A DNA stretch of 64,000 nt. Source: an uncultured Chthonomonas sp. (GTDB lineage Bacteria > Armatimonadota > Chthonomonadetes > Chthonomonadales > Chthonomonadaceae). Of this stretch, positions 1 to 64,000 are shown in pieces. Numbering within the stretch: the stretch's first letter is position 1; every line of letters begins with the position of its first letter. Made by a program: the position numbers and the translations under genes. The stretch spans positions 22,324-86,323 of the forward strand of contig CAIXIX010000588.1 in the NCBI GenBank assembly GCA_903919615.1, written 5' to 3'. Below the pieces are notes generated by a model that was given only the letters and a program-made list of their open reading frames with translations, searched no databases and was not told the DNA's origin.

Positions 1-1259
1 GGTGGCCCGCAAGCTCCCCGGTCGGCGCCGAACGCGTGTGAACGAGTTTTGTCATGGTATCGTCTGTGTTCAAGCCCGGCAACAGCGGCGTCGGTCTAAC
101 TGCCAGCATGCCGCCCTTCGCAGCGACATCGTGATGACACCATCCTGTACCGCAGTTCGCTTTGAACAGCTCTCGGCCTTTGTTTATCAGCACCTGGTCT
201 TTCTCATCGGGCTGACCAAAAACTTCTGCCCATACCGGCGCTTTAAGGTCTTCGATGTATTCGTCGAGTTGCCCAAGCCCCTTTGGATTGATGCTGCCCT
301 TGTACTTCAAGGCGCCTGGTTTAACGTCTACCCGTGCGAACACTCCAATAACTTCGCCGGTGTTTCTGCCGAACCGACTGACCCAATCCTGATTTGGCAC
401 TTCACCATGCCATTGAATGTGATCCTGACGACCGCTGTACCAGAGGAAGGGGAAGCTTACTGGCGCATCCGGAGGGGAGAATGGCTCAACAACGCCAGGA
501 TTGTCGTAGTCGCAAGCCCGGTTGAAGATCACCCCGAATGCGTCAACACGTCCGGAACCCCAGGGATTCGTGGGTGTCGCTAGCTCTACGATCTTCGACA
601 GCTCCGTCGAAAAAGACTTGAATCGTGCCGATATCTCTTCAACTGACTTACCATCGTGCTTCTCAAGCACGCGTTTCGCCAGAGCCTCGAGTTTTGCCGG
701 ATCATTGGCGGTCGCCTGAACAGCCTTGCCGAGATCCTGAAAGAATGTGCCAAGATCGGAGCTTGATGGCGCGCCATCAATAATATAGGTGGTCAACAGC
801 GCGCCAGGCTTGTCCGGTTTGTACGTGAAAGCGCCGGTATGGCAAGCAGCGCAAGTAAGCCCCAGCCAGTGCGGTTCGCTTACGCCATTGATCGTCGCCT
901 TTTCATCCTGGCGGGCGAATCCGATGGGCAGGTTGTCCGGATTGAGATCAGCGTCCGGCAGGGTGGGGTCGTACAACATTCCGTATTTGACAAGATCATC
1001 CTTGAAGAGCTTCTTACCGTCCGGCTCAAGCAGATTGAGAAACCAGTAGTATGGGATCAGCTCCGAACCCTGAGATTCGTAGTGAAAGCGCTTTCGAACC
1101 TTATCTGTCCAGCCCTGATCCAGATATTTGACCGTTAGTACCTGTGCCGAAGTATGAGACTGTGGCGTAGTTTCCTGCTGACGCGGACATCCCAGAATAG
1201 CTAACCCCAGCATTGCTGAGGACAATAAAAGCGCTTTCCCTCCAATTGTTCTGCCCATT
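1..1259 (-). CDS. Haem c-binding lipoprotein, di-haem cytochrome c peroxidase-like; 3' end runs off the window
   Basis: Uninterrupted minus-strand frame from ATG 1259 to base 1. It is missing from the ORF track because it has no stop in the window. GGGAGG lies 5 nt upstream of the ATG. N-terminus MGRTIGGKALLLSSAMLGLAILGC is a lipoprotein signal with lipobox. Haem motif CAACH plus a CGTGWCH variant. Confidence 0.75.
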
Positions 1260-1525
1260 CCGACCTCCCTGGCTGAATGAATCGCATCCGATGCGAAACT
1301 GTGACATTAGAATAATACAGCAAGCGGGGATACAAAAAGCGTTACAAAAAGTGCGAATTGTAGGGAATAGGGATAAGGGATGATGGAACGGTGACGGACG
1401 TGTCACCTGCCGGATAGTGGCGCGGTGCGGATTGTGTTTAGGGGGCGCTGCCCGAAGGGCATTTGTTCCTAGACGCGGCATTCATGCCCTGGTGACAGTC
1501 GTAATCAAATTCCAAACGCTTTTCA

Positions 1526-1558
1526 TCCTCTGGACCGGGCTTTGCCCGGCCCAGAGGA
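1526..1558 (-). terminator. Strong GC-rich hairpin downstream of 1788..3203
   Basis: TCCTCTGGACCGGGC-TTT-GCCCGGCCCAGAGGA with one mismatch. No clear U tract follows. Confidence 0.4.
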
Positions 1559-1702
1559 CGAAAGTTAAGATGGCGCGGCAAGTTACTGGGCTGTGAGCGG
1601 CCCAGCTAAGTACAATTGCCCTGCGGGCGGAATTGGCGTAGGAAACGCGCGCTTCTTTGTTCGTAGATTGCAGCGTGCGAAACGAAAGCTCTATAGGACT
1701 GT

Positions 1703-1768
1703 GCCACTACCAATACATCGCATTAACTTCAAAGACTTCAGAGACATCGAGGACTTCATAGAGCTTCC
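1703..1768 (-). repeat. Post-stop 9-nt-periodic repeat cassette, copy A1
   Basis: Minus sense reads GGAAGCTCTATGAAGTCCTCGATGTCTCTGAAGTCTTTGAAGTTAATGCGATGTATTGGTAGTGGC. It begins about 20 nt after stop 1788. Confidence 0.8.
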
Positions 1769-1787
1769 CATACAGAGGCCTTCCCAT

Positions 1788-3203
1788 TCACAGTCCTGAC
1801 CTACTAATTTCCAAAATCGCGCCACTACCTGGCGTCAGGCTAACCGTGAAGGTCCGGCTGCCGTCGGTAAGCACGTGTATGCTCGGGTTAGATCGACCAA
1901 GCACATCCCGCACCTTGCGGATTCTCGTGTGCGCCGTTAGCATCGCCTCCGCGGGCCGATCGAAATCGGGATTTACCACCACTACGAACATCCGACCGGT
2001 TTTCGGATCCTCGAACGAGCCCGTCTGAGTGCCACCCGCAGCAGTGAGCCAATCCGTCTCGATACGCTTAAGGCGCCTCAACAGCTCCCTTTGCCGACCC
2101 AAAGCGACATATAGCGCCGACATCTCGCTGAACTGAGAGGTTGCCAGCCCGTTCTGGTCCAGCAGTGATGCAGGGCCGACCGGTGTTGGCTGGCGCACAA
2201 TAAGGGATTGCAGGGCAGGATCGGTGATGGGAGCAGCTTTCTCGTTGGATTCGCCGGGGCCGAGCAGGCAGAAGAACACTGTGCCTTTCACTCCAAGTCG
2301 AAGCCCCTCCCAGATCTGCCAGCGGATCTCGGCAGGCGTAGGGGTACGCCAATGCACGAACGCACCCGGCAATGCGGTGAGTGACCCATTTCTCTCCTGC
2401 CTGTATGGTCCCCAAATCTCGTTGTAGCACTGCGGCATCAGCAGCCCGGTCCGGCCGTCCTTACCGGCTGCATCCACCATTGCCTGCGCATTGGATGTTA
2501 AGAAGTTACGGGATGAATCGGGCCTGTTGGGTCCATTGGGATTGCCTGCAGAGAAGAAGGGGTAGAGGTCCACACAGAAGGTAGTTAGCCGCGTCTTCGC
2601 GACGAGGTTCGGCGTGTCCACCCACATCGAGACAGCCGTGACGGGGCGTTCGGGATCCGCCTCAACGAAGATCTGGCGCATGGGCTCCATCAGATCTGCG
2701 AAAGGGCCGGATGGTTCGTCGCACAGCACCCAGGCCCGGATGTTGGCCCGTTCCGGACCCAACTCCTGAACGACCTGCGGGATCGTCTTGCGGTAGTACT
2801 CGATCGCCTTCGCATGGAAATCGGCCTGCTTCGGGTCCATGCCCATCGTCCCACCGCAGTTATGCGGCTCGATCTCGCCGATACACGGCAGAAGCTCTAT
2901 ATGTGCCTTGCCCGCGATGGCAGCGAGTCTCTTCGTATCGCTACTGCCGATGTTCACAACCCAGATCGTGTTGACACCGCTTCGCCCAAGCATCTCGCAT
3001 GTCTGCTGCACGAAAGCCCACTTCTCAACACCGACGTTGTTCGCGATGCGATCGGTCCGTTCCCATGGCCAGTAGACGCCGAACACAAAAGACGCAATTG
3101 GAGCCTGCGCTGAATGTAGCGCTGGCCCATCTGCCGAATCGGCCAATACTAGCGATCCGGCGCATAGTATCGCCAGAATCACCAACACGCTCAACACTCG
3201 CAT
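1788..3203 (-). CDS. Secreted glycoside-hydrolase-like TIM-barrel protein (family not assigned)
   Basis: Track ORF 1788..3395 trimmed to ATG 3203, which has GGAGGG 7 nt upstream. The product then opens with signal peptide MRVLSVLVILAILCAGSLVLA. The hydrolase-like call is by eye only. Confidence 0.7.
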   Translation of the reverse strand: MRVLSVLVILAILCAGSLVLADSADGPALHSAQAPIASFVFGVYWPWERTDRIANNVGVEKWAFVQQTCEMLGRSGVNTIWVVNIGSSDTKRLAAIAGKAHIELLPCIGEIEPHNCGGTMGMDPKQADFHAKAIEYYRKTIPQVVQELGPERANIRAWVLCDEPSGPFADLMEPMRQIFVEADPERPVTAVSMWVDTPNLVAKTRLTTFCVDLYPFFSAGNPNGPNRPDSSRNFLTSNAQAMVDAAGKDGRTGLLMPQCYNEIWGPYRQERNGSLTALPGAFVHWRTPTPAEIRWQIWEGLRLGVKGTVFFCLLGPGESNEKAAPITDPALQSLIVRQPTPVGPASLLDQNGLATSQFSEMSALYVALGRQRELLRRLKRIETDWLTAAGGTQTGSFEDPKTGRMFVVVVNPDFDRPAEAMLTAHTRIRKVRDVLGRSNPSIHVLTDGSRTFTVSLTPGSGAILEISRSGL

Positions 3204-3374
3204 CCGAACACCCTCCGATTGCCGGTCGCTTGAAGACCGTTCCCTGCTGGGCAACGATTGTCCTGCGAGGGGACGTAGAAGAGTCTGACGCATAGTCGCA
3301 AAGACGCCAAAATTTGGGTTTGGCGCTGGCCGGAATAGAGCTTCGTGCAACCCAAATGCGGCGCTGCAAGCGGC

Positions 3375-3439
3375 GCCACTACCAATACATCGCACTCAAT
3401 AGCATCAACCTCAAAGACCTCATAGACTTCAAGACTTGA
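3375..3439 (-). repeat. Post-stop 9-nt-periodic repeat cassette, copy A2
   Basis: Minus sense reads TCAAGTCTTGAAGTCTATGAGGTCTTTGAGGTTGATGCTATTGAGTGCGATGTATTGGTAGTGGC. It abuts stop codon 3440-3442. Confidence 0.8.
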
Positions 3440-3922
3440 CTATCCGTTCGCGCTAAACACCACTAGCTCAATCGGCGCATCTGCGGGTGAACCGTCGGTC
3501 AGCCGCTTTAGGACGGCAGGGCTCAGACTGCCAGTGAGGCTCTTCCGATCGGACCGCAGCCGGAATGGAAGGGCGACGGGCATTCCGTTCGGCCCGACTA
3601 CCACAATCCCGAGTCCAACCGGGTGTTGTAACCCGTTAAAGGGAATCGTGATCGTTAGCGGATCGGAAGCAGCGGCCAGGCGTGTGTGGATGCTTTGCGA
3701 AAGCGTAAGGGTGGCGCGCAGATATTTGTTAGAACATGCGCCGCGATGAGCATCCGAAAATTGATTGGAAGAGATCCTTATCCCAATTTCGCTCTCATCC
3801 CAATCGATGCTTACAGGTACATGGAGACGCACATCAAACAGATTGGAGGCGATCCAGAGCTCGCTGGCAATTATGCCAAGCTGATTCATTCGCTGTGTTA
3901 AGTCGCTGACAAAAGCATGCAT
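3440..3922 (-). CDS. Hypothetical protein, no signal peptide
   Basis: Track ORF 3440..3958 begins at TTG. Internal ATG 3922 has GGAGGG 7 nt upstream. No recognisable domain. Confidence 0.55.
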   Translation of the reverse strand: MHAFVSDLTQRMNQLGIIASELWIASNLFDVRLHVPVSIDWDESEIGIRISSNQFSDAHRGACSNKYLRATLTLSQSIHTRLAAASDPLTITIPFNGLQHPVGLGIVVVGPNGMPVALPFRLRSDRKSLTGSLSPAVLKRLTDGSPADAPIELVVFSANG

Positions 3923-4048
3923 CCCAACGCCCTCCAATTCACATCTGTAACGACTCAATCGCAGAAATCGGGCATATTCTTACAACAAGCGATCAGATAA
4001 GCAGATTTAGCCGCAATAAGACGTAGAAGGCACAAAATTCGGGATTGA

Positions 4049-4102
4049 TACCTGCATCTACTTCATCGACATCAAAGACTTCAAAGACGTTTTAGACCTT
4101 CC
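4049..4102 (-). repeat. Post-stop 9-nt-periodic repeat cassette, copy A3
   Basis: Minus sense reads GGAAGGTCTAAAACGTCTTTGAAGTCTTTGATGTCGATGAAGTAGATGCAGGTA. It starts 4 nt after stop 4107-4109. Confidence 0.8.
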
Positions 4103-4106
4103 TAAT

Positions 4107-6854
4107 TCACTTCCCATAATGCACAACCAAATCATTCACCGATACGGCTTTGCCGGCCCCAATCGCAAAAAGCACGAGATTGAAGCGCTTCTTGCCGGTC
4201 CATTTGAGGAGCTGTGCAAGGTTGTAGCTGAACCTGCCCGATTGGCCGGTATCGCCCTGAACGATGAGATCGACTGCGAGCGTTCCATCATTTGCCTTTA
4301 GCGCCCAGGCGCCCTCAATGCTCGGAATACCGATTTCAAGGATGGGGTTCCGATCGAAATCGATCTCGACGCTGTGGTTGGCAGCCGCGTAGTCAGCAGT
4401 GGTCCGCAGCTTTACTATGCCATCCTTCGCGGTTAAGGTCGCGCCGCTGCCTGCGGTCCATCCTTCAGCGCTGCTGAAATCGGCAAGTCGCTTCGTCTCT
4501 GCGTAGACCGTAAGCTTCGCAGAGCGAACTGCGCCCCAGCGCAGATCCTTGCAGGTTATGGTGGCGCTGCCATCGCTTGGCGCTGCACCGACGTTGATGA
4601 CCATCTGTTTGTGCAGCGATGTCCCCTTCCCAATGGGACCATGCTCCCACACCGGCGGCTCTGAACTCCAACCTGCGGGCAGCTGAAGACTCACTCGGCC
4701 GCCCTCTCCCGCGTTTCCATCTGGATTGCAGAGCGTTACATGAGCGTGGATCTGCGTTCCGGGCGATGCGCCTACACTCTCCACCTGAAACTGCAGCTTG
4801 CCCGCCTCTTTCGCCAATGCTGACATCTGATCGACCCCGATTACCTCGAACTTATCGGCAGGCAGGCGGCGCTGTATCTCTGCAACCTGCGCCGGGAAAT
4901 CGGGATTGACGTTGCCGTAACAGAGGATGAAGTAGGGCGCTTCGTGCACAGCTGCGACATCGCGAATGAGGTTGGTCACGATACCAGCCGGGTCTGCCCC
5001 CTTCGGTTCGTAGTAGTAGAGCCGGGAATCGGCGCTGATCACCGGGATACCGTCCTCCAGCCAGGCGTTGCGCGCCGCGCCTACCGTCTGCTGGGTGAAA
5101 CAGCTCGCGTGGACGCGTTGATTGAACGCCGCGTACTTGTCCAACTGTATCGCATTCTCCCAGATATCCACCACCGCGGGCCCGTAATCCTTGAGGCATC
5201 GGCCCGCATGTGCAGCATAGTCCGCCGTGTTCGGCATATGCCACGGGTAGCAGTAGCCGGCCCCGCTGCATCCGGCGAAGAAGCTATCCTGCTCGGTTGC
5301 TGTGCTGGCGTAGTACTCGATAAGCGCGGGCGCGAAGTCGGCAATGTGCGGGTCGATCCCCCACGCGATTGGCGCCTTACCGCGCACTGGATTGATCCAT
5401 GCAGACGCCATCAAGCCGCTCAGGATCTTCGGCGTATCGCCCTCGTTGGTCTGAAACACAACATAATATTTCGGCTTGAGCGCCACAGATGCAGGTGTGC
5501 GAACAGGGATACGCGGCCTTGAAGTGGGGATCTTCGCCCAGAAGCTCATGTTCGGCGCGCCGCAGCACATTACAAAGTTTCCATCGGCGGAGATGCGGCC
5601 GCAGTACTGATCCTCTGGCTCGGCCCAACCGAAGACACCGGAGGGGCGATCGAGTCGGCTCATGATCTCATCGAACAGCTTTGCCTGGTTCACATAGCCG
5701 GGAAGCTGTTTGCCATCGTGCTGCCAGGGCTTGCCGACGGGTGAAAGATTGAAACAGAAGGCCTTCTGCGCGATCGGATAGTCGAGCCCGATGGTGATAC
5801 CAGGATCTCCGCCCAGCCAGGAGTCGTCGTGCGTATGGCCACCGCTAAAGGCAAGTTTGCGCGTGCAGCCAGCCATTAAGTTGTCGATTGCCCAGCGATA
5901 CGCGGTTGGATCGTCGGTCCATCTACCACGCAGATCTTCAACGATGGGCAGTCCGGCGAAGCAGTCTGGCGCCTTCTCCATCGTCGAAGCGAACGGCCTG
6001 CCATCGGCATCGAGCAGCCGCACACGGCTGATCACCACCGCCGAATCTGCGCCAACTGCAAAGAGGCGCAGCGTCACGCGACCGTCCTTTGTCATTACCG
6101 CGCCGCGCAGATCCTGGCGGATCACGCCTGTGCGGTCATTCTCTCGAATCAGTTCGGTATCGACTGAGCCGCCCTCGCCAATCTTTGCGGCCCACAGACC
6201 TTTACAGGATGCGACCGTCACCTCAAGAATGGGAGAACGGTCCCGATGGAGCAGGATAGGGCGATCGATAGCGCCGTAGGGCGGAGTCGGGCCAATGACG
6301 GTGACCTTTAGCCCCTCCGAAGTCTTTTCGGCGCGCGCGCCAGCGCCATGCCATAACGTTGGCTGCTGCATCGAATCGTCGGTCCAGCCGAGCCCCGCTG
6401 ATAGCGCAGGAGTGCGGTATGCCAGGATATCGGGCGTGACGGGCAGCAGATTCTTCTGCGCACAGAGCGTAAGCGCGACGTAGCGGGACGCATCCCGCGC
6501 GGGATCGTACAGCGCCAGGCCTTTAGCGCTGGCCTTAAAATGCTCGATGGTCTCGCGCATTCCGCCCAGCGGATGGAAGTTGAACCCCTTCTTATCGTGA
6601 AGGTAGTTCATCCAGTACTTATCGGAGGTTGGGCACTGCCAGAAGACGGAGTTGGTATCCAGAAAAAGGCGAGGCTCATCGCGATTGACCAGCCCCTGCA
6701 GCGTGTAGATGAGGCACTCCTCGTCGTAGGTCGCGGCCTGCAGTTCCATGGTATAGGCGTCATCCGCGGATGCATTTCGATAAGTAAACAGCAGGAGCGA
6801 TGCGGCGGCGAACAGGGTGACGAGGGCAGAGCGAAGAGACAATCGGGCTGTCAT
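4107..6854 (-). CDS. Secreted GxGYxYP-family putative glycoside hydrolase with C-terminal beta-sandwich domains
   Basis: GxGYxYP motif GAGYCYP in FFAGCSGAGYCYPWHMP. Signal peptide MTARLSLRSALVTLFAAASLLLFTYRNASA from ATG 6854 (track start 6887 is TTG). Confidence 0.8.
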   Translation of the reverse strand: MTARLSLRSALVTLFAAASLLLFTYRNASADDAYTMELQAATYDEECLIYTLQGLVNRDEPRLFLDTNSVFWQCPTSDKYWMNYLHDKKGFNFHPLGGMRETIEHFKASAKGLALYDPARDASRYVALTLCAQKNLLPVTPDILAYRTPALSAGLGWTDDSMQQPTLWHGAGARAEKTSEGLKVTVIGPTPPYGAIDRPILLHRDRSPILEVTVASCKGLWAAKIGEGGSVDTELIRENDRTGVIRQDLRGAVMTKDGRVTLRLFAVGADSAVVISRVRLLDADGRPFASTMEKAPDCFAGLPIVEDLRGRWTDDPTAYRWAIDNLMAGCTRKLAFSGGHTHDDSWLGGDPGITIGLDYPIAQKAFCFNLSPVGKPWQHDGKQLPGYVNQAKLFDEIMSRLDRPSGVFGWAEPEDQYCGRISADGNFVMCCGAPNMSFWAKIPTSRPRIPVRTPASVALKPKYYVVFQTNEGDTPKILSGLMASAWINPVRGKAPIAWGIDPHIADFAPALIEYYASTATEQDSFFAGCSGAGYCYPWHMPNTADYAAHAGRCLKDYGPAVVDIWENAIQLDKYAAFNQRVHASCFTQQTVGAARNAWLEDGIPVISADSRLYYYEPKGADPAGIVTNLIRDVAAVHEAPYFILCYGNVNPDFPAQVAEIQRRLPADKFEVIGVDQMSALAKEAGKLQFQVESVGASPGTQIHAHVTLCNPDGNAGEGGRVSLQLPAGWSSEPPVWEHGPIGKGTSLHKQMVINVGAAPSDGSATITCKDLRWGAVRSAKLTVYAETKRLADFSSAEGWTAGSGATLTAKDGIVKLRTTADYAAANHSVEIDFDRNPILEIGIPSIEGAWALKANDGTLAVDLIVQGDTGQSGRFSYNLAQLLKWTGKKRFNLVLFAIGAGKAVSVNDLVVHYGK

Positions 6855-6916
6855 AGCATGAACCTCACAGGTACTGAAACAATGCAACTACTGTGAAGAT
6901 TATACTAGCAGGCGGA

Positions 6917-6949
6917 GGACAGGTGTTGGGTGTTGGGCTTTAGGACGGA
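6917..6949 (+). repeat. G/T-rich short tandem tract, copy B1
   Basis: GGACAGGTGTTGGGTGTTGGGCTTTAGGACGGA, lying 32 nt beyond stop 6981 of a minus-strand gene. Confidence 0.7.
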
Positions 6950-6980
6950 CATTGCGCCTGCCGGATGGCGAGGCGATTCC

Positions 6981-7895
6981 CTACTCCGCGCTCTCACTAC
7001 CGCTCCCTGCACGAAGCAGCTGTTCTGGAGGTGTGGTGGGGTTGTAGCTTGTGGGTCTCAATAGCTGTTGCGGGGCGGTGCCACCGGAGGATGCACGCAG
7101 CAGAACCTGCGGGCTCTCCTGCCGCTGCTTTGCAGCCTGTAGCAGTGGCAGCGCTTCGTTTGCTGCCTGGCTAACGGCGCGTCCGTTCTCAGTGGAAGCA
7201 CGGCGCAATGCGAGCTGCTCTATGATATTGAGGGAGCTGGTGTCTTCGATGGCGGCCAACGCAGGAATTAGCGTGAGCATGAGGCTCGTTTCGGTATTTG
7301 GGTCGCTGCCTGCGAGCAAAGCCTGCAATGCGCGTCGCTGAGATGCGGTCACAAACTCGATATCTTCGCTCGTGAGCAATGGCAGCAGCCGCATGAGGGC
7401 GCGCACGATTGCGGTGCGAGAGTTGATATCGCGCGCTCCAAGGGCATCTGCGAGCGGCCCTACCGCGCGCTTATCATCCAGTTGTGATAGTGCTGTGATT
7501 ACGGAAGCGTATTCTGTGGGGGGAGCCAGCAGCCCTATGAGGCCGAGACAACCAGAAAGGCCACTGAGTCCGCTGAGTGCAACGTAGTGGTGCGTCAGAA
7601 CAAGGGCGGTCGCAATGGCAGCGCCAACAGCGCCAATGCCACCCATGAAGATCCAGAAAAAGCGCACACTGCGCTTGCGAACGGCTGATATGCAGATGAG
7701 AGAATCGAGCAGAAGCTGCGCACCTTCGGGACCCATCTCCCTTAAACGCTCCTCCATCGCAATGCGTACGCCAACTTTCGGGCTGATGAGCCCGTTGAGG
7801 ATCTCTTGCTGCTGCTGCGTATAGATTTTGCTGTTAACTTTACGGATCATCTTCATAACCGCATCGCCACTCCCTGTGCCAAATCTTCTACTCAT
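6981..7895 (-). CDS. Membrane protein with HEAT-like repeats and triple C-terminal LLRA motif (paralog 1)
   Basis: 304-aa ORF with central hydrophobic segments (FFWIFMGGIGAVGAAIATALVL, LSGLSGCLGLIGLL) and HEAT/PBS-lyase-like helices (AVGPLADALGARDINSRTAIVRALMRLLP). Tail reads VLLRAS..QQLLRP..EQLLRAG. The ATG overlaps the upstream paralog stop by 8 nt. Confidence 0.75.
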   Translation of the reverse strand: MSRRFGTGSGDAVMKMIRKVNSKIYTQQQQEILNGLISPKVGVRIAMEERLREMGPEGAQLLLDSLICISAVRKRSVRFFWIFMGGIGAVGAAIATALVLTHHYVALSGLSGLSGCLGLIGLLAPPTEYASVITALSQLDDKRAVGPLADALGARDINSRTAIVRALMRLLPLLTSEDIEFVTASQRRALQALLAGSDPNTETSLMLTLIPALAAIEDTSSLNIIEQLALRRASTENGRAVSQAANEALPLLQAAKQRQESPQVLLRASSGGTAPQQLLRPTSYNPTTPPEQLLRAGSGSESAE

Positions 7896-8754
7896 CCTCT
7901 GTCGGCCCTGTGCCGGCCCTCAAAAGTTGCTCCGGCTGTTCGGCGCGCACTCCCGCTGTTGCGCGCAGCAGCTGTTCCGGAGGAGCGGCATTTGCGGATG
8001 CTCGCAGCAGCCACTGTGGATCATCCTGCCGAAGTTTCGCTGCCTGCAGAAGCCGTGAGGTTTCATTCGCTGCATCCACCACCCGCTGTTCATTATCGGT
8101 TTGTGGGTGGCGTGCTGCGATCCTCCCGATCAGGCTTAGAGAGGCAACATCCTCCGCCTTCGAAAGGGTCTTCATAAGATCCACCATCAGGTCCGCCTCG
8201 AGATCCGGTACGGATCCTGTCAGCAGTCCGCGCAAGGCAGTCCGCTGAGTGATAGTGAGCGCTGCCGCATCTTCTGCGGTGACCTGCGGCATCAGCTGCA
8301 TCAAAGCGCGGACGACTGCTGCCCGCGAATTAATCTCGCGGATGCTCAAGGCATCGGCCAGAGCGCCTACTGCTCGACAATCATTGAGTTGAGAAAGGGC
8401 GTTGATCACCTGATAGTATCCCGGGCGTGGGCCCATAAACGCGCCCAGCCCAAGGAAACCAAATATCCCGAACAGGCCTGTGAGGCTCATGGCGTTGCCG
8501 GAGAGGGCGCTTATCGCGACAAAAGTAACCATGGCTACCCCGATGCCAGCGATCATAACCCACGTCAGGCGTGCAGCATGACCGCGCTGCTGCCCCATCC
8601 GCCTCAGAATATCCAGTAGGATCTCGGCGCCGCGTGGGCCCATCTCCTGCAGGCGGCGTTCGGTGGTGATTCTGTATCCCACATGTTTACTTGTGAGTCC
8701 GGCCAGGATCTCCTGATGTTCCACGGTGAGATCGAGCGATTCGGTTTTGCGCAT
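7888..8754 (-). CDS. Membrane protein with HEAT-like repeats and triple C-terminal LLRA motif (paralog 2)
   Basis: 288-aa ORF that aligns by eye with 6981..7895 along its whole length (AVGALADALSIREINSRAAVVRALMQLMP). Tail reads WLLRAS..EQLLRAT..EQLLRAG. Confidence 0.75.
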   Translation of the reverse strand: MRKTESLDLTVEHQEILAGLTSKHVGYRITTERRLQEMGPRGAEILLDILRRMGQQRGHAARLTWVMIAGIGVAMVTFVAISALSGNAMSLTGLFGIFGFLGLGAFMGPRPGYYQVINALSQLNDCRAVGALADALSIREINSRAAVVRALMQLMPQVTAEDAAALTITQRTALRGLLTGSVPDLEADLMVDLMKTLSKAEDVASLSLIGRIAARHPQTDNEQRVVDAANETSRLLQAAKLRQDDPQWLLRASANAAPPEQLLRATAGVRAEQPEQLLRAGTGPTEDE

Positions 8755-8830
8755 GAGACCGCCTTCTTCCGGAAATCAAACCGGTTCACCCACAATACGG
8801 TGAGGGTTCAGGGTTGGTTTTATGGAATTC

Positions 8831-8890
8831 ACCTCTTCTACTTCTTCTTCATCATCCTCAACGACCTCAAAGACTTCATAGACCTTCTGA
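8831..8890 (-). repeat. Post-stop 9-nt-periodic repeat cassette, copy A4
   Basis: Minus sense reads TCAGAAGGTCTATGAAGTCTTTGAGGTCGTTGAGGATGATGAAGAAGAAGTAGAAGAGGT. It starts 6 nt after stop 8897-8899. Confidence 0.8.
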
Positions 8891-8896
8891 CCCGAC

Positions 8897-11023
8897 CTAC
8901 TTCGCGTAGATCTCCACTTCGCGGAGCATGATCTGATGCGCACCCGTCTGACCGCCGGCCATCACCACATCCTGTGTTGCGCCACCACCCCAGGTAGTAT
9001 CGTGCACAAGCAGTCGGATTTTGCTGGTTACTACCGGCTTGAAGGAATGCTGGAAGATCCACCGGTCGGTGGCGAAGCTGTCGACCGTGGTGCGCGTTAC
9101 TGAGGTGTAGACCTTGATGGTTCTGGCTGGCTCGCTTACACGATCCACTGTAACCCACTTACCGCTCTGATCTACCTGAAGCTCATAATCGAGCAGGGAT
9201 GCCATCCACTGCCACGGATTGCCGGAGAAGACTAGAACGCGGGAGACCTTTTGAGGCGAAGGAAGGTCGATCTCGACCCAGGCTGGGAAGCCCTTCGTAT
9301 CATCCATCCAGGGCTGCGTGTCTCGCTGCTGATTCCAGTACCAGTTCTCGTAGACACCATTTATTATCTTCTTGATGTTATTATCGATCCGCTTGTCCAG
9401 CGGGTGCTGTCCCGTTCCGGACGCGGAAGCGGTAACTCCAGCCTGAAGTGCGAGGTTCGGGCCGAAATCGATAGGAATCGGCGTGATCTGCTGGTCTTTT
9501 GTTGGCTCAACGTAAACTGGCAGTTGAGGAACTGGCAGATCAACCTTACCGGCGCGCACGGGCAGATCGCTCTCCACGCCGAATGCGGAAACGATGTGCA
9601 GCTTCGAGCCTGAGCTGACTTTGATCTCAATGTGTCCGTCGGTGCTGCCGGCGCTCTGGAATGCTGCAACACGCTTGCCGGGACCAGTAAAGATGCTGCC
9701 CAGGTAGAGCGTGTTGCCATTGGCGCCCAAATCGTAGCTATGGGCGAAACGGGTTCCGTAAAGCTCTTCAGACCAGACGCGCATGAGCGGCGCAGCAGGG
9801 TTCAGGCTCCCATCCTCGTTCTCCCACCACGTGGGGAATTCCCAGAAACCATGGCTCCGATCATACCAGAGATGGTTGTGCTCCTTCGGAATGCCGTACT
9901 GCTCATAGACCATCATCTCCAACGTGGTCCACCGCGCCTGATGACCAGGCTGATACGAGCCATACATCGCAGCGAAAAAGCCCTGTTCGGTTTGCCACTT
10001 CTCAATCTTCTCAAGGCCATATTTCGCTAAGAGCGCTTTGAGGCTATCCATACCTTTACGTGCCAGCCACAGGTCGCCGTTTACCGTGTTGTAAGCATGG
10101 AAAGAGAAGGCATCGATATACTTCCCGCCATCCGCCTTCAGGAAATCCTCTATCCAATTTAATCCAGAGCCAAATGGTCCGATAGAAACGGTGCCAGGAC
10201 CGAGCACTTTCAGCTTTGGATCGACGCTCTTGACCGTTTCGTAGAACGGTTTCATCTCATTGACTACAAAGTTGGCGCCTGTACTGCCGCCATTGGGTTC
10301 ATTGCGCGGCTCCCAGTACTCCACATCGTTCTTAAAGTGTTCGACGATTTTGCGAACGCCATCCAGGTTCTTCGTGCCATTCGGAAAGGCGACCATAAGC
10401 GCCCGCTTCCGTAGCGGATCGTAGGGCAGATAGTATGTCTTATCGAGCTCGATATCTGCTTCCAGCTTACGGATTGATTCGTCTGGCTTGTTGGCGTCCA
10501 CCGCATGGCGCTGTGGTCCCATGCCGGTAACACCTCGCATCGGCTCATCCATAGCGGGATAGGAGCCGTAAGGCGTGCCCTTAGGAGGCAGGTCTGGAAA
10601 GCCAGACTTCTTGCGAAAGACGACAAAGGTGGTGCCTCCAACCTCTGTACCGAAGGGAGGATGCGCCTCAGAACCGTAAACATACAGCTTGTACCAGCCG
10701 GGCGGCTGCGGCTTGATACTGATCTGCGTGCCGTCGCCAGTGGTGCCACGATCGAGGATGTCTCCCTCGAATCCACGGACCTCCCAGTTGATCGCTCCGT
10801 TGCCTTTAATGCTGAACTGGATTGGTTCGCCGACCATAAACACTGGATTCCGTTTACCAGAATCGAGAGTCACCAGGCCGGGCCGCTTCGTTTTAACCCA
10901 ACCCTGACCACGCATAGGCGCGGCGCCGAGAATGAGGACAGTTGTAACTACGGGAAGAATGCAAACGAGATATTTCAAGCTAAACCTGATCCTATACGCA
11001 AAAAAGTCAATGGCCCGGCTCAT
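8897..11023 (-). CDS. Secreted clan GH-A glycoside hydrolase with C-terminal F5/8 type C (discoidin) domain
   Basis: 708-aa ORF with an N-terminal hydrophobic signal. YWEPRNEPNG resembles the NEP acid/base motif of clan GH-A. The C-terminal ~150 aa (PAWVEIDLPSPQKVSRVLVFSG...YELQVDQSGKWVTV) is discoidin-like. Confidence 0.75.
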   Translation of the reverse strand: MSRAIDFFAYRIRFSLKYLVCILPVVTTVLILGAAPMRGQGWVKTKRPGLVTLDSGKRNPVFMVGEPIQFSIKGNGAINWEVRGFEGDILDRGTTGDGTQISIKPQPPGWYKLYVYGSEAHPPFGTEVGGTTFVVFRKKSGFPDLPPKGTPYGSYPAMDEPMRGVTGMGPQRHAVDANKPDESIRKLEADIELDKTYYLPYDPLRKRALMVAFPNGTKNLDGVRKIVEHFKNDVEYWEPRNEPNGGSTGANFVVNEMKPFYETVKSVDPKLKVLGPGTVSIGPFGSGLNWIEDFLKADGGKYIDAFSFHAYNTVNGDLWLARKGMDSLKALLAKYGLEKIEKWQTEQGFFAAMYGSYQPGHQARWTTLEMMVYEQYGIPKEHNHLWYDRSHGFWEFPTWWENEDGSLNPAAPLMRVWSEELYGTRFAHSYDLGANGNTLYLGSIFTGPGKRVAAFQSAGSTDGHIEIKVSSGSKLHIVSAFGVESDLPVRAGKVDLPVPQLPVYVEPTKDQQITPIPIDFGPNLALQAGVTASASGTGQHPLDKRIDNNIKKIINGVYENWYWNQQRDTQPWMDDTKGFPAWVEIDLPSPQKVSRVLVFSGNPWQWMASLLDYELQVDQSGKWVTVDRVSEPARTIKVYTSVTRTTVDSFATDRWIFQHSFKPVVTSKIRLLVHDTTWGGGATQDVVMAGGQTGAHQIMLREVEIYAK

Positions 11024-11072
11024 CCGTGAGCCAGGCCATTGAAACCAGTTATGTTAATCGTATGAGAAGCGA

Positions 11073-11678
11073 TTAGGCGCGAACGCTTTTTCGGCGCAGC
11101 CTTCGCTTTGCAACCATGAGCCCCGTTACGCCCATGCCTGCAAGCATTGCATTTACGCCTGGCTCTGGCACCATAGCGAACTGTGCCGTAAAGTGGGACG
11201 TAGGCGTAAGACCTGTTATAACCAGGTGACCATTCGCAGTCTGGAGGTTGTTACCGTTGCCAGGGCCAAGCACGGCAGGGCCGGTGAGATTGATTGGCGT
11301 CGACAGTGTGTAGGTTGAAAGGCTCGGATTACTTGTTGCGATAAAGGCACCCGTCGTAAGGTCATAAAGACCAACCGACGTATTCGGCTGAGTATTGTAG
11401 AACAGGATAGAATCTAGCATCTTGTCAGTAAGGTTACCAACGGTTACACCCGTAAAAGGCTGCGGTATCGAAGCCGAATAAAAGCCGCCGCCGTTGTTCA
11501 CCACCTGGCTCAACGCTGTAAATCCCTGGAAGGATATCGTCTGATTGGTAAACGCTACGCCGTCAAGAGACCCGGAACCAACGAAGCTCTCAGTAAACAG
11601 AATTACCTGGGCATGAGCACTGGCACAAGCTACAAATAACCCTGCAGTAAGGACTAGTTTATTAATACATCGGAGCAC
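11073..11678 (-). CDS. PEP-CTERM sorting-domain secreted protein
   Basis: GTG start and signal peptide ending AHA. C-terminus VPEPGVNAMLAGMGVTGLMVAKRRLRRK has the PEP motif, a TM helix and a basic tail. Confidence 0.8.
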   Translation of the reverse strand: MLRCINKLVLTAGLFVACASAHAQVILFTESFVGSGSLDGVAFTNQTISFQGFTALSQVVNNGGGFYSASIPQPFTGVTVGNLTDKMLDSILFYNTQPNTSVGLYDLTTGAFIATSNPSLSTYTLSTPINLTGPAVLGPGNGNNLQTANGHLVITGLTPTSHFTAQFAMVPEPGVNAMLAGMGVTGLMVAKRRLRRKSVRA

Positions 11679-12078
11679 GGCTTGTTCACCTTTCGTGGCG
11701 AGACATCCTAACTTCGGATATTGCGGATGCGAAATGTTGCTTCACAGAATTTCAGATGCAACTCTGGAATCTGGAATACCTGCATATAGGATACCAGATG
11801 AACAGAAACAGCACAATAGATTCTTGTAGATAGTTGACGAAAGAGCTAAAATTGTTTACTTTCAAGCTAGATTGAGCTCGCATCAAGAAGTCTAAGGGCA
11901 TGGGTGACGCCTCAAAAAGCCCAGCCTTTATCATAAACCAGTGAAATATTGACTCTGTGATCGGTAATAGCGAGCGGATAATATAATAACGTAACGTCAA
12001 TCTTAAGTGCCAGGAACCGCCCATGCAGGGTACTATTGCCACTTCTCGTGTGTTGACCGCGTGCCCCGGAGATGCCCT

Positions 12079-13401
12079 ATGAAACTGACCCAAATGGACC
12101 GACGCAACTTTCTTAACCACGCAGGCAAGGGGCTTGGCGTTGCCGCACTCTCGTGCGCGGCAGTTGGTTCCCTCCTCGATGACACGCTTGCAGCAGTGAA
12201 CACTGTCGCACATTTATCTGTTGAAGAGGCGGCCATGCAGGAGGACTTCTGGTTCGAGATTCAGAGATCCTTCACCGTCACGCGTGGAATTGTTAACCTG
12301 AACAACGGGGGTGTTTCACCCAGCCCACGCCTTGTTACGGAAGCTCTGGTTCGGTACATCTGGCAGCAAGAGGATGCGACGGCCTACACGATGTGGCAGC
12401 TTCTCGAGCCACAATCCGAAACGATTCGAACGGGGCTGGCACAACTCTTCGGCTGTGACCGTGAGGAGATCGCAATTACACGAAATGCATCGGACTCGCT
12501 TGAAACTCTGCTGCTCGGGTTCGATTTGAAGCCGGGCGACGAAATCCTGACAACAACTCAGGACTATGGCCGCATGCTCAACACGATGCGTCAGCGGGAG
12601 TTGCGAGATGGAATTAAGCTTAAGCTGATTAAGATACCGGTGCCGCCTAAGCACGTTGAAGAGATCACCGATGCGTACGAGAGAGCCATCACTCCACGCA
12701 CGCGACTGATCCAGATTGCCCACCAGATTAATCTTACGGGCCAGATTATGCCGGTAAAAGCGGTTTGTGATATGGCGAGAGCGAAGGGTGTTGAGACCAT
12801 TGTTGATGGTGCGCACACCTTTGCGCAGTTTCACTTTAAGCAGGCCGATCTTAATTGCGATTACTATGGCACCAGCCTGCATAAATGGCTCTACGCTCCA
12901 AAGGGTACGGGCATGCTCTATGTGAAGCACGATAAGATCTCGAAAATCTGGCCGCTGCTCGCCTCCGACAAAAAGCAGGCGAGTGATATCCGCAAGTTTG
13001 AAGAGATAGGCACACACTCGGCTGCGCCGAAGCTGGCAATTGGCGAAGCGCTCCTTTTTCATCATGGAATTGGAGGCGAACGGAAGGAAGCGCGACTGCG
13101 ATATCTATCTCGATATTGGATGGATCGGCTGAAAGATGTGCCGAAGATTCGGTTCAATACCTCCTTCGATCCAGCTCAGATGTGCGCGATCGCCAATGTG
13201 CAGATTGAGGGCCAGGATATCGGCAAAGTCACTGGCTACCTGTTTGATAAGCATCGAATTCTGGTAACGCCAATAGTTCACGACGAGTTCCAGGGATTGC
13301 GTGTGACGCCGAACGTATACACGACGCTTCCGGAACTTGACCGATTCTGTGAAGTGATCGAGACCATCGCACGCAAAGGACTGCCAACGGTAACCGGGTA
13401 A
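12079..13401 (+). CDS. Class V aminotransferase-fold PLP enzyme (cysteine desulfurase / isopenicillin-N epimerase-like) with twin-arginine signal
   Basis: Start moved to ATG 12079, giving MKLTQMDRRNFLNHAGKGLGVAALSCAA (Tat motif RRNFL). SLHKWLYAPKGTG is a PLP-lysine region typical of class V enzymes. Confidence 0.8.
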   Translation: MKLTQMDRRNFLNHAGKGLGVAALSCAAVGSLLDDTLAAVNTVAHLSVEEAAMQEDFWFEIQRSFTVTRGIVNLNNGGVSPSPRLVTEALVRYIWQQEDATAYTMWQLLEPQSETIRTGLAQLFGCDREEIAITRNASDSLETLLLGFDLKPGDEILTTTQDYGRMLNTMRQRELRDGIKLKLIKIPVPPKHVEEITDAYERAITPRTRLIQIAHQINLTGQIMPVKAVCDMARAKGVETIVDGAHTFAQFHFKQADLNCDYYGTSLHKWLYAPKGTGMLYVKHDKISKIWPLLASDKKQASDIRKFEEIGTHSAAPKLAIGEALLFHHGIGGERKEARLRYLSRYWMDRLKDVPKIRFNTSFDPAQMCAIANVQIEGQDIGKVTGYLFDKHRILVTPIVHDEFQGLRVTPNVYTTLPELDRFCEVIETIARKGLPTVTG

Positions 13402-13423
13402 TGCGGTAATGCGGTAGTTGGTT
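13397..13423 (+). repeat. G/T-rich short tandem tract, copy B2
   Basis: GGTAATGCGGTAATGCGGTAGTTGGTT. The first unit contains stop codon TAA 13399-13401. Confidence 0.7.
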
Positions 13424-13550
13424 CGCCTGCCGGACGAATGCTGCGAAGGCGCCCGGTTCAACCGCATGCCTAAATCGTTTTGCCACCATGATGCATAGTC
13501 CTCGGCTCCATAGAGATACACAGCCTGATCCACGCCTCCATGATATTGGG

Positions 13551-13973
13551 TTACGATTTAGCAGCTAGCGTCTTTTTGAGCAGATTAGCTACTGCGGTCG
13601 CATTGTGAGCCTCTGTCTCCTGTAGGGGAGTATTCCCATTGGCATTTAGAGCATCAAGTTGTGCGCCACGTTCTATTAGAATTTGGGCGACTGCACGCTG
13701 ATTGCCATGAGCAGCGGCATGCAACGGCGTATCTCCCCAGTGCGTATTCTCATTCTTAGCCTGAATGTCGGCTCCTGCATCTAGTAGCAGCGCGACCATT
13801 TCGGGATGTCCCTTCCAGGAAGCGCAGTGCAGCGGAGTTGAACCATCCGTGTCCCGAGCGTCAATTACCGCTGGACAGGCTTGAAGAATTGCCCTTGCCG
13901 AGTCGATATCGCCCGCTTTGGCGGCTTTGATCATTTGTTTAGCGGTTGCCGCGCTGAACAGCTCATCTGCCAT
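13551..13973 (-). CDS. Ankyrin-repeat protein
   Basis: Repeats DGSTPLHCASWKGHPEMVALLLDAGADIQAKN, GDTPLHAAAHGNQRAVAQILIERGAQLDALN and NGNTPLQ. GAAGGGG Shine-Dalgarno upstream of the ATG. Confidence 0.85.
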   Translation of the reverse strand: MADELFSAATAKQMIKAAKAGDIDSARAILQACPAVIDARDTDGSTPLHCASWKGHPEMVALLLDAGADIQAKNENTHWGDTPLHAAAHGNQRAVAQILIERGAQLDALNANGNTPLQETEAHNATAVANLLKKTLAAKS

Positions 13974-14124
13974 TGATCGCCCCCTTCATAATGATGCGCA
14001 ACTATTGCACGGTGCAAATGCAAATTCCTTTGCAACGAAGAAGGAACATCCTCAGGCGTGCCACTGTCTTCCAAGCGGCGACTCGACGACACTGCTATTC
14101 GACGCCGAAAGGAAGAAAGAAGCT

Positions 14125-14271
14125 ATGAGGACTATCGTTGCAATCCTGATCATCATGTGGCTTTTAGGATTTTCATTCCATGTAGGCGGCGGATTAATCC
14201 ACCTGATACTTGTCGTCGCCGTGATCATGTTTGTCTATGACATGTTAGTGGGCCGCAGAACCGTTCTGTAA
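14125..14271 (+). CDS. Small two-TM membrane protein (lmo0937-like family)
   Basis: 48-aa product MRTIVAILIIMWLLGFSFHVGGGLIHLILVVAVIMFVYDMLVGRRTVL, taken from the 3' part of track ORF 13918..14271. A purine-rich RBS precedes ATG 14125. Confidence 0.6.
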   Translation: MRTIVAILIIMWLLGFSFHVGGGLIHLILVVAVIMFVYDMLVGRRTVL

Positions 14272-14423
14272 CGTTGGCCATTTAACCTGATCATAAGGCT
14301 TGGTTATCCATTCCGGAAGTCATCTGGCCTGCACTGTTCTCCACTCTGTGCAAGGCGACTTTCAGTGAAATGATTATACACCAATACCAGCACGCATGTG
14401 GACTGCTCAGAGAGGGAACTTGC

Positions 14424-14717
14424 ATGAAGAGATTTTATTACGGTTTGATACTAACTTCGTTGATTGGCTTTGTCGGGTGTACTCAGGTTAACCCGCCCAC
14501 CGATACCACCAAAACAGTTATCGTCGATCGACCCGCGCGTGATCGGACGACCGTCGTCGTTCCTACGAACACGCCTGGGCAGGACGGAAAACCAGGGGCT
14601 GCCGGTGCGACCGGCGCAACTGGGACCTCTGGTGCGGACGGCGCACCTGGTGCGGCGGGCGCCCCCGGAGCAGCAGGCGCGCCAGGCACTCCAGGATCTA
14701 CTGGTCCGGACAAGTAA
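14424..14717 (+). CDS. Lipoprotein with collagen-like G-X-Y repeat tail
   Basis: MKRFYYGLILTSLIGFVGC lipobox from ATG 14424. The C-terminal half is 15 uninterrupted G-X-Y triplets (GQDGKPGAAGATGATG...GTPGSTGPD). Confidence 0.7.
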   Translation: MKRFYYGLILTSLIGFVGCTQVNPPTDTTKTVIVDRPARDRTTVVVPTNTPGQDGKPGAAGATGATGTSGADGAPGAAGAPGAAGAPGTPGSTGPDK

Positions 14718-14727
14718 CGAGAAAATG

Positions 14728-14760
14728 TAGGGCTTAGGTGTTAGGTAATGGGGCGGACAC
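14728..14760 (+). repeat. G/T-rich short tandem tract, copy B3
   Basis: TAGGGCTTAGGTGTTAGGTAATGGGGCGGACAC, starting 11 nt after stop 14717. It also forms the left arm of a hairpin. Confidence 0.7.
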
Positions 14761-14768
14761 CAAGCCCT
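14730..14768. terminator. Hairpin between convergent genes
   Basis: GGGCTTAGGTGT ... ACACCAAGCCC with a 1-nt bulge. Lies between stops 14717(+) and 14776(-). Confidence 0.45.
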
Positions 14769-14775
14769 AACGAAG

Positions 14776-15894
14776 CTACCGCGGCAAGACTATTCGCTTA
14801 CCAGACTGCGCGGACTTGCGCGCGGTATCGAGAATCTCCGTAACAATCATATTGTTCTCAAGAGATGATAGTCCCGACGGTTTGGTTTCGCCGCGAACCA
14901 CTGCGATAAGATACGAAAGAGCGTCTTTCCACTTCGGCTGCGCTGGCGACAGGGTTTCCTCACGCTTGCCAGGCAGCCGCACGCGGAGATTGCCGCCGCC
15001 AGTTGCAATCGCATAGCCGCTCTCACCATAAACCTCTAGGTCCTTGCGCCCTGTTGGCCAGTTCCAGGACGCCTGGATTATGCCCAGCGCCTTAGGATAC
15101 TCCACCAAAATCGTTGCCTCATCGTCCACCTGAGCGTAGATCTGCGGTTTGAACTGCTGTGTGACAGCGGTAACTGCGATCGGACGCTGATTTTCCATCA
15201 GCCAGGTCATCAGGTTGGCGCCATAGCAGCCGAAATCGAATAGCGCTCCTGCTCCATTCAGCTTTGGATCGATAAGAAAGCTGAGAAAATCCGGTCCAAC
15301 GCCGATCTCTTTCGGCCCCTGATGCCCATCCATCGCGACCATCTTACGAATGTCGCCAATTGCTGACTGCTGTTTTAGCTCCCAGATAGCACCGTGGCTG
15401 GCATACCAGGTCGTTTCGTAGTTGACAACAACCGGGATGCCGGCTCGAGCAGCTGAATTTTGAATTCTGCGCGCGTGCTCCATGCTCACCGCCAGGGGCT
15501 TTTCCATCATGACTGGAACATGGTGTGACGCGCACGCCTCCACCACCATCGCATGATCGAATGTGTTTGTAAACGTCGCGACAGCGTCTGGCTTGGAAGT
15601 CGCCAGCATCTTGTTGAGGTCAGTAAAGAACAGCGCGTCAGGAAGTCCATAACGCTGTGCATACTGGCGTGCTAACTCGGCTTTGGGCTCATAGATCGCA
15701 ACGACCTCGACATCTTTCCGCTCCAGAGCTGGCCGTAACATGCCATCCACATGCCCATGAACGAGCCCTGCGATGGCAAGGCGGACTGGCTTTTGCGCCA
15801 GGGCGCACTGCCCCTGGACAATACCGGTGAGCATGAGAGTAACTGCAAGAAAAGCAGTAGCTTTAGCAATTGAGCGAAACAGTGCTGGCTGCAT
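14776..15894 (-). CDS. Gfo/Idh/MocA-family NAD(P)-dependent oxidoreductase with signal peptide
   Basis: N-terminal signal, then the Rossmann start VRLAIAGLVHGHV and the EKP motif (MMEKPLAVS) typical of the family. Confidence 0.85.
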   Translation of the reverse strand: MQPALFRSIAKATAFLAVTLMLTGIVQGQCALAQKPVRLAIAGLVHGHVDGMLRPALERKDVEVVAIYEPKAELARQYAQRYGLPDALFFTDLNKMLATSKPDAVATFTNTFDHAMVVEACASHHVPVMMEKPLAVSMEHARRIQNSAARAGIPVVVNYETTWYASHGAIWELKQQSAIGDIRKMVAMDGHQGPKEIGVGPDFLSFLIDPKLNGAGALFDFGCYGANLMTWLMENQRPIAVTAVTQQFKPQIYAQVDDEATILVEYPKALGIIQASWNWPTGRKDLEVYGESGYAIATGGGNLRVRLPGKREETLSPAQPKWKDALSYLIAVVRGETKPSGLSSLENNMIVTEILDTARKSAQSGKRIVLPR

Positions 15895-16002
15895 TGAAAT
15901 GCCCTCAGATCACACGACCTTAAATCGGTAAATTGATTGTATATTAAACCACTAATAACCAGATGCACGAGGCAGAATAGCAACATCCAAATAGGAATGA
16001 TC

Positions 16003-16094
16003 TTATCCCCCTCCCCTACCTAGCACTTTCCGTTCGGATCTTGCGCAAACACATGCGCGGAGCACGCGGGAGAGGACCAATGCGCGCCTCCGGA
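16003..16094 (+). repeat. Palindromic C-rich/G-rich intergenic element, copy C1
   Basis: Left arm TTATCCCCCTCCCCTACCTAGC. Right arm CGCGGGAGAGGACCAATGCGCGCCTCCGGA. Confidence 0.7.
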
Positions 16095-16154
16095 AGCTAA
16101 CGCATCGCGATCAACACGTGTGTATTTCATTCAATCGTGATAGCGAGGTCCAGG

Positions 16155-16655
16155 ATGGAAATTGAAATTCGATCCGCCACTGCGGATGATGCAGAAACCA
16201 TTGTCGCGATCTATCGCTCTTCAAAGCTGGCATCGCTCCCGGAACTCGTGGAGAGCTACGACCACGATGTCACCTTCCTTACAAACCGCTGGCGCAGCTA
16301 CATCGCTGACGGAAGCCGCGCTCAAATGTCGAAGGGAGATGGGTTCGTTTTTATTGCCTATGCCGAACAGACGCCAGTTGGTTATGCGGCGTATCATCAC
16401 ACCGCGCGGCACAGTGTAGATGCGGAGCTGCAATCTCTCTATGTGCTCCCCGATGCGCAGGGAACAGGAGTAGGCACAGCGCTGGTGCATTTGATTGTTG
16501 CGCGCCTTGTAGATGAGGGATCTAAATCGATGTGTGTGGGATATGATCCTCGAAACCCGTATCGCAGGTTCTATTGGAAGCATGGGGCCGTTGAGATCAA
16601 TCCGCATTGGGCCATATGGGGAGATGTTCGGAGCTGCCTGCCGCCAAAAGAATAG
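16155..16655 (+). CDS. GNAT-family N-acetyltransferase
   Basis: MEIEIRSATADDAETIVAIY start plus the acetyl-CoA loop QGTGVGTALV. The track start, GTG 16137, is an alternative. Confidence 0.8.
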   Translation: MEIEIRSATADDAETIVAIYRSSKLASLPELVESYDHDVTFLTNRWRSYIADGSRAQMSKGDGFVFIAYAEQTPVGYAAYHHTARHSVDAELQSLYVLPDAQGTGVGTALVHLIVARLVDEGSKSMCVGYDPRNPYRRFYWKHGAVEINPHWAIWGDVRSCLPPKE

Positions 16656-16717
16656 CAGGAACCACTCGCTTAGAAAGCCAACCTCTACGCTAACGCTTTA
16701 CACCGTAAGAGATTATT

Positions 16718-18001
16718 TTGAAACCGATTGTTTTATCTACGCTCGGACTTGCTGCTGCGTTTGTGTGTTGTCTCCAGTGTCGTGCACAAGGTGAAGATAC
16801 CACGACGCCCCCACTGCAAAACAAGCGGTCCTCGTTTGAGGATATGCACCTCGGGCTTTTTGCACACTATATGTTTGTTGGCAAACCCTATAAATGGGGC
16901 TCAACGGAATGGGCAAATGGCAAGCTCGTTCAAAGCCTGGACGAACTTGCGGATAACCTGAACGTTCAGGATTTTGCGGATACCGCGGAGACCATGGGAG
17001 CCCAGTATGTGATGTTCACTGCCTGGCATGCCAACATGAACGCGCTCTTCCCGAGCAAGACGATGCGGAGACAGCTTCCCGGTCACTGCTCCCGTCGCGA
17101 CGCGATCGCCGATCTTATCCACGCTCTTAAAGCGAAACATATACGTACGGTGCTCTATATCCATCCAAGCGATGGGCACGACCTGACGATAGAGGATCAG
17201 GATCGTGTGGGCTGGAATGATGGCGCGCCGTGGAAGAGATGGAACGACTTTATTAACGAGCTTGTTGCTGAGGTAGTAGCCCGGTACGGCAAGAACCTTT
17301 CCGGTTTCTATATCGACGGTGGCCTGCCGCCCCAGGTTGATCCCCCGCGCCTGCGCCGCACGGTGCTTGCCGGCATGCCGCATGCCTGGATGATTCAGAA
17401 CTCAGGATTGAACCGCGACCTGGTCGATTTTGGAGCCACTGAGAACAGGATGGTTCCGCCCTACCCACCAACTACCTGGCTGCGCTGCCAGGTGATTACG
17501 GAGGAGTGGTGGGCAATGCAAGCGACATGCCAATGGAGCCCGGAGCTTGCCTATCGATACACGGTACTGCAGGCGGCAGTTACGGGAAGAATGGGCGGAG
17601 GGGTCGCGTGGTCGTTCGGCCCGCAGCCTGGAGGAACGTGGGAGGTTGGAGTTCGAGGCTTCTGTCAGGGGCTTGGCGAGCTGGTGCGGCGCGCCGGACC
17701 TTCGCTGTTTGGCACCCGACCATCGAAAGCCTGGGTCACCACCGATCAGCCGTTAGAAGGCAGGCAGTTTGTGGCAACCGAGTCGGCAGATGGGAAGCGC
17801 AGCTACATTCACCTGTTTATTCCGCCGAAAGGCAGAGAAATTGTTGTATCTGCGCCCGCAAACGGGAAGCGGTTCACGAGCGCATATGTGCTTGGCAGCG
17901 GTCACAAGATTGCCTTATCGGAGACCGATAAAGGTTTACATCTAACACTTGGCGAGAAAGATAAATGGGACGCTGTAGATACGATCATTGAGCTTGAATA
18001 A
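16718..18001 (+). CDS. Secreted GH29-like (alpha-L-fucosidase family) protein
   Basis: TTG start with signal peptide MKPIVLSTLGLAAAFVCCLQCRA. LGLFAHYMF and AQYVMFTAWHANMNALF resemble the GH29 N-terminal barrel motifs. Family call is tentative. Confidence 0.6.
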   Translation: MKPIVLSTLGLAAAFVCCLQCRAQGEDTTTPPLQNKRSSFEDMHLGLFAHYMFVGKPYKWGSTEWANGKLVQSLDELADNLNVQDFADTAETMGAQYVMFTAWHANMNALFPSKTMRRQLPGHCSRRDAIADLIHALKAKHIRTVLYIHPSDGHDLTIEDQDRVGWNDGAPWKRWNDFINELVAEVVARYGKNLSGFYIDGGLPPQVDPPRLRRTVLAGMPHAWMIQNSGLNRDLVDFGATENRMVPPYPPTTWLRCQVITEEWWAMQATCQWSPELAYRYTVLQAAVTGRMGGGVAWSFGPQPGGTWEVGVRGFCQGLGELVRRAGPSLFGTRPSKAWVTTDQPLEGRQFVATESADGKRSYIHLFIPPKGREIVVSAPANGKRFTSAYVLGSGHKIALSETDKGLHLTLGEKDKWDAVDTIIELE

Positions 18002-18028
18002 AGCCTCACCTACAATCGTCCCGCTTAA

Positions 18029-19945
18029 TTAATGTCGCTTGGGCTTATTGTGAGATTTGAACTTCGGCTTGGTTTTGGCTTTGGCTTTAGCAAGCTCTTT
18101 TCGCATATCCTCAATAAAGGACGATTCGGGATCGACCTCCTCGAGCTGTTCCAGCCAATTCGACGCGGCTTCTACGTTGCCCTCTTGCAGGCTGAGCATA
18201 ATGGATGCCTCGCAAAACGCAGCAAACGTCTCATCATCGCAATCGTCCAGCATCTCCTCTTCCACCCGGTTGAGAACGACTCTGGCTTCGCGTGATTTGC
18301 CTACTACAACATGGACATGAGCCATGCTGATGGCCACTCCTGGTTCATCTGGATAATCTGAATACAGCGCCGACATTAGCTGATGGCCAGACTCCACATT
18401 TCCTGTAACCAGTTCTAACTGCGCGAGCATGATGCGCGCCTGACAGTTTTCACCGTCAATCTCAATTACTTCATTGATGAGCACTCGAGCTGTTTCAAAC
18501 TCTCCGCTGTCGATCTGCTCCGATGCCTGCTGCAGCAGAATGTCCTCCGCCGTTTCGATCTCGTCGTCATCTTCTTCATCGAACACATCGCTGAAATCGG
18601 CACTGGATACGAGCTCACCATTCACCCATATAGGGTGCGGACCAGTGGCGATCTGTTCTGTTTTAACCAGAAACCGGTATGCCTCGATTCGAAGTTCATC
18701 GCCGCCATGTAGGCCAGCAGCAAATTGAAGAAGCGCATCCTTCACTTCGACCGGAGGCAGGGAGAGCGCAGTTCCGAGGCCGATGCGCACCATCTGCTCA
18801 TCGCCTTCCATCAACATCCAGGGAAAACATCGTTTCAGCCACGATTGCTCTTCCAAAAGTTGGGGCATTGGATCTTCGCAATCGCTGTCATCATCAAGCA
18901 GGTCCATCAGCGTCTCAGTAACCGCTCTCGGCATCTCAACAACCGAACCACTAACCCAGGCGCCATTTCTGAATTCTGCAGGTCGATTTTGGTCTGCCAG
19001 ACAGTCGGCAGCAAATGGCATATCTGGAGATGCTTCAGTCGATTTACGCCAAAACTTCTCTGCGTCGGCCCGTTTTCCAGTTCGCTGATGCGCTACTGCT
19101 ACGATGTGGTAGATCGTAGCTCTAGCGATATCGGAAAGGTGGTCGATTTTCGCCTTCGCATACACATCCAAAACAGCCGAAAAATCGCCGCAGAGACCAA
19201 GTGTCTGCAAACAGGTTGCGAGATCAATATCGAGATAGTTTGCGCGAATGCGTTGCGCCACTGCGTGCGCCGCCTCCGTGTTGCCGTTAAAAATGTGGGC
19301 TCGAACCAGTGAGGCCAGCGGCAGAAGGGCATCTGGCGAGATCTTGAGCGCCGCTTCGTACTGCTCAATGGCTTCAGCCATCAAACCATTTTGCAGAAGC
19401 GTCCGACCATGCGCACAGCGGACAGTTACGCAGTTCGGATATTCCTTCACGGCATCCTGGCTGAAGCTCAATGCGACACTCAGCTCAGCGGAGTTTAATG
19501 CTTCACGAACTAATTCGGATTCAGCGAGCGCTTCGAAATCCTGAAGATCCTCTTTCGCCAGCATAGGCTGGTGTTCTAGCAGGGCGCGGACCTCTCTCGA
19601 CAACGCTAAATACGACGGGCTAATGCAGAGTGGATGGCTCAAGTAAACGAGTGCGGTAGCAAACATGCCGTTATCGAGAAAATAGGGGACAGCCTTGTCG
19701 ATCAAGGGCAAGGGATTGTCGGACATCTGTACAAGCGTTTCGTATTCACAGGCAACTATATACGAATCGCCTACCGCCATCCCGGCGTCGGCAACTTTAA
19801 GATGAACCCGATAGTCTTGCGGATAGTCGTCCTGAAGCTGGATTGCTGCATCTAGAGCGTCGAGAGCCTTGTCCTGTTTCAGCAGCCTATCTATCTTGCG
19901 GAGCCCGCTCTCCAGCGCTTCATCGCGTATCGGTTTTCTTACCAT
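18029..19945 (-). CDS. TPR-repeat protein with lysine-rich C-terminal tail
   Basis: 638-aa ORF with no signal peptide. Repeated 34-aa helical TPR-like units throughout. Tail KAKAKTKPKFKSHNKPKRH. Confidence 0.7.
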   Translation of the reverse strand: MVRKPIRDEALESGLRKIDRLLKQDKALDALDAAIQLQDDYPQDYRVHLKVADAGMAVGDSYIVACEYETLVQMSDNPLPLIDKAVPYFLDNGMFATALVYLSHPLCISPSYLALSREVRALLEHQPMLAKEDLQDFEALAESELVREALNSAELSVALSFSQDAVKEYPNCVTVRCAHGRTLLQNGLMAEAIEQYEAALKISPDALLPLASLVRAHIFNGNTEAAHAVAQRIRANYLDIDLATCLQTLGLCGDFSAVLDVYAKAKIDHLSDIARATIYHIVAVAHQRTGKRADAEKFWRKSTEASPDMPFAADCLADQNRPAEFRNGAWVSGSVVEMPRAVTETLMDLLDDDSDCEDPMPQLLEEQSWLKRCFPWMLMEGDEQMVRIGLGTALSLPPVEVKDALLQFAAGLHGGDELRIEAYRFLVKTEQIATGPHPIWVNGELVSSADFSDVFDEEDDDEIETAEDILLQQASEQIDSGEFETARVLINEVIEIDGENCQARIMLAQLELVTGNVESGHQLMSALYSDYPDEPGVAISMAHVHVVVGKSREARVVLNRVEEEMLDDCDDETFAAFCEASIMLSLQEGNVEAASNWLEQLEEVDPESSFIEDMRKELAKAKAKTKPKFKSHNKPKRH

Positions 19946-20071
19946 CGTGTTCTCAGTATCTTTCCCTAACCCGTCTTATTCGTTCACAATCATCATAATG
20001 CAAAAGCGCAGCATCGGGCGCCAGTACTGTTTATGAGGAAGGCGGGTTATCAGCAAATCGTAATACTATCA

Positions 20072-21634
20072 TTATGACAGGATCTGTTTCATGACGCGAC
20101 CTTCGTCGGTTGGGCCAATGAGCCGGTTGTTCAGTCCCAAGTATCGGTACGAGAACCGGAATGGATCGAGGCCAAGCTGATGTAGAATCGTCGCTTGAAG
20201 GTCGCGTACCGTCATCTTATCCTTCGCGATGTAGTAGGCAAGCTCATCGGTTTCGCCAAATGCGAGCCCTGGCTTAATACCACCGCCCGCCATCCACATC
20301 GAGAAACCGTAGGGGTGATGGTCGCGTCCAATGAAGCCCTTTACACGCTCGGTTCGCACATTGTTCTGCTGCATTGGGGTTCGGCCGAACTCGCCGCCCC
20401 ACACGATCAAGGTACTGTCAAGAAGTCCCCGCTGTTTCAGATCTGTCAGCAATCCGCCTATCGCTTTATCGATCTGCTTGCACTTAATTGGCAGCCCTTC
20501 GTCAATCGATTCGCCGGGCGAACTGCCGTGATGGTCCCATCCCCAATCATACAGTTGCACGAACCGAACTCCGCGCTCAACGAGACGCCTTGCCAGCAAG
20601 CAGTTGTTTGCGAAGGTCGCGTCGTCGCCACGATAGTTGGCGCGTGGATCGTCCTGACCGACAATGTTCGAGACGTAGCCGGGTTTTGCGCCGTATAGAT
20701 CGAGGATGTTCTTGGGCTCTTTCGAGATGTCCATCACTTCCGGCACAGAGATCTGCATGCGATAGGCAAGCTCATACTGCGCAATGCGGGTCAGCGTCTC
20801 GTCGTCGCCAACATGCTGATGCTGAAAATGGTTCAAATCGTTCAGCGCATCCAGCGTTTTCCTGCGCAGTTCGCGATCCATTCCACCAGGATTGCTCAGG
20901 TAAAGAACGGGGTCGCCGCCATCGGTTCTGCACTGTACTCCCTGATAAATGCTAGGCAGGAAGCCGCTGCCCCAGACACTTGTGCCGGCATCGGGAGCTT
21001 TGCCACCACTGGTTAGCACAACAAATCCTGGCAGATCCTGATTGACGGAGCCCAGACCATAGGTGGTCCAGGCGCCCATGCTGGGGTAACCGAAACGGCT
21101 TTGACCTGTATGAATAAAGAGCTGGGCCGGCGCATGATTGAACTGTTCCGTGAACATCGACCGGATCACGCATATATCGTCGGCTTTCGCCGCTAGATTT
21201 GGCAAAAGTTCACTGATGTACTGACCGCTCTGCCCGTGCCGCTCGAACTTAAACTGATGCCCGAGCATCTTGGGCACACCCCTAATAAACGCGAAGCGCT
21301 TGCCTTTCAGGAACTCAGCCGGGCAGTCTTTACCATCGTACTTGTTCAGTTCTGGCTTGTACTCAAATAGCTCCAACTGCGAGGGCGAACCGGCCATGTG
21401 CAGGTAGATGACCGCCTTCGCCTTTTGCGGAATCATTGGCGCTTTTGGTGCGAGTGGGCCAGGCGCTGCAACATATGGCTTTGTCTGCGCGTGCCCATCC
21501 TGCTGCAGCAGCGTTTCGAGCGCGATCGATCCCAACCCGACTCCAACCCCGCCAAAGAACTGCCTACGCGTTGAGGCAAGGGCGCGCTGAAGCGGCAGAT
21601 CGTGTTCTATATCGATTTCAGGATCTCTACTCAT
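20072..21634 (-). CDS. DUF1501 (sulfatase/alkaline-phosphatase-fold) protein with Tat signal
   Basis: STRRQFFGGVGVGLGSIAL twin-arginine signal. Conserved DUF1501 blocks GGEFGRTP and GRDHHP. Starts 9 nt after the stop of the upstream DUF1553 gene. Confidence 0.85.
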   Translation of the reverse strand: MSRDPEIDIEHDLPLQRALASTRRQFFGGVGVGLGSIALETLLQQDGHAQTKPYVAAPGPLAPKAPMIPQKAKAVIYLHMAGSPSQLELFEYKPELNKYDGKDCPAEFLKGKRFAFIRGVPKMLGHQFKFERHGQSGQYISELLPNLAAKADDICVIRSMFTEQFNHAPAQLFIHTGQSRFGYPSMGAWTTYGLGSVNQDLPGFVVLTSGGKAPDAGTSVWGSGFLPSIYQGVQCRTDGGDPVLYLSNPGGMDRELRRKTLDALNDLNHFQHQHVGDDETLTRIAQYELAYRMQISVPEVMDISKEPKNILDLYGAKPGYVSNIVGQDDPRANYRGDDATFANNCLLARRLVERGVRFVQLYDWGWDHHGSSPGESIDEGLPIKCKQIDKAIGGLLTDLKQRGLLDSTLIVWGGEFGRTPMQQNNVRTERVKGFIGRDHHPYGFSMWMAGGGIKPGLAFGETDELAYYIAKDKMTVRDLQATILHQLGLDPFRFSYRYLGLNNRLIGPTDEGRVMKQILS

Positions 21635-21643
21635 GGCTCTCTT

Positions 21644-24600
21644 TCACGGTTTGCTCACCGTCTCATCCAGGTTGAGCAGAACATTGGCGACCGTTATGCA
21701 GGCAGCCAGCTCGGCGCCACGGTCCTCAGAGGCGGACAGATTTGCAGCGGCCAAAAGGCTCTTCGCCGCCTCAGGCTTTGCTTTGAACCCGGCTAGCGTC
21801 AGCCTATAGAGCGCAACGAGCCGCGATGCCTCTGCGGGGTAGGGTACGCGAACCAGAGTGCGGCGAAATCCGGTTACGATTCTCTGCTGCACATCTGTCG
21901 GGCTCGCTGCGAGCATCGCCTTACCAAGCGCGCCTGCAGCCTCAATATATGCCGGGTCGTTGAGCGTAACGAGCGCCTGCAGCGGTGTGTTCGTGCGAAT
22001 TCGGCGGACCACACAGAACTCGCCGCTGCCGGCATCGAAGGTTGTCATCGCCGGATAGGGGCTTGAACGGCGCCAGAAGGTATACAATCCGCGCCGGTAT
22101 CGATCTTCCCCTTTGCTGGTCTCCCACTTCATGCCGCTATAAACGGTCCGCCAGATGCCGGATGGCTGAGGCGGCATCATGGACGGGCCATACATTTTCG
22201 AAGAAAGCAGCCCGGAAACGGCAAGCGCCTGGTCGCGTATCATCTCCGCCGTCATGCGGAAGCGCGGACCTCGGCTCAATAGCAGATTGCGAGGATCGAT
22301 CTTCTTCTTGAGTGGCGTCGCAACCGATGCCTGTCGATAGGTAGAAGACATAACGATTGTCTTGCACAGCTTCTTGAACGACCAGCCCATGTCATCTCGG
22401 AAACTTGCCGCCAGATAGTTGAGAAGATCAGGATTCGATGGTGGCACGCCCTGGGTGCCAAAGTCCTCTTCGGTCTCAACAATGCCAACGCCGAACATGC
22501 GTGCCCAGATTCGATTAACGGCGACACGCGGTGTGAGAGGGTTGGATTTGGAAACAAGCCACTGCGCCGCTCCGAGGCGATTGGGCGGCGCTCCCGCTGG
22601 AAGCGCGCCAAACGCTGCCGGAACTGCAGGCGTAACGGTATCACCCGGATCCATAAAATTACCGCGACGGTGGATGCGAGTGACCCGTTGCTTATCCGTC
22701 GTAAGCTCTTTCATGATCGGAATTCGCGGTATCGAAGCCTCAAGCGTTTTCTGCTCGGCTTCCGCTGCGGCAATCTGCTTCCAGATGGCATCCGTCGGGG
22801 CATGTGTCTGTCGGAACGCCTCTTTCAGACGCTGTCGATCGGCGTCCGATCGCTTTGCAGCGGCTCTCGCGGCGATCTCAGAAATATCATCTGCCGTGGG
22901 CTGAAGCAGCTTGGGATCGGAAGATGAGAACGAAATTCGGAAACATCCGTGCTGCAGGCGTGCGTAGTTTTGCCGGATCGTCAAGCGCACCTGCTGGTTT
23001 GCATCGACCGCAGGCAGAGGAGATTTGAGATCAAATATTGCCACGTGCGCCTGAGCGTTCTGTGGTGAAAAGGCCCAGCCTGTATCTGGGTTGCCGTCAA
23101 TCGCCGCGCTAACCGGCCAGCCACCTTGCTCAAAATCGGCTCGCGCATTGGTAAGTGCCAACTTCGAGCCAGCTGCGGCATTCGGAGCGATCGACTCTAT
23201 CGTTATCTCAGACGTGACGACGTTCTGATCGGCAGCATCCCGTCCAGGGCCGCCGTTGGGCAAGGATGGATCTTTCAGCGCCTCGAGCCTCATCGCAGTT
23301 ATTCCGCCAGCCGGAACCGCACAGGTCAGTGTATAGACATCTTTGTCCTTGTGCGTGCCGGAAACCAGCAGAGCGCCATCGGCACGAGCATGGATTGTTG
23401 CGCCGCTCTCAGCCTTCGCTTCGATGTGTGATGCGTTGCTCCATGTTCTTGATGCTGCGAGCTGTTTCTCCCAGGCTGGCTGCTGCGCATCCAGATTGGG
23501 ACTGTCCCGATTGAACGACTCACGGAGCGATATGACACGGCCCTGGACCTCCGCAAGCTTCTTGCGCTGATCCTCGGACGGCATTTGCGCCGTAGGTGTT
23601 TCATCGCCATAATTCGCATCGGCCGTCTGATTGAACAGCGCGTAGAACCGATAGTACTCCTGATTGGTGACGGGATCGTACTTGTGCGAATGGCACTTTG
23701 CGCAGCCAATCGTAAGCCCCATCCACACCTGCCCGGTGGTGTCTACGCGATCCTTGATGGCAGCAACCCGGAACTCTTCAGGATCAACTCCCCCTTCGGT
23801 ATTTGTCATCGTGTTGCGATGACAGGCCGTTGCGAGCAACTGAGAATCGGTTGGGTTCGGCAGCAGGTCGCCGGCAAGCTGTTCTACGGTGAAGCGATCG
23901 TAGGGCATATCGGTATTAAACGCATCGATCACCCAATCCCGGTAACGCCAGATGGTTCGCGGGTTGTCCTTCTCGTACCCCTGCGTATCCGCATACCGCA
24001 TCAGATCCAGCCACATTCGCGCCCAGTACTCGCCATAACGCGGCGAGTTGAGCAGGCGATCGACCGCATGCTCGTATGCCTGCTTGCTCCCATCACTCAT
24101 AAAAGCGGCAACATCGGATTGCGCTGGAGCAAGCCCCGTCAAGTCGAGCGACAGCCGGCGTATCAGCGTGTAGCGATCTGCCTCAGGCGCAGGAATCAGA
24201 CCGGCCTTTTGCAGCCCATGCATCACGAAGCTATCGATGGGATTCCGTATCCATGCGGACTGAGTCCCTTTGATCTTCGGCTGCGCCGGCCGAGTAATAG
24301 GAGAGAATGCCCAGTGATCGGCGTAGGGCGCACCCTGCTGTACCCAGAGCGACAGCAGCCGCTTCTGTTCGGCACTTAGCTTGTGCTGAGAAGCGACCGG
24401 AGGCATAATCAGGTCGGACGACGAGGTATTGATCCTCGCAATAATATCGCTCTTTTCCGGTTTGCCCGGATCGATCGCCCTGCCAGACGGGCGAGATGCT
24501 ATCGCCGTATCGCGCGTATCCAGCCGCAGCCCACCCTGGCGCGTAAGCGGATCCTGACCGTGACACGTGAAACAATTGATCGCAAGAATAGGCCGGATGT

Positions 24601-24745
24601 CTTTGCTGTAATCGACCGGGGCACGGAGGCGCAGATTGTCCGGCGGACTTGATTTGTGCGGCGATGCGCAGACAGAGGACGCCGCAAAGGCCAACAGCGG
24701 AGCCATCAGACGAGACGCTCGGTTAAGTGCGAAAATCAAATTCAT
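21644..24745 (-). CDS. PSCyt / DUF1549 / DUF1553 protein (planctomycete-type cytochrome c domain protein)
   Basis: Signal peptide, haem motif CFTCHG, then the DUF1549 block (RRLSLDLTGLAP) and the DUF1553 block (CAKCHSHKYDP). ATG 24745 chosen. GTG 24763, the track start, would overlap the upstream stop as GTGA. Confidence 0.85.
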   Translation of the reverse strand: MNLIFALNRASRLMAPLLAFAASSVCASPHKSSPPDNLRLRAPVDYSKDIRPILAINCFTCHGQDPLTRQGGLRLDTRDTAIASRPSGRAIDPGKPEKSDIIARINTSSSDLIMPPVASQHKLSAEQKRLLSLWVQQGAPYADHWAFSPITRPAQPKIKGTQSAWIRNPIDSFVMHGLQKAGLIPAPEADRYTLIRRLSLDLTGLAPAQSDVAAFMSDGSKQAYEHAVDRLLNSPRYGEYWARMWLDLMRYADTQGYEKDNPRTIWRYRDWVIDAFNTDMPYDRFTVEQLAGDLLPNPTDSQLLATACHRNTMTNTEGGVDPEEFRVAAIKDRVDTTGQVWMGLTIGCAKCHSHKYDPVTNQEYYRFYALFNQTADANYGDETPTAQMPSEDQRKKLAEVQGRVISLRESFNRDSPNLDAQQPAWEKQLAASRTWSNASHIEAKAESGATIHARADGALLVSGTHKDKDVYTLTCAVPAGGITAMRLEALKDPSLPNGGPGRDAADQNVVTSEITIESIAPNAAAGSKLALTNARADFEQGGWPVSAAIDGNPDTGWAFSPQNAQAHVAIFDLKSPLPAVDANQQVRLTIRQNYARLQHGCFRISFSSSDPKLLQPTADDISEIAARAAAKRSDADRQRLKEAFRQTHAPTDAIWKQIAAAEAEQKTLEASIPRIPIMKELTTDKQRVTRIHRRGNFMDPGDTVTPAVPAAFGALPAGAPPNRLGAAQWLVSKSNPLTPRVAVNRIWARMFGVGIVETEEDFGTQGVPPSNPDLLNYLAASFRDDMGWSFKKLCKTIVMSSTYRQASVATPLKKKIDPRNLLLSRGPRFRMTAEMIRDQALAVSGLLSSKMYGPSMMPPQPSGIWRTVYSGMKWETSKGEDRYRRGLYTFWRRSSPYPAMTTFDAGSGEFCVVRRIRTNTPLQALVTLNDPAYIEAAGALGKAMLAASPTDVQQRIVTGFRRTLVRVPYPAEASRLVALYRLTLAGFKAKPEAAKSLLAAANLSASEDRGAELAACITVANVLLNLDETVSKP

Positions 24746-24759
24746 AGGATGTCTCAAGA

Positions 24760-26229
24760 TCACGAGATGATGCCGGGTACGAGCGCCCCGTGAACATCGG
24801 TCAGTCGGAAGTCGCGGCCCTGATAGCGGTAGGTGAGTTTTGTATGCTCAATTCCGAGCTGATGCAGTATCGTCGCCTGCAGATCGTAGGGATGAACCCC
24901 ATCTGCCTCAACGTTGTAGCAGTATTCATCTGGCTTGCCATAGACGGTGCCGCCCTTAAAACCTCCGCCTGCAACCCACATGCTGTAGCAGGTGCCGAGA
25001 TGATCCCTGCCATGCGCGTTGGGCTTAGTGATGTCTCCCTGGACAAAGGTGGTTCGGCCAAACTCGCCGCCCCAGAGGACGATCGTGTCGTCTAGCAAGC
25101 CCCGCTGCTTTAGATCCATCACCAGTGCTGCCGAGGGTTGATCGGTATCTTTACACTGTAACGCAAGCTGCGTATCCAGGTTGCCGTGCTGATCCCAGCC
25201 AGCGTGCATAAGCTGGACAAACCGAACCCCGCGCTCAAGAAGCCGCCGTGCAAGCAGGCAGTTACGAGCAAAAGACCCCTTGCGCTGCACATCCGGCCCG
25301 TACATATCCAGAATGCTTTTCGGCTCCTTTGAGATATCCAGCAGGTCCGGCACGCTGGTCTGCATCTTGTAGGCCATCTCGTACTGGGTAATTCGGGTTT
25401 CGATTTCGGGATCGCCGAATTCCGTGAGCCGCCGATGATTCAGTTCTGAAATGTCATCAAGCTGGCCACGCCGTAGGCTGCGGCTGGTGCCTGAAGGATC
25501 TGCCAGATAGAGAACGGGGTCGCCCTCCCCACGGAAGCGCACTCCCTGATAGCGAGACGGCAGAAAGCCGCTGCCCCAGTAGTAGTCGTAGAAGAGCTGG
25601 CCGCAGGTCTTGCCGGTATCCATTGAGGTCATCACGCAGAAGGCAGGCAGTTCGCTCGTAACGCATCCCAACCCGTAGGTGGCCCAGGCGCCCATGCTGG
25701 GCCGACCGGGTATCTGGCTGCCCGTCATGAAGAGCGTGACGCCAGGAGCGTGATTCACCGCCTCGGTATGCATCGAGTTGATCAAGCAGATCTCGTCCGA
25801 AATTCCGCCGGTGTATGGCAGCATCTCGGAGAGCCACATCCCGTTCTTTCCATACTGCTTAAAGGGCTTGATCGGAGGCAGAACCGGGTAGTTTTTCTGC
25901 CCGGCCGTCATGGTCGAAAGGCGTCCTTTGGATCGGATCGAATCAGGCACCTGTTGCATTCGGCGCTGCTCGAGCAGTGGCTGATGCTGAAAAAGATCCA
26001 CATGCGAGGGAGCGCCGCCCTGCCAGAGTACCACCACGCGCTTTGCCTTAGGCGCGAAATGCGGCAACCCCTGCAGGCCGGGAATCGCAAGCTTCTCTTT
26101 GCCAGGAGGCGCCGCCATACCCTCCTGCTCCAACAGACTAGCGATTGCTGCTATTCCAATGCCGCTGGCCGTTTTTCCAAACAGCTCCCGCCGCGAAGCG
26201 CGAAGATCATTCTCAAAAAGTGGGTTCAT
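24760..26229 (-). CDS. DUF1501 (sulfatase-fold) protein with Tat-like signal
   Basis: ASRRELFGKTASGIGIAAIASL signal plus GGEFGRTT and GRDHL blocks. Paralog of 20072..21634. Confidence 0.85.
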   Translation of the reverse strand: MNPLFENDLRASRRELFGKTASGIGIAAIASLLEQEGMAAPPGKEKLAIPGLQGLPHFAPKAKRVVVLWQGGAPSHVDLFQHQPLLEQRRMQQVPDSIRSKGRLSTMTAGQKNYPVLPPIKPFKQYGKNGMWLSEMLPYTGGISDEICLINSMHTEAVNHAPGVTLFMTGSQIPGRPSMGAWATYGLGCVTSELPAFCVMTSMDTGKTCGQLFYDYYWGSGFLPSRYQGVRFRGEGDPVLYLADPSGTSRSLRRGQLDDISELNHRRLTEFGDPEIETRITQYEMAYKMQTSVPDLLDISKEPKSILDMYGPDVQRKGSFARNCLLARRLLERGVRFVQLMHAGWDQHGNLDTQLALQCKDTDQPSAALVMDLKQRGLLDDTIVLWGGEFGRTTFVQGDITKPNAHGRDHLGTCYSMWVAGGGFKGGTVYGKPDEYCYNVEADGVHPYDLQATILHQLGIEHTKLTYRYQGRDFRLTDVHGALVPGIIS

Positions 26230-26252
26230 ATCAGGCCTCGAACCATAAAGAC

Positions 26253-26328
26253 AGGTAAGTCGGTAGTTGTGTAAGTTGGTAAATGGATTATGCGGATTCA
26301 GGCGTTAGGTTTCAGGTGTTAGGACGGA
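26253..26328 (+). repeat. G/T-rich short tandem tract, copy B4 (longest)
   Basis: GGTAAGTCGGTAGTTGTGTAAGTTGGTAAATGGATTATGCGGATTCAGGCGTTAGGTTTCAGGTGTTAGGACGGAT. It fills the 109-nt spacer between the DUF1553 stop (26339) and the DUF1501 start (26229). Confidence 0.75.
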
Positions 26329-26338
26329 TATGGCCAGC

Positions 26339-29300
26339 CTACTCTCGGGTTAGTGCTTCGTCCAAATTCAGAATTTCGAGACACACGGCGCTGTAGGCTG
26401 CGAGAGCGCATGGATCAAGCTTTGTATCCAATGGGGCCTCGCCGCTCTTCAAGCTCGCAGCTGCTGTTGAAGGATCAGCGCGATATATCCGCATTGCGCG
26501 ATCCAGACCACGATGCAGCACCTTTACTTCCGATGCCGATGGCGTTCGAGAGCAGACTCTTCGGAAAGCCACTGCGAGCTTTAGATCGGGGTCGCTGCCC
26601 GGAATAGCCATCACATTCTGCGCCAACACGCGTGCAGCCTCGATCCACGTTACGTCGTTAAGCGTGGTGAGAGCGTGCAGCGGAGTGCTCGTTACCACGA
26701 GGCGCACCTTGCATGTTTGCCGCACGGAGGCATCGAACATGTTTGCTGGCGCGACGGTGCGCCTCCAGAAAGTATACAGACTGCGCCGATATAGGTCTGC
26801 GCCTTTCGATTGTGGGTACGAGAAGTCTCGCTCGTTGGTGATGGCGAGCCCATCCCAGATTCCCTTCGGCTGATAGGGATAAACAGGTTTACCTCCGATC
26901 TTCGGATTGAGCAAACCTGAAGCAGAAAGGGCGATATCTCGCAGAATGAGCGATGGCATCCGGAACCTTGATCCTCGAGCAACGAGGCGATTTTCCGGGT
27001 CCTTTACACGCAGAGCAGCGCTGCATTTTGAGCTCTGCCGATAGGTGGCGCTCGTCACGATGAGCCGCTGCATCTTCTTTACGTTCCAACCACTATCTCG
27101 GAATTCACTCGCGAGCCAATCGAGAAGTTCCGGATGGCTTGGCGCTTCACACTGCGTTCCAAAGTTCTCAGAGGTCTTTACCAGCCCCTGACCGAAGAAG
27201 AGCTGCCAGTACCGGTTCACCTGCACACGGGCCGTTAGGGAGTTCTCCGGGCTGACCAGCCACTGTGCGAGCCCCAGACGGTTGCGTGGAGCACTAGCGG
27301 GCATCGGCGACCACGCAGCCGGGGTGATTGCTTGAACCTCCTCTGCTGGCGACTCGTAGTTTCCGCGGAGCAAGAGATGCGTCTTGCGCGGCTGCGCATC
27401 GGACATTACCATGACCTTGGGAAAAGAGGCCTTTGCGTCTGCCAGCTCCTTCTCGATCATCGCGGTAGCAGCACGGGCCTGCTTTACTTCGGCCGGCGCC
27501 AGATTTGCGAGATAGTAATCTCTAACCTTAGCGCTATCCGCAGCCGACCGACCTAGGCCGAGGTGGAGGAGCTTGACGATATCCGCTGGAATTCCAGCTT
27601 CGAGCTGTTTGAAGTAGAACCCCCCAATTCCACCACCATTTACGATTTTAATCAGCAGGTCATTTTCGCCTGCTTTCAAGTTAACCGTCACCAGCTCTTG
27701 ATCTGCGGAGGCCGCTCTCGACGCTTTGTCGGCAACAACCTGAGCCCCGTTTAACCACACTTTGATCGCGTCGTCACTTCCAAAGGAGAGGCGCTGGGAG
27801 ACACTGCGGTTCGAGCGGATCTTTCTAAATAAGTAGAATGCGCTGTTTTCGCCGCTCAGCGCGTTGACCGCAGCGTCCTTGAATTCTGGATGGGGCGTCC
27901 ACTTAATCGGATGGTCCGACGATGATAGGGCATATGGTTTTTCCGGCTTTAGACCAACTTCCGGATCGAACTGTCGATCGTAAGCGACATCAAAACTATC
28001 GGCGGGATAGGGACCCGACATCTGCCAAGGATCGAGACTTACCTCATTTGCTCCAGCGCCGATAGCCTGGATCTCCCACGCCGCCTGTGCTTCGCGTAAA
28101 GTCGGAGTCGATTCTGAAGCGTCCTGGATCTTTTTAGCAGCGTTCAGACGGCTCTCGATCGCCTGGATTTTGAGATTATCCTCATCGGTTGGTACCACAA
28201 TATAGGGGTCAGCAATGCGATACTGGCCACCAAACGGCGGCACACCAGACTCCGGCACATTGTTGAAGAACGCCATGAAGCTGTAGTAGTCTTTCCGCGT
28301 CAGCGGATCGTACTTGTGATCGTGGCACTGAGCGCATGCCATCGTTGCCCCGAGCCAGGTGGTCGCCGTGACATCTACTCTATCGAAGAGTAGGACGTTG
28401 CGCTGTTCCTCAGGGATTGCACCGCCCTCGCCGTTAAGCAGGCAGCAGCGATTGAACCCTGTGGCAACCTTCTGATCGACCGTAGCATTGGGCAGCAGAT
28501 CTCCGGCAAGCTGTTGGATGGTGAACTGATCGAACGGCATATTGCTGTTCATCGCCTTCACAACCCAGTCTCGCCAGACGTACTGATAGGTATCTCCATC
28601 CTGCTGAAATCCATTGCTGTCGGCATACCGTGCAGTATCGAGCCACGGCAGGGCCATCTTTTCGCCGTAGTGCGGTGATGCAAACAGCCTATCCACCGCA
28701 TGTTCGTAGCTATTTGGGGTCTTATCGGCCAGAAATGTATCCAATTCGGCCGGAGTTGGCGGCAGCCCGGTGAGATCCAGAGTAACGCGCCTAAGCAGCG
28801 TTACGCGATCTGCCTCTGGAGAAGGCTTGAGCCCCTCCTTCTCAAGTCGCGACAAGATAAACGTATCGATGGGATTGCGTACCCAGCCCTTATTCTGTAC
28901 CGCTGGCAACTTAGACTTCACAGGCGGTATATAGGCCCAGTGCTTCTTCTCTAATCCAGTCGGCCACACGGCGCCCTGATCGACCCATGCTTTCAACAAA
29001 ACTTGCTGCGCAGCTGTTAGGGGAGTAAAGCCGAGCGGCATTACGGGCTTGCCGCCAGCGCCAAGCACTCTCTGAATCAGGAGGCTCTTGCTGGAGTCGC
29101 CAGGCAAAAGCGCCGGACCGCTTGCACCGCCCTGGAGCATTTCGGCTCTTGTTTCAAGCTGAAGGCCGCCCTGCTTCTGACCATTTCCGTGACATTCCAG
29201 GCACTTCGCCTTCAATATCGGCTGAATATCGCGCGCATAATTTATGCGTGGAGCTGCTACTTCTACCTTCTGACCTAAAGCCAACCAGCCTGCTGTAGGC

Positions 29301-29383
29301 ATAATGATAGTGAGCGCCAGGACGGTAATAGGCCCTCGCAGAACGAACGCTGATTTCAAAGATTTGCGATTATAAGAATGCAT
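26339..29383 (-). CDS. PSCyt / DUF1549 / DUF1553 protein
   Basis: Haem motif CLECHG, the block RRVTLDLTGLPP, and CAQCHDHKYDP. ATG 29383 chosen because the track start 29437 is TTG. Paralog of 21644..24745. Confidence 0.85.
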   Translation of the reverse strand: MHSYNRKSLKSAFVLRGPITVLALTIIMPTAGWLALGQKVEVAAPRINYARDIQPILKAKCLECHGNGQKQGGLQLETRAEMLQGGASGPALLPGDSSKSLLIQRVLGAGGKPVMPLGFTPLTAAQQVLLKAWVDQGAVWPTGLEKKHWAYIPPVKSKLPAVQNKGWVRNPIDTFILSRLEKEGLKPSPEADRVTLLRRVTLDLTGLPPTPAELDTFLADKTPNSYEHAVDRLFASPHYGEKMALPWLDTARYADSNGFQQDGDTYQYVWRDWVVKAMNSNMPFDQFTIQQLAGDLLPNATVDQKVATGFNRCCLLNGEGGAIPEEQRNVLLFDRVDVTATTWLGATMACAQCHDHKYDPLTRKDYYSFMAFFNNVPESGVPPFGGQYRIADPYIVVPTDEDNLKIQAIESRLNAAKKIQDASESTPTLREAQAAWEIQAIGAGANEVSLDPWQMSGPYPADSFDVAYDRQFDPEVGLKPEKPYALSSSDHPIKWTPHPEFKDAAVNALSGENSAFYLFRKIRSNRSVSQRLSFGSDDAIKVWLNGAQVVADKASRAASADQELVTVNLKAGENDLLIKIVNGGGIGGFYFKQLEAGIPADIVKLLHLGLGRSAADSAKVRDYYLANLAPAEVKQARAATAMIEKELADAKASFPKVMVMSDAQPRKTHLLLRGNYESPAEEVQAITPAAWSPMPASAPRNRLGLAQWLVSPENSLTARVQVNRYWQLFFGQGLVKTSENFGTQCEAPSHPELLDWLASEFRDSGWNVKKMQRLIVTSATYRQSSKCSAALRVKDPENRLVARGSRFRMPSLILRDIALSASGLLNPKIGGKPVYPYQPKGIWDGLAITNERDFSYPQSKGADLYRRSLYTFWRRTVAPANMFDASVRQTCKVRLVVTSTPLHALTTLNDVTWIEAARVLAQNVMAIPGSDPDLKLAVAFRRVCSRTPSASEVKVLHRGLDRAMRIYRADPSTAAASLKSGEAPLDTKLDPCALAAYSAVCLEILNLDEALTRE

Positions 29384-29521
29384 CTGGTCGGATACCTGGG
29401 AAAAAGAGTGTGTGCGACTGCACGATAGACGCAGCAATAATTGGTGATGCCCTAAGCTGACTGATCGTTAGCCCTTTAGATCGCTATTCCCTGCTTTTGT
29501 TTCCGCATAGAATAGTAAGTG

Positions 29522-29557
29522 AACAAAGCCCATCCTGAAACCAGGATGGGCTTTGTT
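29522..29557. terminator. 16-bp perfect hairpin
   Basis: AACAAAGCCCATCCTG-AAAC-CAGGATGGGCTTTGTT, 45 nt downstream of stop 29602(-). Confidence 0.6.
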
Positions 29558-29601
29558 GCCATTCGTCAACATTCCGCGTTAGGTCAAAGACTGTGAGCCT
29601 A

Positions 29602-30744
29602 CTAGAACTTGCGTTTCTTTGCCGGTGCATTGCCAACTTGTGTCAGCGTCCAATGTCCGCTGATATCCTGAAGCACATAGCTTACGTAGGTTGTCTGGAT
29701 CTGATTATTCTGATCGCGATACGTCTGCTTACCGGCGACAGAGAAGACACCTGGCGCACGCTGGTGCAGATAGTTCAGTGTAAAGTTGACGGTATGCATC
29801 GAGAGAATTGCATCTCGAGTGAGATCCACATAGTCATTTGAAGTGAGTGAATACTGGTAGTGACCGTTCAAATAGATCGCAATCGAGGTGTTCGGATCGA
29901 TGAGCGATACGAGCCCTTCGATATTGCCACCCTGGAAGGTTTCGGTAATTGCGTCGACTGCGTTAAGCAGACCCGGCTGCTCCTGATCGAGAGTAGGGTC
30001 GTTTAACAGGTTCTGATCGGCGGCATCCGCGAAGCTGGTGAATACGACGCCATTAAAAACAGGCACATCGATGAATACGACTGATGGCGGAAAGATACGA
30101 CACTGGTCGGCAGAAATGAAGGGCACGCATACGCCAAAGTAGAAGCCAAAGGGAGAAATATAGCTGCTGCCCCTGATGAAACTCTGGCGATAACCGTTAA
30201 AGTGGGCCTTGCCCTTCGGGAAATATGGCCTTTGCCACGCCTGTGAAACATTGACGCCATGATGAAGAATAAGACCGTTATCGTAGACGCGGCCCGCGGC
30301 AGTGTGTGTAAAGCTGCGCTGATTGACTATAACTGGTGACGTAGGTGTAACCCTTCGGCGATCTGTCTGATGATTTGGCGTCTGGACTGAGACGGGATCG
30401 GCAGCCTGCCGCGGAGCATCCTCATGTCGTGGCACAAAGTTTGGTGTTCGCACGATGTCGCGCGGCGCATGAACCGGTGGCCCGCTCTCCTGGCGTTGTG
30501 GCGGGGCGCTTCTTGGCTGCGGATTCGTTCGCTGCGGAGGAGGGTTACTCTGTTGGGGCTGTCGTTGCTGCTGAGGCTGTCTCTGCGGAGGAGGAGTACT
30601 CTGTCGCTGCGGTGGCGGTGACTGCCTCTGTTGCGGAGGATGAATAAATTGTCCGCTGTTTTGCGGCACGGCAAATGTTGTCGCTGGCAGCGTAATAACC
30701 AGTCCCGCAAGCAGCGATGCTGATGCTATCTTGTTGAAACGCAT
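29602..30744 (-). CDS. Secreted protein with P/Q-rich PPPQRQ repeat region
   Basis: Signal peptide MRFNKIASASLLAGLVITLPATTFA, followed by QQRQSPPPQRQSTPPPQRQPQQQRQPQQSNPPPQR and a globular C-terminal half of unknown fold. Confidence 0.7.
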   Translation of the reverse strand: MRFNKIASASLLAGLVITLPATTFAVPQNSGQFIHPPQQRQSPPPQRQSTPPPQRQPQQQRQPQQSNPPPQRTNPQPRSAPPQRQESGPPVHAPRDIVRTPNFVPRHEDAPRQAADPVSVQTPNHQTDRRRVTPTSPVIVNQRSFTHTAAGRVYDNGLILHHGVNVSQAWQRPYFPKGKAHFNGYRQSFIRGSSYISPFGFYFGVCVPFISADQCRIFPPSVVFIDVPVFNGVVFTSFADAADQNLLNDPTLDQEQPGLLNAVDAITETFQGGNIEGLVSLIDPNTSIAIYLNGHYQYSLTSNDYVDLTRDAILSMHTVNFTLNYLHQRAPGVFSVAGKQTYRDQNNQIQTTYVSYVLQDISGHWTLTQVGNAPAKKRKF

Positions 30745-30926
30745 GGTGTCCTACCCTTTCTTTTAAGAGGCCAAGCAGGCGCCTCCGTAACGTTTTGAGC
30801 GCTATTTCAATCTGGTGGGCAAATTGGCGGCTCTTGAGATGAGTAATTACCGGTTATCTCTTTCTGTCGCCATTTTGCCGTAGCTAATGCAACCTGTTTG
30901 TTATTTTGATATACGTTTAGGGCCAT

Positions 30927-30941
30927 GATACGTGACGTATC
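30927..30941. promoter_or_regulatory. Perfect 15-bp palindrome, candidate operator
   Basis: GATACGT-G-ACGTATC in the divergent spacer between 30744(-) and 31110(+). A related half-site GATATACGT lies at 30908-30916. Confidence 0.35.
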
Positions 30942-31109
30942 AAACCTCTGCCAGGTTCCTGTAACTTAGCGGCGCAGACCGAATGTTTAATTCCAACAAA
31001 TTTTCTGTAGATTGCGGTTTGCCTGTTGGCGGCGTCGAATATGCTTGTGAACTGTCCGGCCAAAGTGCGTCTTACCGGCGCGCAAACAACAGGACCATTG
31101 GAGATTAGA

Positions 31110-33644
31110 ATGAGATTTGTTTTTGTGGCGCTCGCGATGTCCCTGATTTCAATGATGATCACTAACGCTCGAGCGGCCGGGTTAACACCAGATCAGATGT
31201 GTGGTTGGAAGATCGTTTGTGACAGCAATGCAGCGCCCTCGGAGCGGTACGCAGCAGAACAGTTTCAACTGCTCTTTAAAGGGCTCACTGGCACGGAGCT
31301 TGCGGTTGTTACGTCGCTCACAGTTGGCGAAGGCGCCATATTGATTGGGCCGGATGCAGCAAGTAAAGCGGGATTGCCACCTATTGGCAAGGGAGTGGAC
31401 GAGGAGACACTACGAATTCAGGTAGATCAGCGCTCTGTAGCCATCGATGGCGGCCGACCGCGAGGAACACTCTATGGTGTTTATGAGTTTTTCGAAGAGC
31501 TTTGCGGCGTTCGCTACCTCACTTTTGACGACACATACTATCCGCCAGATGCTCACTCAAAGGTAATTGCGCTCGGCACGAGGCAGTTTACGCCGAAATT
31601 TGCGTTCCGCTGGTCTTATTACGGCGAAACGAACCAGAATCCTGAGTTCGCCGCTCGCTTGCACACGAACACGGTGACGGACAAACCGGAGCTAGGCGGA
31701 ATCACAGGTTATCATCTGGTAAACCACTGCGTGGCGTACCTGGTGCCTCCTGCTGTCTACGGCAAATCCCATCCTGAATACTACGCCGAGGTCAATGGAA
31801 AGCGCATTTGGGATACCACGGATGGTGGCGGACCGCAGCTATGCCTCACCAATCCCAAAGTTCGCGATGTGCTCGCTGCCGCGATAGAAGAAGAGATCCA
31901 GAAGAACCCGGATCAGCGCAACTTCAATATCGCTCAGATGGATAACGCCAACTACTGCACTTGCCCGAACTGCAAAGCGCTGGATGATCGTGAGGGATCG
32001 CATGCTGGCACGATGATCGCATTTGTAAACTCCGTTGCCGAGATCGTCGAGAAGAAACATCCCAATGTCCTGCTGAGCACCTTCGCCTACTGGTACACGC
32101 GAAAACCACCGAAAACGATTCGACCGAGGCACAACGTGATGGTTCAGCTATGCAGCATTGAGTGCTGCACGCTTCATGCTATCGACGACCCCTCCTGTGC
32201 TCTAAATCGCGAGTTCTGCCACGACATGAAGGTTTGGAACAGGCTGTGCGACAAGCTGTTCATCTGGCATTACAACACCAACTTCTCTGCCTACACGCTC
32301 CCCTTTCCAAATTTGCGAAGCATTGGCAAGAGCGTCAGCTATTTCGCTAAGCACAGCGGCCGAGGCGTGTTTATGCAGGCTGCCGGAAATGGTTTTTCAA
32401 CGGAAATGAGCGACCTGCGTAACTACGTGATGTCGAGATGTCTCTGGAAGCCCGGACGTGATAGTTGGGCCGAAGCAATAGAGTTCTGTAAGCTGCATTA
32501 TCGGGAGTCCGCGGATCCGATCATCGCTTACCTAACCGATCTGCACGATCGGGTTCAGGCCGCGGGAGCGCATCCGACGTGCTTTTCAACAGAATCGACG
32601 TTATGCGTCACCCCGGATTCGGCCCGACGCATGATGGCCTACTTCAACGAGGCGATTTCGCTTGCGAAGTCTGATGTCGTGCGAGACCGCGTGGAGAAGG
32701 CCTCTCTGTGCGTCAATCGCGCTGCGTTAAGTGGTTCAAGCATCGATCTTGTGTATGCCGATGATGTCTGCAAGCCGGACCTGACGGGGCTAGACCCAAA
32801 TCTTCTAGACACGTATGTGGCGATGTGCAAGAAGTTTGGCGTTACCATGGAGAGCGAAGGGATCTCCACGGAGAGCTATATTAGCGGAATACGTAACTTC
32901 TACGGTGGCCTTAAAGCGGTGAGGATCGAGAACAAAACCTGGCGCATTGTTCTGCTCCCCGGAAGCAACGGCAAACTCGTAGAGATGACCTATAAACCAA
33001 CCGGACGCAATCTCATAAAACCGCATAGAGCATTCAACAGGTTCCGCTACGAAGAGTGGGTCCGAAGCGGTCATGGACCCAGCGGATCTCAACTCTTGAG
33101 TTACGAGGTTGCAAATCTTCAACCGGACAGCGTCTCCTTATCGTTAACCGCCAGAGATGGAACGAAGTTTGAGCGCAAGATCTCGCTCTCCTCTGATGCG
33201 GTGCATTTTGATACAGAGATCACTGCAGGCGTCGATCGCTCTCTGGATCTGTGGGTTCATCCCGAATACGATGCCGGCACCAGTTCAGCAGACCCACAGA
33301 CGGTACAGATCTATGTGAAGCAGGGCGATAAACTGTTGCACGCCAACAAGGGATGGAAAAATGCGCTTTCAAACCCGGCGCAGGAGGCGAAGGTCCGTGA
33401 ATCTGCACGATTCGGCTACTTTGCGATGTTCAATGACGAGCTGAAATACGGAGTGGAAGAGCGCTTCGCGCCAGATCAGTTCCGGGAGCTTGCCCTGTTC
33501 TGGGGTATATCCCGACAGCAGGTGAATCTCGAGCTCATCCCCCGCGTCATGTCGCTCGCTCGAGGTGAAAAGACACACTATGGTTATGAGGTGCGGTACC
33601 TGGCGGAGAAGCCGGGGGAGCAGGGAATAGGTAAAAGGGACTAG
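31110..33644 (+). CDS. Secreted DUF4838-family (GH20-like) protein
   Basis: ATG 31110 has GGAG 7 nt upstream and gives signal MRFVFVALAMSLISMMITNARA. CLTNPKVRD...NYCTCPNCKALDD is the cysteine signature I associate with DUF4838. Confidence 0.7.
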   Translation: MRFVFVALAMSLISMMITNARAAGLTPDQMCGWKIVCDSNAAPSERYAAEQFQLLFKGLTGTELAVVTSLTVGEGAILIGPDAASKAGLPPIGKGVDEETLRIQVDQRSVAIDGGRPRGTLYGVYEFFEELCGVRYLTFDDTYYPPDAHSKVIALGTRQFTPKFAFRWSYYGETNQNPEFAARLHTNTVTDKPELGGITGYHLVNHCVAYLVPPAVYGKSHPEYYAEVNGKRIWDTTDGGGPQLCLTNPKVRDVLAAAIEEEIQKNPDQRNFNIAQMDNANYCTCPNCKALDDREGSHAGTMIAFVNSVAEIVEKKHPNVLLSTFAYWYTRKPPKTIRPRHNVMVQLCSIECCTLHAIDDPSCALNREFCHDMKVWNRLCDKLFIWHYNTNFSAYTLPFPNLRSIGKSVSYFAKHSGRGVFMQAAGNGFSTEMSDLRNYVMSRCLWKPGRDSWAEAIEFCKLHYRESADPIIAYLTDLHDRVQAAGAHPTCFSTESTLCVTPDSARRMMAYFNEAISLAKSDVVRDRVEKASLCVNRAALSGSSIDLVYADDVCKPDLTGLDPNLLDTYVAMCKKFGVTMESEGISTESYISGIRNFYGGLKAVRIENKTWRIVLLPGSNGKLVEMTYKPTGRNLIKPHRAFNRFRYEEWVRSGHGPSGSQLLSYEVANLQPDSVSLSLTARDGTKFERKISLSSDAVHFDTEITAGVDRSLDLWVHPEYDAGTSSADPQTVQIYVKQGDKLLHANKGWKNALSNPAQEAKVRESARFGYFAMFNDELKYGVEERFAPDQFRELALFWGISRQQVNLELIPRVMSLARGEKTHYGYEVRYLAEKPGEQGIGKRD

Positions 33645-33730
33645 GGAAGAGTGCGCAAACGCGCGGGAACTACGCCGCAAGCGGCGAGGGAAATACAGGC
33701 TGCGCCCTCATTCCGCTAGTGTCTGAGTTG

Positions 33731-33760
33731 ATCGCCCCGGCTACGGAGTGCCGGGGCGAT
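33731..33760. terminator. 11-bp GC-rich hairpin between convergent genes
   Basis: ATCGCCCCGGC-TACGGAGT-GCCGGGGCGAT followed by TGCTT. Lies between stops 33644(+) and 33817(-). Confidence 0.6.
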
Positions 33761-33816
33761 TGCTTAGAATAGGAACTAGGTTCTGGCTTCGTCAGGTTAG
33801 GTCCGCGTCGTTGACG

Positions 33817-34479
33817 TTATCGCTGTGACGTATTTTTCGCTGCTAGGCGGCGACGCCTAAGAACTGACCAACCGCTGATACCAAGACCCATAACCATTGC
33901 TACGGCGCCTGGTTCTGGTGTTCTGGCCTGGCCATAGATTTGGAACGACTCCGAGTTCGTGCCTGGATATACGACATTTGTAAACATCGAAGAGGTTGGG
34001 CCATTGTTGTTATCCCAGTAGCCTCTTCCTCCACGCGACAATTGCGCCTGGCCAAGTGTAAGCCAGTATGTACCCGGCGCCAGATCGGCATTAATGAGGA
34101 AGCTGTATTCTGAACGATCCCATTGATTTTGATAATTTCCGAACACCAGCGTATCAATAGTCGCTGCAGATGTGCCCATCGCGATGTCGTTGGCTTGAGG
34201 CTGCGTTCCAATTTTCCACGTAACGGAAGTTAGGACATTACCAACGTCTGTCCAAATGCCAGCAGTAACCGAGTGAAGACTCGCGGAGTTGATTAGGCTA
34301 AACGCGTCCGATGCGTCATACGTTGTGTCAATGGCGAACGCACTTGCAGGAAATCCTGGCACCGGTCCGTCCCTGTACATCGGTCCGTTATCAAAAAGGA
34401 GCTGATCCGCTTTTGCCGAGCTGCTAGTCATTACCACAAGCAATAGGCCAATACCGATAAAACTGGATAATCGAAGCAT
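33817..34479 (-). CDS. PEP-CTERM sorting-domain secreted protein
   Basis: Track ORF trimmed to ATG 34479, giving signal MLRLSSFIGIGLLLVVMTSSSAKA. C-terminus TPEPGAVAMVMGLGISGWSVLRRRRL. Confidence 0.75.
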   Translation of the reverse strand: MLRLSSFIGIGLLLVVMTSSSAKADQLLFDNGPMYRDGPVPGFPASAFAIDTTYDASDAFSLINSASLHSVTAGIWTDVGNVLTSVTWKIGTQPQANDIAMGTSAATIDTLVFGNYQNQWDRSEYSFLINADLAPGTYWLTLGQAQLSRGGRGYWDNNNGPTSSMFTNVVYPGTNSESFQIYGQARTPEPGAVAMVMGLGISGWSVLRRRRLAAKNTSQR

Positions 34480-34596
34480 CTGTTGACACCTTTCCGTATC
34501 AAGAATTCGAGTTCGTGCAGCATGTTGAAACATTGTTAGTGTTCTAGAACCTGGACCGAACGATGGCAGATCACGATTTGTGACAGCAATGCGTAC

Positions 34597-34627
34597 AGTA
34601 TCGATACAAAGCGTGGCAAAAAGCGTT
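34597..34627 (-). promoter_or_regulatory. CACGCTT-type direct-repeat box plus GATACT upstream of PEP-CTERM gene 33817..34479
   Basis: Minus strand reads AACGCTT (34627..34621), 5 nt, CACGCTT (34615..34609), 6 nt, GATACT (34602..34597). Confidence 0.55.
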
Positions 34628-34760
34628 GCAAATTTCCGATGATTTGCGGACCGACCCACCATTAAGCAGCTTTTTTGTGGATCACCTTTACTATATTCAG
34701 CGGCGGTAGTTACGCATTTTGGTAATTTTGATCGCCTGATCGCAATTGACCCGAATATGC

Positions 34761-34791
34761 CACGCTTTTTGCCACGGTTGACCGTGATAAT
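34761..34791 (+). promoter_or_regulatory. CACGCTT-type direct-repeat box plus GATAAT upstream of frameshifted PEP-CTERM gene
   Basis: CACGCTT (34761-34767), 5 nt, CACGGTT (34773-34779), 6 nt, GATAAT (34786-34791). Confidence 0.55.
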
Positions 34792-34872
34792 GTGTACATG
34801 CCTGGCTCTGCTGCCCACGAGCGCAGGTTTACAGATTCAACAGCTTGCTCAGTGGTTGAAAGGAGATTTTCT

Positions 34873-35849
34873 ATGAGGGGGGATTTTCCCAAACATCTCG
34901 TTTTTGGGCTAATGCATCGCACGACCATGGTTGCAGCGGCAGCCTTTGCTTGCAGCACCTCTGCAAGAGCGCAATTCATAACTCTGAACGACCCGCTGGC
35001 AACGAACGGGACGTATGCAACTGGAATATCGGATCAACGATAGTTGGCAGCTACTACATCGCTTTCGGTATTCCTTATCCTTTCGAGTACGTGAACGGCG
35101 TCTACAGTTCCATTCCGGACGCTGTTGGAGCACGACAATCGGAAATGGTCTCCATATCAGGAAACACCGGACTCGGATGGTATGAGGACCATTCGACGCT
35201 GCAGCACTACTGGTATACAAGATCAGGCGGCGTGAACTCAATTGTTACCGATTTTTCACCACCGTACGGTCTTGACGCTAGCCTCACGGGAATATCCGGG
35301 AACAACCTGATTGGCTACACGAATGGAGGGGGCAGCAACTACTACGGGCTGTTTTACGACGGCAGCACAACAGTTGACCTAATTGAACATGCCGGCACCG
35401 ACACGTATGCGTTAGGCGTTGACGGAACGAACGTCGTTGGCGAGATCTTAGTGGCAGGCCCAGCTACTCAGAGCTTCCTTTACAATGCTCGCACGTTTAC
35501 GCCACTAATCGACCCACTTGCCTACGGGGAGACCATCGCTCGCGGGATATCCGGCGCAAACATCGTTGGCGATTATACGGATATGACAACTGAACACGGG
35601 TTTATTATTAACGCTACGAGATGGACTACGTACGACGTTCCGGTGGCTGAAGCCGTACAAACAGAGATTCAGGGCATATCTGGAAATACGATCTATGGGC
35701 AATACTTCACACACAACAGCCAGCTATACGGATTCGTGGATACTCTCAACCTATCCCCTTCATCCACTCCCGAGCCAGGAAATGTCGCAACTCTGATCGG
35801 GATAACTATTACCGCGGGCCTGGCGATTCAGCGCAGGCGCATTCGGTAA
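34873..35849 (+). pseudogene. HAF-like repeat PEP-CTERM protein, frameshifted near 35031
   Basis: ATG 34873 (GAAAGGAG upstream) gives signal ...AAAAFACSTSARA, then QFITLNDPLATNGTYATGIS. That frame stops at 35041-35043. The protein continues in the next frame as STIVGSYY... to TPEPGNVATLIGITITAGLAIQRRRIR. One extra G in TCGGA (35029-35033) would restore GISGSTIVG, matching the internal GISGxxIVG repeats. Confidence 0.65.
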
Positions 35850-35876
35850 CATCTTCCGCCTATGCGGATGTTCCCA

Positions 35877-35913
35877 CGTCTCCTTCCATCGGCCGGAACC
35901 GATAGAAGGAGAC
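35877..35913 (+). terminator. Hairpin after PEP-CTERM gene 34873..35849
   Basis: CGTCTCCTTCCATCGG-CCGGAA-CCGATAGAAGGAGACG with one internal mismatch. Confidence 0.5.
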
Positions 35914-35969
35914 GATGTGATTGGTATTTCTTGAAAAGACTCCGGTGTTACTGAATCGCAACAGTTTCT

Positions 35970-35988
35970 GTTACGCTCATGTTACGAT
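35970..35988 (+). promoter_or_regulatory. GTTACG direct repeats upstream of SBBP protein gene
   Basis: GTTACGCT, 3 nt, GTTACGAT, with 11-nt phasing. Lies 99-117 nt before ATG 36087. Confidence 0.3.
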
Positions 35989-36086
35989 GCGGCTGTAGCA
36001 TACTCCTGACAAGCGCACTCCACCCTTTGACAATCGCGTCGAAACTCACTCGACGGCTGAACTCGGGAGCCTTGTCGGGAGGGATC

Positions 36087-39000
36087 ATGCACCCCATATT
36101 CAAGACACTGGCAAGACTTCTGCTCTGCACAGCATTGTGCGCCACCAGCATCTGTTCAATGGCCGAAAGTCCTGCAGCGCACGTCAACAACAGCAGCAAG
36201 CCATCCATCCATGCGACGGTCTCAGGCCCAAAGGGCCGCCATCGTATCGTGAACGGCGGAGCCGCAAGCCGGCTTCGGCACATCCCGCTGGTTTTTGAAA
36301 CAAACCGCGGTCAGACAGATCCACGTGTAGCATTTTTGTCCCACAACGCAGGTTCGGGCCTGTTTCTCTCAGCTACCGAAGCCACCTTTTCTGCGCCTGC
36401 AACCGAGCCTAACAAGAAGGTTTCAACGATTCGTATGAACCTGTTGAAGGGTAATAGCCGTGCAGTTATGCACGGCGATGGAGTGGCGAGCAGTAAAGTT
36501 AACTACATCATCGGCAACGACCCAAAGCGATGGAAAACCGGTATCGAAGGCTACGGCCGTGTGCGCGCCGACAATGTCTATCCTGGAATTGACCTCGCAT
36601 ACTATGGCAACGAACAGCAGCTTGAATATGATTTCATTGTTGCACCCCACGCAGATCCAGACGCGATAAAGTTCGCATTTGATGGAGCCAGATCCGTTAA
36701 GCTGAACCATAAAGGCGACCTGATTATCAGTACACGGGGCAGCTTGATGAGCTGGCATCGCCCCGTAACGTATCAGCAGATTAATGGGAAGCGGGTTCCC
36801 ATAGATTCTCGATACACGCTTTCTCGAACAGCGACGATCCGAGCATCCGGTCGGCGAATTTCCGCCCACTCCTCGGTTCAGGTGGCGTTTGAGCTGGGCA
36901 GATACGATAGAACCAGACCTCTTATCATCGATCCGACGCTCGCCTACTGCTCCTATCTCGGCGGAAATGGTTCAGACCTCGTTACTGGCGCAGCCATGGA
37001 TGGTTCCAACCATTTCTATATTACTGGCCACACTTACTCTAACAATTTCCCAACGGTCAACGCCTATCAACCAACAAACCTGACCTATACGTCCAGCCCA
37101 TATTCCGGTGGTTTTACAGGCTTTATCGCCAAAATGGATCTATCGCGAGCCGGCGCGTCGTCAATGATCTACTGCACCTATATTGGGGGCACCCAGGGAG
37201 CCTGGCCATACGGCATCGCGGTTGATCCCACCGGCAACGCCTACATAACAGGAGGCACTGCGTCACCCGACTTCCCGCTTGTGAGAGCCTATCTTACATC
37301 CAACCCGGGAAGCCAGGGGTTTATCTTTAAGCTGAGTCCGGACGGCTCAACGCCCTTGTACTCGACGTTTTTTGGCGGCGCAACCGGCGGTGCTCCCCCT
37401 ACTGCAATTGCCGCAGATGGGTATGGGCAAGTTTACGTAGCCGGCACCACCTATGCGAGCGATCTGCCTACAAGCGTGACCTCTTTTAAAGCGCATACCG
37501 TAGGTTCATCCGCTTTTCTCGCCAAACTCAACACCCTCCTGTATGGCCCGGCATCCCTCATCTACTGCACATACATTGGTGATCCGACGATCCTTCTTGG
37601 CCGCGAAACCGCGACCGGGGTCGCTGTAGACAGCCTTGGCCACGCCTACATAACTGGAGTCACTCTTACCTCTACTTTTCCGATTCTCGGCGGATTTCAA
37701 TCGGGGTATGGCGGCAATACTCTGCGCGGCGCTGGCGACGGTTATCTTGTAAAACTCAACATCGGTGGGACGGGTCTGCTCTACTCCACCTTTATCGGCG
37801 GCACAGGGACTGATCAACCCAATGCGGTTACGGTGGATGCAACGGGAAACGCATTGGTCGTTGGGCAGACGGATTCGACCGACTTCCCGATTTACAATGC
37901 TTTCCAGCCAACAAACACATCCCTACTTTCGGCCTTCGTTACGAAAATCAATACGAATGCGGTCGGCAGCGCTTCTCTCATGTGGTCCACGTATCTTAGT
38001 GGTGGATACTACAACTACGCCTATTCGGCTGTCTACGATACTTCTGGAAATGTGTATGTTGGCGGTTCAACAACGTCTCTGGATTTTCCCGTTACACAGT
38101 TGTTTCCGCCAAATGTACCAGGACAGGGAGGAGCATTCGTCACAGAGATCGCCGCTGATGGGTCACATATAATGTACTCCACCGCTATCAGCGGGTGGAC
38201 CGGAGACTGCTTCGGCGGCTATATAGCGATTGATACGAGCGGGTCGATCTACCTGACTGGCTTCACGAGAGACGATTCGGGGCTGCCCATAACCTCTGCA
38301 AATGCGTTCCAGCCTGCCCATGCGAATGACGAATCTGCGCCCGGATATCTTGAGGACTGTTTCGTGGCTAAGATTGTGCCGGACTCACTAGACCTGGCTC
38401 TAACCGAAGTAAGCAGCGCTCCCGGAATTGCCCGCGGAAGCAGTGTTAAGTACACGCTTGCGGTCAAGAATAATGGGCCGGTTACGGCGACCAACGTGGT
38501 ACTGAGGGATGCGCTGACGAGCAACTTCGATCCCGATAGTCCGTTCAGTTTCGGCGTACTGAGCACGACAACTCCTCAGGGCTCCGTGACGGTATCAGGC
38601 GGAAATGTTACGTTCAATATAGGAACGATCAACTCAGGACAGACGATTGTGGTGACCGTCACGGTCGGCACATCGGGAGTTGGCTTCGGATCCATCACCA
38701 GCGCAGCGACAGTAACCTGTGATGAAAGAGATTCAAATCTAACAAACAACTCCGCATCCATAGGCACAAGCGTCTTAAGGCCCACTCCAACACTGCTGTT
38801 ACTAAACCCATCTACGGTATCGGCCGGAGGCGGTTCCTTTACACTAAACGTGACTGGAACAGATATCCCGAGTGGTGCGCAGGTAGCGTTCAACGGATCG
38901 ATACTGCCCGGAAGCGTTGTTCTCTCAAGCACCCAGATATCGGCGACGGTGCCTGGATCGCTGGTTACAACAGCGGGAACTGCACACATTACGATCGTAG

Positions 39001-39356
39001 GTCCATCCGGCGCTGTATCCAATGCCGGTGTGCTGCTCATTGGCACGCCTGCGCTGCGTGCTGCCGTAAGCGTTTCGCACATTCCGTTAGGCGGTTTCAA
39101 GGCAACCATCACCTTCACTAATTCGGGCTCGGGACCAGCAAACAGCATTCAGATTACTGGATGCACGCTGCATTCGATTGGCACCACAAGCTCTCTGCCA
39201 TATACCGTTGGGACACTGTCTGCGGGGAGTTCAGCAACCGCATACCTGAACTTCCCCAGTTCGGCTGGCTCCAGCGGACTGACGACAACGATGACAATCA
39301 CTGCTGCCTATGCCGGCGGAACCTTCTCCAGCACGGTGCGGGTTACGCTGCCGTAG
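36087..39356 (+). CDS. Large secreted SBBP beta-propeller-repeat protein with DUF11 and IPT/TIG-like domains
   Basis: ATG 36087 (GGGAGGG upstream) gives signal MHPIFKTLARLLLCTALCATSICSMA. Many units of the type GIAVDPTGNAYITGGTASPDFP. DUF11-like LAVKNNGPVTATNVVLRDAL. Ig-like C-terminal domains. Confidence 0.8.
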   Translation: MHPIFKTLARLLLCTALCATSICSMAESPAAHVNNSSKPSIHATVSGPKGRHRIVNGGAASRLRHIPLVFETNRGQTDPRVAFLSHNAGSGLFLSATEATFSAPATEPNKKVSTIRMNLLKGNSRAVMHGDGVASSKVNYIIGNDPKRWKTGIEGYGRVRADNVYPGIDLAYYGNEQQLEYDFIVAPHADPDAIKFAFDGARSVKLNHKGDLIISTRGSLMSWHRPVTYQQINGKRVPIDSRYTLSRTATIRASGRRISAHSSVQVAFELGRYDRTRPLIIDPTLAYCSYLGGNGSDLVTGAAMDGSNHFYITGHTYSNNFPTVNAYQPTNLTYTSSPYSGGFTGFIAKMDLSRAGASSMIYCTYIGGTQGAWPYGIAVDPTGNAYITGGTASPDFPLVRAYLTSNPGSQGFIFKLSPDGSTPLYSTFFGGATGGAPPTAIAADGYGQVYVAGTTYASDLPTSVTSFKAHTVGSSAFLAKLNTLLYGPASLIYCTYIGDPTILLGRETATGVAVDSLGHAYITGVTLTSTFPILGGFQSGYGGNTLRGAGDGYLVKLNIGGTGLLYSTFIGGTGTDQPNAVTVDATGNALVVGQTDSTDFPIYNAFQPTNTSLLSAFVTKINTNAVGSASLMWSTYLSGGYYNYAYSAVYDTSGNVYVGGSTTSLDFPVTQLFPPNVPGQGGAFVTEIAADGSHIMYSTAISGWTGDCFGGYIAIDTSGSIYLTGFTRDDSGLPITSANAFQPAHANDESAPGYLEDCFVAKIVPDSLDLALTEVSSAPGIARGSSVKYTLAVKNNGPVTATNVVLRDALTSNFDPDSPFSFGVLSTTTPQGSVTVSGGNVTFNIGTINSGQTIVVTVTVGTSGVGFGSITSAATVTCDERDSNLTNNSASIGTSVLRPTPTLLLLNPSTVSAGGGSFTLNVTGTDIPSGAQVAFNGSILPGSVVLSSTQISATVPGSLVTTAGTAHITIVGPSGAVSNAGVLLIGTPALRAAVSVSHIPLGGFKATITFTNSGSGPANSIQITGCTLHSIGTTSSLPYTVGTLSAGSSATAYLNFPSSAGSSGLTTTMTITAAYAGGTFSSTVRVTLP

Positions 39357-39415
39357 ATAGGTGATTAGGTAAGTTGGTAAATTGGTAATTGGGCGGTTTG
39401 ACGGATTGTTTATTG
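39357..39415 (+). repeat. G/T-rich short tandem tract, copy B5
   Basis: ATAGGTGATTAGGTAAGTTGGTAAATTGGTAATTGGGCGGTTTGACGGATTG, starting immediately after stop 39354-39356. Confidence 0.7.
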
Positions 39416-39433
39416 CAATTTGGTACTTGGACG

Positions 39434-39463
39434 GAAGCGGCGTCTATCGGTAGGCGCCGCTTC
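39434..39463. terminator. 9-bp hairpin between convergent genes
   Basis: GAAGCGGCG-12 nt-CGCCGCTTC, between stops 39356(+) and 39488(-). Confidence 0.5.
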
Positions 39464-39487
39464 TGAACCAAATCAAGACCAAAAACC

Positions 39488-42400
39488 CTACTCACTCAGC
39501 GCGATTTGTGCCGCGCTATTCAGATCCATACTGCCTCCTTGAAGAACTAATGCTCTAAAACGCGCTTCTCCTATCCCCTCAGCAATAGCTGCTGAGGTCC
39601 GGGTAAATCCGGATCCTGGAGGCGCAAGACGCAGCCGCATTCTCTCTGCAGCGCACCAGCCACAAAGCAGCGCAGCCTCCTCATTGAATCCAAGCAAGTT
39701 TCTGAGGTTCGCGCTTTCCTCAATACACTTGAGTATGCCGACTCGAAAGTCGATCTCAAGTGCGAGGTTGAGCGACTCATGGAGTGATGCCCGTGCCCTC
39801 TCGTACTGTCCAATTTTCATCGCTACAAGAGCGATCCCGGTATGCGCTTCGGATATTCCCCCCTTGCTGCCCGTCGACTGATGATGCTTGAGGGTAGCCG
39901 CAAAACAGGAGAGAGCCTCGCTATACTCTCCTCGCGCCAGGTGAACTTGACCCAATCCATATCTAGCCTCAAACTCCACCCGCGGTTGGCCGGTTTCAAT
40001 CGAGAGCTCTATTGCCTTAAGGCTGTTGGAATAAGCTGCGTCCAGATCGCCCATTTCTCGGTAGATATACTCTAGCCTCGATCGCACGTTGGCTTCGCTG
40101 TATTTGTTGCCAAGTCGCGTCACTAGTTCAACGGCTCTGAGGCATACAACCAGCGCGGCCTCCAAATCACCTTTGAGAATGTATACATATGCAAGAGCCG
40201 AGAGTGCGCGAGCAATCTGGCTGTAATTCTTCAGCTGTTCGAGCAGGTCCAAAACAATATTGAACAGCTTCTCAGCTTCATCAAGCTCATTAACCAATCT
40301 CGACATGTTGGCGAGGCAGAGCACTGTTCTGGCGTGCAACTCCGTGTTTTGTTGAATCCCCTTATGCTCGTAAGCCCTTCGAAGATAGTGCATTCCATGT
40401 ATGAAGTAGGATCGAACATGCCAGAACCGCTCAAGCCCACATGCTAAGCTTGCAGCGAGTTCGCCTCCATCTGGATCCAGTAACGTTATCTCAAGGGCGG
40501 AGCGTATATTGGCGTATTCTGCAGCGACCCAGGCAACGCCCTGTTCAATTGGCGCCGTCCACGAGTTCCAAAGGCGGTGGTTCAGGTAAGTTGCGAAGTT
40601 TCGAACGAGCCCACGATGCTCCGGCAATGCTCTCAGCTTTTCGCCGGCATATTCGCGGATTGTATCGAGCATTCTGTAGCGAACTGAATCTCCGACTCGT
40701 TCCATTACGATCAACGAGCGGTCTACCAGTGCGCTCACCAGATCCATAATGGCTTCACGTTTGAGGGATGGGTACAATTCGTTCCGCGTGAATTCGCCGA
40801 TAGAAGGTGAGTGAGAGGAGTCAAAATCTGGAGGCTGCGAACTGCAGACCTGCTCAGCAGCCTCGAGCGTCCATCCGCCTGTAAATTCTGCGAGATAGGC
40901 GAGCAGCTTTTTCTCATCCTCTGTGAGCAGGACATAGGACCAATCGACCAGAGCTCTTAAAGTCTGCTGCCGTGGCATTGCGACCCTGCTGCCCGTGGTT
41001 AAAAGGCTAAACCGATCATTCAGCCGAGACTCGATCTGCTCCGGCGACAGGCTGCGTGTTCGAACCGCAGCAAGCTCAATCGCGAGCGCAATGCCATCCA
41101 ATCGCCGGCAGATGTTTGCGATTGAAGCAAGGTTCACCTGCGTAACACGAAACGTGGAGTTTGCTTCACGTGCACGCTGAACAAATAGCTGCACGGAAGA
41201 GTAGTCCAGCACGGTATCAACGGTCGGCTTTGAAACGGCCCCGGCATCTCCCACACCAATAGCCGGAGGAATCTCCAGTGTGGGCACCTGAAATACGCGC
41301 TCCCCGGAAATGTTGAGAGGCTGGCGACTGGTAGCAATTACCTTGAGAAAAGGAACTGCCTGGATCAGTTTATGAACCTGTAGTGCGCATGCGTCGATCA
41401 GGTGTTCGCAATTGTCAAGAATAACCAGGGATCTGCACTCCGCAAGGTTTTTCACTATGGCTTCAGAGAGTTCTACACCAACCTGCTCCGAAATCCCGGC
41501 CGCCTCTGCCATTACAATCGGCAGCATCGTTGGCTCCGAAACTGAAGCGAGATCGACAAAGAGAATCCCGTCCGTGTAAATTGCGTTTTGATGCTGGGCG
41601 ACATCCAGAGCCAGTCGCGTCTTCCCGATACCACCAGGACCGGTGAGCGTAACCAGCTTCGTCGAATTCAACAGGGAGACCACTTCGAGACGGGCATCTT
41701 CACGGCCGAAAAGAGTGGTCAGTGGCCTTGGAAGCGGCTTGAATTGTGTTGGCGTATGTTGAGGATTCGCAAACGTGGAACAACCACTGTCAACTGCGCG
41801 TGCTTTGCTCCGTATTGGCTCTGAATGCTGCGGTAGTGTGTGTCGTTCTCGAAGGATTTCGAACAGGGCCTGAGTTTCGGCATCAGGCTGCGTATTGAGC
41901 TCACCATGAAGGAGGAGGCGCAAATCACGATATGCCTTTATCGCCTCCGGGACATTGCCTGAGTTTGAGAGCGCGTGCATCAGAGTACGGTACGCCGACT
42001 CGTTGAACGCATCGGACGCGATCAGCTGCCGGGCGAAACCTGCTGCCTGTAGCCATGCGCCGGATTCTAGTGCGCTTGCGGCGAGCGCATCGAGTGCTAA
42101 TGCGTATTGCTGTTCGCGCAGCACACGGGCAGGTATGGCCCACTCTTCCGGGCATTCGACCAGCAGTGGGCCGCGGTACAGCGAAACGGCCTGCTTGAGC
42201 GAAGCAATATCACCATTATACAGTAACTGATCGAACTCAGTCAGGTCACAGACGACGCCTTCTCGTTCCAGACAAATGGTGCGATAGGATTCGGATTGAA
42301 TAAGTCTGCGGTAATCGCCCAGGTCGTTGTTTAGGTCGCTCAAAGCTCGGCGAAGATAGTAACGCGCCATTCCGGTCTCGGCATCTGGCCATAGGGCAGT

Positions 42401-42595
42401 GGAGAGCCACGCCCTATCAACCGGTTTGCCAAGGTTGAGCGCAAGAAGGCCGAGAAGCCACTGCTCCTTCCGGGTCTTGAGGACCATTGGGCCAGCGCCA
42501 GACAGCTCCAGAATGCCAAATAGGTTGATTGTTAGTTGTGCGGGGTATGATGCGTTGGTGGCGCCAGGCATTAGCTTCTCCGGTCGGCTCGCCAT
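39488..42595 (-). CDS. AfsR-like regulator: SARP winged-helix + BTAD + NB-ARC (STAND) NTPase + TPR array
   Basis: N-terminal LTINLFGILELSG...LWPDAETGMARYYLRRALSDL (OmpR-type wHTH). BTAD helices AYRTLMHALSNSGNVPEAIKAYRDLRLLL. Walker A GPGGIGKTRLAL. Long TPR C-terminus. Alternative start ATG 42571 has a better GGAG. Confidence 0.85.
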   Translation of the reverse strand: MASRPEKLMPGATNASYPAQLTINLFGILELSGAGPMVLKTRKEQWLLGLLALNLGKPVDRAWLSTALWPDAETGMARYYLRRALSDLNNDLGDYRRLIQSESYRTICLEREGVVCDLTEFDQLLYNGDIASLKQAVSLYRGPLLVECPEEWAIPARVLREQQYALALDALAASALESGAWLQAAGFARQLIASDAFNESAYRTLMHALSNSGNVPEAIKAYRDLRLLLHGELNTQPDAETQALFEILRERHTLPQHSEPIRSKARAVDSGCSTFANPQHTPTQFKPLPRPLTTLFGREDARLEVVSLLNSTKLVTLTGPGGIGKTRLALDVAQHQNAIYTDGILFVDLASVSEPTMLPIVMAEAAGISEQVGVELSEAIVKNLAECRSLVILDNCEHLIDACALQVHKLIQAVPFLKVIATSRQPLNISGERVFQVPTLEIPPAIGVGDAGAVSKPTVDTVLDYSSVQLFVQRAREANSTFRVTQVNLASIANICRRLDGIALAIELAAVRTRSLSPEQIESRLNDRFSLLTTGSRVAMPRQQTLRALVDWSYVLLTEDEKKLLAYLAEFTGGWTLEAAEQVCSSQPPDFDSSHSPSIGEFTRNELYPSLKREAIMDLVSALVDRSLIVMERVGDSVRYRMLDTIREYAGEKLRALPEHRGLVRNFATYLNHRLWNSWTAPIEQGVAWVAAEYANIRSALEITLLDPDGGELAASLACGLERFWHVRSYFIHGMHYLRRAYEHKGIQQNTELHARTVLCLANMSRLVNELDEAEKLFNIVLDLLEQLKNYSQIARALSALAYVYILKGDLEAALVVCLRAVELVTRLGNKYSEANVRSRLEYIYREMGDLDAAYSNSLKAIELSIETGQPRVEFEARYGLGQVHLARGEYSEALSCFAATLKHHQSTGSKGGISEAHTGIALVAMKIGQYERARASLHESLNLALEIDFRVGILKCIEESANLRNLLGFNEEAALLCGWCAAERMRLRLAPPGSGFTRTSAAIAEGIGEARFRALVLQGGSMDLNSAAQIALSE

Positions 42596-42671
42596 GTGGC
42601 GCCCGGGGCGATGCAGTTCATCACCAGATCAGACATTTTACCCTCTTGTAATGCAATTGGCTTAGAATATG

Positions 42672-42703
42672 CCACGCTTTGTGACACGCTTGCCTGCGAA
42701 AAT
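42672..42703 (+). promoter_or_regulatory. CACGCTT direct-repeat box plus -10-like hexamer upstream of NHL PEP-CTERM gene
   Basis: CCACGCTTTGTGACACGCTTGCC. Heptamers at 42673-42679 and 42685-42691. After a 6-nt gap comes GAAAAT at 42698-42703. Confidence 0.55.
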
Positions 42704-42813
42704 ACAGTTGGTGCCGCCAAATGTGTGCTTCTCTGGAGCCATTGGCAAAGCATCCCAATCTCTGAGGCATCGTGCCGTACGATCTTGCGATTGACGGCAA
42801 CAGGAGGCAGGCA

Positions 42814-43752
42814 ATGCTTGTGCTTTCTAAGGCTTCGACAACATGTCGACGCGTTACATTCTCTCGATTCCAGTCTTTCTGCAGCTTAGCTGCGGTTGCT
42901 CTGCTTATTCTGTGCGCCGCCGAAGCGAATGCGCAATTTCTGTATGAATCTGATGCCGGCACCGGAACCATTAACAGGTTCACATCATCCGGCAGCAAGA
43001 GCGTCTTTGCGACGGGATTCTCCTCTCCGAGAGGCATTGTATTCGACAGCAGCGGAAATGCTTACATATCTGAATACGGAGCCGGAGACATTGTCAAGAT
43101 TGCACCAGGCGGAGGGAGAAGCATCTTTGTAAATGACATAACTCTTCCAGAAGGTCTGGCATGCGATAGCAGCGGAAATATCTACGTTGCGGATTATTGG
43201 ACCGGCAACGTCATAAAAATCACGTCTGGGGGTTCAGAATCAATCTTCGCTTCTGGGTTCAATTCACCGAAAGGTATTGCCCTCAATAGCAGTGGCGATC
43301 TCTTTGTGGCATCTGAAGGGGACAACGGCATCTATGAGGTTACTCCGGGAGGATCCGTATCATTATTCGCCTCAGAATCAGCGCCACAGCATGTCGCAGT
43401 CGATAGCCATGGAAACCTGTACGGTACCGTTCAGGACCCAGGTTCGGTTGTAGAGATCAGTCAGGGCGGAGCAAATACGACGATTGGCACCGGATTTACC
43501 TATCCGTGGGGAATCGCGATCGATCCCAGCAGCAATATCTTTGCTTCGGATCTGTACGGAGGCACAATCAAAGAGTACTTCGCCGGTGGAGGAAGCACGA
43601 CGTTCGCTTCAGGGCTCAGCTTACCTGCCGACCTTACATATGTCCCCGGGCCAGCCACGAGTTCTACTCCGGAGCCAGGGACCTTCGCGATGCTGATTTG
43701 TCTGGGAGTAACTGGCACGGCGGTGCTGCGCAAAAGACGCAGATCTGTTTGA
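42814..43752 (+). CDS. NHL-repeat beta-propeller PEP-CTERM protein
   Basis: ATG 42814 follows AGGAGG. Signal ends AEANA. Six units like SPRGIVFDSSGNAYISEYGAGDIVKIAPGG. C-terminus TPEPGTFAMLICLGVTGTAVLRKRRR. Confidence 0.85.
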   Translation: MLVLSKASTTCRRVTFSRFQSFCSLAAVALLILCAAEANAQFLYESDAGTGTINRFTSSGSKSVFATGFSSPRGIVFDSSGNAYISEYGAGDIVKIAPGGGRSIFVNDITLPEGLACDSSGNIYVADYWTGNVIKITSGGSESIFASGFNSPKGIALNSSGDLFVASEGDNGIYEVTPGGSVSLFASESAPQHVAVDSHGNLYGTVQDPGSVVEISQGGANTTIGTGFTYPWGIAIDPSSNIFASDLYGGTIKEYFAGGGSTTFASGLSLPADLTYVPGPATSSTPEPGTFAMLICLGVTGTAVLRKRRRSV

Positions 43753-43761
43753 GACAGCTAA

Positions 43762-43790
43762 TCCTGGGCTTACGCGCTGTGAGCCCAGGA
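43762..43790 (+). terminator. Hairpin after NHL PEP-CTERM gene
   Basis: TCCTGGGCT-11 nt-AGCCCAGGA, 10 nt after stop 43752. Confidence 0.5.
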
Positions 43791-43998
43791 GCATGACAGA
43801 TAGCGCCCACCCTATGATAGTTTGTTCCACCTTATTGCCACAGGTTCGCACATCGCTCACATCCGGCAGGGAACGCATTTACTGTTCCCCCTTCCTTGAT
43901 CCCTTTTCCCTAAACGCGGTTTCCGCCAAACACGATGTATAATCTTTTTTGCTTTTGCAGCATCCATTTAGCAACTCAGACCACGCCCGGGAGTATCT

Positions 43999-44826
43999 AT
44001 GAATACTATCGCTCACCTTAACCCTGCCCTTGTGTCTCTGATTACGCAGATCGGTTCTCAGGTATTTGGAGCGATCCTGCTATGGATCGTTGGCCGATGG
44101 TTAATCGGATTTACAGTCCGCCTTGCAAACGCCGCATTAAATCGCCAGAAGGTCGATCCAACCCTGGCCAGTTATGTAATCTCGTCGCTCACTGGCCTGC
44201 TAAATGTGGTTCTGATCATCTCGATCCTTGGCGCGTTCGGCGTACAGACAACGACCTTTGCAGCAATCTTCGCTGCTTTCGGTCTGGCGATAGGCACCGC
44301 CTGGGGAGGGCTGCTCTCGAACTTCGCGGCAGGCGTGTTTATGGTGGTGCTGCGGCCGTTCAAGGTAGGTGAATTTATTGAAGCTGGAGGCGTCGTTGGC
44401 ACGGTCGTAGAGATCGGCCCTTTTGTCACCAAGATCAACGCGCCGGATAACGTTCTGAATATTGTAGGCAACAGCAAGATCTTCGCAGACAATATCAAGA
44501 ACTACTCCTTTAATGCCTATCGGCGAGTCGAGCTTGTGATGCAGCTCAATCACAATGCGAATGTTGGTGAAGTGATGACGCTATTAAAGTCGCGCCTCTC
44601 CGAGATCCATAACGTGATGACAGACCCGTCGCCCGATGTGGAGATCCTGGAGTTCAACCTCAGTGGACCCAAGCTTGCAGTGCGGCCCTACTGCCACAAT
44701 AAAGACTACTGGCAGGTCTACTTCGATACAAACCGATCCATCAACGACCTCGCTGCTGAGCAAGGTTACAGCACTCCGGAACAGCACCTGGTTATCCGAA
44801 GTGTGAGCGAAGTGAAAGCTGGCTAA
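43999..44826 (+). CDS. Small-conductance mechanosensitive channel (MscS family)
   Basis: Three N-terminal TM helices, then the MscS core GGLLSNFAAGVFMVVLRPFKVGEFIEAGGVVGTVVEIGPFVTKI. Confidence 0.85.
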   Translation: MNTIAHLNPALVSLITQIGSQVFGAILLWIVGRWLIGFTVRLANAALNRQKVDPTLASYVISSLTGLLNVVLIISILGAFGVQTTTFAAIFAAFGLAIGTAWGGLLSNFAAGVFMVVLRPFKVGEFIEAGGVVGTVVEIGPFVTKINAPDNVLNIVGNSKIFADNIKNYSFNAYRRVELVMQLNHNANVGEVMTLLKSRLSEIHNVMTDPSPDVEILEFNLSGPKLAVRPYCHNKDYWQVYFDTNRSINDLAAEQGYSTPEQHLVIRSVSEVKAG

Positions 44827-44998
44827 GAAGAGGGATGAGGTACGAGGGAAATGGGAACTGCGCACAATACAAGCAGCCGTTACCTCTGTTAGTGATCGGG
44901 ACCAGGGCATTGTTGGAGGGGAGGCGCATCGTGATTGATGTTCCGCCCCTTTTTTGTTGGTCCGCACTATCTCGATTAGACAAGTCATCCTCTGTTTA

Positions 44999-45030
44999 CC
45001 ACGCTTTGTGACACGCTTGCCCTTTATACG
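44999..45030 (+). promoter_or_regulatory. CACGCTT direct-repeat box plus -10-like hexamer upstream of HAF PEP-CTERM gene
   Basis: The same 23-mer as at 42672-42694. Heptamers at 45000-45006 and 45012-45018. After a 6-nt gap comes TATACG at 45025-45030. Confidence 0.55.
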
Positions 45031-45153
45031 GCCTCTGTTAGCTGCTTTTCGTCCCTTTTCACACATACTAGCCGGATTATCCATGATATCCAGATTTCGC
45101 GGCCGCAGCAAGCGGCGACCCTGCCAGGGATAATCGAGCAAGGAGGCCGTTCC

Positions 45154-45537
45154 ATGTTTTCTTTCACCACAACGCGCTCGCGAAGAAACTGTTTCAGGCT
45201 GTATTCAGCATTGGCTACAGTTTCTCTTCTTATGTGCGTAAGTCAAGCTCACGCTCAGTTCAAGATTCTGGACGATCCACTTGGAACCATCTACACGAGC
45301 CCAAACGGGATATCAGGTTGCATCGTCGTTGGCGACTATTATAGCCTGGCCGGGCAGCACGGTTATCTGTACAACATCTACGACGGGCAGTACACCACGT
45401 ACGATGTGCCAGTATTGGGCGCGCAACAGACGCAGATCAAGGCTGTAGACGGAAACGAATTCGTTGGTACGTTTTACGATAGCAGCAACCATATGCACGG
45501 TTTCGAAGACAGCTTTGGTGGAATACAGGGTGGCTAA
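45154..45537 (+). CDS. Short HAF-like repeat secreted protein, truncated by TAA just before its PEP-CTERM signal
   Basis: AAGGAGG RBS and a signal ending AHA. QFKILDDPLGT...GISGCIVVGDYY is paralogous to 34873..35849. The ORF ends at TAA 45535-45537. Confidence 0.7.
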   Translation: MFSFTTTRSRRNCFRLYSALATVSLLMCVSQAHAQFKILDDPLGTIYTSPNGISGCIVVGDYYSLAGQHGYLYNIYDGQYTTYDVPVLGAQQTQIKAVDGNEFVGTFYDSSNHMHGFEDSFGGIQGG

Positions 45538-45636
45538 CCCACACCTACCACTCCGGAGCCAGATGCTCTTGCCACCGTGCTTGGCCTCGGCATCACTGCT
45601 ATTGCTGCCATTCGGAAGCGGAGAAATATGCGCTGA
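45538..45636 (+). other. Orphan in-frame PEP-CTERM coding tail
   Basis: Directly after TAA 45535-45537, in the same frame: PTPTTPEPDALATVLGLGITAIAAIRKRRNMR, then TGA. This is a complete PEP motif with TM helix and basic tail. Confidence 0.7.
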
Positions 45637-45971
45637 GCGGCATTCGAAGCTATCCTCTTTACGAGACAGCAAGATAATTCAGGGGTTATGCCCGACTGAA
45701 GGAAGTTGACATGCGCAAAGGTGGCAACCTGGAATTCGTTCGCCCGGCAGGGCTCAGGCATGGCGCTCCCACACCACGCGCATTACCTTCGGCTGAGCGC
45801 GCCCAATTCCGACACCAATTAACGAATCTTGATTCGCCATGCTGGGCACGGGCGGATTAGAGTGCTCCCGACCACGCCTACTGCGCAAGATTATCCCATA
45901 GGGTAAAATTCCGAGTTACCACGACGTCGGCTCAACCTAATCTGAAGGACCTGGGTAGGAGATATATCAGC

Positions 45972-46502
45972 ATGGCGAAGTTGATCTTTGAAATGAACCA
46001 GTCGTTGGATGGCTACGTCGACCATTTAAAATTCAGGCCAGATCCTGCGCTCTTTCATCACTTCATCGAGCATTTACGCGACCTGACGGGTTGTGTGTAC
46101 GGTCGCCGCATTTACGAGATAATGCGTTACTGGGAAGAAGACCAGCCAGGCTGGGACGACGGCGATCGCGAATTTGCAGCGGTATGGCGAAACCAAACTA
46201 AGTGGATCGTGTCACGCACGTTGAAGTCGGTCGGGCCTAACGCCACACTTATCCAGGATGATCTCGAGTCGGTAATGCGTGGGCTGAAGGCAACGCTCGA
46301 TGGAGAGATTGCAGTAGCGGGGACAGAACTGGCAGGAAGCCTAACCGACCTTGGACTTATTGATGAGTATCGACTCTACATCCACCCCATAGTTCTCGGC
46401 AGCGGCACGCCCTTCTTCGCCGGTCCCCGGCCGCCGCTGCGCCTGGTATCCAGCGATCGGTTTGGCGAGAACGTGATCAGGTTAATTTACGTTCCTGCTT
46501 AA
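45972..46502 (+). CDS. Dihydrofolate reductase-family (RibD C-terminal domain) protein
   Basis: MAKLIFEMNQSLDGYV start, then GRRIYE, IAVAGTELAGSL and LIDEYRLYIHPIVLGSGTPFF, typical of the family. Confidence 0.8.
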   Translation: MAKLIFEMNQSLDGYVDHLKFRPDPALFHHFIEHLRDLTGCVYGRRIYEIMRYWEEDQPGWDDGDREFAAVWRNQTKWIVSRTLKSVGPNATLIQDDLESVMRGLKATLDGEIAVAGTELAGSLTDLGLIDEYRLYIHPIVLGSGTPFFAGPRPPLRLVSSDRFGENVIRLIYVPA

Positions 46503-46529
46503 TCTCGGACTGAGGCGCATATTATCACT

Positions 46530-46883
46530 ATGGACTCAAACGAAACCCCCGAAATAGACCCGCTTGCTGCATTCGGAGTACTCGATCTGCGCGTGGGAAG
46601 AATCATTCGCGCTGAATTTAACGCGAAGGCCAGGAAACCCGCGTACAAGCTTTGGATCGACTTTGGCCCACTTGGCGAGCGCACGTCCTGCGCCCAGATC
46701 ACGGAGCTTTACACACCGGACGATCTCGTGGGCAGACTGATTGTTGCCGCCGTTAATCTAGGCTCTCGCTTAATCGCCGGCTTCAGGTCTGAGGCGCTTG
46801 TGATGGGCGCAGCAGATAGCGAAGGACGCGTGGTGCTGCTTGCAGTAGAACGCGATTTAGGACCCGGTGGGAAGGTTTATTGA
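46530..46883 (+). CDS. csaA: tRNA-binding domain protein (CsaA-like)
   Basis: FGVLDLRVGRIIRAEFNAKARKPAYKLWIDFG...VAAVNLGSRLIAGFRSEALVMG matches the CsaA / EMAP-type OB fold. Confidence 0.75.
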   Translation: MDSNETPEIDPLAAFGVLDLRVGRIIRAEFNAKARKPAYKLWIDFGPLGERTSCAQITELYTPDDLVGRLIVAAVNLGSRLIAGFRSEALVMGAADSEGRVVLLAVERDLGPGGKVY

Positions 46884-46932
46884 TGGTGACCGGTACCCAA
46901 GTAAGGTTCGCCCAGTAAGTGTGATCTTAACA

Positions 46933-46962
46933 GGACCGGGATGGAATAAACCATCCCGGTCC
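46933..46962 (+). terminator. 12-bp perfect hairpin after the csaA-like gene
   Basis: GGACCGGGATGG-AATAAA-CCATCCCGGTCC followed by AGATTGTTG. Confidence 0.6.
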
Positions 46963-47230
46963 AGATTGTTGCAGGCGATCGGCTACATTGCTGGACAGCA
47001 GCTCTTCTTTGTTGACGCGCACTTCTTTACAGGCGCCTTGTCGATGAATTTCTCAAGCGGTTTGTGGTCCATCGGGCAAATGTACAGGATCGGTCGGCAG
47101 CGTTAGGGACATTGAGGTCATTGATGTCTCGTATTCAGCACTCATGGGCCGGTCTTGCCCGTTGGAATACTTTGCGTGACTTTTTTTGGTTGAGGCTGCG
47201 CTGCCTTATGTCCTTGCAGTTGCGCTCTGA

Positions 47231-50200
47231 TTAATGATCAGTTTCCAACAACGTGCCTACTTCGGCAAGGCAGTCGGCCCACGGATGCTCTTCTGATTGG
47301 CTCTCGTTGCTGCTTGACGACGTCAGGCGCTCCGGGCCGACTTTCTCCCAATACTCATCTACTATCCTAATTTCGTAAGGCATTAGCTCATATCCTAACT
47401 CAGCGTGGAGCGCAGTTGCCGATCCAAGCAGACGAAGTGCCGATTGGTTTTGGCCCTGTTCGATCGCGACACCGCATGCAATGATAAAGCCACACCATAT
47501 TGCACGACGCTGATCCGTGCGTATAGCCCTATCCCATACTGACTGACACAACGAACACGCGGCCTGGCTATCCTGTCTCATCATCGCGACAAGAGCCCTC
47601 ACGAGTACATTAGAAATCGCAATTTCAGATCTGGATGTGAGCTTCCCTATCTCCACGCTGTAATGGTCAACTTCCGCTCGATCTTCGCAACACAGCGCTA
47701 GTTTCAATCCCTGAATGAGCAGCTCTTTGCGGAGCCCCTTCCATTCTGGGGGACACATTGCGAGGGTCTCCTCCAGGCTGGCTTTTGCCTGGGAATAGTC
47801 TCTTTCAAATAACGCCAGCGTTACGTACTCCTGCCGAACATTGATCTGATTAATGACAGACGACTGAATGGAAGCTGCATATGTCATCGCCTCATCTAAC
47901 AGCTGCCTGCCTGCCTGATGCTCGCCGGTTTCGATGTGAATGCGTGCCAGACATGTGGCGGCCGCGCAGATATGCTCCTTATCACCTATCTCGCGATACG
48001 TCTCAAGGCTCATCGTTGCTTGATGCCGGGCAGATTTGACTAGTCCCTGCCAGTGCCGAATATCAGCGAGCGCCAATCGAAGTTTCGCTGTGCCCCAAGG
48101 ATCGTTTTTCTTGCGAGCGATACAGGTTTCAAGAAGTGCTCCAGAACGATCAAGATCCCCCTGTTCCGTATGGTGACCCGCCAGGTAAGCCATCGCGAGC
48201 AATACACCGTATTCATTGCCCTGTTGTGTGTATGCCACCAGCAACTCTTCGAGAATTTCTAAGCGTGTCTCCGGAAATTCCTCCAGCCCGCTAAGAGCCA
48301 GCAACGCCTCGGTGAATAGGGGATCGTTCTGTCTGTCTCGCAGCTCCCTGACAAGACTTCGAAGAATTTCGCGCCGTAACCCTGCCGTATCAGCATTGTG
48401 CGAATTCACCGTAATCGAAAGGCGCATTCCATGTGGAAGGGCTAGCTCCTGGCTTCGTACAAATGCCCGTTCCGCCCATTCTGTTCGCTCCTGCGGAAAT
48501 CCACGAACTTTCCAAAACCAGTCCATGTCGATAGCGAGCCTTAGCCCCGTCATTATGTCGCCGGCGGAAAAAGTGTGGCGCAATGCGGCTCGCAGATTTT
48601 CGCGCTCGCGTTCCAGCATATCGAGGTTTTTCGCTATTTCGTGTGCCTCACGTGGCTGAGAGGGCTCACAAAGAATGCGGAGGCGATTTAGGTGCACCTG
48701 ATAATAGGTAGCGTGAAGGTCCTGAAGGGTGCATCTCGAGTTGTAGTCTATCTGCTCCCAGGCGAATTCGCGCAGCGTTTCAAGCAGTCTAAAGCGCGGT
48801 TCGCCATCGATATCATCGCAACATGGCAGCGATTGTTCCTGTAACTCGATCAGAAGCGATCCTGCCGCGGCTGTCAATTCCTGAGAATTATCACCATCGC
48901 GCAGACAGATTGCGGCTGCGGCCTCGACAGTCCAACCGCCATGAAAGACTGAGAGAGCAGTAAAGAACGCCTGTTGTGGTGGTGTGAGCAGATTGTAGCT
49001 CCACTCCATTGTGGCTCGAAGGCATCGGTGACGAGGCGCCAGGTCCTGGTGTCGACCGCTAAGCCCCGCGAGATGTTGCTCCAACTGTGCTCGCATACGC
49101 GCCGGAGGAACGGTTCGTGCCCACGCTGCAGCCATCTCGATTGCGAGCGGCAAGCCTTCCAGCCGTCGGCACAGCGCAGCAACATGTTCAGCGTTGCCTG
49201 CAGTGAGCTCAAAATCCGGCTTTACTGCCTGTGCCCTGTCTACGTAAAGTGCTACGCAATCGAGTGCCTGAAGATTATTAATATTTTGGTGCTGCGACGG
49301 CACGGAAAGTGGTGAGATAGCGAATTCGCGTTCGCCATTCAAGCAAAGCGAGCGGCGAGAAGTAATCAGGCAAGTGAGAGCTGGCGCGCACTCCAATAGA
49401 GCACGTACAAATGCTGCGCCGTTAACGGGTCGACCATCACTCTCAATGGCGTCGCTTACGTCCTGCTTTAGAAGTTGCTCGTAGTTATCCAGTACCAGTA
49501 ATGTTGGCGCAGAACCAAGTGCACGAGCGATTAAGTCCATCACATTGATGCCAGGTTCCACTGTTAAATTTAGTGCCCCGGCCAGCGCAAAGGGAAGCAA
49601 GCGTGGATGCGAAATATCCGCCAGGCCAACATATCGGACGCCTCCTGGGAAGACACCGGCAAGTCGTTCAGCGACTTCTATCGACATCCGCGTCTTACCA
49701 ACACCTCCGGGCCCAGTTAAAGTGAGAAGCCGCAGCGCAGGCTTTGCAATTGGAGACAGGAGCACCGTGATTCGCTCAATCTCGATCTTTCGCCCAAAGA
49801 ACTGAGTTAGGCAGAGAGGCAATGCTGATCGAGGTGAACTAGTGGCAGTAGTGCTGCGCTGTTCAACCGCAGCATCACGCTGGACTTCTGCACCACGGGG
49901 CAGGTCGATTGGCGTGGATACCTGATGTTGAAAGGAGCCCGGATCCTGGCGAATGCGCTGCACCAGGTCCGAAACGATAGGTCTAGGAGCGAGGTTCAGA
50001 TCCGCTAGAAGTCGTCTGGATAGAACTTGCATTGACTCCAATGCTTCTGCAGTCCGACCCATACCGGCGAGTATTCGCATCTTTGCCGCACATGCAGCTT
50101 CGTCGTAACAATCGACTGCGATGGCGCAGTTAGCCGCATGCAGCGCAGATGGCAGATCCCCCAGTTGCTCGCAAGAATCAACCAGCATGGATAGGGCGGC

Positions 50201-50683
50201 GGAATACGTCAACGCTAGCTGTGCGCGCGCTTCGACTGCCCAATCGGCATATATTCCAGGCAGCAGCTCAGCCGTGTAGAGCTCCCTCGCCTGATCCAGT
50301 AGAGTTCGGCGATGCGCGTGCGCCTGTGTCTGGCCGGCCAGGCGGATCCGTTTTTCGAACTCACTGACATCTGTTGTAAAGGCACCTGTGTTGAGCGATA
50401 TTGTATGACGGTCCGCCATTACAATGTTTGTACCAACCTCACCTAGCGAGTTGAATAGACGACGCAAGCTGGCAAGGGTGGTACTAAGGTTATCTCGACC
50501 AGCGCCTTCATCCAGATGCGACCAGAAGATTTCAACCAGTTGTTCGCGCGGATGAGCACGCGGATACAAAGCCAGATAAGCCACCAGTGCACCCGCCTTG
50601 TTGGCGGGGATCTGAATTGCTTCTCCGTCTGCACCTGCCATGCGTGGTCCGCCCAACAGCTCAATATGTATGCAGCCAGTCAT
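47231..50683 (-). CDS. AfsR-like regulator: SARP winged-helix + BTAD + NB-ARC (STAND) NTPase + TPR array (second copy)
   Basis: IHIELLGGPRMAG...QLVEIFWSHLDEGAGRDNLSTTLASLRRLF (wHTH). BTAD helices ACAAKMRILAGMGRTAEALESMQVLSRRL. Walker A GPGGVGKTRMSI. Long helical-repeat C-terminus. Confidence 0.85.
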   Translation of the reverse strand: MTGCIHIELLGGPRMAGADGEAIQIPANKAGALVAYLALYPRAHPREQLVEIFWSHLDEGAGRDNLSTTLASLRRLFNSLGEVGTNIVMADRHTISLNTGAFTTDVSEFEKRIRLAGQTQAHAHRRTLLDQARELYTAELLPGIYADWAVEARAQLALTYSAALSMLVDSCEQLGDLPSALHAANCAIAVDCYDEAACAAKMRILAGMGRTAEALESMQVLSRRLLADLNLAPRPIVSDLVQRIRQDPGSFQHQVSTPIDLPRGAEVQRDAAVEQRSTTATSSPRSALPLCLTQFFGRKIEIERITVLLSPIAKPALRLLTLTGPGGVGKTRMSIEVAERLAGVFPGGVRYVGLADISHPRLLPFALAGALNLTVEPGINVMDLIARALGSAPTLLVLDNYEQLLKQDVSDAIESDGRPVNGAAFVRALLECAPALTCLITSRRSLCLNGEREFAISPLSVPSQHQNINNLQALDCVALYVDRAQAVKPDFELTAGNAEHVAALCRRLEGLPLAIEMAAAWARTVPPARMRAQLEQHLAGLSGRHQDLAPRHRCLRATMEWSYNLLTPPQQAFFTALSVFHGGWTVEAAAAICLRDGDNSQELTAAAGSLLIELQEQSLPCCDDIDGEPRFRLLETLREFAWEQIDYNSRCTLQDLHATYYQVHLNRLRILCEPSQPREAHEIAKNLDMLERERENLRAALRHTFSAGDIMTGLRLAIDMDWFWKVRGFPQERTEWAERAFVRSQELALPHGMRLSITVNSHNADTAGLRREILRSLVRELRDRQNDPLFTEALLALSGLEEFPETRLEILEELLVAYTQQGNEYGVLLAMAYLAGHHTEQGDLDRSGALLETCIARKKNDPWGTAKLRLALADIRHWQGLVKSARHQATMSLETYREIGDKEHICAAATCLARIHIETGEHQAGRQLLDEAMTYAASIQSSVINQINVRQEYVTLALFERDYSQAKASLEETLAMCPPEWKGLRKELLIQGLKLALCCEDRAEVDHYSVEIGKLTSRSEIAISNVLVRALVAMMRQDSQAACSLCQSVWDRAIRTDQRRAIWCGFIIACGVAIEQGQNQSALRLLGSATALHAELGYELMPYEIRIVDEYWEKVGPERLTSSSSNESQSEEHPWADCLAEVGTLLETDH

Positions 50684-50809
50684 CTATTCAACCTTCACAC
50701 ATCCCATTCTGCTCAAAGGCTGGTTCCAAGCCGATCATGGAGCGAGCAATCTCATGCGGTAAGGACCAAAATGGTTCATTGCTTGTTGCCCGGCATGCGT
50801 AAATAACCT

Positions 50810-50849
50810 CTTCGGAAATGCTTCGGAGTTATTTCAGAGTTCTTACGGA
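50810..50849 (+). promoter_or_regulatory. CTTCGGA heptamer direct repeats upstream of CBM PEP-CTERM gene
   Basis: CTTCGGA (50810-50816), 4 nt, CTTCGGA (50821-50827), then a degenerate CTTACGGA at 50842-50849. Phasing is 11 and about 21 nt. Confidence 0.4.
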
Positions 50850-50940
50850 GATGCCAATTATACTGGTGGAAGTGGCAAGTGCGGCGTATCCGCAGCTGCC
50901 TGGAAACACCTCTATACTTTGCAATGGAAGGATATTGCTA

Positions 50941-51504
50941 ATGCATCTCAGAAAGCTATGCCTTGCTGCACTGTTCGTTGGCGCAACATCTATGGCCCAT
51001 GGCCAAAACCTCGTTCAAAATCCCGGTTTCGAAACTGGAGATCTAACTGGTTGGGCGACAGTCGGCCCTGTCACAGTAGGTACTCCAGGAATTACGGGTT
51101 CATCTGCAGCCTATTTCGCTCAGGGCAATGCGTTCACTGACACGCTGACGCAGACATTGGCCACAACGACAGCAGCGGACTACGACGTCAGTTTCAATCT
51201 TCAAGGCACCAGCCAATTTGTAGACCTTCGAGTATACCTTGGGACCGGAGGTTTTCCAATCTACGAAGGGTTCGGCGCGCAAGATGGAGTGCACAACTTT
51301 ACCTATACTGCCACTACAAACAGCGACAATCTAGAGTTCTGGGCCGACTTCACTGGTGACACGTTTCTGCTTGACAATGTGAGTGTAACGCCACACACCA
51401 CTCCCTCCAGCACTCCTGAACCTGGCTCAGTTGCTCTTCTCATCGGGTTGAGCGCTACAGGAGCTGGTTTCCTCGGCCGCACTCGCCTACGAAAAACCCG
51501 TTAG
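50941..51504 (+). CDS. PEP-CTERM protein with CBM4/9-like carbohydrate-binding beta-sandwich
   Basis: ATG 50941 gives signal MHLRKLCLAALFVGATSMAHG. NLVQNPGFETGDLTGWATVG is a CBM-like opening. C-terminus TPEPGSVALLIGLSATGAGFLGRTRLRK. Confidence 0.8.
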   Translation: MHLRKLCLAALFVGATSMAHGQNLVQNPGFETGDLTGWATVGPVTVGTPGITGSSAAYFAQGNAFTDTLTQTLATTTAADYDVSFNLQGTSQFVDLRVYLGTGGFPIYEGFGAQDGVHNFTYTATTNSDNLEFWADFTGDTFLLDNVSVTPHTTPSSTPEPGSVALLIGLSATGAGFLGRTRLRKTR

Positions 51505-51546
51505 GCAACTAGCGTCGCCCAATCTGGCGTTTCTACGATGCGGACA

Positions 51547-51582
51547 CCTAATCCAACAACTATCTCAGGTTGTTGGATTAGG
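51547..51582 (+). terminator. 14-bp perfect hairpin after PEP-CTERM gene 50941..51504
   Basis: CCTAATCCAACAAC-TATCTCAG-GTTGTTGGATTAGG. Confidence 0.55.
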
Positions 51583-51624
51583 AAACCTTGCCGGTGCCTC
51601 TGATGCCCGCATGGCAGGCAAAGT

Positions 51625-51650
51625 GTCCTGTCACCTAACGCCTGAAAGCC
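51625..51650 (-). repeat. G/T-rich short tandem tract, copy B6
   Basis: Minus sense reads GGCTTTCAGGCGTTAGGTGACAGGAC, 18 nt after stop 51669. It shares the exact 13-mer TTCAGGCGTTAGG with 26297-26309. Confidence 0.7.
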
Positions 51651-51668
51651 AACATCTTTTCGTGCTCC

Positions 51669-52100
51669 TTACCCCTTCACCTCAACATCACCCCACTGCA
51701 CTTCCTGCGGGCTTAAGCTAAACCCGCTCGAGGTCGGATCCCGGCGTCGTCGATACTTTGCTGCCTTGCGTATAGCAGTTGTCTTGTCAACGATCAGGCG
51801 CGCATCCAACAATTGCTTTAACTCCTCATGCCTAGCTCTGTCTTCGGCCAAGGCTGGATGTGTCTGCTGCGATGTTCGCCTCTGGGGAAAAGCAGTTTGC
51901 CATCGCCGCCAGATCCCCCAGTCTACAAGCGCCAGTTGGAAGGTTTCCGCATCCACTGGCGATAGCAGAAACGTATCGTCTTTTTGACCGTAGTAGTCGA
52001 CCGACTCCGACACAAACAGATGTTGCACGCCCTCGTAGTCTGCAATGCCACAGCGTGGAGCATCCCACCATTCTGTACAGGTATGAACTATTTCGAACAT
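51669..52100 (-). CDS. Hypothetical cytoplasmic protein
   Basis: 143-aa product from ATG 52100 (MFEIVHTCTEWWDAPRCGIADYEG...). No recognised domain. Longest sensible frame in this spacer. Confidence 0.5.
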   Translation of the reverse strand: MFEIVHTCTEWWDAPRCGIADYEGVQHLFVSESVDYYGQKDDTFLLSPVDAETFQLALVDWGIWRRWQTAFPQRRTSQQTHPALAEDRARHEELKQLLDARLIVDKTTAIRKAAKYRRRRDPTSSGFSLSPQEVQWGDVEVKG

Positions 52101-52355
52101 GATTGGACTTTTCGCTAATCCGCCCAACTGTCGTCGCACTCGCCCGGACGGGCGATTTGCCGACTACATGACTCAATGTGATTACTCCAATTGTGCAACA
52201 GTCTGTTGCACAAATACGTCGTCTGGCCGAGCTTTTTGTGGAATCCGATATGCAAACTGGCTGATGGGCGGGACGTATGGGACCGGTGGGACCCTTGAAC
52301 AAGCGAATAGGGCTCCACTCGCCGGAAGCTTCACCGAACTGATTTCTCTTTTTCC

Positions 52356-52460
52356 CGTGGAGAGGGGCCATGCGCGCCTACCGGTCGTAGACTCTATCTG
52401 CCTGCGCGCTGTTAACCAAGATAAGTCCGCGGAGGGGAGGGATTGATGCGCGCCTCCGGA
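52356..52460 (+). repeat. Palindromic-element right-arm modules, two copies (C5a, C5b)
   Basis: CGTGGAGAGGGGCCATGCGCGCCTACCGG (52356-52384) and CGCGGAGGGGAGGGATTGATGCGCGCCTCCGGA (52428-52460). Both match the C1 right arm. Confidence 0.65.
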
Positions 52461-52610
52461 TGTAGGCGAGACTTCCAGGAGAGTAATGAGAAAGTAGCAA
52501 CTGTGTCACACATTGGCTGTGCGCGAGACGCCGACGTTAGGAGGAAATGCGCGCGCTAATGCGCTATTAGTCCGCAACATGATCTAAATTGTTGGGGGAT
52601 GGTGTAGAGA

Positions 52611-55600
52611 ATGGCGCATACACAAAGCGGCGCAAGTTTCAGGGACCTTGCATTTCTTGCCTTATCGCTCGTAGCCGCTGCGGCCGCGCAGGGTCAGCAA
52701 CACCCGGCTTCTGCGAAGCTGGAGTTCAACCGCGATATTCGCCCAATCCTATCGGATAACTGCTTCGCCTGCCATGGCCCGAACAAGGCCGCACGGCAGG
52801 GCGGACTGAGACTGGACGATAAATCGTCAGCGCTAACCACCGGCGCGGTCGTGCCCGGTCACCCGGAGAAGAGTGCGCTTGTCGCGCGTATCAACGGCTC
52901 CGGCGGTCCCATTATGCCGCCTGTAACCACGCACAAGACTCTTAATGCCACTCAGAAAAAACTGCTAACCGATTGGGTTAAACAGGGCGCCCCGTTTCAG
53001 CCCTACTGGGCCTATGGCCCGCTTCGCCGCCCTGCTGTTCCGAAGATCACCTCGACAAGCCTCTTCACGGTCCGCAGCCCGATCGATAGTTATATCCTCG
53101 AGAAGTTGAACAGCAAGAAGATAACGCCCTCCAAAGAGGCCGATCGCCGGACCCTTATTCGTCGCCTTTCTCTCGACCTTATTGGCCTGCCGCCAACTCC
53201 TCGCGAAGTTTCTGCGTTTCTTGCAGACAAGTCTCCCGATGCCTACAACCATCTCGTTGATCGCCTTATGATGTCGCCGCATTACGGAGAGAGAATGGCG
53301 GTTCCCTGGCTCGACATGGCACGCTATGCCGATACCGTTGGGTTTCATGGCGATCAGAATATGAACTCCTGGCCCTATCGCGACTATGTGATCGATTCGT
53401 TCAACAAGAACAAGCCCTTCGATAAGTTCACCATCGAACAGCTTGCCGGCGATCTGCTCCCCAACCCAACCCCAGAACAGCTCACGGCCACATGTTTTAA
53501 CCGCCTGAACATGGTCACCCGGGAAGGCGGGGCGCAGGATAAAGAGTATCTGGCTAAGTCTGCCGCAGATCGTGTGCGCACCGTCGGCATGACGTTCTTT
53601 GGTTCAACCTTCGCCTGCGCCGAGTGCCACGATCATAAGTTCGACCCCATCACCACACGCGATTTCTACAGTTTGGGCAGCTTCTTTGCAGACCTGAAAC
53701 AGTGGGGCATCTATGCCGATTATGGCTACACTCCCAACCCCGATCTGCGCGGATACAACAACGACTATCCGTTCCCGCCCGAGATTAAAGTAAACAGCGC
53801 TTACCTGCAGCAGAGGATCGCGAAGCAGAGGGCTGCTATTGGAGAGATCGCAGCACATGCTCTACTAACTGCTGCCCAGCAGGATCGAGACAGGTTTAAT
53901 GCCTGGATCGGCGCCTGCGGCACGTTTGTGAAGCAGCACCCGGATAGCTGGGAGACGCCTATTCCGAAAGTTGCTGCGAACGGGCGCAACTCAAAAGGCG
54001 AATTCGATGAGAAGGCGGCCCGACCCGGATTCGCCATTCAGCCCAATGGCAGCATTCTGCTCACCGACAGCTCACCCGGCGACATCACGCTCACGCTCAA
54101 GCCCGAATCGCCCTATCTCGCATCCGTTAGAGTAGAGATCCTGCCTCGCACAGAGAATGGCGATACGGTATACCGCAAAGGCCTCATGTCGGCTCGAGTT
54201 GGTATCGCGGCAGCCGTCGTCCACGCTGGCGATCAGATGGTTCCCGTAGCCTTCCGCTTCGCCACCGCCAATTTCTCCGAGCCGGAATATAACTCTGGCC
54301 ACGAGGTAGCCAATTTGAAGGGTGGATGGCGAGCATCTAAAGAAAACAGCAAGAGCACACAAGTTGCCGTCTGGTATCCCGATACGCCCATCGCACTGGG
54401 CGAGACTGATACAGTCGAGATCTCGCTCCCTCGCATTCAGGCGGGCTGCGTGCGGGTATCTTTATCACCCTTCGTCCCAGAACGTCCTGGTGTGCCTGCG
54501 ATTACAGATGTTTTGAAAACGGCGCTCATAGTTATGCAAAGCGGCGGACTGAAAACTGCCAGTCTCAGCAGCATTGTGCCAAGCTTGTCTGCCCCGATTA
54601 CCCAATTTCTTGAGGGCACTGCCTGGAGCCCAAACGCTTTTGCGCGCTACAAAGCGATTGAGGCGGATATTTTCGAATGCCGCGAGGGCCGCACGCCCGT
54701 CATGGTTGCAGAGGCGCGTAAGGAGCCACTTGTAACTCGCATTCTGGCACGCGGCAACTGGCAGGATGAGAGCGGCGCAATTGTTGAGCCAACCCTTCCC
54801 AGCTATCTACCGCATGAAACTGCGCCCAAGGGCCGAAGGCTCACGAGGCTCGATCTGGCAAAGTGGATCGTGTCCGACGAGAACCCGATTACCGCGCGTG
54901 CCATGGTCAACCGGTACTGGCGGCTCTTTTTCGGCACTGCGATTAGCGCCCAGGTGGAGGATCTGGGCGCGCAGGGCGAATGGCCGACGCATCCGGAACT
55001 TCTGGACTGGCTAGCCACCGAGTTCCGCTCCTCCGGGTGGGACATGAAGCACATGGTTCGCCTTATCGTCACGTCATCCACCTACCGGCAGGAATCGAAA
55101 CTGCGGCCAGAGCTAAAGGATATCGATCCTGCCAATCGGCTCCTCTCCAGCCAGAATCCCAGACGCCTGGAGGCAGAGCTCGTGCGAGACAATGCGCTCA
55201 CTATCGCAGGCATGCTGAATTCGGATCTTGGGGGTCCACCCTGCTTCCCGTATCAGCCTGCGGGCTACTACGCGAATATTCAGTTCCCGGATCGAGACTG
55301 GATTGCGAGCGGTGACGACCGCCAGTATCGGCGCGGCCTGTACATGCACTGGCAGCGGACCTTCCTGCACCCGATGCTCGCTAACTTTGATGCGCCTTCT
55401 CGCGAAGACTGCACTGCCACGCGCACCAATGCCAACACACCTCAGCAGGCGCTCACGCTGCTGAACGACCCCGAGTTTACCGAGGCGGCGCGCGTTCTTG
55501 GCACGGAGCTAGCAACGAAAAACATCTCCGATGCCGTGCGGGTTGAGACGCTCTTCCAGCGCGCACTGTGCCGGTCGCCGCGCGCAAACGAGCAGGCGTC

Positions 55601-55784
55601 ACTGTTAACCTTCCTGAAGCAGATGCGCACTGCGTACCATGAGCGGCCAGCCGATGCGGCCGCTTTCCTGCACATCGGCAACGCGCCAGCGCCTTCAACG
55701 TCCGTTTCTAACGAAGAGCTCGCTGCCTGGGCGAATGTGTGCAGAGTTGTGCTGAACCTGCATGAGACGATCGTTAGATACTAG
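52611..55784 (+). CDS. PSCyt / DUF1549 / DUF1553 protein (third paralog)
   Basis: Signal peptide, haem motif CFACHG, the block RRLSLDLIGLPP, and CAECHDHKFDP. Confidence 0.85.
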   Translation: MAHTQSGASFRDLAFLALSLVAAAAAQGQQHPASAKLEFNRDIRPILSDNCFACHGPNKAARQGGLRLDDKSSALTTGAVVPGHPEKSALVARINGSGGPIMPPVTTHKTLNATQKKLLTDWVKQGAPFQPYWAYGPLRRPAVPKITSTSLFTVRSPIDSYILEKLNSKKITPSKEADRRTLIRRLSLDLIGLPPTPREVSAFLADKSPDAYNHLVDRLMMSPHYGERMAVPWLDMARYADTVGFHGDQNMNSWPYRDYVIDSFNKNKPFDKFTIEQLAGDLLPNPTPEQLTATCFNRLNMVTREGGAQDKEYLAKSAADRVRTVGMTFFGSTFACAECHDHKFDPITTRDFYSLGSFFADLKQWGIYADYGYTPNPDLRGYNNDYPFPPEIKVNSAYLQQRIAKQRAAIGEIAAHALLTAAQQDRDRFNAWIGACGTFVKQHPDSWETPIPKVAANGRNSKGEFDEKAARPGFAIQPNGSILLTDSSPGDITLTLKPESPYLASVRVEILPRTENGDTVYRKGLMSARVGIAAAVVHAGDQMVPVAFRFATANFSEPEYNSGHEVANLKGGWRASKENSKSTQVAVWYPDTPIALGETDTVEISLPRIQAGCVRVSLSPFVPERPGVPAITDVLKTALIVMQSGGLKTASLSSIVPSLSAPITQFLEGTAWSPNAFARYKAIEADIFECREGRTPVMVAEARKEPLVTRILARGNWQDESGAIVEPTLPSYLPHETAPKGRRLTRLDLAKWIVSDENPITARAMVNRYWRLFFGTAISAQVEDLGAQGEWPTHPELLDWLATEFRSSGWDMKHMVRLIVTSSTYRQESKLRPELKDIDPANRLLSSQNPRRLEAELVRDNALTIAGMLNSDLGGPPCFPYQPAGYYANIQFPDRDWIASGDDRQYRRGLYMHWQRTFLHPMLANFDAPSREDCTATRTNANTPQQALTLLNDPEFTEAARVLGTELATKNISDAVRVETLFQRALCRSPRANEQASLLTFLKQMRTAYHERPADAAAFLHIGNAPAPSTSVSNEELAAWANVCRVVLNLHETIVRY

Positions 55785-55806
55785 GTTTTCGGTGTTAGGT
55801 TTTAGC
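55782..55806 (+). repeat. G/T-rich short tandem tract, copy B7
   Basis: TAGGTTTTCGGTGTTAGGTTTTAGC. The first TAG is the stop codon of 52611..55784. Confidence 0.7.
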
Positions 55807-56086
55807 CCGACGCACTCGGTCCTCGCTTCGCTCGGCGTGCGCAGTGAACCCGGTTTTTTGACTGACATGTCGCCTGCCGGATTGATGGTGAAGCAGACGC
55901 TAATGTTGCTGCAAACCACATTGCGGTGGCGTGAAGGGGCGCTGCTTGCCGCGCCCTCTATGGATAACATTGCCGTCAACAAAAGCTAGACGTGACAACT
56001 GGATGACTATTGTTGATGTTTAGATTCGGCATGCGAACTGCTAATGGGCGCAGTGACGATCCGGATCTAGAGGGGCTGTGCAAACC

Positions 56087-56142
56087 AGCCCTCACCCCGA
56101 CCCTCTTCCACGCAAGCGGGGAGAGGGAGAAAATTCACGCGC
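56087..56142 (+). repeat. Palindromic C-rich/G-rich intergenic element, copy C3
   Basis: AGCCCTCACCCCGACCCTCTTCCACGCAAGCGGGGAGAGGGAGAAAATTCACGCG. The arms CCCTCTTCC and GGAGAGGG can pair. Confidence 0.7.
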
Positions 56143-56214
56143 TCCAAGCAGCGCAACCACCGGTCAATGCAATGCCTGGAATTGGGAGTGGAGAGCATGA
56201 GTAGAGGGAATACG

Positions 56215-57654
56215 ATGCTGGAATCTGAAGGGGAGTTTGCGCGCAGAATAAGCAGACGCTCGTTTCTTGAGCAGTCTGCCTATGGGCTGGGGGGCATCGC
56301 GCTTGGCGCAATGAGCGGGAGCGCAGCACGGGCCGATGTTCATCAGGCGAAGTGGGACTCTAAAGGCGTAATCCTCAAGCCGCAGTATCCCGTCCGTGCC
56401 AAACGTATCATTCACCTCTCGATGGCTGGTGGGCCCAGCGCCTACGAAACGCTAGATTACAAACCCAAACTCAACGAACTTCACGGCAAGCCCTTCCCTG
56501 TCTCACTTACAAAAGGCCAGCAGTTAGCACAGCTCCAAGGATCTCAGCTGCTCTGCTTCGGCTCGAAGGCGACCTTTAAGAAGTGGGGCAAATCCGGCCA
56601 GGAGATCTCGAACTACTTCCCGCATATCGGCGGAATCGCTGACGATATCTGCATCGTACGCTCGATGGTTACAGAGCAGATCAATCACGACCCGGCGCAG
56701 GCGTTTATGAACTCTGGCTCGATCCTCAAGGGCCGACCCAGCATGGGCTCGTGGCTGCTCTACGGCCTTGGCTCCGCTTCGGAGAACCTGCCCGGCTATG
56801 TTGTCATGATCTCGGTAGGGCGAGGCGGTGCACAGCCGGTCTCCGCGAAGCAGTGGTCGAGCGGATTTCTGCCGGGTAAGTTTCAGGGCGTGCAGTTCCA
56901 GACTAAGGGCGATGCGGTCCACTTTGTTGGCAACCCGGAGGGGGTGTGCCAGAGCACGCAGAGAATTGTGGTCGACGAGATCAAGCGGCTGAACGGAATG
57001 CTCGCTTCAGAGCGGGTCGATCCCGAGCTTCAAACCCGAATCGCACAGTACGAGCTGGCATTCCGGATGCAGAGCAGCATTCCCGATCTCACCGATATGT
57101 CTAAAGAGCCGCAATCGGTGCTGGATATGTACGGTGTGAAAAAGGCGGGCGACGGAACGTTCGCGTCTAACTGCCTGCTGGCAAGGCGGCTTGTTGAGCG
57201 CGGCGCACGATTTGTTCAGCTCTATCATCGCGGTTGGGATCACCATGGGGATATCGAGCACGCGATGCCAGTGGCGGCGGAGGAGACCGACCGCGCCAGC
57301 GCCGCGCTGGTAACGGACCTAAAGCAGCGAGGCATGCTGGACGACACGCTTGTGATCTGGGGCGGTGAGTTTGGCCGCACTCCAATGGGGCAGGGAACGG
57401 GGCGAGATCATCACATCCGATCCTTCTCCCTCTGGATGGCCGGAGGAGGCATCAAGCCCGGCCTCACTTATGGCTCAACCGACGAGCTAGGCTATAACTC
57501 GGTGGAGAATGTCGTCTCAATGCATGATCTTCATGCGACGCTGCTCTACCTCTGCGGTATCAATCACGAGACGTTCACGGTCAAGTTTCTTGGTCTCGAT
57601 GCCCGGCTTAGCGGCGTGGAGCCATCGATGATCCTCAAGGACATCGTCGCATAA
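56215..57654 (+). CDS. DUF1501 (sulfatase-fold) protein with Tat signal (third paralog)
   Basis: ISRRSFLEQSAYGLGGIALGAM Tat signal plus GGEFGRTP and GRDHH blocks. ATG 56215 has GAGGGA 5 nt upstream. In-frame alternatives are ATG 56197 and 56167. Confidence 0.85.
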   Translation: MLESEGEFARRISRRSFLEQSAYGLGGIALGAMSGSAARADVHQAKWDSKGVILKPQYPVRAKRIIHLSMAGGPSAYETLDYKPKLNELHGKPFPVSLTKGQQLAQLQGSQLLCFGSKATFKKWGKSGQEISNYFPHIGGIADDICIVRSMVTEQINHDPAQAFMNSGSILKGRPSMGSWLLYGLGSASENLPGYVVMISVGRGGAQPVSAKQWSSGFLPGKFQGVQFQTKGDAVHFVGNPEGVCQSTQRIVVDEIKRLNGMLASERVDPELQTRIAQYELAFRMQSSIPDLTDMSKEPQSVLDMYGVKKAGDGTFASNCLLARRLVERGARFVQLYHRGWDHHGDIEHAMPVAAEETDRASAALVTDLKQRGMLDDTLVIWGGEFGRTPMGQGTGRDHHIRSFSLWMAGGGIKPGLTYGSTDELGYNSVENVVSMHDLHATLLYLCGINHETFTVKFLGLDARLSGVEPSMILKDIVA

Positions 57655-57676
57655 GCGGAAGAGTGGCACGCAAAGA

Positions 57677-57708
57677 CGCCTGCAGAGGACTGTTTCCATC
57701 TGCAGGCG
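57677..57708 (+). terminator. Hairpin after DUF1501 gene
   Basis: CGCCTGCAG-14 nt-CTGCAGGCG followed by CCATTTAATT. Confidence 0.5.
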
Positions 57709-57738
57709 CCATTTAATTACCATTCAAACAATTCGAAT

Positions 57739-57942
57739 CTAGGCGGCGGATTCGCACATATCTTGCGTATGTCCGCTAACCCTTCTAAACCGTCTGGTGT
57801 ACTGGATCACTTTGCGACCGACGGGAAGCTCATCACGCTCACGAACGTGAATGCGCGCGCCAGTTTCGATGTCGATATATTCACCGGGTTCAACGACGTC
57901 CCCGGAACCAAACTCACTGTTGATAGTATTGCTCGAACTCAT
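57739..57942 (-). CDS. Small hypothetical protein (67 aa)
   Basis: ATG 57942 preceded by GGAGACAGGAA. Isolated ORF in a spacer that is otherwise free of ORFs. No recognised domain. Confidence 0.4.
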   Translation of the reverse strand: MSSSNTINSEFGSGDVVEPGEYIDIETGARIHVRERDELPVGRKVIQYTRRFRRVSGHTQDMCESAA

Positions 57943-58129
57943 TTCCTGTCTCCACTGATTTCCAACTGCTATGCGTTTTGTGCTTCGCAGGTGAGGTTGT
58001 TGCGCTCTTAACGCCTGTAAAACCGACTCTCACGTGTAAATACGGCCAGAGTCACCATATGGTTGCACAAATATTACAATCTTGCAAACTGTGTCATACA
58101 TAGCGACGTGTGGCGGATATATAAGAATT

Positions 58130-58151
58130 CTAAGCGGTGGAGATCGCTTAG
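58130..58151 (-). terminator. Hairpin plus A/U-rich tail after lipoprotein gene
   Basis: Minus sense reads CTAAGCG-ATCTCCAC-CGCTTAG followed by AATTCTTATATAT. Starts 5 nt after stop 58156. Confidence 0.55.
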
Positions 58152-58155
58152 CCTT

Positions 58156-58491
58156 TCACTTCTTGCGAGCAAGGGTCATCGCTTTGCCGTCGTCGCCGGT
58201 CATTACCATCTCGTCTTCTGTACTCCATTTGATCGTCGCCGTGCGCTGCTGATTGGTGCGCAGCGTTAACTGGTCGCCTTCGTACTTATACTGGCCCGTG
58301 ACAGTTGAGCTGCTTCCGGGCATGCTGGCTTCCGTCTTGAAATTACCATCGGCCGAAAGCGTCATGGTTGCCTGGCCGGGCCCGCCTTTGATATCCCACG
58401 TTCCGACGATGCTGTGACTGGCTGTCTTAGCGCAACCTGCAAGCGCCAGTGTGGAGACGATGATTGTTGCGAATCGGGCAAGTTTGTTCAT
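58156..58491 (-). CDS. Lipocalin-like small lipoprotein
   Basis: ATG 58491 (GGAG upstream) gives MNKLARFATIIVSTLALAGC lipobox. IVGTWDIKG...GQYKYEGDQLTL is a lipocalin-like beta pattern. Confidence 0.7.
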   Translation of the reverse strand: MNKLARFATIIVSTLALAGCAKTASHSIVGTWDIKGGPGQATMTLSADGNFKTEASMPGSSSTVTGQYKYEGDQLTLRTNQQRTATIKWSTEDEMVMTGDDGKAMTLARKK

Positions 58492-58680
58492 GATAATTCT
58501 CCGTTGGATTGGGTTAGGTGAGGTTCGACGAGTACAATTTCTGCCTCCCACGCAGAATCGCCCCGTGTCACGCATCATGTCGGCTTGCGGTTTACAGGCC
58601 GTCTTCGCTCCTTTCGAAATAACGGTCGCCGCTCGTTCGTAACCTGTCAGGTTTGTGCTGTTGTGAGCGTGGAAATACCG

Positions 58681-58762
58681 GCCTCACCCTCGGTCCCTCT
58701 CCACGGGATTAATGGTTGAATGCTCCGAAGCGTGGTATTCGGCGTGGAGAGGGAATTCACGT
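58681..58762 (+). repeat. Palindromic C-rich/G-rich intergenic element, copy C4
   Basis: GCCTCACCCTCGGTCCCTCTCCACG...CGTGGAGAGGGAATTCACG, with 11-bp arms CCCTCTCCACG / CGTGGAGAGGG. Stop codon 58757-58759 of the phosphodiesterase gene lies inside the terminal AATTCACG. Confidence 0.7.
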
Positions 58763-59557
58763 CCGCAGCGCTTCGTGAATCACTCGCCCATCCCAGTAGC
58801 GGTCGGCAGTGATGCCGAGGAGATGGGCGAGCGTGGTGCAGGCATCGTAGAGCACGGGTTGCGTGGTGATCGGCCCGGGTTTGATCTCTGGACCGTGCAT
58901 CACCCAGGGGATGTTCATGTCCTCGTCGCACTCGGTGCCATGTGATCGGCCGTGGCCGCCATGATCGCTTAACAGCAGCACATTGCGCTCGCGTCCCGTC
59001 TTGCTGCAGGCCTCTAGAACATGCCCCACACAGGCATCCGCATTGGCGATCGCATCCAGATATTGCGGTGACATCCATCCATGCTCATGGCCGCACTCAT
59101 CGGTGTATCCGAGATAGACAAAGAGCAGATCGAAATCCTCTTCAAGCAGATGTTCCGCAGCCGAACGCGCTACTTTCCAGTCGCCCTCGGGCCGATACGC
59201 ATCGTTGTAACAGTAGGAGACATCGAGACGGTTTGGAGCGCAGAGATCCCGCAACTGCCCCCAGTTAAAGAAGAAGCCGGTTCGAAGCCCTGCTAGATGC
59301 GCGCTATCGATCACACTGGGTACCGGCCGCGCTAGTGGCTGGAAGTCGTTCGAGGTGATTCCATGTCGTGTAACATCTACCCCGCGCAGCATCGATGTGT
59401 GGCACGGCAGGGTAACCGAAGGCATCACGGACTGAGCCGTTAACGTGTACGCGCCTTCCGCCATCAGGCGATCTATCACAGGCGTGTGCGCCTGCATCAT
59501 GCCATCCGGCCGCATACCATCGATCGAGAACAATACGACCCCGTCACGAAGCTTCAT
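58757..59557 (-). CDS. Alkaline-phosphatase-superfamily phosphodiesterase / nucleotide pyrophosphatase
   Basis: VVLFSIDGMRPDG metal site, SVTLPCHTSMLRG nucleophile region, and LLSDHGGHG distal metal site. Confidence 0.8.
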   Translation of the reverse strand: MKLRDGVVLFSIDGMRPDGMMQAHTPVIDRLMAEGAYTLTAQSVMPSVTLPCHTSMLRGVDVTRHGITSNDFQPLARPVPSVIDSAHLAGLRTGFFFNWGQLRDLCAPNRLDVSYCYNDAYRPEGDWKVARSAAEHLLEEDFDLLFVYLGYTDECGHEHGWMSPQYLDAIANADACVGHVLEACSKTGRERNVLLLSDHGGHGRSHGTECDEDMNIPWVMHGPEIKPGPITTQPVLYDACTTLAHLLGITADRYWDGRVIHEALRT

Positions 59558-59568
59558 TTGAGACCCTT

Positions 59569-62070
59569 CTACTGCATCGCCAGCAATCGCTCTGCATCGA
59601 CCACTTCTGTTTTGATCTTATCATCCGTGGGGCGTCCTCGCTGTCGATATTCGGCAGCGTAATGCGGCCAGGTGGCGCGGCGCGAGTCCATTGCAAATAC
59701 TCGGCCATACTTGCTGGCGGAAGCAACCAGACTGCTTTTCGGGTAGTGGTTGACGAGCCGGTTCATAAGCGCCGCCGGCTCTCCAGCGGGCTTATACCGA
59801 AACCCGGCAGTGTTGCGCTGAAACCACCACGAAAGCGCCCCTACCCGATAGGATGCGCACGCCGCCCGGTAGATAGCGTTCGGGGCAATCTTTGAGTTCG
59901 GGAAATGTGCCGCGATATCGAGACAAAGCTCACGGCTACGCAGAAAGACATCGTGCTCTTTCATGTAGTTTCGAATTGCAAAGGTGTCCGCGTCCGACTG
60001 AGCACGTGTATTCCAGAAGATCTCGAAATTCACAACGCGCTCGCCTTTCCAGAGCATCACATTGTACAGAAGCAGATCGCTGTTGTTGTGATAATAGGAG
60101 GCATAACGATAGGCCGCCGCTGCTCTCGCTTCGTATCCATGAGATCGGCCAATTGCGCCTTTGAGACGGGCAAGTTCCCTCACCGCCTTCACAACTCCCG
60201 GGCAGGGATCGTCGGTATGTTCGCGCCTCTCAACATCAAAGGCGTTTAGCAAATCTGCTGGCAGGCTGGCGAAACATCGCTCGGCATCGCGCCATCTCTC
60301 GAGCCTCATATAACGAATACCAAGCGCATACGTCAACATCTGCCTGCGAGTGTACGAAATCTTAATGGATTTGTTGGGTGGATAGTCGAAACCCAACGTT
60401 GCATCCACCCTATCATCCCGGAAAGCGCGCAGACAGGCTTCAATCTGATGCGGGCTCATTCGTACATCGAGCAGATAGGCGATGTCGATAGAATAACCAA
60501 GCGCATTATACTGGTCAAGCGCTTCCGCAAGATGTCCCAGCTCTTCGCAGACAAGAGCGAGCAATTGCCTCGCGCTCTGGCGAATCGCATTATCCGTACT
60601 GACGTTCATCGCCTTTACAAGGTCTGCATGCGCGGCAGAAGCATGGTGCGATTTTGCTTCAGCGGATGCGCGCATGAACAGCGCTCTGTCATAGTCGGAT
60701 TTGGTTTTCAGCGCTCGCGATGTCCATTCTATGCACTGCGCGTAGTGACGCTGCTGATACTCCGCTTCCGCAAGCCGAACTTCAACCATTGGGCTCATGG
60801 CAGTGTACGGGCTCCGTTTCAGCGCCGATCGCGCCATATCTGAGAGATTAGCCAGATCTTGAAAGCGTGTATTTGTGTAGTAGAGCCTGTAGTAAATGTA
60901 CGCGACAAGGAGCGACGGAGAGCTCTTTAGGTCCTCACTAAATCTATGAATGAGGCTGAGAGACAACCGGCTGCGAAGCTTATTTATCTGCCGAACATTT
61001 CGAGCATCGGCATCTGGATCCGCTGGAGCGTCGTCACGGATGCGACGCAGGTACGCTTCCATAAGGATTACTGCTCCGTCGCCGGTTAGTCCGTTGGGTA
61101 GTGTCTTGTCGACCTCGAGCACAGACTCGAGGTCTCCTAGCTGGTAGTAGCACCACAGCGCGTCACTGTACCGTTTCTGCAGAAAATGTACTCTGGCTCT
61201 TAGGCCCAATGTGGATAGATAAAACCGCGTATGCGGATAGGAACTGAGAAGCTGCCGAATCGCCGCCTGGCCCATCTCCAGCATCTTCTGGCTCGGCCAG
61301 TCCTGCAGAATGCTCTCTCTGGCGATCATGATGAAAGCCGATTCGCGCATAGGCGAGTGTGGATAGCCGTTCGCACATTTCTGAAACAGCCCAATGGCCT
61401 CGGCTGAGTTGTTTGCCTCGTATGCATTGCAGGCTTGCCTGTAGCAAATGCGATCCTTCAAGAATGTGGCGCCAGCAGCTCCGCTCAAACCGCTCAATAT
61501 CTTATTGGAAAGCTTCCAGTTACCTGTTAGTCCCTGATCAATTGCGCCGTTATACTGCTTAACAGCGGTGATTTGGGAGGGTGTAACATGCCGCATCGCC
61601 AGCACGGAGGTCAGTAAGTCGACGCGGTCGCGTAGCTCACCTGTCCATCTGCCCTTCTTCGCCTGTATAGTCAGGTATATCTGGCGAGCCCGTCTCCAAT
61701 GAGCGGTCTGAACCTGCACCTTGGCGTTGTTATAGAGGACCGAGAACCTCTTCTTGAGCTCAGAGTCGCCGTCTTCATAACGGTAGTTGGAGTCTATGCG
61801 CGCGGATTCGATTGCGGCATAGCAGCGATCGGGATACCGATCGCGCTTCCGATCGAAAGCGTATCTATCACTTCTGTTCCAGAGGCCGCTATCCCAAAAG
61901 CCCGTTGGCGTTCGCCTTATCGGGGTTCCGAAGTCTGGCTCGTAGGAGTGAAAGTGCACAGAGGCAAGGTTTTCACCGTAGCAAGCCATTGCGGTTCGCA
62001 CCGGCAAACAGGCGAGCACGAATGCAATCGAGAATGCTGCTAAACTTCGTGTGGATGAAGTCAATGCCAT
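59569..62070 (-). CDS. Large secreted helical-repeat (TPR-like) protein, function unknown
   Basis: 833-aa ORF with signal MALTSSTRSLAAFSIAFVLACLPVRTAMA. Helical-repeat character throughout. Its stop lies 11 nt before the phosphodiesterase start, so probably one operon. Confidence 0.7.
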   Translation of the reverse strand: MALTSSTRSLAAFSIAFVLACLPVRTAMACYGENLASVHFHSYEPDFGTPIRRTPTGFWDSGLWNRSDRYAFDRKRDRYPDRCYAAIESARIDSNYRYEDGDSELKKRFSVLYNNAKVQVQTAHWRRARQIYLTIQAKKGRWTGELRDRVDLLTSVLAMRHVTPSQITAVKQYNGAIDQGLTGNWKLSNKILSGLSGAAGATFLKDRICYRQACNAYEANNSAEAIGLFQKCANGYPHSPMRESAFIMIARESILQDWPSQKMLEMGQAAIRQLLSSYPHTRFYLSTLGLRARVHFLQKRYSDALWCYYQLGDLESVLEVDKTLPNGLTGDGAVILMEAYLRRIRDDAPADPDADARNVRQINKLRSRLSLSLIHRFSEDLKSSPSLLVAYIYYRLYYTNTRFQDLANLSDMARSALKRSPYTAMSPMVEVRLAEAEYQQRHYAQCIEWTSRALKTKSDYDRALFMRASAEAKSHHASAAHADLVKAMNVSTDNAIRQSARQLLALVCEELGHLAEALDQYNALGYSIDIAYLLDVRMSPHQIEACLRAFRDDRVDATLGFDYPPNKSIKISYTRRQMLTYALGIRYMRLERWRDAERCFASLPADLLNAFDVERREHTDDPCPGVVKAVRELARLKGAIGRSHGYEARAAAAYRYASYYHNNSDLLLYNVMLWKGERVVNFEIFWNTRAQSDADTFAIRNYMKEHDVFLRSRELCLDIAAHFPNSKIAPNAIYRAACASYRVGALSWWFQRNTAGFRYKPAGEPAALMNRLVNHYPKSSLVASASKYGRVFAMDSRRATWPHYAAEYRQRGRPTDDKIKTEVVDAERLLAMQ

Positions 62071-62288
62071 CCTGCGCTTTCAGTGGGTTAGGAGGTGACG
62101 AAACGGAGTTCTGCGAATAATGTGTAGAGTCCTTTAAGGGTGTGGAGAACCCGTGTTGTTCAGAAGCATCACTAAGCCAGTCGCAGGAAGAGTCTAGCCG
62201 TGATTCATTAGTCAATCCACCACGAATAGCTTCTGGTTATGGCCCTGTACAGAAATTTCACTCCAGGCGATCGAAGAATGAACATATT

Positions 62289-62392
62289 TTATCCCCCTCC
62301 CCAACCTAGCTCTATCACTCGGACCCTCATTCTTCGGGCGCGACAGAGAACACCCCGTCATTTGCTCGCAAGCTCGCGGGGAGGGGACTATT
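62289..62392 (+). repeat. Palindromic C-rich/G-rich intergenic element, copy C2
   Basis: Left arm TTATCCCCCTCCCCAACCTAGC matches C1 at 21 of 22 positions. Right arm CGCGGGGAGGGGAC. Confidence 0.7.
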
Positions 62393-62466
62393 TGCTCCTT
62401 CGGTTGTCGTCGAGCTTCGGCTGCGAATGCTGATTCATGTTTAAAACAAGCGTGCAGAGGGAAAAA

Positions 62467-64000
62467 ATGGACACCCGGCCTATCGTAACGGCTGTAACAC
62501 TTGTCCTCATATTGGCGCTGGCTTGGACTGGTATCCTCTGGCGCAAGGCTCATCTGCCTTTGAAGCCGTTAGAGGTGTCGATGTGGTACTGGCATACTCC
62601 CTACCATATTGACGCGGCCGAGGCTGCGCAGCTTCAGTCGATCGGCGTAAAACAGCTTTTCGTACTTGCGGGCACCTTTCGATCTCAGCATGGTTCCGTG
62701 CATATGATCATGCCACAGCAGTGGGAGGCAGCGCCATCCACGCTTGGCGTCCACCTCGTATTTCACTTCGATGCGACACTAATCAAAGAGTTCGAAAAGC
62801 TACCGATTGAGACCGTTGCCTCGTCCGTTGCCTCAGGCATTTCTAAGGTGAGTGCAGAAGCCGAACAACATAGTGTCAGCATCATCGGTGTACAGTTGGA
62901 TTTTGACTGTCCCACCCGGCTGCTGGGGCGTTATGGCGAGTTGATGCGGCGTCTCCGACCGGCACTGAAGCCTGGAGTCGCGCTTTCTGCGACGGCCCTG
63001 CCTACGTGGTACACCAGTAAAAATATAGAATTACTGATGAAACAGGTCGGTTTTCTTGCCCCCCAGTACTATGAGTCGGAGATTCCAAAGACGCTGGATT
63101 CTGGGGCGACAATTTCACGGCTTAGCCTGCTCGAACACGGATTGCGAGCAGCCGGATCCCACGACTATCCCTTTTACGCAGGCATACCGGCGTACGGGCA
63201 TGCCCTTCTCTACAATGAGCGAGGCAGCCTGCTGGGCATGTATCACGATATCGGAATTCTTAGCGCGATGCATCAAAATGCGCTAACTCTTGTGAGATCA
63301 TTCGGCGTCGATCGGAGTGGTGAGCCGGCCTTGCCAGCTTCCTACATAGGCGAAGATATCTTCGACTTCAAGGCAATCCGAGCGGACGAAGAGGGCCACG
63401 GGCTCGGATATCATCTGTTGTACGACCTGCCTACTGCAGAGCTATTGCGCAGCCACCTCGCTGCCTTAGCCGCAAACCGACCTCGTAACTGCAGGGGCAT
63501 TATCCTGTTTCGCTATCCCGAGTTCGGAGAACCTTCGACGCTGCCTTTCCAGACCATCGCAGCAGCCCTGGCTGGCCGCAAAGCACGGCCAAACTTAAAG
63601 GTGACCATTTCGAGTACTGCCGCTCCCTGGGAGGTTGTAGAATCTAACAGGAAGGTGAAGCGCGTCCCACATGACGTAACGATTACCGTATCGAATGTCG
63701 GAGATGCTGGAACGTACATTGCAAAGGATGCCGTGATGGTCAGCCTTAATTTCGACTCAGTGGGAATAGATACGGTAGAACCCGGCGGATTTGATTCCGT
63801 TCAAACACTCTATAGTGATGCTGGCCGGCAGCAAATTAAGGCGTCTGCGCAAAGATCAAATTGTGTTCAATGCTTTAAGTCTTACCTGGCACCGGGTGAA
63901 ACTGCACGCATCGGCCCATTCGAAACGCAGGCGGGGCATTTGCGGGGGAACTGGACGGTGCGTGGTGCAGGAAACTTGATGAAGTATCGGGGAGACATAG
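62467..64000 (+). CDS. Membrane-anchored hypothetical protein (possibly glycosidase-like barrel); 3' end runs off the window
   Basis: ATG 62467 follows GAGGGA. The open frame runs to the window end and is absent from the ORF track. N-terminal TM anchor IVTAVTLVLILALAWTGILW. Family not recognised with confidence. Confidence 0.7.
   Translation, partial: MDTRPIVTAVTLVLILALAWTGILWRKAHLPLKPLEVSMWYWHTPYHIDAAEAAQLQSIGVKQLFVLAGTFRSQHGSVHMIMPQQWEAAPSTLGVHLVFHFDATLIKEFEKLPIETVASSVASGISKVSAEAEQHSVSIIGVQLDFDCPTRLLGRYGELMRRLRPALKPGVALSATALPTWYTSKNIELLMKQVGFLAPQYYESEIPKTLDSGATISRLSLLEHGLRAAGSHDYPFYAGIPAYGHALLYNERGSLLGMYHDIGILSAMHQNALTLVRSFGVDRSGEPALPASYIGEDIFDFKAIRADEEGHGLGYHLLYDLPTAELLRSHLAALAANRPRNCRGIILFRYPEFGEPSTLPFQTIAAALAGRKARPNLKVTISSTAAPWEVVESNRKVKRVPHDVTITVSNVGDAGTYIAKDAVMVSLNFDSVGIDTVEPGGFDSVQTLYSDAGRQQIKASAQRSNCVQCFKSYLAPGETARIGPFETQAGHLRGNWTVRGAGNLMKYRGDI

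Follow-up and report, generated by a model that had tools for sequence, protein, structure and literature searches.

A tandem CACGCTT box, found in the 64-kb stretch of DNA analysed here (the window) at positions solely before genes of PEP-CTERM proteins, is probably the candidate activator-binding part of σ70-type promoters, with an AfsR-like regulator as the predicted binder and activator. The repeat, its statistics and its fixed relation to a -10 hexamer were computed, as were the SARP fold of the regulator encoded next to the first box (regulator 1) and the recurrence of the box beside homologous regulators of two other genomes.

Tandem heptamer boxes in the window

The 23-mer CCACGCTTTGTGACACGCTTGCC was located by a window search in two exact copies on the + strand, at 42672-42694 and 44999-45021, with 0 copies expected in shuffled sequence and no further window matches when up to 3 mismatches were allowed. 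These two copies, the direct repeat of CACGCTT within them and its 12-nt start-to-start spacing had been described by an earlier sequence-only reading and were recovered exactly. Scanning for CACGCTT-N5-CACGCTT added two one-mismatch copies at 34761-34779 (+) and 34609-34627 (-), giving a window total of four box sites at ≤1 mismatch, with 0.023 expected analytically and 0.033 by Markov simulation. Each box is made up of two tandem 12-bp units with the consensus TnTGm-CACGCTT:

Box 1: 42668..42691, + strand; units TATGC-CACGCTT and TGTGA-CACGCTT, heptamers 42673-42679 and 42685-42691; within the spacer that separates the divergent genes of regulator 1 and g1
Box 2: 44995..45018, + strand; heptamers 45000-45006 and 45012-45018
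Box 3: 34756..34779, + strand; heptamers CACGCTT 34761-34767 and CACGGTT 34773-34779
Box 4: 34609..34632, - strand; heptamers AACGCTT 34627-34621 and CACGCTT 34615-34609

All four boxes are intergenic and lie on the coding strand, 112-154 nt upstream of a PEP-CTERM start codon; boxes 3 and 4 share the same spacer. No third repeat is present at -12 or -24 relative to the box. A palindromic reading (GTGaCAC in copies 1 and 2) was discarded, since it is not kept in copies 3 and 4.

The flanks of boxes 1 and 2 are unrelated and identity stops sharply at the box edges, so these copies are not a recent duplication. That the copies are functionless chance matches or remnants of local duplication, as the identity of copies 1 and 2 and the common spacer of copies 3 and 4 could suggest, has a negligible probability: four sites stand against ~0.02-0.03 expected, the flanks are unrelated, the offset to the -10 hexamer is fixed, and the same architecture in two other genomes (see below) effectively refutes this explanation.

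Genes downstream of the boxes

The following genes are the predicted targets:

g1: 42814..43752, + strand; secreted NHL/ScyE-like beta-propeller with PEP-CTERM tail; predicted target of box 1
g2: 45154..45636, + strand; HAF-like secreted protein; predicted target of box 2
g3: 34873..35849, + strand; HAF-like PEP-CTERM protein, paralogue of g2; predicted target of box 3
g4: 33817..34479, - strand; secreted PEP-CTERM protein of 220 aa; predicted target of box 4

A PEP-CTERM region consists of a PEP motif at the C-terminus, a hydrophobic helix and an Arg-rich tail. The tails of g1 and g4 score above the TIGR02595 cut-off of 16 bits (19.4 and 19.6, respectively), and that of g1 also passes the Pfam cut-off (21.1 bits, cut-off 20.7). 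For g2 and g3, both of which are disrupted, the tails TPEP...RKRR and RRR were recognized by inspection. Between the body of g2 and its PEP-CTERM tail TPEPDALATVLGLGITAIAAIRKRRNMR stands an in-frame TAA (45535-45537), so the gene is interrupted; it is called as 127 aa in all assemblies. Gene g3 is frameshifted near 35035-35045, and other assemblies show the same split into 56 + 234 aa. The earlier statement that both copies of the 23-mer lie upstream of PEP-CTERM gene starts (42814 and 45154) therefore holds for the positions and for the tail of g1, while that of g2 is found only past the in-frame stop. Of the ~55 genes in the window, 6 are PEP-CTERM genes, and such a gene follows the box in 4/4 cases; the two PEP-CTERM genes of the window without a box include g5, located beside a second regulator (regulator 2).

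Promoter architecture

At each box, a -10-like hexamer was found 6 nt past the second heptamer:

Box 1: GAAAAT, 42698-42703, + strand; matches TATAAT at 4/6 positions
Box 2: TATACG, 45025-45030, + strand
Box 3: GATAAT, 34786-34791, + strand
Box 4: GATACT, 34597-34602, - strand

The hexamers GAAAAT and TATACG had been proposed before at this distance, which is borne out and recurs at the two added sites. Among 30 offsets tested, a gap of 6 is the sole one at which 4/4 window sites match TATAAT at at least 4/6 positions, with a background of 0.023-0.031 per hexamer for such a match. By inspection, 0-1 matches to TTGACA are present at the expected -35 position of all four window sites, and no extended -10 (TGn) is consistent across them. 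A hexamer at a fixed gap combined with such a poor -35 position is typical of activator-dependent promoters. With a transcription start ~7 nt past the hexamer, which is itself predicted, the box would span about -40 to -19, as does the afs box of AfsR (PMC10936776), and the heptamers would lie at about -37 to -31 and -25 to -19. A promoter-scanner match in copy 1 (GTGACA-16-TACAGT) was dropped, as it was not reproduced in the other copies, and no known RNA family was detected at E ≤ 1 over 33000-52000.

Repressors, too, bind within the core promoter, which the site overlaps, and the box could instead be an operator at which a protein, SARP-like or not, occupies -40 to -19 and represses a constitutive promoter. 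Some SARP-family proteins do act negatively, such as GSU1771 of Geobacter, which acts as a negative regulator of biofilm (PMC10599522). We consider repression unlikely, since promoters with no recognizable -35 and no consistent TGn extended -10 on inspection should be weak when naked, leaving little to repress, and since SARP sites at this position activate (PMC10936776).

Even less likely is that an alternative sigma factor, of the ECF or another group, recognizes the whole block. Its conservation from -37 to -7 before related secreted-protein genes does resemble an ECF regulon, and heptamer 1 is placed ~18 bp from the hexamer; yet the internal tandem repeat is left unexplained by one -35 plus one -10 element, and the window holds no sigma-factor gene. 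Moreover, the -10 hexamer is TATAAT-like and not of the CGTC type usual in ECF promoters. As to σ54, its consensus occurs at 39 sites with 38.4 expected, and a σ54/PrsR cis-element was rejected because none of the four window boxes has the invariant GG and copies 1 and 2 lack the -12 GC as well; copy 3 alone reaches 2 mismatches to the σ54 consensus.

AfsR-like regulators in the window

Of transcription factors, the 64 kb was found to encode two AfsR-like proteins and no others; each of their genes is divergent from a PEP-CTERM gene:

Regulator 1: 39488..42571 (or 42595), - strand; AfsR-like SARP (winged helix + BTAD), NOD ATPase, TPR; 1027 aa
Regulator 2: 47231..50683, - strand; second AfsR-like protein with SARP module and AAA_16, no further domain detected

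The winged helix of regulator 1 gives a weak match to Pfam Trans_reg_C (E = 0.008), while phmmer aligns the N-terminus to EmbR (E = 6.7e-5; residues 6-243 to 2FEZ) and AfsR (E = 1.6e-4; residues 35-237 to 8HVR). In the AF2 model (pLDDT 89.9), the N-terminus is folded as a beta-sheet, three helices and a wing; the model reaches a TM of 0.73 to the AfsR SARP domain in the initiation complex 8K60_I and an rmsd of 3.8-4.0 Å to EmbR. The BTAD is matched by Pfam with E = 3e-20 at residues 130-247 and corresponds to an all-helical segment (109-245) in the model. For the centre and C-terminus, AAA_22/NB-ARC and several TPR family matches were obtained, the Walker A residues G313, G314, G316, K317 and T318 are invariant among 65 homologues, and Foldseek returned the STAND-TPR protein 6MFV, Apaf-1 and plant NLRs. 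Regulator 1 is a protein with a winged helix, a BTAD, a central NOD/NB-ARC STAND ATPase and C-terminal TPRs, and the earlier observation that the spacer with box 1 adjoins a SARP-type regulator is backed by sequence and predicted structure alike.

The best NCBIfam match of regulator 1 is the AfsR model, with 82 bits vs a cut-off of 1430, which marks it as a homologue and not an equivalog. It is neither actinobacterial nor a regulator of secondary-metabolite clusters: its closest named relatives come from Chthonomonadaceae/Chthonomonadales MAGs (Armatimonadota), and its neighbours are PEP-CTERM/HAF surface-protein genes with no biosynthetic cluster. The family is very large (7922 matches at E ≤ 1e-20), so that the binding paralogue is not assignable with certainty. 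Regulator 2 is divergent from the PEP-CTERM gene g5 (50941-51504), which is without a CACGCTT box, and its specificity probably differs from that of regulator 1; CTTCGGA repeats are a candidate site for it. Response regulators and sigma-factor genes were not detected in the 64-kb window.

Conservation of the box beside homologous regulators

The same layout of heptamer, 5 nt, heptamer, 6 nt and GATAAT/GATACT is present in two other Chthonomonadaceae MAGs, in the divergent intergenic region of regulators that are ~36% identical:

L074 (GCA_025963795.1): CACGCTT-tgcga-CACGCCT-taccga-GATAAT
L075 (GCA_035653075.1): GACGCTT-tgaat-GACGGTG-gtccgc-GATACT

Each is the single best match in its ~20-kb locus and points away from the homologous regulator. 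A PWM derived solely from the four window sites gives the two boxes scores of 30.0 (L074) and 19.3 (L075), compared to a maximum of 15.5 among 40 random 20-kb sequences. Both genomes have ~60% GC and the box alone is conserved there. In L075, the hexamer lies 22 nt before the start codon with space for a Shine-Dalgarno leader alone, a proximity that pins it as the -10 element. The predicted targets, a HAF-repeat protein and a repeat-rich membrane-anchored protein, carry no PEP-CTERM tail. A third homologue context (L077) has no box (1/3 loci). All 6 sites, which come from three genomes that are all uncultured MAGs, are direct heptamer repeats on one strand with a 12-bp period and a 6-bp gap to the -10 hexamer.

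Regulator 1 and P0010 share the recognition helix YYLRR and have near-identical boxes, P0083 has ANLRN and a diverged box, and P0013 has HSLRQ and no box; the recognition-helix residues thus co-vary with the box. The conservation across genomes beside homologous regulators is the decisive evidence for reading the repeat as a SARP box.

It also bears on the alternative that the box is a real activator site used by another tandem-binding factor encoded elsewhere, e.g. of the OmpR/PhoB family, with the SARP-like gene a mere neighbour or co-regulated target. Pho boxes and other OmpR/PhoB sites are likewise 7-bp direct repeats with ~4-bp spacers replacing the -35 element, so the geometry is common to such activators, and one site is even common to AfsR and PhoP (PMC10972967). 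Furthermore, boxes 2-4 lie 2.4-8 kb from regulator 1, and the source genome is known in part. On the other hand, the search of the window detected neither a response regulator nor any transcription factor beyond the two AfsR-like proteins, homologous SARP-like genes of two other genomes keep the box in their divergent spacer, and the box and the recognition helix vary together; we therefore give this alternative a minor though appreciable probability, and prefer an AfsR-like binder.

Wider scans

A genome-wide enrichment of the box, proposed in the sequence-only reading, was addressed for part of the material, i.e. ~72 kb of this genome and ~66 kb from three related loci (2/3 with box). In the 8 kb left of the window on the contig, neither a PEP-CTERM gene nor a box was found, and no box lies around P0122-P0124, the three homologues closest to the HAF-like target. 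A scan of the genome collection with TRCMACGCTTTNTGNCACGNTT gave 36 scattered single matches, about the chance estimate, and no further bona fide site; this pattern is over-specified and would therefore miss the true sites of L074 and L075. Many of its matches were rejected as coding coincidences; examples are a permease ORF in L018, the TLYVTLEPC motif of deaminases and a single coding sequence conserved in Armatimonadota. The metagenome scan with a K-restricted, likewise over-specified pattern yielded 25 matches, which are located in stop-free stretches of 90-1032 codons save that in L042. By inspection, L042 carries intergenic tandem 12-mers at a contig end. Viral contigs gave no match to an over-specified pattern derived from all six sites. 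Across these public collections, the over-specified patterns thus yielded no additional bona fide site.

Proposed mechanism and significance

In the mechanism that we propose, the two 12-bp units at about -40 to -19 would stand in for the -35 element, with the GATAAT-like -10 hexamer 6 bp on. The units would be bound head-to-tail by two winged-helix SARP modules of an AfsR-like SARP-NOD-TPR regulator, for which the product of the adjoining gene 39488-42571 is the candidate in the window. A signal would first switch on the NOD/TPR sensor part; by analogy with AfsR, the SARP modules may then recruit RNA polymerase through contacts with the core enzyme and σ region 4. The operons thereby turned on would each hold one gene for a secreted or cell-surface protein, and in the window these are the four PEP-CTERM genes. 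In AfsR the NOD/TPR part inhibits, so a SARP module on its own should be constitutively active. The identity of the binder, activation rather than repression, the transcription start and the signal are predictions of this model.

SARPs are textbook regulators of antibiotic formation in actinomycetes, and work on AfsR-like regulators has so far been confined almost entirely to antibiotic producers of that group. The box offers a sequence-defined candidate operator, conserved across genomes and tied to AfsR-like regulators, in a phylum that has hardly been studied, and a first concrete DNA target for testing the AfsR mechanism, in which tandem winged helices replace -35 recognition, outside actinobacteria. 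Set against the 11 bp of the afs box, its 12-bp period gives structural and biochemical work a clean variable to compare, and the box could serve for predicting regulons of the many STAND-type regulators in Armatimonadota MAGs. It also addresses what the original PEP-CTERM paper had marked as missing, the motifs and regulators of PEP-CTERM genes outside Proteobacteria.

More tentatively, the AfsR-like SARP-NOD-TPR sensors of Chthonomonadales (Armatimonadota) might have been expanded into many modules of one sensor and one neighbouring surface-protein gene with a shared CACGCTT box of 12-bp period, a possibility to which we give below even chances. If so, the box would be fine-tuned by a few recognition-helix residues, the modules would represent the missing non-proteobacterial control of PEP-CTERM/HAF cell-surface proteins, and the sigma adaptation by SARPs would be ancient and widespread, not an antibiotic-tied speciality of actinomycetes.

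Comparison with known systems

Reading the repeat as a SARP box, as suggested earlier, is supported by geometry, regulator and conservation; its 12-bp period (classically 11) and 6-bp gap (canonically 8) depart from the known pattern. SARP box variants of 10 bp are known. Classical SARP geometry is an 11- or 22-bp period with 8 bp between the 3′ repeat and the -10 element (PMC10936776), and SARP sites consist of heptamer repeats with 4-15 nt spacers, a range that includes the 5-nt spacer found here (PMC10972967). Like the boxes described here, the Streptomyces SARP promoters (AfsR, ActII-ORF4, DnrI, RedD, PimR) have heptamer-type direct repeats on one strand that overlap or replace a poor -35 element before a recognizable -10 (PMC10936776, PMC10972967). 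AfsR also shares with regulator 1 the order of winged helix, BTAD, NOD and TPR, and a gene that adjoins its target. In contrast, the core is CACGCTT here and TCGAG-type or CGTT(T/C)ATCG in Streptomyces, the hosts are Chthonomonadaceae-like Armatimonadota, and the targets are secreted PEP-CTERM/HAF proteins and not antibiotic clusters.

In the pho box, tandem 7-bp repeats replace the -35 element and winged helices arranged head-to-tail contact σ region 4. OmpR/PhoB boxes are thus tandem repeats as well, with a period of 11 bp compared to 12 bp here; their regulators carry a receiver domain, whereas none is encoded nearby and the neighbouring winged-helix protein has BTAD, NOD and TPR.

The proteobacterial PrsR/PrsK/PrsT system also uses a shared cis-element before many single-gene PEP-CTERM operons with long upstream regions and includes a TPR-containing component, but relies on σ54 -24/-12 promoters, an enhancer and an NtrC-like regulator (PMC1569441), as opposed to the σ70-like promoters and SARP/STAND candidate proposed here. 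PEP-CTERM motifs outside Proteobacteria were still unknown to Haft et al. in 2006 (PMC1569441).

A 2024 review regards SARPs as exclusive to actinobacteria. GSU1771 of Geobacter sulfurreducens is a non-actinobacterial protein that controls biofilm and surface functions and, like regulator 1, combines a SARP-type winged helix with an activator domain; it has a receiver domain where regulator 1 has NOD-TPR (PMC10599522). The boxes described here thus depart from classical SARP boxes in their 12-bp period, their host phylum Armatimonadota and their surface-protein targets.

Copies of the repeat and their statistics

The 23-mer CCACGCTTTGTGACACGCTTGCC was found exactly at 42672-42694 and 44999-45021, both on the + strand, and it holds CACGCTT twice with a 12-nt period, in agreement with the sequence-only reading. 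A third copy was not present in the window at up to three mismatches (0 expected from 100 shuffles). The sequences flanking the two copies are unrelated to each other, so that the identity stops at the motif borders and does not reflect a past duplication. Scanning the window for CACGCTT-N5-CACGCTT detected two extra copies with one mismatch each. Against these four sites with at most one mismatch stand expectations of 0.023 (analytical) and 0.033 (first-order Markov simulations), and chance or duplication as origin of the copies was excluded. Only the 5-nt spacer occurred between the heptamers of the window sites. Since the 5 nt ahead of the first heptamer resemble the spacer (TnTGm), the most fitting description of the element, in the following called box, is a tandem of two 12-bp units, TnTGm-CACGCTT.

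Extra copies of the repeat and genes downstream of the boxes (g1-g4, in the order of boxes 1-4)
34761-34779 (+): copy 3, CACGCTTtttgcCACGGTT, one mismatch
34627-34609 (-): copy 4, AACGCTTtttgcCACGCTT, one mismatch
42814-43752 (+): g1, NHL/ScyE-like propeller, TIGR02595 above cut-off
45154-45636 (+): g2, HAF-like, in-frame TAA at 45535-45537 ahead of the PEP-CTERM tail
34873-35849 (+): g3, paralogue of g2, frameshift near 35040 (about 35035-35045), split into 56 + 234 aa
33817-34479 (-): g4, TIGR02595 above cut-off

Two further 12-nt-period repeats were noted. The one at 1337-1355 (-) in the window is degenerate (CGCACTTTTTGTAACGCTTTTTGTA) and precedes a RoxA-like cytochrome c gene by about 100 nt; it deviates from the box at three positions, lacks a -10 at gap 6, has a position weight matrix (PWM) score under the threshold and is probably non-functional. 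In JGI Ga0307472_100163795 (1555-1600), three perfect tandem 12-mers (ACGCTTTGTGCC) follow an ABC-permease gene in an intergenic region at the end of an unrelated contig with 59% GC; they have the unit and period of the box but lack a -10 at its usual distance.

Association with PEP-CTERM genes

All four window boxes lie in spacers between genes, in coding-strand orientation, and start 112-154 nt before the start codon of a gene whose secreted product carries a PEP-CTERM tail. The proposed link to PEP-CTERM genes thus held for every site, but not for every such gene: among about 55 genes in the window six encode PEP-CTERM proteins, and the box precedes four of these and no other gene, while 50941-51504 and 11073-11678 have none. 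The 8 kb left of the window contained neither PEP-CTERM genes nor boxes. For the two 23-mers the assignment of the downstream genes as PEP-CTERM genes was right for g1 and applies to g2 with the restriction that the TAA separates its tail from the body.

Two of the four box-linked genes are disrupted (g2 and g3). These disruptions look real and not like assembly errors, since the gene calls are alike across several independent assemblies; decay or tail-less secreted variants are possible explanations. Elsewhere in the window, 20072-29437 and 52611-57654 encode three giant PSCyt1/PSCyt2/PSD1 (DUF1549/DUF1553) proteins, each adjacent to or near a DUF1501 gene, a reiteration typical of Planctomycetota-, Verrucomicrobiota- and Armatimonadota-type genomes.

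Promoter architecture

The hexamers GAAAAT and TATACG were indeed located 6 nt past the second heptamer of the two 23-mer copies, and copies 3 and 4 carry GATAAT and GATACT there. Among 30 offsets tested past the second heptamer, only the 6-nt gap gave hexamers with at least 4/6 TATAAT matches in all four window sites, whereas other offsets gave a TATAAT-like hexamer in 0 or 1 of the four (background rate of such hexamers 2.3-3.1%). Read by eye, the expected -35 position (16-18 bp upstream of the hexamer) is occupied by ACGCTT or CGCTTT with 0-1 TTGACA matches, and an extended -10 (TGn) is seen in copy 1 alone. Assuming a transcription start about 7 nt past the hexamer, the box would extend from approximately -40 to -19, with its heptamers at approximately -37 to -31 and -25 to -19. 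Since these promoters lack a -35, the box is unlikely to serve repression. Reading of the block by an ECF or other alternative sigma factor would leave the internal tandem repeat and the TATAAT-like -10 unexplained, and no sigma-factor gene is nearby. A σ54 promoter of the kind that Haft et al. described for PEP-CTERM genes of Proteobacteria (PMC1569441) was rejected: its invariant GG is missing in all four window boxes, and consensus-like sites numbered 39 vs 38.4 by chance.

Each window box is preceded, at a distance of about 20 nt (approximately -57 to -51), by a partly conserved GCAAtTG or [GA]CAAnT[GC] element (42653-42659, 34742-34748, 34647-34641 (-), and 44980-44986), and A/T-rich GAATATGC adjoins three of the boxes. 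These elements could be UP-like, a further protomer site, or part of the divergent promoter. No known RNA family was found at E <= 1 over 33000-52000.

Candidate regulators

Pfam annotation of the 37 larger ORFs submitted revealed only two DNA-binding regulators in the window, each divergent from a PEP-CTERM gene.

39488-42571 (-): regulator 1, BTAD (3e-20), AAA/NB-ARC, TPR
47231-50683 (-): regulator 2, DNA-binding regulator

Over about 240 residues, both N-termini can be aligned with AfsR (8HVR, 8K60), and that of regulator 1 also with EmbR; the top NCBIfam match of both regulators is the AfsR model, far under its equivalog cut-off. Regulator 1 was modelled by AlphaFold2 using 64 homologues, with a mean pLDDT of 89.9. 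Its N-terminal module matches the AfsR SARP domain in the initiation complex 8K60_I (TM 0.73 over 250 columns) and EmbR (rmsd 3.8-4.0 Å), while the rest matches STAND/NLR NODs and TPR proteins. The earlier assignment of the neighbour of box 1 as a SARP-type regulator was borne out by the BTAD match, the alignments and the model, and regulator 1 as modelled is a large AfsR-type SARP by structural definition. The family comprises 7922 matches at E <= 1e-20, of which the closest has about 38% identity; all named relatives come from Chthonomonadaceae or Chthonomonadales MAGs, and JGI labels relatives as 'predicted ATPase/DNA-binding SARP family transcriptional activator'. OmpR/PhoB-type response regulators could use the same geometry; however, the window encodes none, and binding by such a protein would leave the conserved adjacency to SARP-like genes unexplained.

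Conservation in other genomes

The contexts of three homologous regulators (P0010, P0083, and P0013) were compared.

L074 (GCA_025963795.1, P0010): divergent spacer with ...gcgaCACGCTTtgcgaCACGCCTtaccgaGATAATagg, facing a divergent neighbour
L075/L076 (GCA_035653075.1, P0083): spacer with ...gatGACGCTTtgaatGACGGTGgtccgcGATACTgtttccagcgaaggaggcagcgATG, facing a HAF-repeat protein (TIGR02913, 3e-70)

The protein encoded by the L074 neighbour is rich in repeats and contains an internal segment that is hydrophobic and probably serves as a membrane anchor. Both loci keep the 12-nt period and the 6-nt gap. With a PWM trained on the four window sites alone, they scored 30.0 (L074) and 19.3 (L075), each being the best match in its approximately 20-kb locus, compared to a maximum of 15.5 over 40 random 20-kb sequences. 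The L075 hexamer ends 22 nt ahead of the start codon, leaving room for a Shine-Dalgarno leader only, which argues strongly for this hexamer as -10. Predicted 5′ leaders are about 75-117 nt for the four window targets vs about 16 nt for the L075 target, and the comparison of these leaders gave no common motif and no Rfam family. At L077 (P0013), no box was found, and the regulator has no divergently oriented neighbour. Six sites are known, from three uncultured genomes. Their alignment is invariant at ACGCTTT, at the second ACG, at both A's of the hexamer and, upstream of the box, at three dispersed columns. Two large scans of public DNA, run with overly strict patterns, gave no additional genuine site. 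Box-like chance matches from public scans served as a control: a -10-like hexamer at gap 6 was present in only about 3 of some 45 distinct sequences.

Recognition helix and box sequence

AfsR contacts bases by T88 and R92 (PMC10936776), and the segment compared here aligns with its recognition helix including both residues.

Recognition-helix segments and associated boxes
Regulator 1: ARYYLRRALSDL; CACGCTT / CACGCTT
P0010: ALYYLRRSLSNL; box near-identical to that of regulator 1
P0083: AYANLRNALTDL; diverged box, GACGCTT / GACGGTG
P0013: ALHSLRQSLTDL; no box
Regulator 2: NLSTTLASLRRL; neighbour with CTTCGGA repeats instead

The pattern is as predicted for a cognate protein-site pair and, in this small sample, a hint at one. 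The second Y position is Tyr in only 13 of 65 aligned sequences. 'YYLRR' (residues 71-75 of regulator 1) is a minority signature common to regulator 1 and P0010, whose boxes are nearly identical, and could be a marker for paralogues using the CACGCTT box.

Upstream of the PEP-CTERM gene beside regulator 2 (50810-50864), CTTCGGA occurs at 50810 and 50821 (11-nt period), followed by CTTACGGA with its 3′ end 22 nt further and by TATACT 9 nt later. With its different recognition helix, regulator 2 may have a separate box in these repeats, which are statistically weak on their own (p about 0.08).

Proposed mechanism and comparison with known systems

In the best-supported model, two SARP modules would occupy the two 12-bp units at -40 to -19 in head-to-tail orientation and contact σ region 4 and core RNA polymerase, replacing -35 recognition as AfsR does on the afs box, while the NOD-TPR part would gate activity on a ligand. 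Site, statistics, geometry, PEP-CTERM association, regulator fold and box conservation across genomes were obtained by computation, and we infer that the element works like a SARP box; binding of the regulator, activation on binding, the transcription start and the signal are predictions.

The afs box spans -40 to -19 with its centre at -29.5 and serves sigma adaptation by AfsR (PMC10936776). The suggested SARP-box layout agreed with it in the extent of the heptamer repeat but not in detail, as classical boxes have a period of 11 or 22 bp and a -10 gap of 8 bp, whereas the box described here has 12 and 6 bp. SARPs have been described as exclusive to actinobacteria (PMC10972967), in contrast to the regulator from Armatimonadota, and the searched literature contained no paper connecting Armatimonadetes with SARPs; only two papers there connected SARPs with PEP-CTERM, one of them through a citation in its reference list. 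Regulators of PEP-CTERM genes outside Proteobacteria were explicitly left open by Haft et al. (PMC1569441). Finally, targets of the SARP family are biosynthetic clusters, whereas the predicted targets of the box are cell-surface proteins.

Follow-up and report, generated by a model that had tools for sequence, protein, structure and literature searches.

The locus studied here raises the question whether a large SARP-type regulator and the PEP-CTERM gene lying back to back with it form a functional pair, or are neighbors by chance. The original prediction favored a functional pairing, on the ground that two independent pairs of this kind lie close together. Below, the regulator and the gene in question are called regulator 2 and cargo 2, and the paralogous pair regulator 1 and cargo 1; the window is the whole stretch of 64,000 nucleotides that was analyzed. 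Its source organism is an uncultured metagenome bin. The features are collected in Table 1.

Table 1. Features of the two regulator loci (positions in the window; AF2, AlphaFold2)
Feature	Position	Strand	Basis
Box TGCAACGCTTTT TGCCACGC then GATACT, facing PEP-CTERM gene 33817..34482 (-)	34611..34630	-	
Box TGCCACGCTTTT TGCCACGG then GATAAT, facing PEP-CTERM gene 34873..35849 (+)	34758..34777	+	
Regulator 1, paralogous SARP-NOD-TPR, 1027-1035 aa	39488..42571/42595	-	
Box TGCCACGCTTTG TGACACGC then GAAAAT, facing cargo 1	42670..42689	+	
Cargo 1, ScyE-like NHL propeller PEP-CTERM protein, divergent from regulator 1	42814..43752	+	
Box TACCACGCTTTG TGACACGC then TATACG, facing PEP-CTERM gene 45154..45636 (+)	44997..45016	+	
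Regulator 2, AfsR-type large SARP (SARP-NOD-TPR), 1150 aa	47231..50683	-	ORF, Pfam, AfsR alignment, AF2, Foldseek
C-terminal helical-repeat (TPR-like) sensor region, aa 647-1147	47243..48745	-	AF2, family profile, Foldseek
NOD / NB-ARC-type STAND ATPase with winged helix, aa 295-645	48749..49801	-	family alignment, Foldseek
Walker A GPGGVGKT, aa 324-331	49691-49714	-	
SARP domain (OmpR-type wHTH and BTAD), aa 1-253	49925..50683	-	Foldseek, AfsR alignment
Divergent spacer, regulator 2 / cargo 2, 257 bp	50684..50940	.	
Putative SARP box of regulator 2 (tandem array of four 11-bp direct repeats)	50810..50853	+	period-11 scan, homolog footprint
-10-like hexamer TATACT facing cargo 2, 8 nt past the last 8-nt core	50859..50864	+	sequence
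Shine-Dalgarno-like GGAAGGA, 8 nt 5' of the cargo 2 ATG	50926..50932	+	sequence
Cargo 2, secreted protein of 187 aa with CBM-like beta sandwich and PEP-CTERM tail	50941..51504	+	gene callers, HMM, model/Foldseek
Signal peptide of cargo 2	50941-51003	+	aligned homologs
Beta sandwich of cargo 2	51004-51393	+	model
PEP-CTERM tail of cargo 2	51412-51501	+	motif; TIGR02595 below cut-off

Domain architecture of regulator 2

The ORF of regulator 2 is called from an ATG codon. The order of wHTH, BTAD, Walker A and helical repeats that had been proposed for this 1150-aa protein is upheld by Pfam, the AfsR alignment, AF2 and Foldseek. In Pfam, the BTAD (PF03704) is found at residues 104-245 with an E-value of 4.6e-12, above the cut-off, while AAA_16 reaches 28.7 bits, under its cut-off of 32.6; TPR families are matched by the homologs and by the family profile, and regulator 2 itself has no TPR match in Pfam. 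The 103-aa N-terminal fragment alone finds no significant match among PDB sequences, and phmmer aligns AfsR 23-363 to residues 3-357 (E 1.7e-10). In the AF2 model (pLDDT 84.5), the wHTH occupies aa 1-104 (strands 5-24, helices 28-80, hairpin 88-104), the BTAD helices follow at aa 105-253 and lead into a disordered linker; the NOD, alpha/beta in fold and bearing a winged helix, extends over about 295-645, and 647-1147 is made up of about 26 paired helices. Foldseek places the SARP domain on the AfsR SARP chains 8k60/8hvr with TM 0.81-0.82 and the helical repeats on MalT domain III (1hz4) with TM 0.76. The best whole-protein fold match is 6mfv, a STAND-TPR protein, and EmbR and the NB-ARC proteins Apaf-1, CED-4 and NRC are matched as well. 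In the family alignment, GPGGVGKT, the Walker B LLVLDN and GLPLA are invariant columns. W54, T68, R74 and R75 correspond to AfsR W74, T88, R94 and K95, and the recognition helix reads NLSTTLASLRR (aa 65-75). Thousands of homologs at about 35% identity make this a hugely expanded family.

An NB-ARC/STAND-TPR architecture is also common to Avs-type defence proteins and eukaryotic NLRs, and the STAND protein might accordingly be an NLR-like immune or defence sensor, its neighboring surface protein being unrelated or a decoy. We regard this as very improbable, since the N-terminal effector slot is taken by a SARP domain for DNA binding, whose DNA-contact residues are conserved, killing domains such as a nuclease or protease are absent, and PADLOC has no match for regulator 2.

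The proposed paralogy of the two regulators is confirmed by alignment. They are 27% identical over 940 aa and are therefore old paralogs. Their recognition helices differ, that of regulator 1 being YLRRALSDLN.

The divergent gene and its product

The ORF coordinates agree with the proposed divergent PEP-CTERM gene across a 257-bp spacer, and public gene callers give the identical call for cargo 2. Its signal peptide, MHLRKLCLAALFVGATSMAHG/QN, aligns by eye with those of 14 homologs. The tail, TPEPGSVALLIGLSATGAGFLGRTRLRKTR, plainly displays the motif of TPEPG, 19 hydrophobic or small residues and RTRLRKTR. Against the curated TIGR02595 it scores 14.2 bits, just under the cut-off of 16, and the cargo 1 tail, which is alike in form, reaches 19.4 bits. 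The 55 bits that cargo 2 obtains with a tail HMM are not independent, because its own tail and the other window tails were part of the training set. Most homologs of cargo 2 carry PF07589 (Pfam).

The model of cargo 2 (pLDDT 76.8) is a beta sandwich of the jelly-roll type, and Foldseek matches it to CBM61 (2xon, E 1.4e-7) and to CBM16, CBM4 and CBM22 (E 1e-5 to 1e-6), which bears out the CBM4/9-like fold ascribed to it earlier. Cargo 2 itself has no Pfam match, PF02018 (CBM_4_9) included, and PF02018 is recorded in 4 of its 15 homologs. Cargo 1 is identified by ScyE_fam (1.5e-27) together with its PEP_CTERM match. No exosortase is recognized among the window proteins scanned.

Repeat arrays and the genes they face

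The four units in the spacer read CTTCGGAAatg, CTTCGGAGtta, TTTCAGAGttc and TTACGGAGatg, each consisting of an 8-nt conserved core (yTTCGGAG) and three variable nucleotides. With 23 of 33 period-11 matches, the array is the sole region with at least 21 such matches in a scan of the 64-kb window, and one of four regions with at least 23 in 2.33 Mb. When 46 SARP-bearing relatives are pooled, their upstream regions show only a weak enrichment of period-11 repeats. Relative to the predicted start site the array lies at about -61 to -18, where the assignment of TATACT as a -10 element presumes sigma-70-like promoters, which may not be those of the host. For SARPs, repeats are spaced by 11 or 22 bp and the -10 element follows the 3' repeat after 8 bp; of the 11 bp in a repeat each protomer touches the first 8, and the afs box covers -40 to -19 (PMC10936776). 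The putative box and its hexamer thus have the geometry of the published SARP promoter layout, as read from the sequence. A sigma-54 element (-24 GG / -12 GC, TGGCACG-N4-TTGCW) is absent from the spacer.

Apart from a single stray site, the footprint TTCGGAG-N4-TTCGGAG, searched with at most one mismatch in 2.37 Mb, occurs only in the window and at three further loci (L085, L087 and L172), against a chance expectation of about 0.75 hits. The three loci are those of the best regulator 2 homologs (P0002, P0003 and P0004), and at all three the box lies divergent to the regulator, facing away from it, with the hexamer following after 8 nt (TATACT in L085 and L087, TATAAT in L172). Regulator 2 and these homologs have AGRDNLSTTL in the recognition helix in common. 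At P0002 and P0003, which are closest to regulator 2, an oxidoreductase-esterase-GH2 operon lies downstream of the box. A PEP-CTERM gene is not an obligatory cargo, the box preceding a carbohydrate-enzyme operon at these two loci, and the link between regulator and cargo is not exclusive to PEP-CTERM genes.

These arrangements also bear on the alternative that the box mainly autoregulates or represses the regulator gene, cargo 2 having an independent promoter such as a second TATACT at 50910-50915, 26 nt 5' of its ATG. The box lies 127 nt from the regulator 2 ATG, and L085 and L087 have a second related box (TTGGAACGC x2 then TATACT) facing the regulator itself. However, the repeats are direct and followed by the hexamer on the cargo 2 strand, the TTCGGAG box points away from the regulator in every one of the three homologs, and the SARPs characterized so far are activators (PMC10936776). 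Autoregulation as the main role of the box is accordingly quite improbable.

Around regulator 1 there is a box of another type, TGCCACGCTTT x2, found before four PEP-CTERM genes in the stretch from 33.8 to 45.6 kb with the -10 elements aligned; the gene at 45154..45636 has an in-frame stop. A strict composite motif of this box occurs only seven times, both window strands counted. Other helices go with other boxes, namely TGCCACGC for regulator 1, TTTAACGG in L018, TTTACGAT in L045 and GTAGGGA in L173. The two different repeat boxes of the original prediction are borne out, and the comparison supports a co-variation of helix and box across the regulators.

Probable functional pairing, the proposed switch and known systems

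Two pairs in the window alone are weak evidence for a functional pairing, the adjacency being marginal there (P ~0.05), which qualifies the original argument. Its conclusion is nevertheless supported, at the level of sequence, by the spacer promoter, the conservation of the box, the box of regulator 1 and a census of 157 loci retrieved by regulator homology only. In this sample, 7 of 10 PEP-CTERM clusters directly adjoin the regulator while 1.98 are expected for a random gene slot (P ~5e-4), in accordance with the claim of adjacency above chance. In the majority of the 157 loci a nearby PEP-CTERM gene is lacking, and one cargo 2 homolog elsewhere has no SARP neighbor. The pairing is thus local rather than family-wide, since the box of the two closest homologs faces genes other than PEP-CTERM ones and most loci lack the latter.

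Chance adjacency in a PEP-CTERM-rich genome has to be weighed against this, with regulator 2 acting elsewhere or on itself and the repeats being functionless or bound by another OmpR-family protein. The window has 6 PEP-CTERM genes among about 45, its own adjacency statistic is the marginal one given above, and the regulator family is greatly expanded. Moreover, response regulators of the OmpR/PhoB type have boxes of the same repeat geometry as SARPs, so another wHTH protein could bind the array. Against it, the TTCGGAG box and the recognition helix accompany the regulator clade in four unrelated contexts, the top period-11 signal of the window falls within the 257-bp spacer, and the census shows its enrichment at P ~5e-4. 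We judge chance adjacency to be unlikely.

In our opinion, regulator 2, a one-component large SARP of the AfsR type, probably activates the divergent cargo 2 gene, as its back-to-back placement and the SARP-like repeat layout suggest. The mechanism is modeled by homology on AfsR; DNA binding, activation, the signal and the export of the product are inferred, whereas the architecture, the arrays with their geometry and conservation, and the statistics are read from the sequence. The wHTH/BTAD protomers would sit side by side on the repeats, one 8-bp core each, and the two proximal units, which cover about -39 to -18 and are separated from TATACT by 8 nt, would replace a -35 element. In that position, the SARP domain would engage both sigma region 4 and the core of RNA polymerase ("sigma adaptation"). 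Until ATP has bound and the repeats have sensed a ligand or partner, the SARP domain would stay autoinhibited by the NB-ARC/STAND ATPase and the TPR-like repeats. The product would be a Sec-exported CBM-like beta-sandwich protein, whose PEP-CTERM tail an exosortase would process for anchoring at the cell surface. Regulator 1 would operate likewise through its own recognition helix and box. With two sets of regulator and box, the region may therefore be a surface-protein gene island under two signal-specific SARP switches. An AfsR-type regulator driving a surface-protein gene would be a use without description outside the antibiotic-producing actinomycetes.

The closest known system is AfsR of Streptomyces coelicolor (PDB 8k60, 8jke, 8hvr), a large SARP (SARP-NOD-arm-TPR) with the domain order of regulator 2, where the C-terminal repeats are TPR-like. 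Regulator 2 retains the residues that contact DNA in AfsR (W, T, R and K/R). The targets are alike in their 11-bp direct repeats, 8-bp contacted core and distance of 8 bp from the 3' repeat to the -10 element, the proximal pair at cargo 2 lying close to the position of the afs box. However, the two proteins are only about 23% identical and regulator 2 does not belong to an actinomycete; where the AfsR target has two units its array has four, S72 stands in place of the base-contacting R92 of AfsR, and no link to an AfsK-type kinase is evident. AfsR acts on afsS and secondary metabolism, whereas regulator 2 would act on one adjacent surface-protein gene.

In Proteobacteria, PEP-CTERM genes are regulated by the PrsK/PrsR two-component system and RpoN (sigma-54) (PMC9850573). 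That system governs genes of PEP-CTERM/exosortase substrates, but its regulator class and promoter type are wholly different. The box of regulator 1 resembles the sigma-54 consensus TGGCACG-N4-TTGC, but lacks GG in all four boxes and TTGC in two of them. In Geobacter sulfurreducens, the exosortase gene epsH and genes with the PEP motif change in expression when GSU1771 is deleted (PMC10599522). GSU1771 is a SARP-type regulator from a non-actinomycete like regulator 2, but it joins a receiver domain to the SARP without NOD/TPR and is not next to a cargo gene; its action is global, and a direct effect on PEP-CTERM genes is not established. Proteins of the MalT / PH0952 type (1hz4, 6mfv) combine a STAND ATPase with a helical-repeat sensor as regulator 2 does, and a MalT-like activation by ligand and ATP is proposed here. 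Regulator 2 has a SARP-type DNA-binding module at its N-terminus instead of a LuxR HTH at the C-terminus. As to cargo 2, its beta sandwich is alike in fold to CBM4/9, CBM16, CBM22 and CBM61 (TM at most 0.72 on the target), and it has the N-terminal NPGFETG..GW motif and the C-terminal LDNVSV strand of NCBIfam NTTRR-F1 / choice-of-anchor C. Its identity to solved CBMs is 12-24%, and its sugar binding is putative. Cargo 2 does not belong to an enzyme but stands alone on its PEP-CTERM anchor.

The regulator, its divergent gene and the spacer

The open reading frame of regulator 2 is a real one with an ATG start, and the original prediction of a 1150-aa protein with SARP, NB-ARC and TPR-like helical-repeat parts in that order, paralogous to regulator 1, holds by ORF, Pfam, AlphaFold2 and Foldseek analyses. 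Pfam detects the BTAD with an E value of 4.6e-12, the AAA_16 match is sub-threshold, the NCBIfam matches to AfsR are partial only, and phmmer aligns residues 3-357 with AfsR 23-363 (E about 1e-10). The AlphaFold2 model, based on an alignment of 36 homologs (pLDDT 84.5), has as Foldseek matches the AfsR SARP chains (TM 0.81-0.82), EmbR, MalT domain III, the STAND-TPR protein 6mfv and the Apaf-1/CED-4/NRC NB-ARC proteins. The two regulators are 27% identical and each is nearer to proteins of other organisms (about 35-42% identity), the nearest named homologs being from Chthonomonadaceae/Chthonomonadales at about 35%. They are old paralogs of a very large family with many named members from Chthonomonadales. 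A defence-system reading of regulator 2 was rejected, PADLOC giving no match.

Cargo 2, for which public gene callers make the same call, has a signal peptide followed by a beta-sandwich and by the tail TPEPGSVALLIGLSATGAGFLGRTRLRKTR. On the curated PEP-CTERM model this tail scores 14.2 bits, just below the cut-off of 16; the motif is plain to see despite this score, and most homologs have PF07589. A Pfam search of the protein itself gives no match. Its model (pLDDT 76.8) resembles CBM61, CBM16, CBM4 and CBM22, which makes "CBM4/9-like" a reasonable name for the fold.

In the spacer there are four tandem 11-bp units, each made up of a conserved 8-nt core plus 3 nucleotides that vary. With 23 of 33 period-11 matches, the array is the sole region of the 64-kb window with at least 21, and in 2.33 Mb of genuine bacterial sequence it is among four regions with at least 23. 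A -10-like hexamer on the cargo 2 strand begins 8 nt past the last core end, a Shine-Dalgarno-like GGAAGGA precedes the cargo 2 ATG, and the proximal two units span about -39 to -18, given a predicted start site near 50871. Repeats in known SARP targets are spaced by 11 or 22 bp with the 3' repeat 8 bp from the -10, each protomer touches the first 8 bp of an 11-bp repeat, and the afs box lies at -40 to -19 (PMC10936776). Judged from the sequence, the array and TATACT have the architecture described for these targets. Tandem Repeats Finder did not list the array, which is under its score threshold, and a strict two-unit composite scan does not pick it up either, since units 3 and 4 agree at just 6 of 8 positions. 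No known RNA elements were found in 33-53 kb at E up to 1, and the structure of the predicted 5' UTR is not unusual (z = -0.66). Another repeat pair, CATGCGGTAAGGACC / CATGCGTAAATAACC (41-nt spacing, 73% identical), was taken as chance.

Positions of the features in the window and in fetched loci around regulator homologs (L numbers)
Feature	Position	Detail
Regulator 2	47231..50683(-)	AlphaFold2 domains in the next five lines
OmpR-type winged helix	aa 1-104	
BTAD helices	aa 105-253	
Disordered linker	aa 257-285	
Alpha/beta NOD + winged helix	aa about 295-645	
About 26 paired helices	aa 647-1147	
Spacer	50684..50940	257 bp
Spacer array	50810-50853	CTTCGGAAatg, CTTCGGAGtta, TTTCAGAGttc, TTACGGAGatg (custom period scan)
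-10-like hexamer	50859-50864	TATACT
Cargo 2	50941..51504(+)	187 aa
Regulator-1 boxes	34611(-), 34758(+), 42670(+), 44997(+)	at most 2 mismatches
PEP-CTERM gene with neither box type	11073..11678(-)	
PEP-CTERM gene, out of frame	34873-35849(+)	body ORF 34950..35849
Its paralog	45154-45636(+)	in-frame TAA 45535-45537
SARP-like composite	35968-36010(+)	CTGTTACG / ATGTTACG 11 bp apart, 9 nt, TAGCAT
9-nt unit arrays	1726-1767, 3408-3437, 4060-4088, 8856-8885	ACTTCAAAG, 2.8-4.6 copies
8-nt arrays	13397-13416, 26254-26282, 39368-39392	GGTAATGC / GGTAAGTT / GGTAATT
PSCyt1-PSCyt2-PSD1 pairs	21644-29437, 52611-57654	three pairs
L087, L085 second box	9587-9620(+), 8443-8476(+)	TTGGAACGC / TTGAAACGC, then TATACT
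L018 box		TTTAACGG x3, 8 nt to -10-like TAAAGT
L045 box		TTTACGAT x2, 7-8 nt to -10-like TATATT
L096 box		TTGGGACG x2, 9 nt to -10-like TATACT
L173 box		GTAGGGA x2, 8 nt to -10-like TAGAAT
L173 regulator P0012	7665-9737(-)	spacer 9738-10000
Census clusters, divergent		L018, L050
Census clusters, upstream on same strand		L031, L045, L087
Census clusters, downstream		L096, L170
L170 STAND gene	16740-21380(-)	
Variant sorting tail	L082 10001-16384(+), L018 6014-9676(-), L045 8163-9813(+)	VPE(A/S)STTVS(F/L)GLLLALGLGG..KRRK

Boxes and recognition helices among homologs

A footprint search for TTCGGAG-N4-TTCGGAG (at most one mismatch, period 10-12) on both strands of all 2.37 Mb fetched gives matches only in the window, L085, L087, L172 and one stray site, with about 0.75 expected by chance. 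These three loci encode the three best homologs of regulator 2 (P0002, P0003 and P0004). Each has the repeats close upstream of the regulator gene, on the other strand, with the last core 8 nt from TATACT or TATAAT. All four regulators have AGRDNLSTTL in common, in the helix equivalent to the AfsR recognition helix alpha-3. AfsR W74, T88, R94 and K95 correspond to W54, T68, R74 and R75 of regulator 2, whereas the base-contacting R92 is replaced by S72. AfsR in truncated form has constitutive activity. Regulators with other recognition helices adjoin other boxes of the same geometry at four loci (L018, L045, L096 and L173). Because OmpR/PhoB regulators use similar boxes, the identification of the adjacent SARP as the binder rests on co-location and on this helix-box co-variation. 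Upstream of 46 SARP-bearing relatives as a whole, enrichment of period-11 repeats is a weak trend only.

In the P0002 and P0003 loci the TTCGGAG box is directed at a GFO_IDH_MocA-esterase-GH2 operon. In these two closest homologs (L085 and L087) a second conserved box is aimed at the regulator gene, which suggests auto- or cross-regulation. In L173 the regulator is P0012, a homolog with 40% identity to regulator 2, and the spacer reads TGTAGGGA / CGTAGGGA, 8 nt, TAGAAT toward the divergent gene of a Peptidase_S74 / adhesive-fibre-like protein of 690 aa, which would be a further case of a surface-protein target.

PEP-CTERM genes beside the regulators

The window has five intact PEP-CTERM tails and a sixth behind an in-frame stop. 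The recognition helix of regulator 1, YLRRALSDLN, has 3 of 11 positions in common with regulator 2, and its spacer box is TGCCACGCTTTG TGACACGC with a 12-bp period, so the comparison of helices with boxes proposed originally finds both to differ. This box occurs four times in the window, a count reached in 0 of 100 shuffles, each time upstream of a PEP-CTERM gene in the correct orientation and with a -10-like hexamer in register. From these sites and orientations, four of the six PEP-CTERM genes have one SARP-type promoter in common and cargo 2 has its own; a single PEP-CTERM gene has neither box type. The strict composite motif has seven occurrences only on both strands of the window. A sigma-54 promoter reading of the boxes was rejected, there being no GG and TTGC being absent in two of the four sites.

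One PEP-CTERM gene has its signal-peptide N-terminus MRGDFPKHLVFGLMHRTTMVAAAAFACSTSARAQF... out of frame with the body, and close to 35030 there is what looks like a 1-nt shift (TCGGATC, where the paralog has GISG). Either the gene is a frameshifted pseudogene or the assembly is wrong here. The paralog has its stop right before a good tail, PTPTTPEPDALATVLGLGITAIAAIRKRRNMR, and the -10 of its regulator-1-type box is weakened (TATACG); this copy may be decaying. The 35968-36010 composite stands just before a secreted SBBP/DUF7948/DUF11 gene (1089-1125 aa, to 39356).

The window is rich in PEP-CTERM genes. Two of its four PEP-CTERM clusters adjoin a regulator (P about 0.05, random gene-slot model), and by itself it does not settle the adjacency question. 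Regulator homologs from genomes and metagenomes were fetched regardless of neighbours (157 loci, 174 regulator ORFs), and PEP-CTERM genes were detected by a tail HMM and a six-frame scan. Ten clusters were found, several confirmed by TIGR02595, including an L032 tail under the HMM threshold, added by hand as non-adjacent. Seven of the ten immediately adjoin a regulator, with 1.98 expected (P about 5e-4; with the short contig L096 left out, about 9e-4). In these regulator-selected loci adjacency is above the chance level by which the original prediction was to be refuted; its argument that two pairs imply function is supported by the box footprint and the census, the window pairs alone reaching only P about 0.05. 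One of the adjoining cases, in L087, is a start-less remnant (22.7 bits on TIGR02595) between the second box and the regulator. In L090 another census cluster is the second gene of a divergent operon, and in L172, fetched later and outside the count, the PEP-CTERM gene is the last of one.

Most family members, from Chloroflexi, Actinomycetota and Acidobacteriota, have no PEP-CTERM neighbour. A reciprocal check that starts from cargo 2 finds no SARP gene beside its homolog P0123. The cargo domain is not kept across the regulator-2 clade: the L172 protein has only the tail in common with cargo 2, and the L090 protein only the N-terminal GFETGDLTGW motif. The GH2 operon target, the PEP-CTERM-free majority and the unconserved cargo domains together show PEP-CTERM to be a frequent, not an obligatory, target class.

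L170 also has a STAND gene of adenylate-cyclase-NB-ARC-TPR type that lacks a SARP domain; two paralogous PEP-CTERM genes come directly after it on the same strand. The variant sorting tail, missed by TIGR02595, is found in at least four consecutive genes in L082 and adjoins SARP-STAND regulators in two Capsulimonadaceae loci; by its sequence it may be a distinct exosortase-type signal. In the window, the 9-nt arrays recur in four gaps that separate minus-strand genes (GxGYxYP and its neighbours) and may represent a common regulatory element of some other type, and the 8-nt arrays are at three gene boundaries. The PSCyt1-PSCyt2-PSD1 proteins (about 1040 aa) lie beside DUF1501 proteins, and a related contig has PSCyt2/PSD1 genes together with N_methyl pilin-like genes. 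There are many glycoside-hydrolase-like genes (GxGYxYP, fucosidase, DUF4838), and the gene content fits a polysaccharide-degrading organism, PVC-like or Armatimonadota-like. About 10 kb past the right edge, a Pfam-only gene list, blind to PEP-CTERM tails, has no further SARP genes.

Relation to known SARP and PEP-CTERM control

To our knowledge, large SARPs have been studied almost solely as antibiotic regulators in actinomycetes, and we know of no assigned targets for their thousands of homologs in other phyla. Here the box and the recognition helix, both conserved, make the predicted target legible together with the adjacent gene, which yields a testable rule to predict regulons of the expanded SARP family in uncultured bacteria, and the natural helix-box pairs are material for studies of SARP DNA specificity. 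The results suggest that these bacteria adjust their surface lectin-like proteins to specific signals sensed by the TPR domains. More tentatively, and in our judgement somewhat short of probable, AfsR-type SARP-STAND one-component switches may, in Armatimonadota-like and Verrucomicrobia-like bacteria, be an unrecognised and widespread layer of control over surface and secreted proteins, with PEP-CTERM/exosortase cargo among the favoured targets and with an own helix and adjacent box per paralog giving many signal-specific regulator-box-cargo cassettes per genome, as an alternative to PrsK/PrsR/sigma-54. The latter system is known from Proteobacteria. A literature search gave no paper linking PEP-CTERM with BTAD, AfsR or NB-ARC regulators. 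PEP-CTERM genes are known to be regulated by PrsK/PrsR together with RpoN (PMC9850573), and GSU1771, a receiver-type SARP, alters the expression of exosortase and PEP-motif genes in Geobacter (PMC10599522). Our analysis points to a second control route for PEP-CTERM surface proteins besides PrsK/PrsR/RpoN, and supports for regulator 2 and cargo 2 a putative mechanism of the AfsR type, here in a setting that is new both phylogenetically and functionally, and a regulator-box-cargo code that would be readable from sequence.
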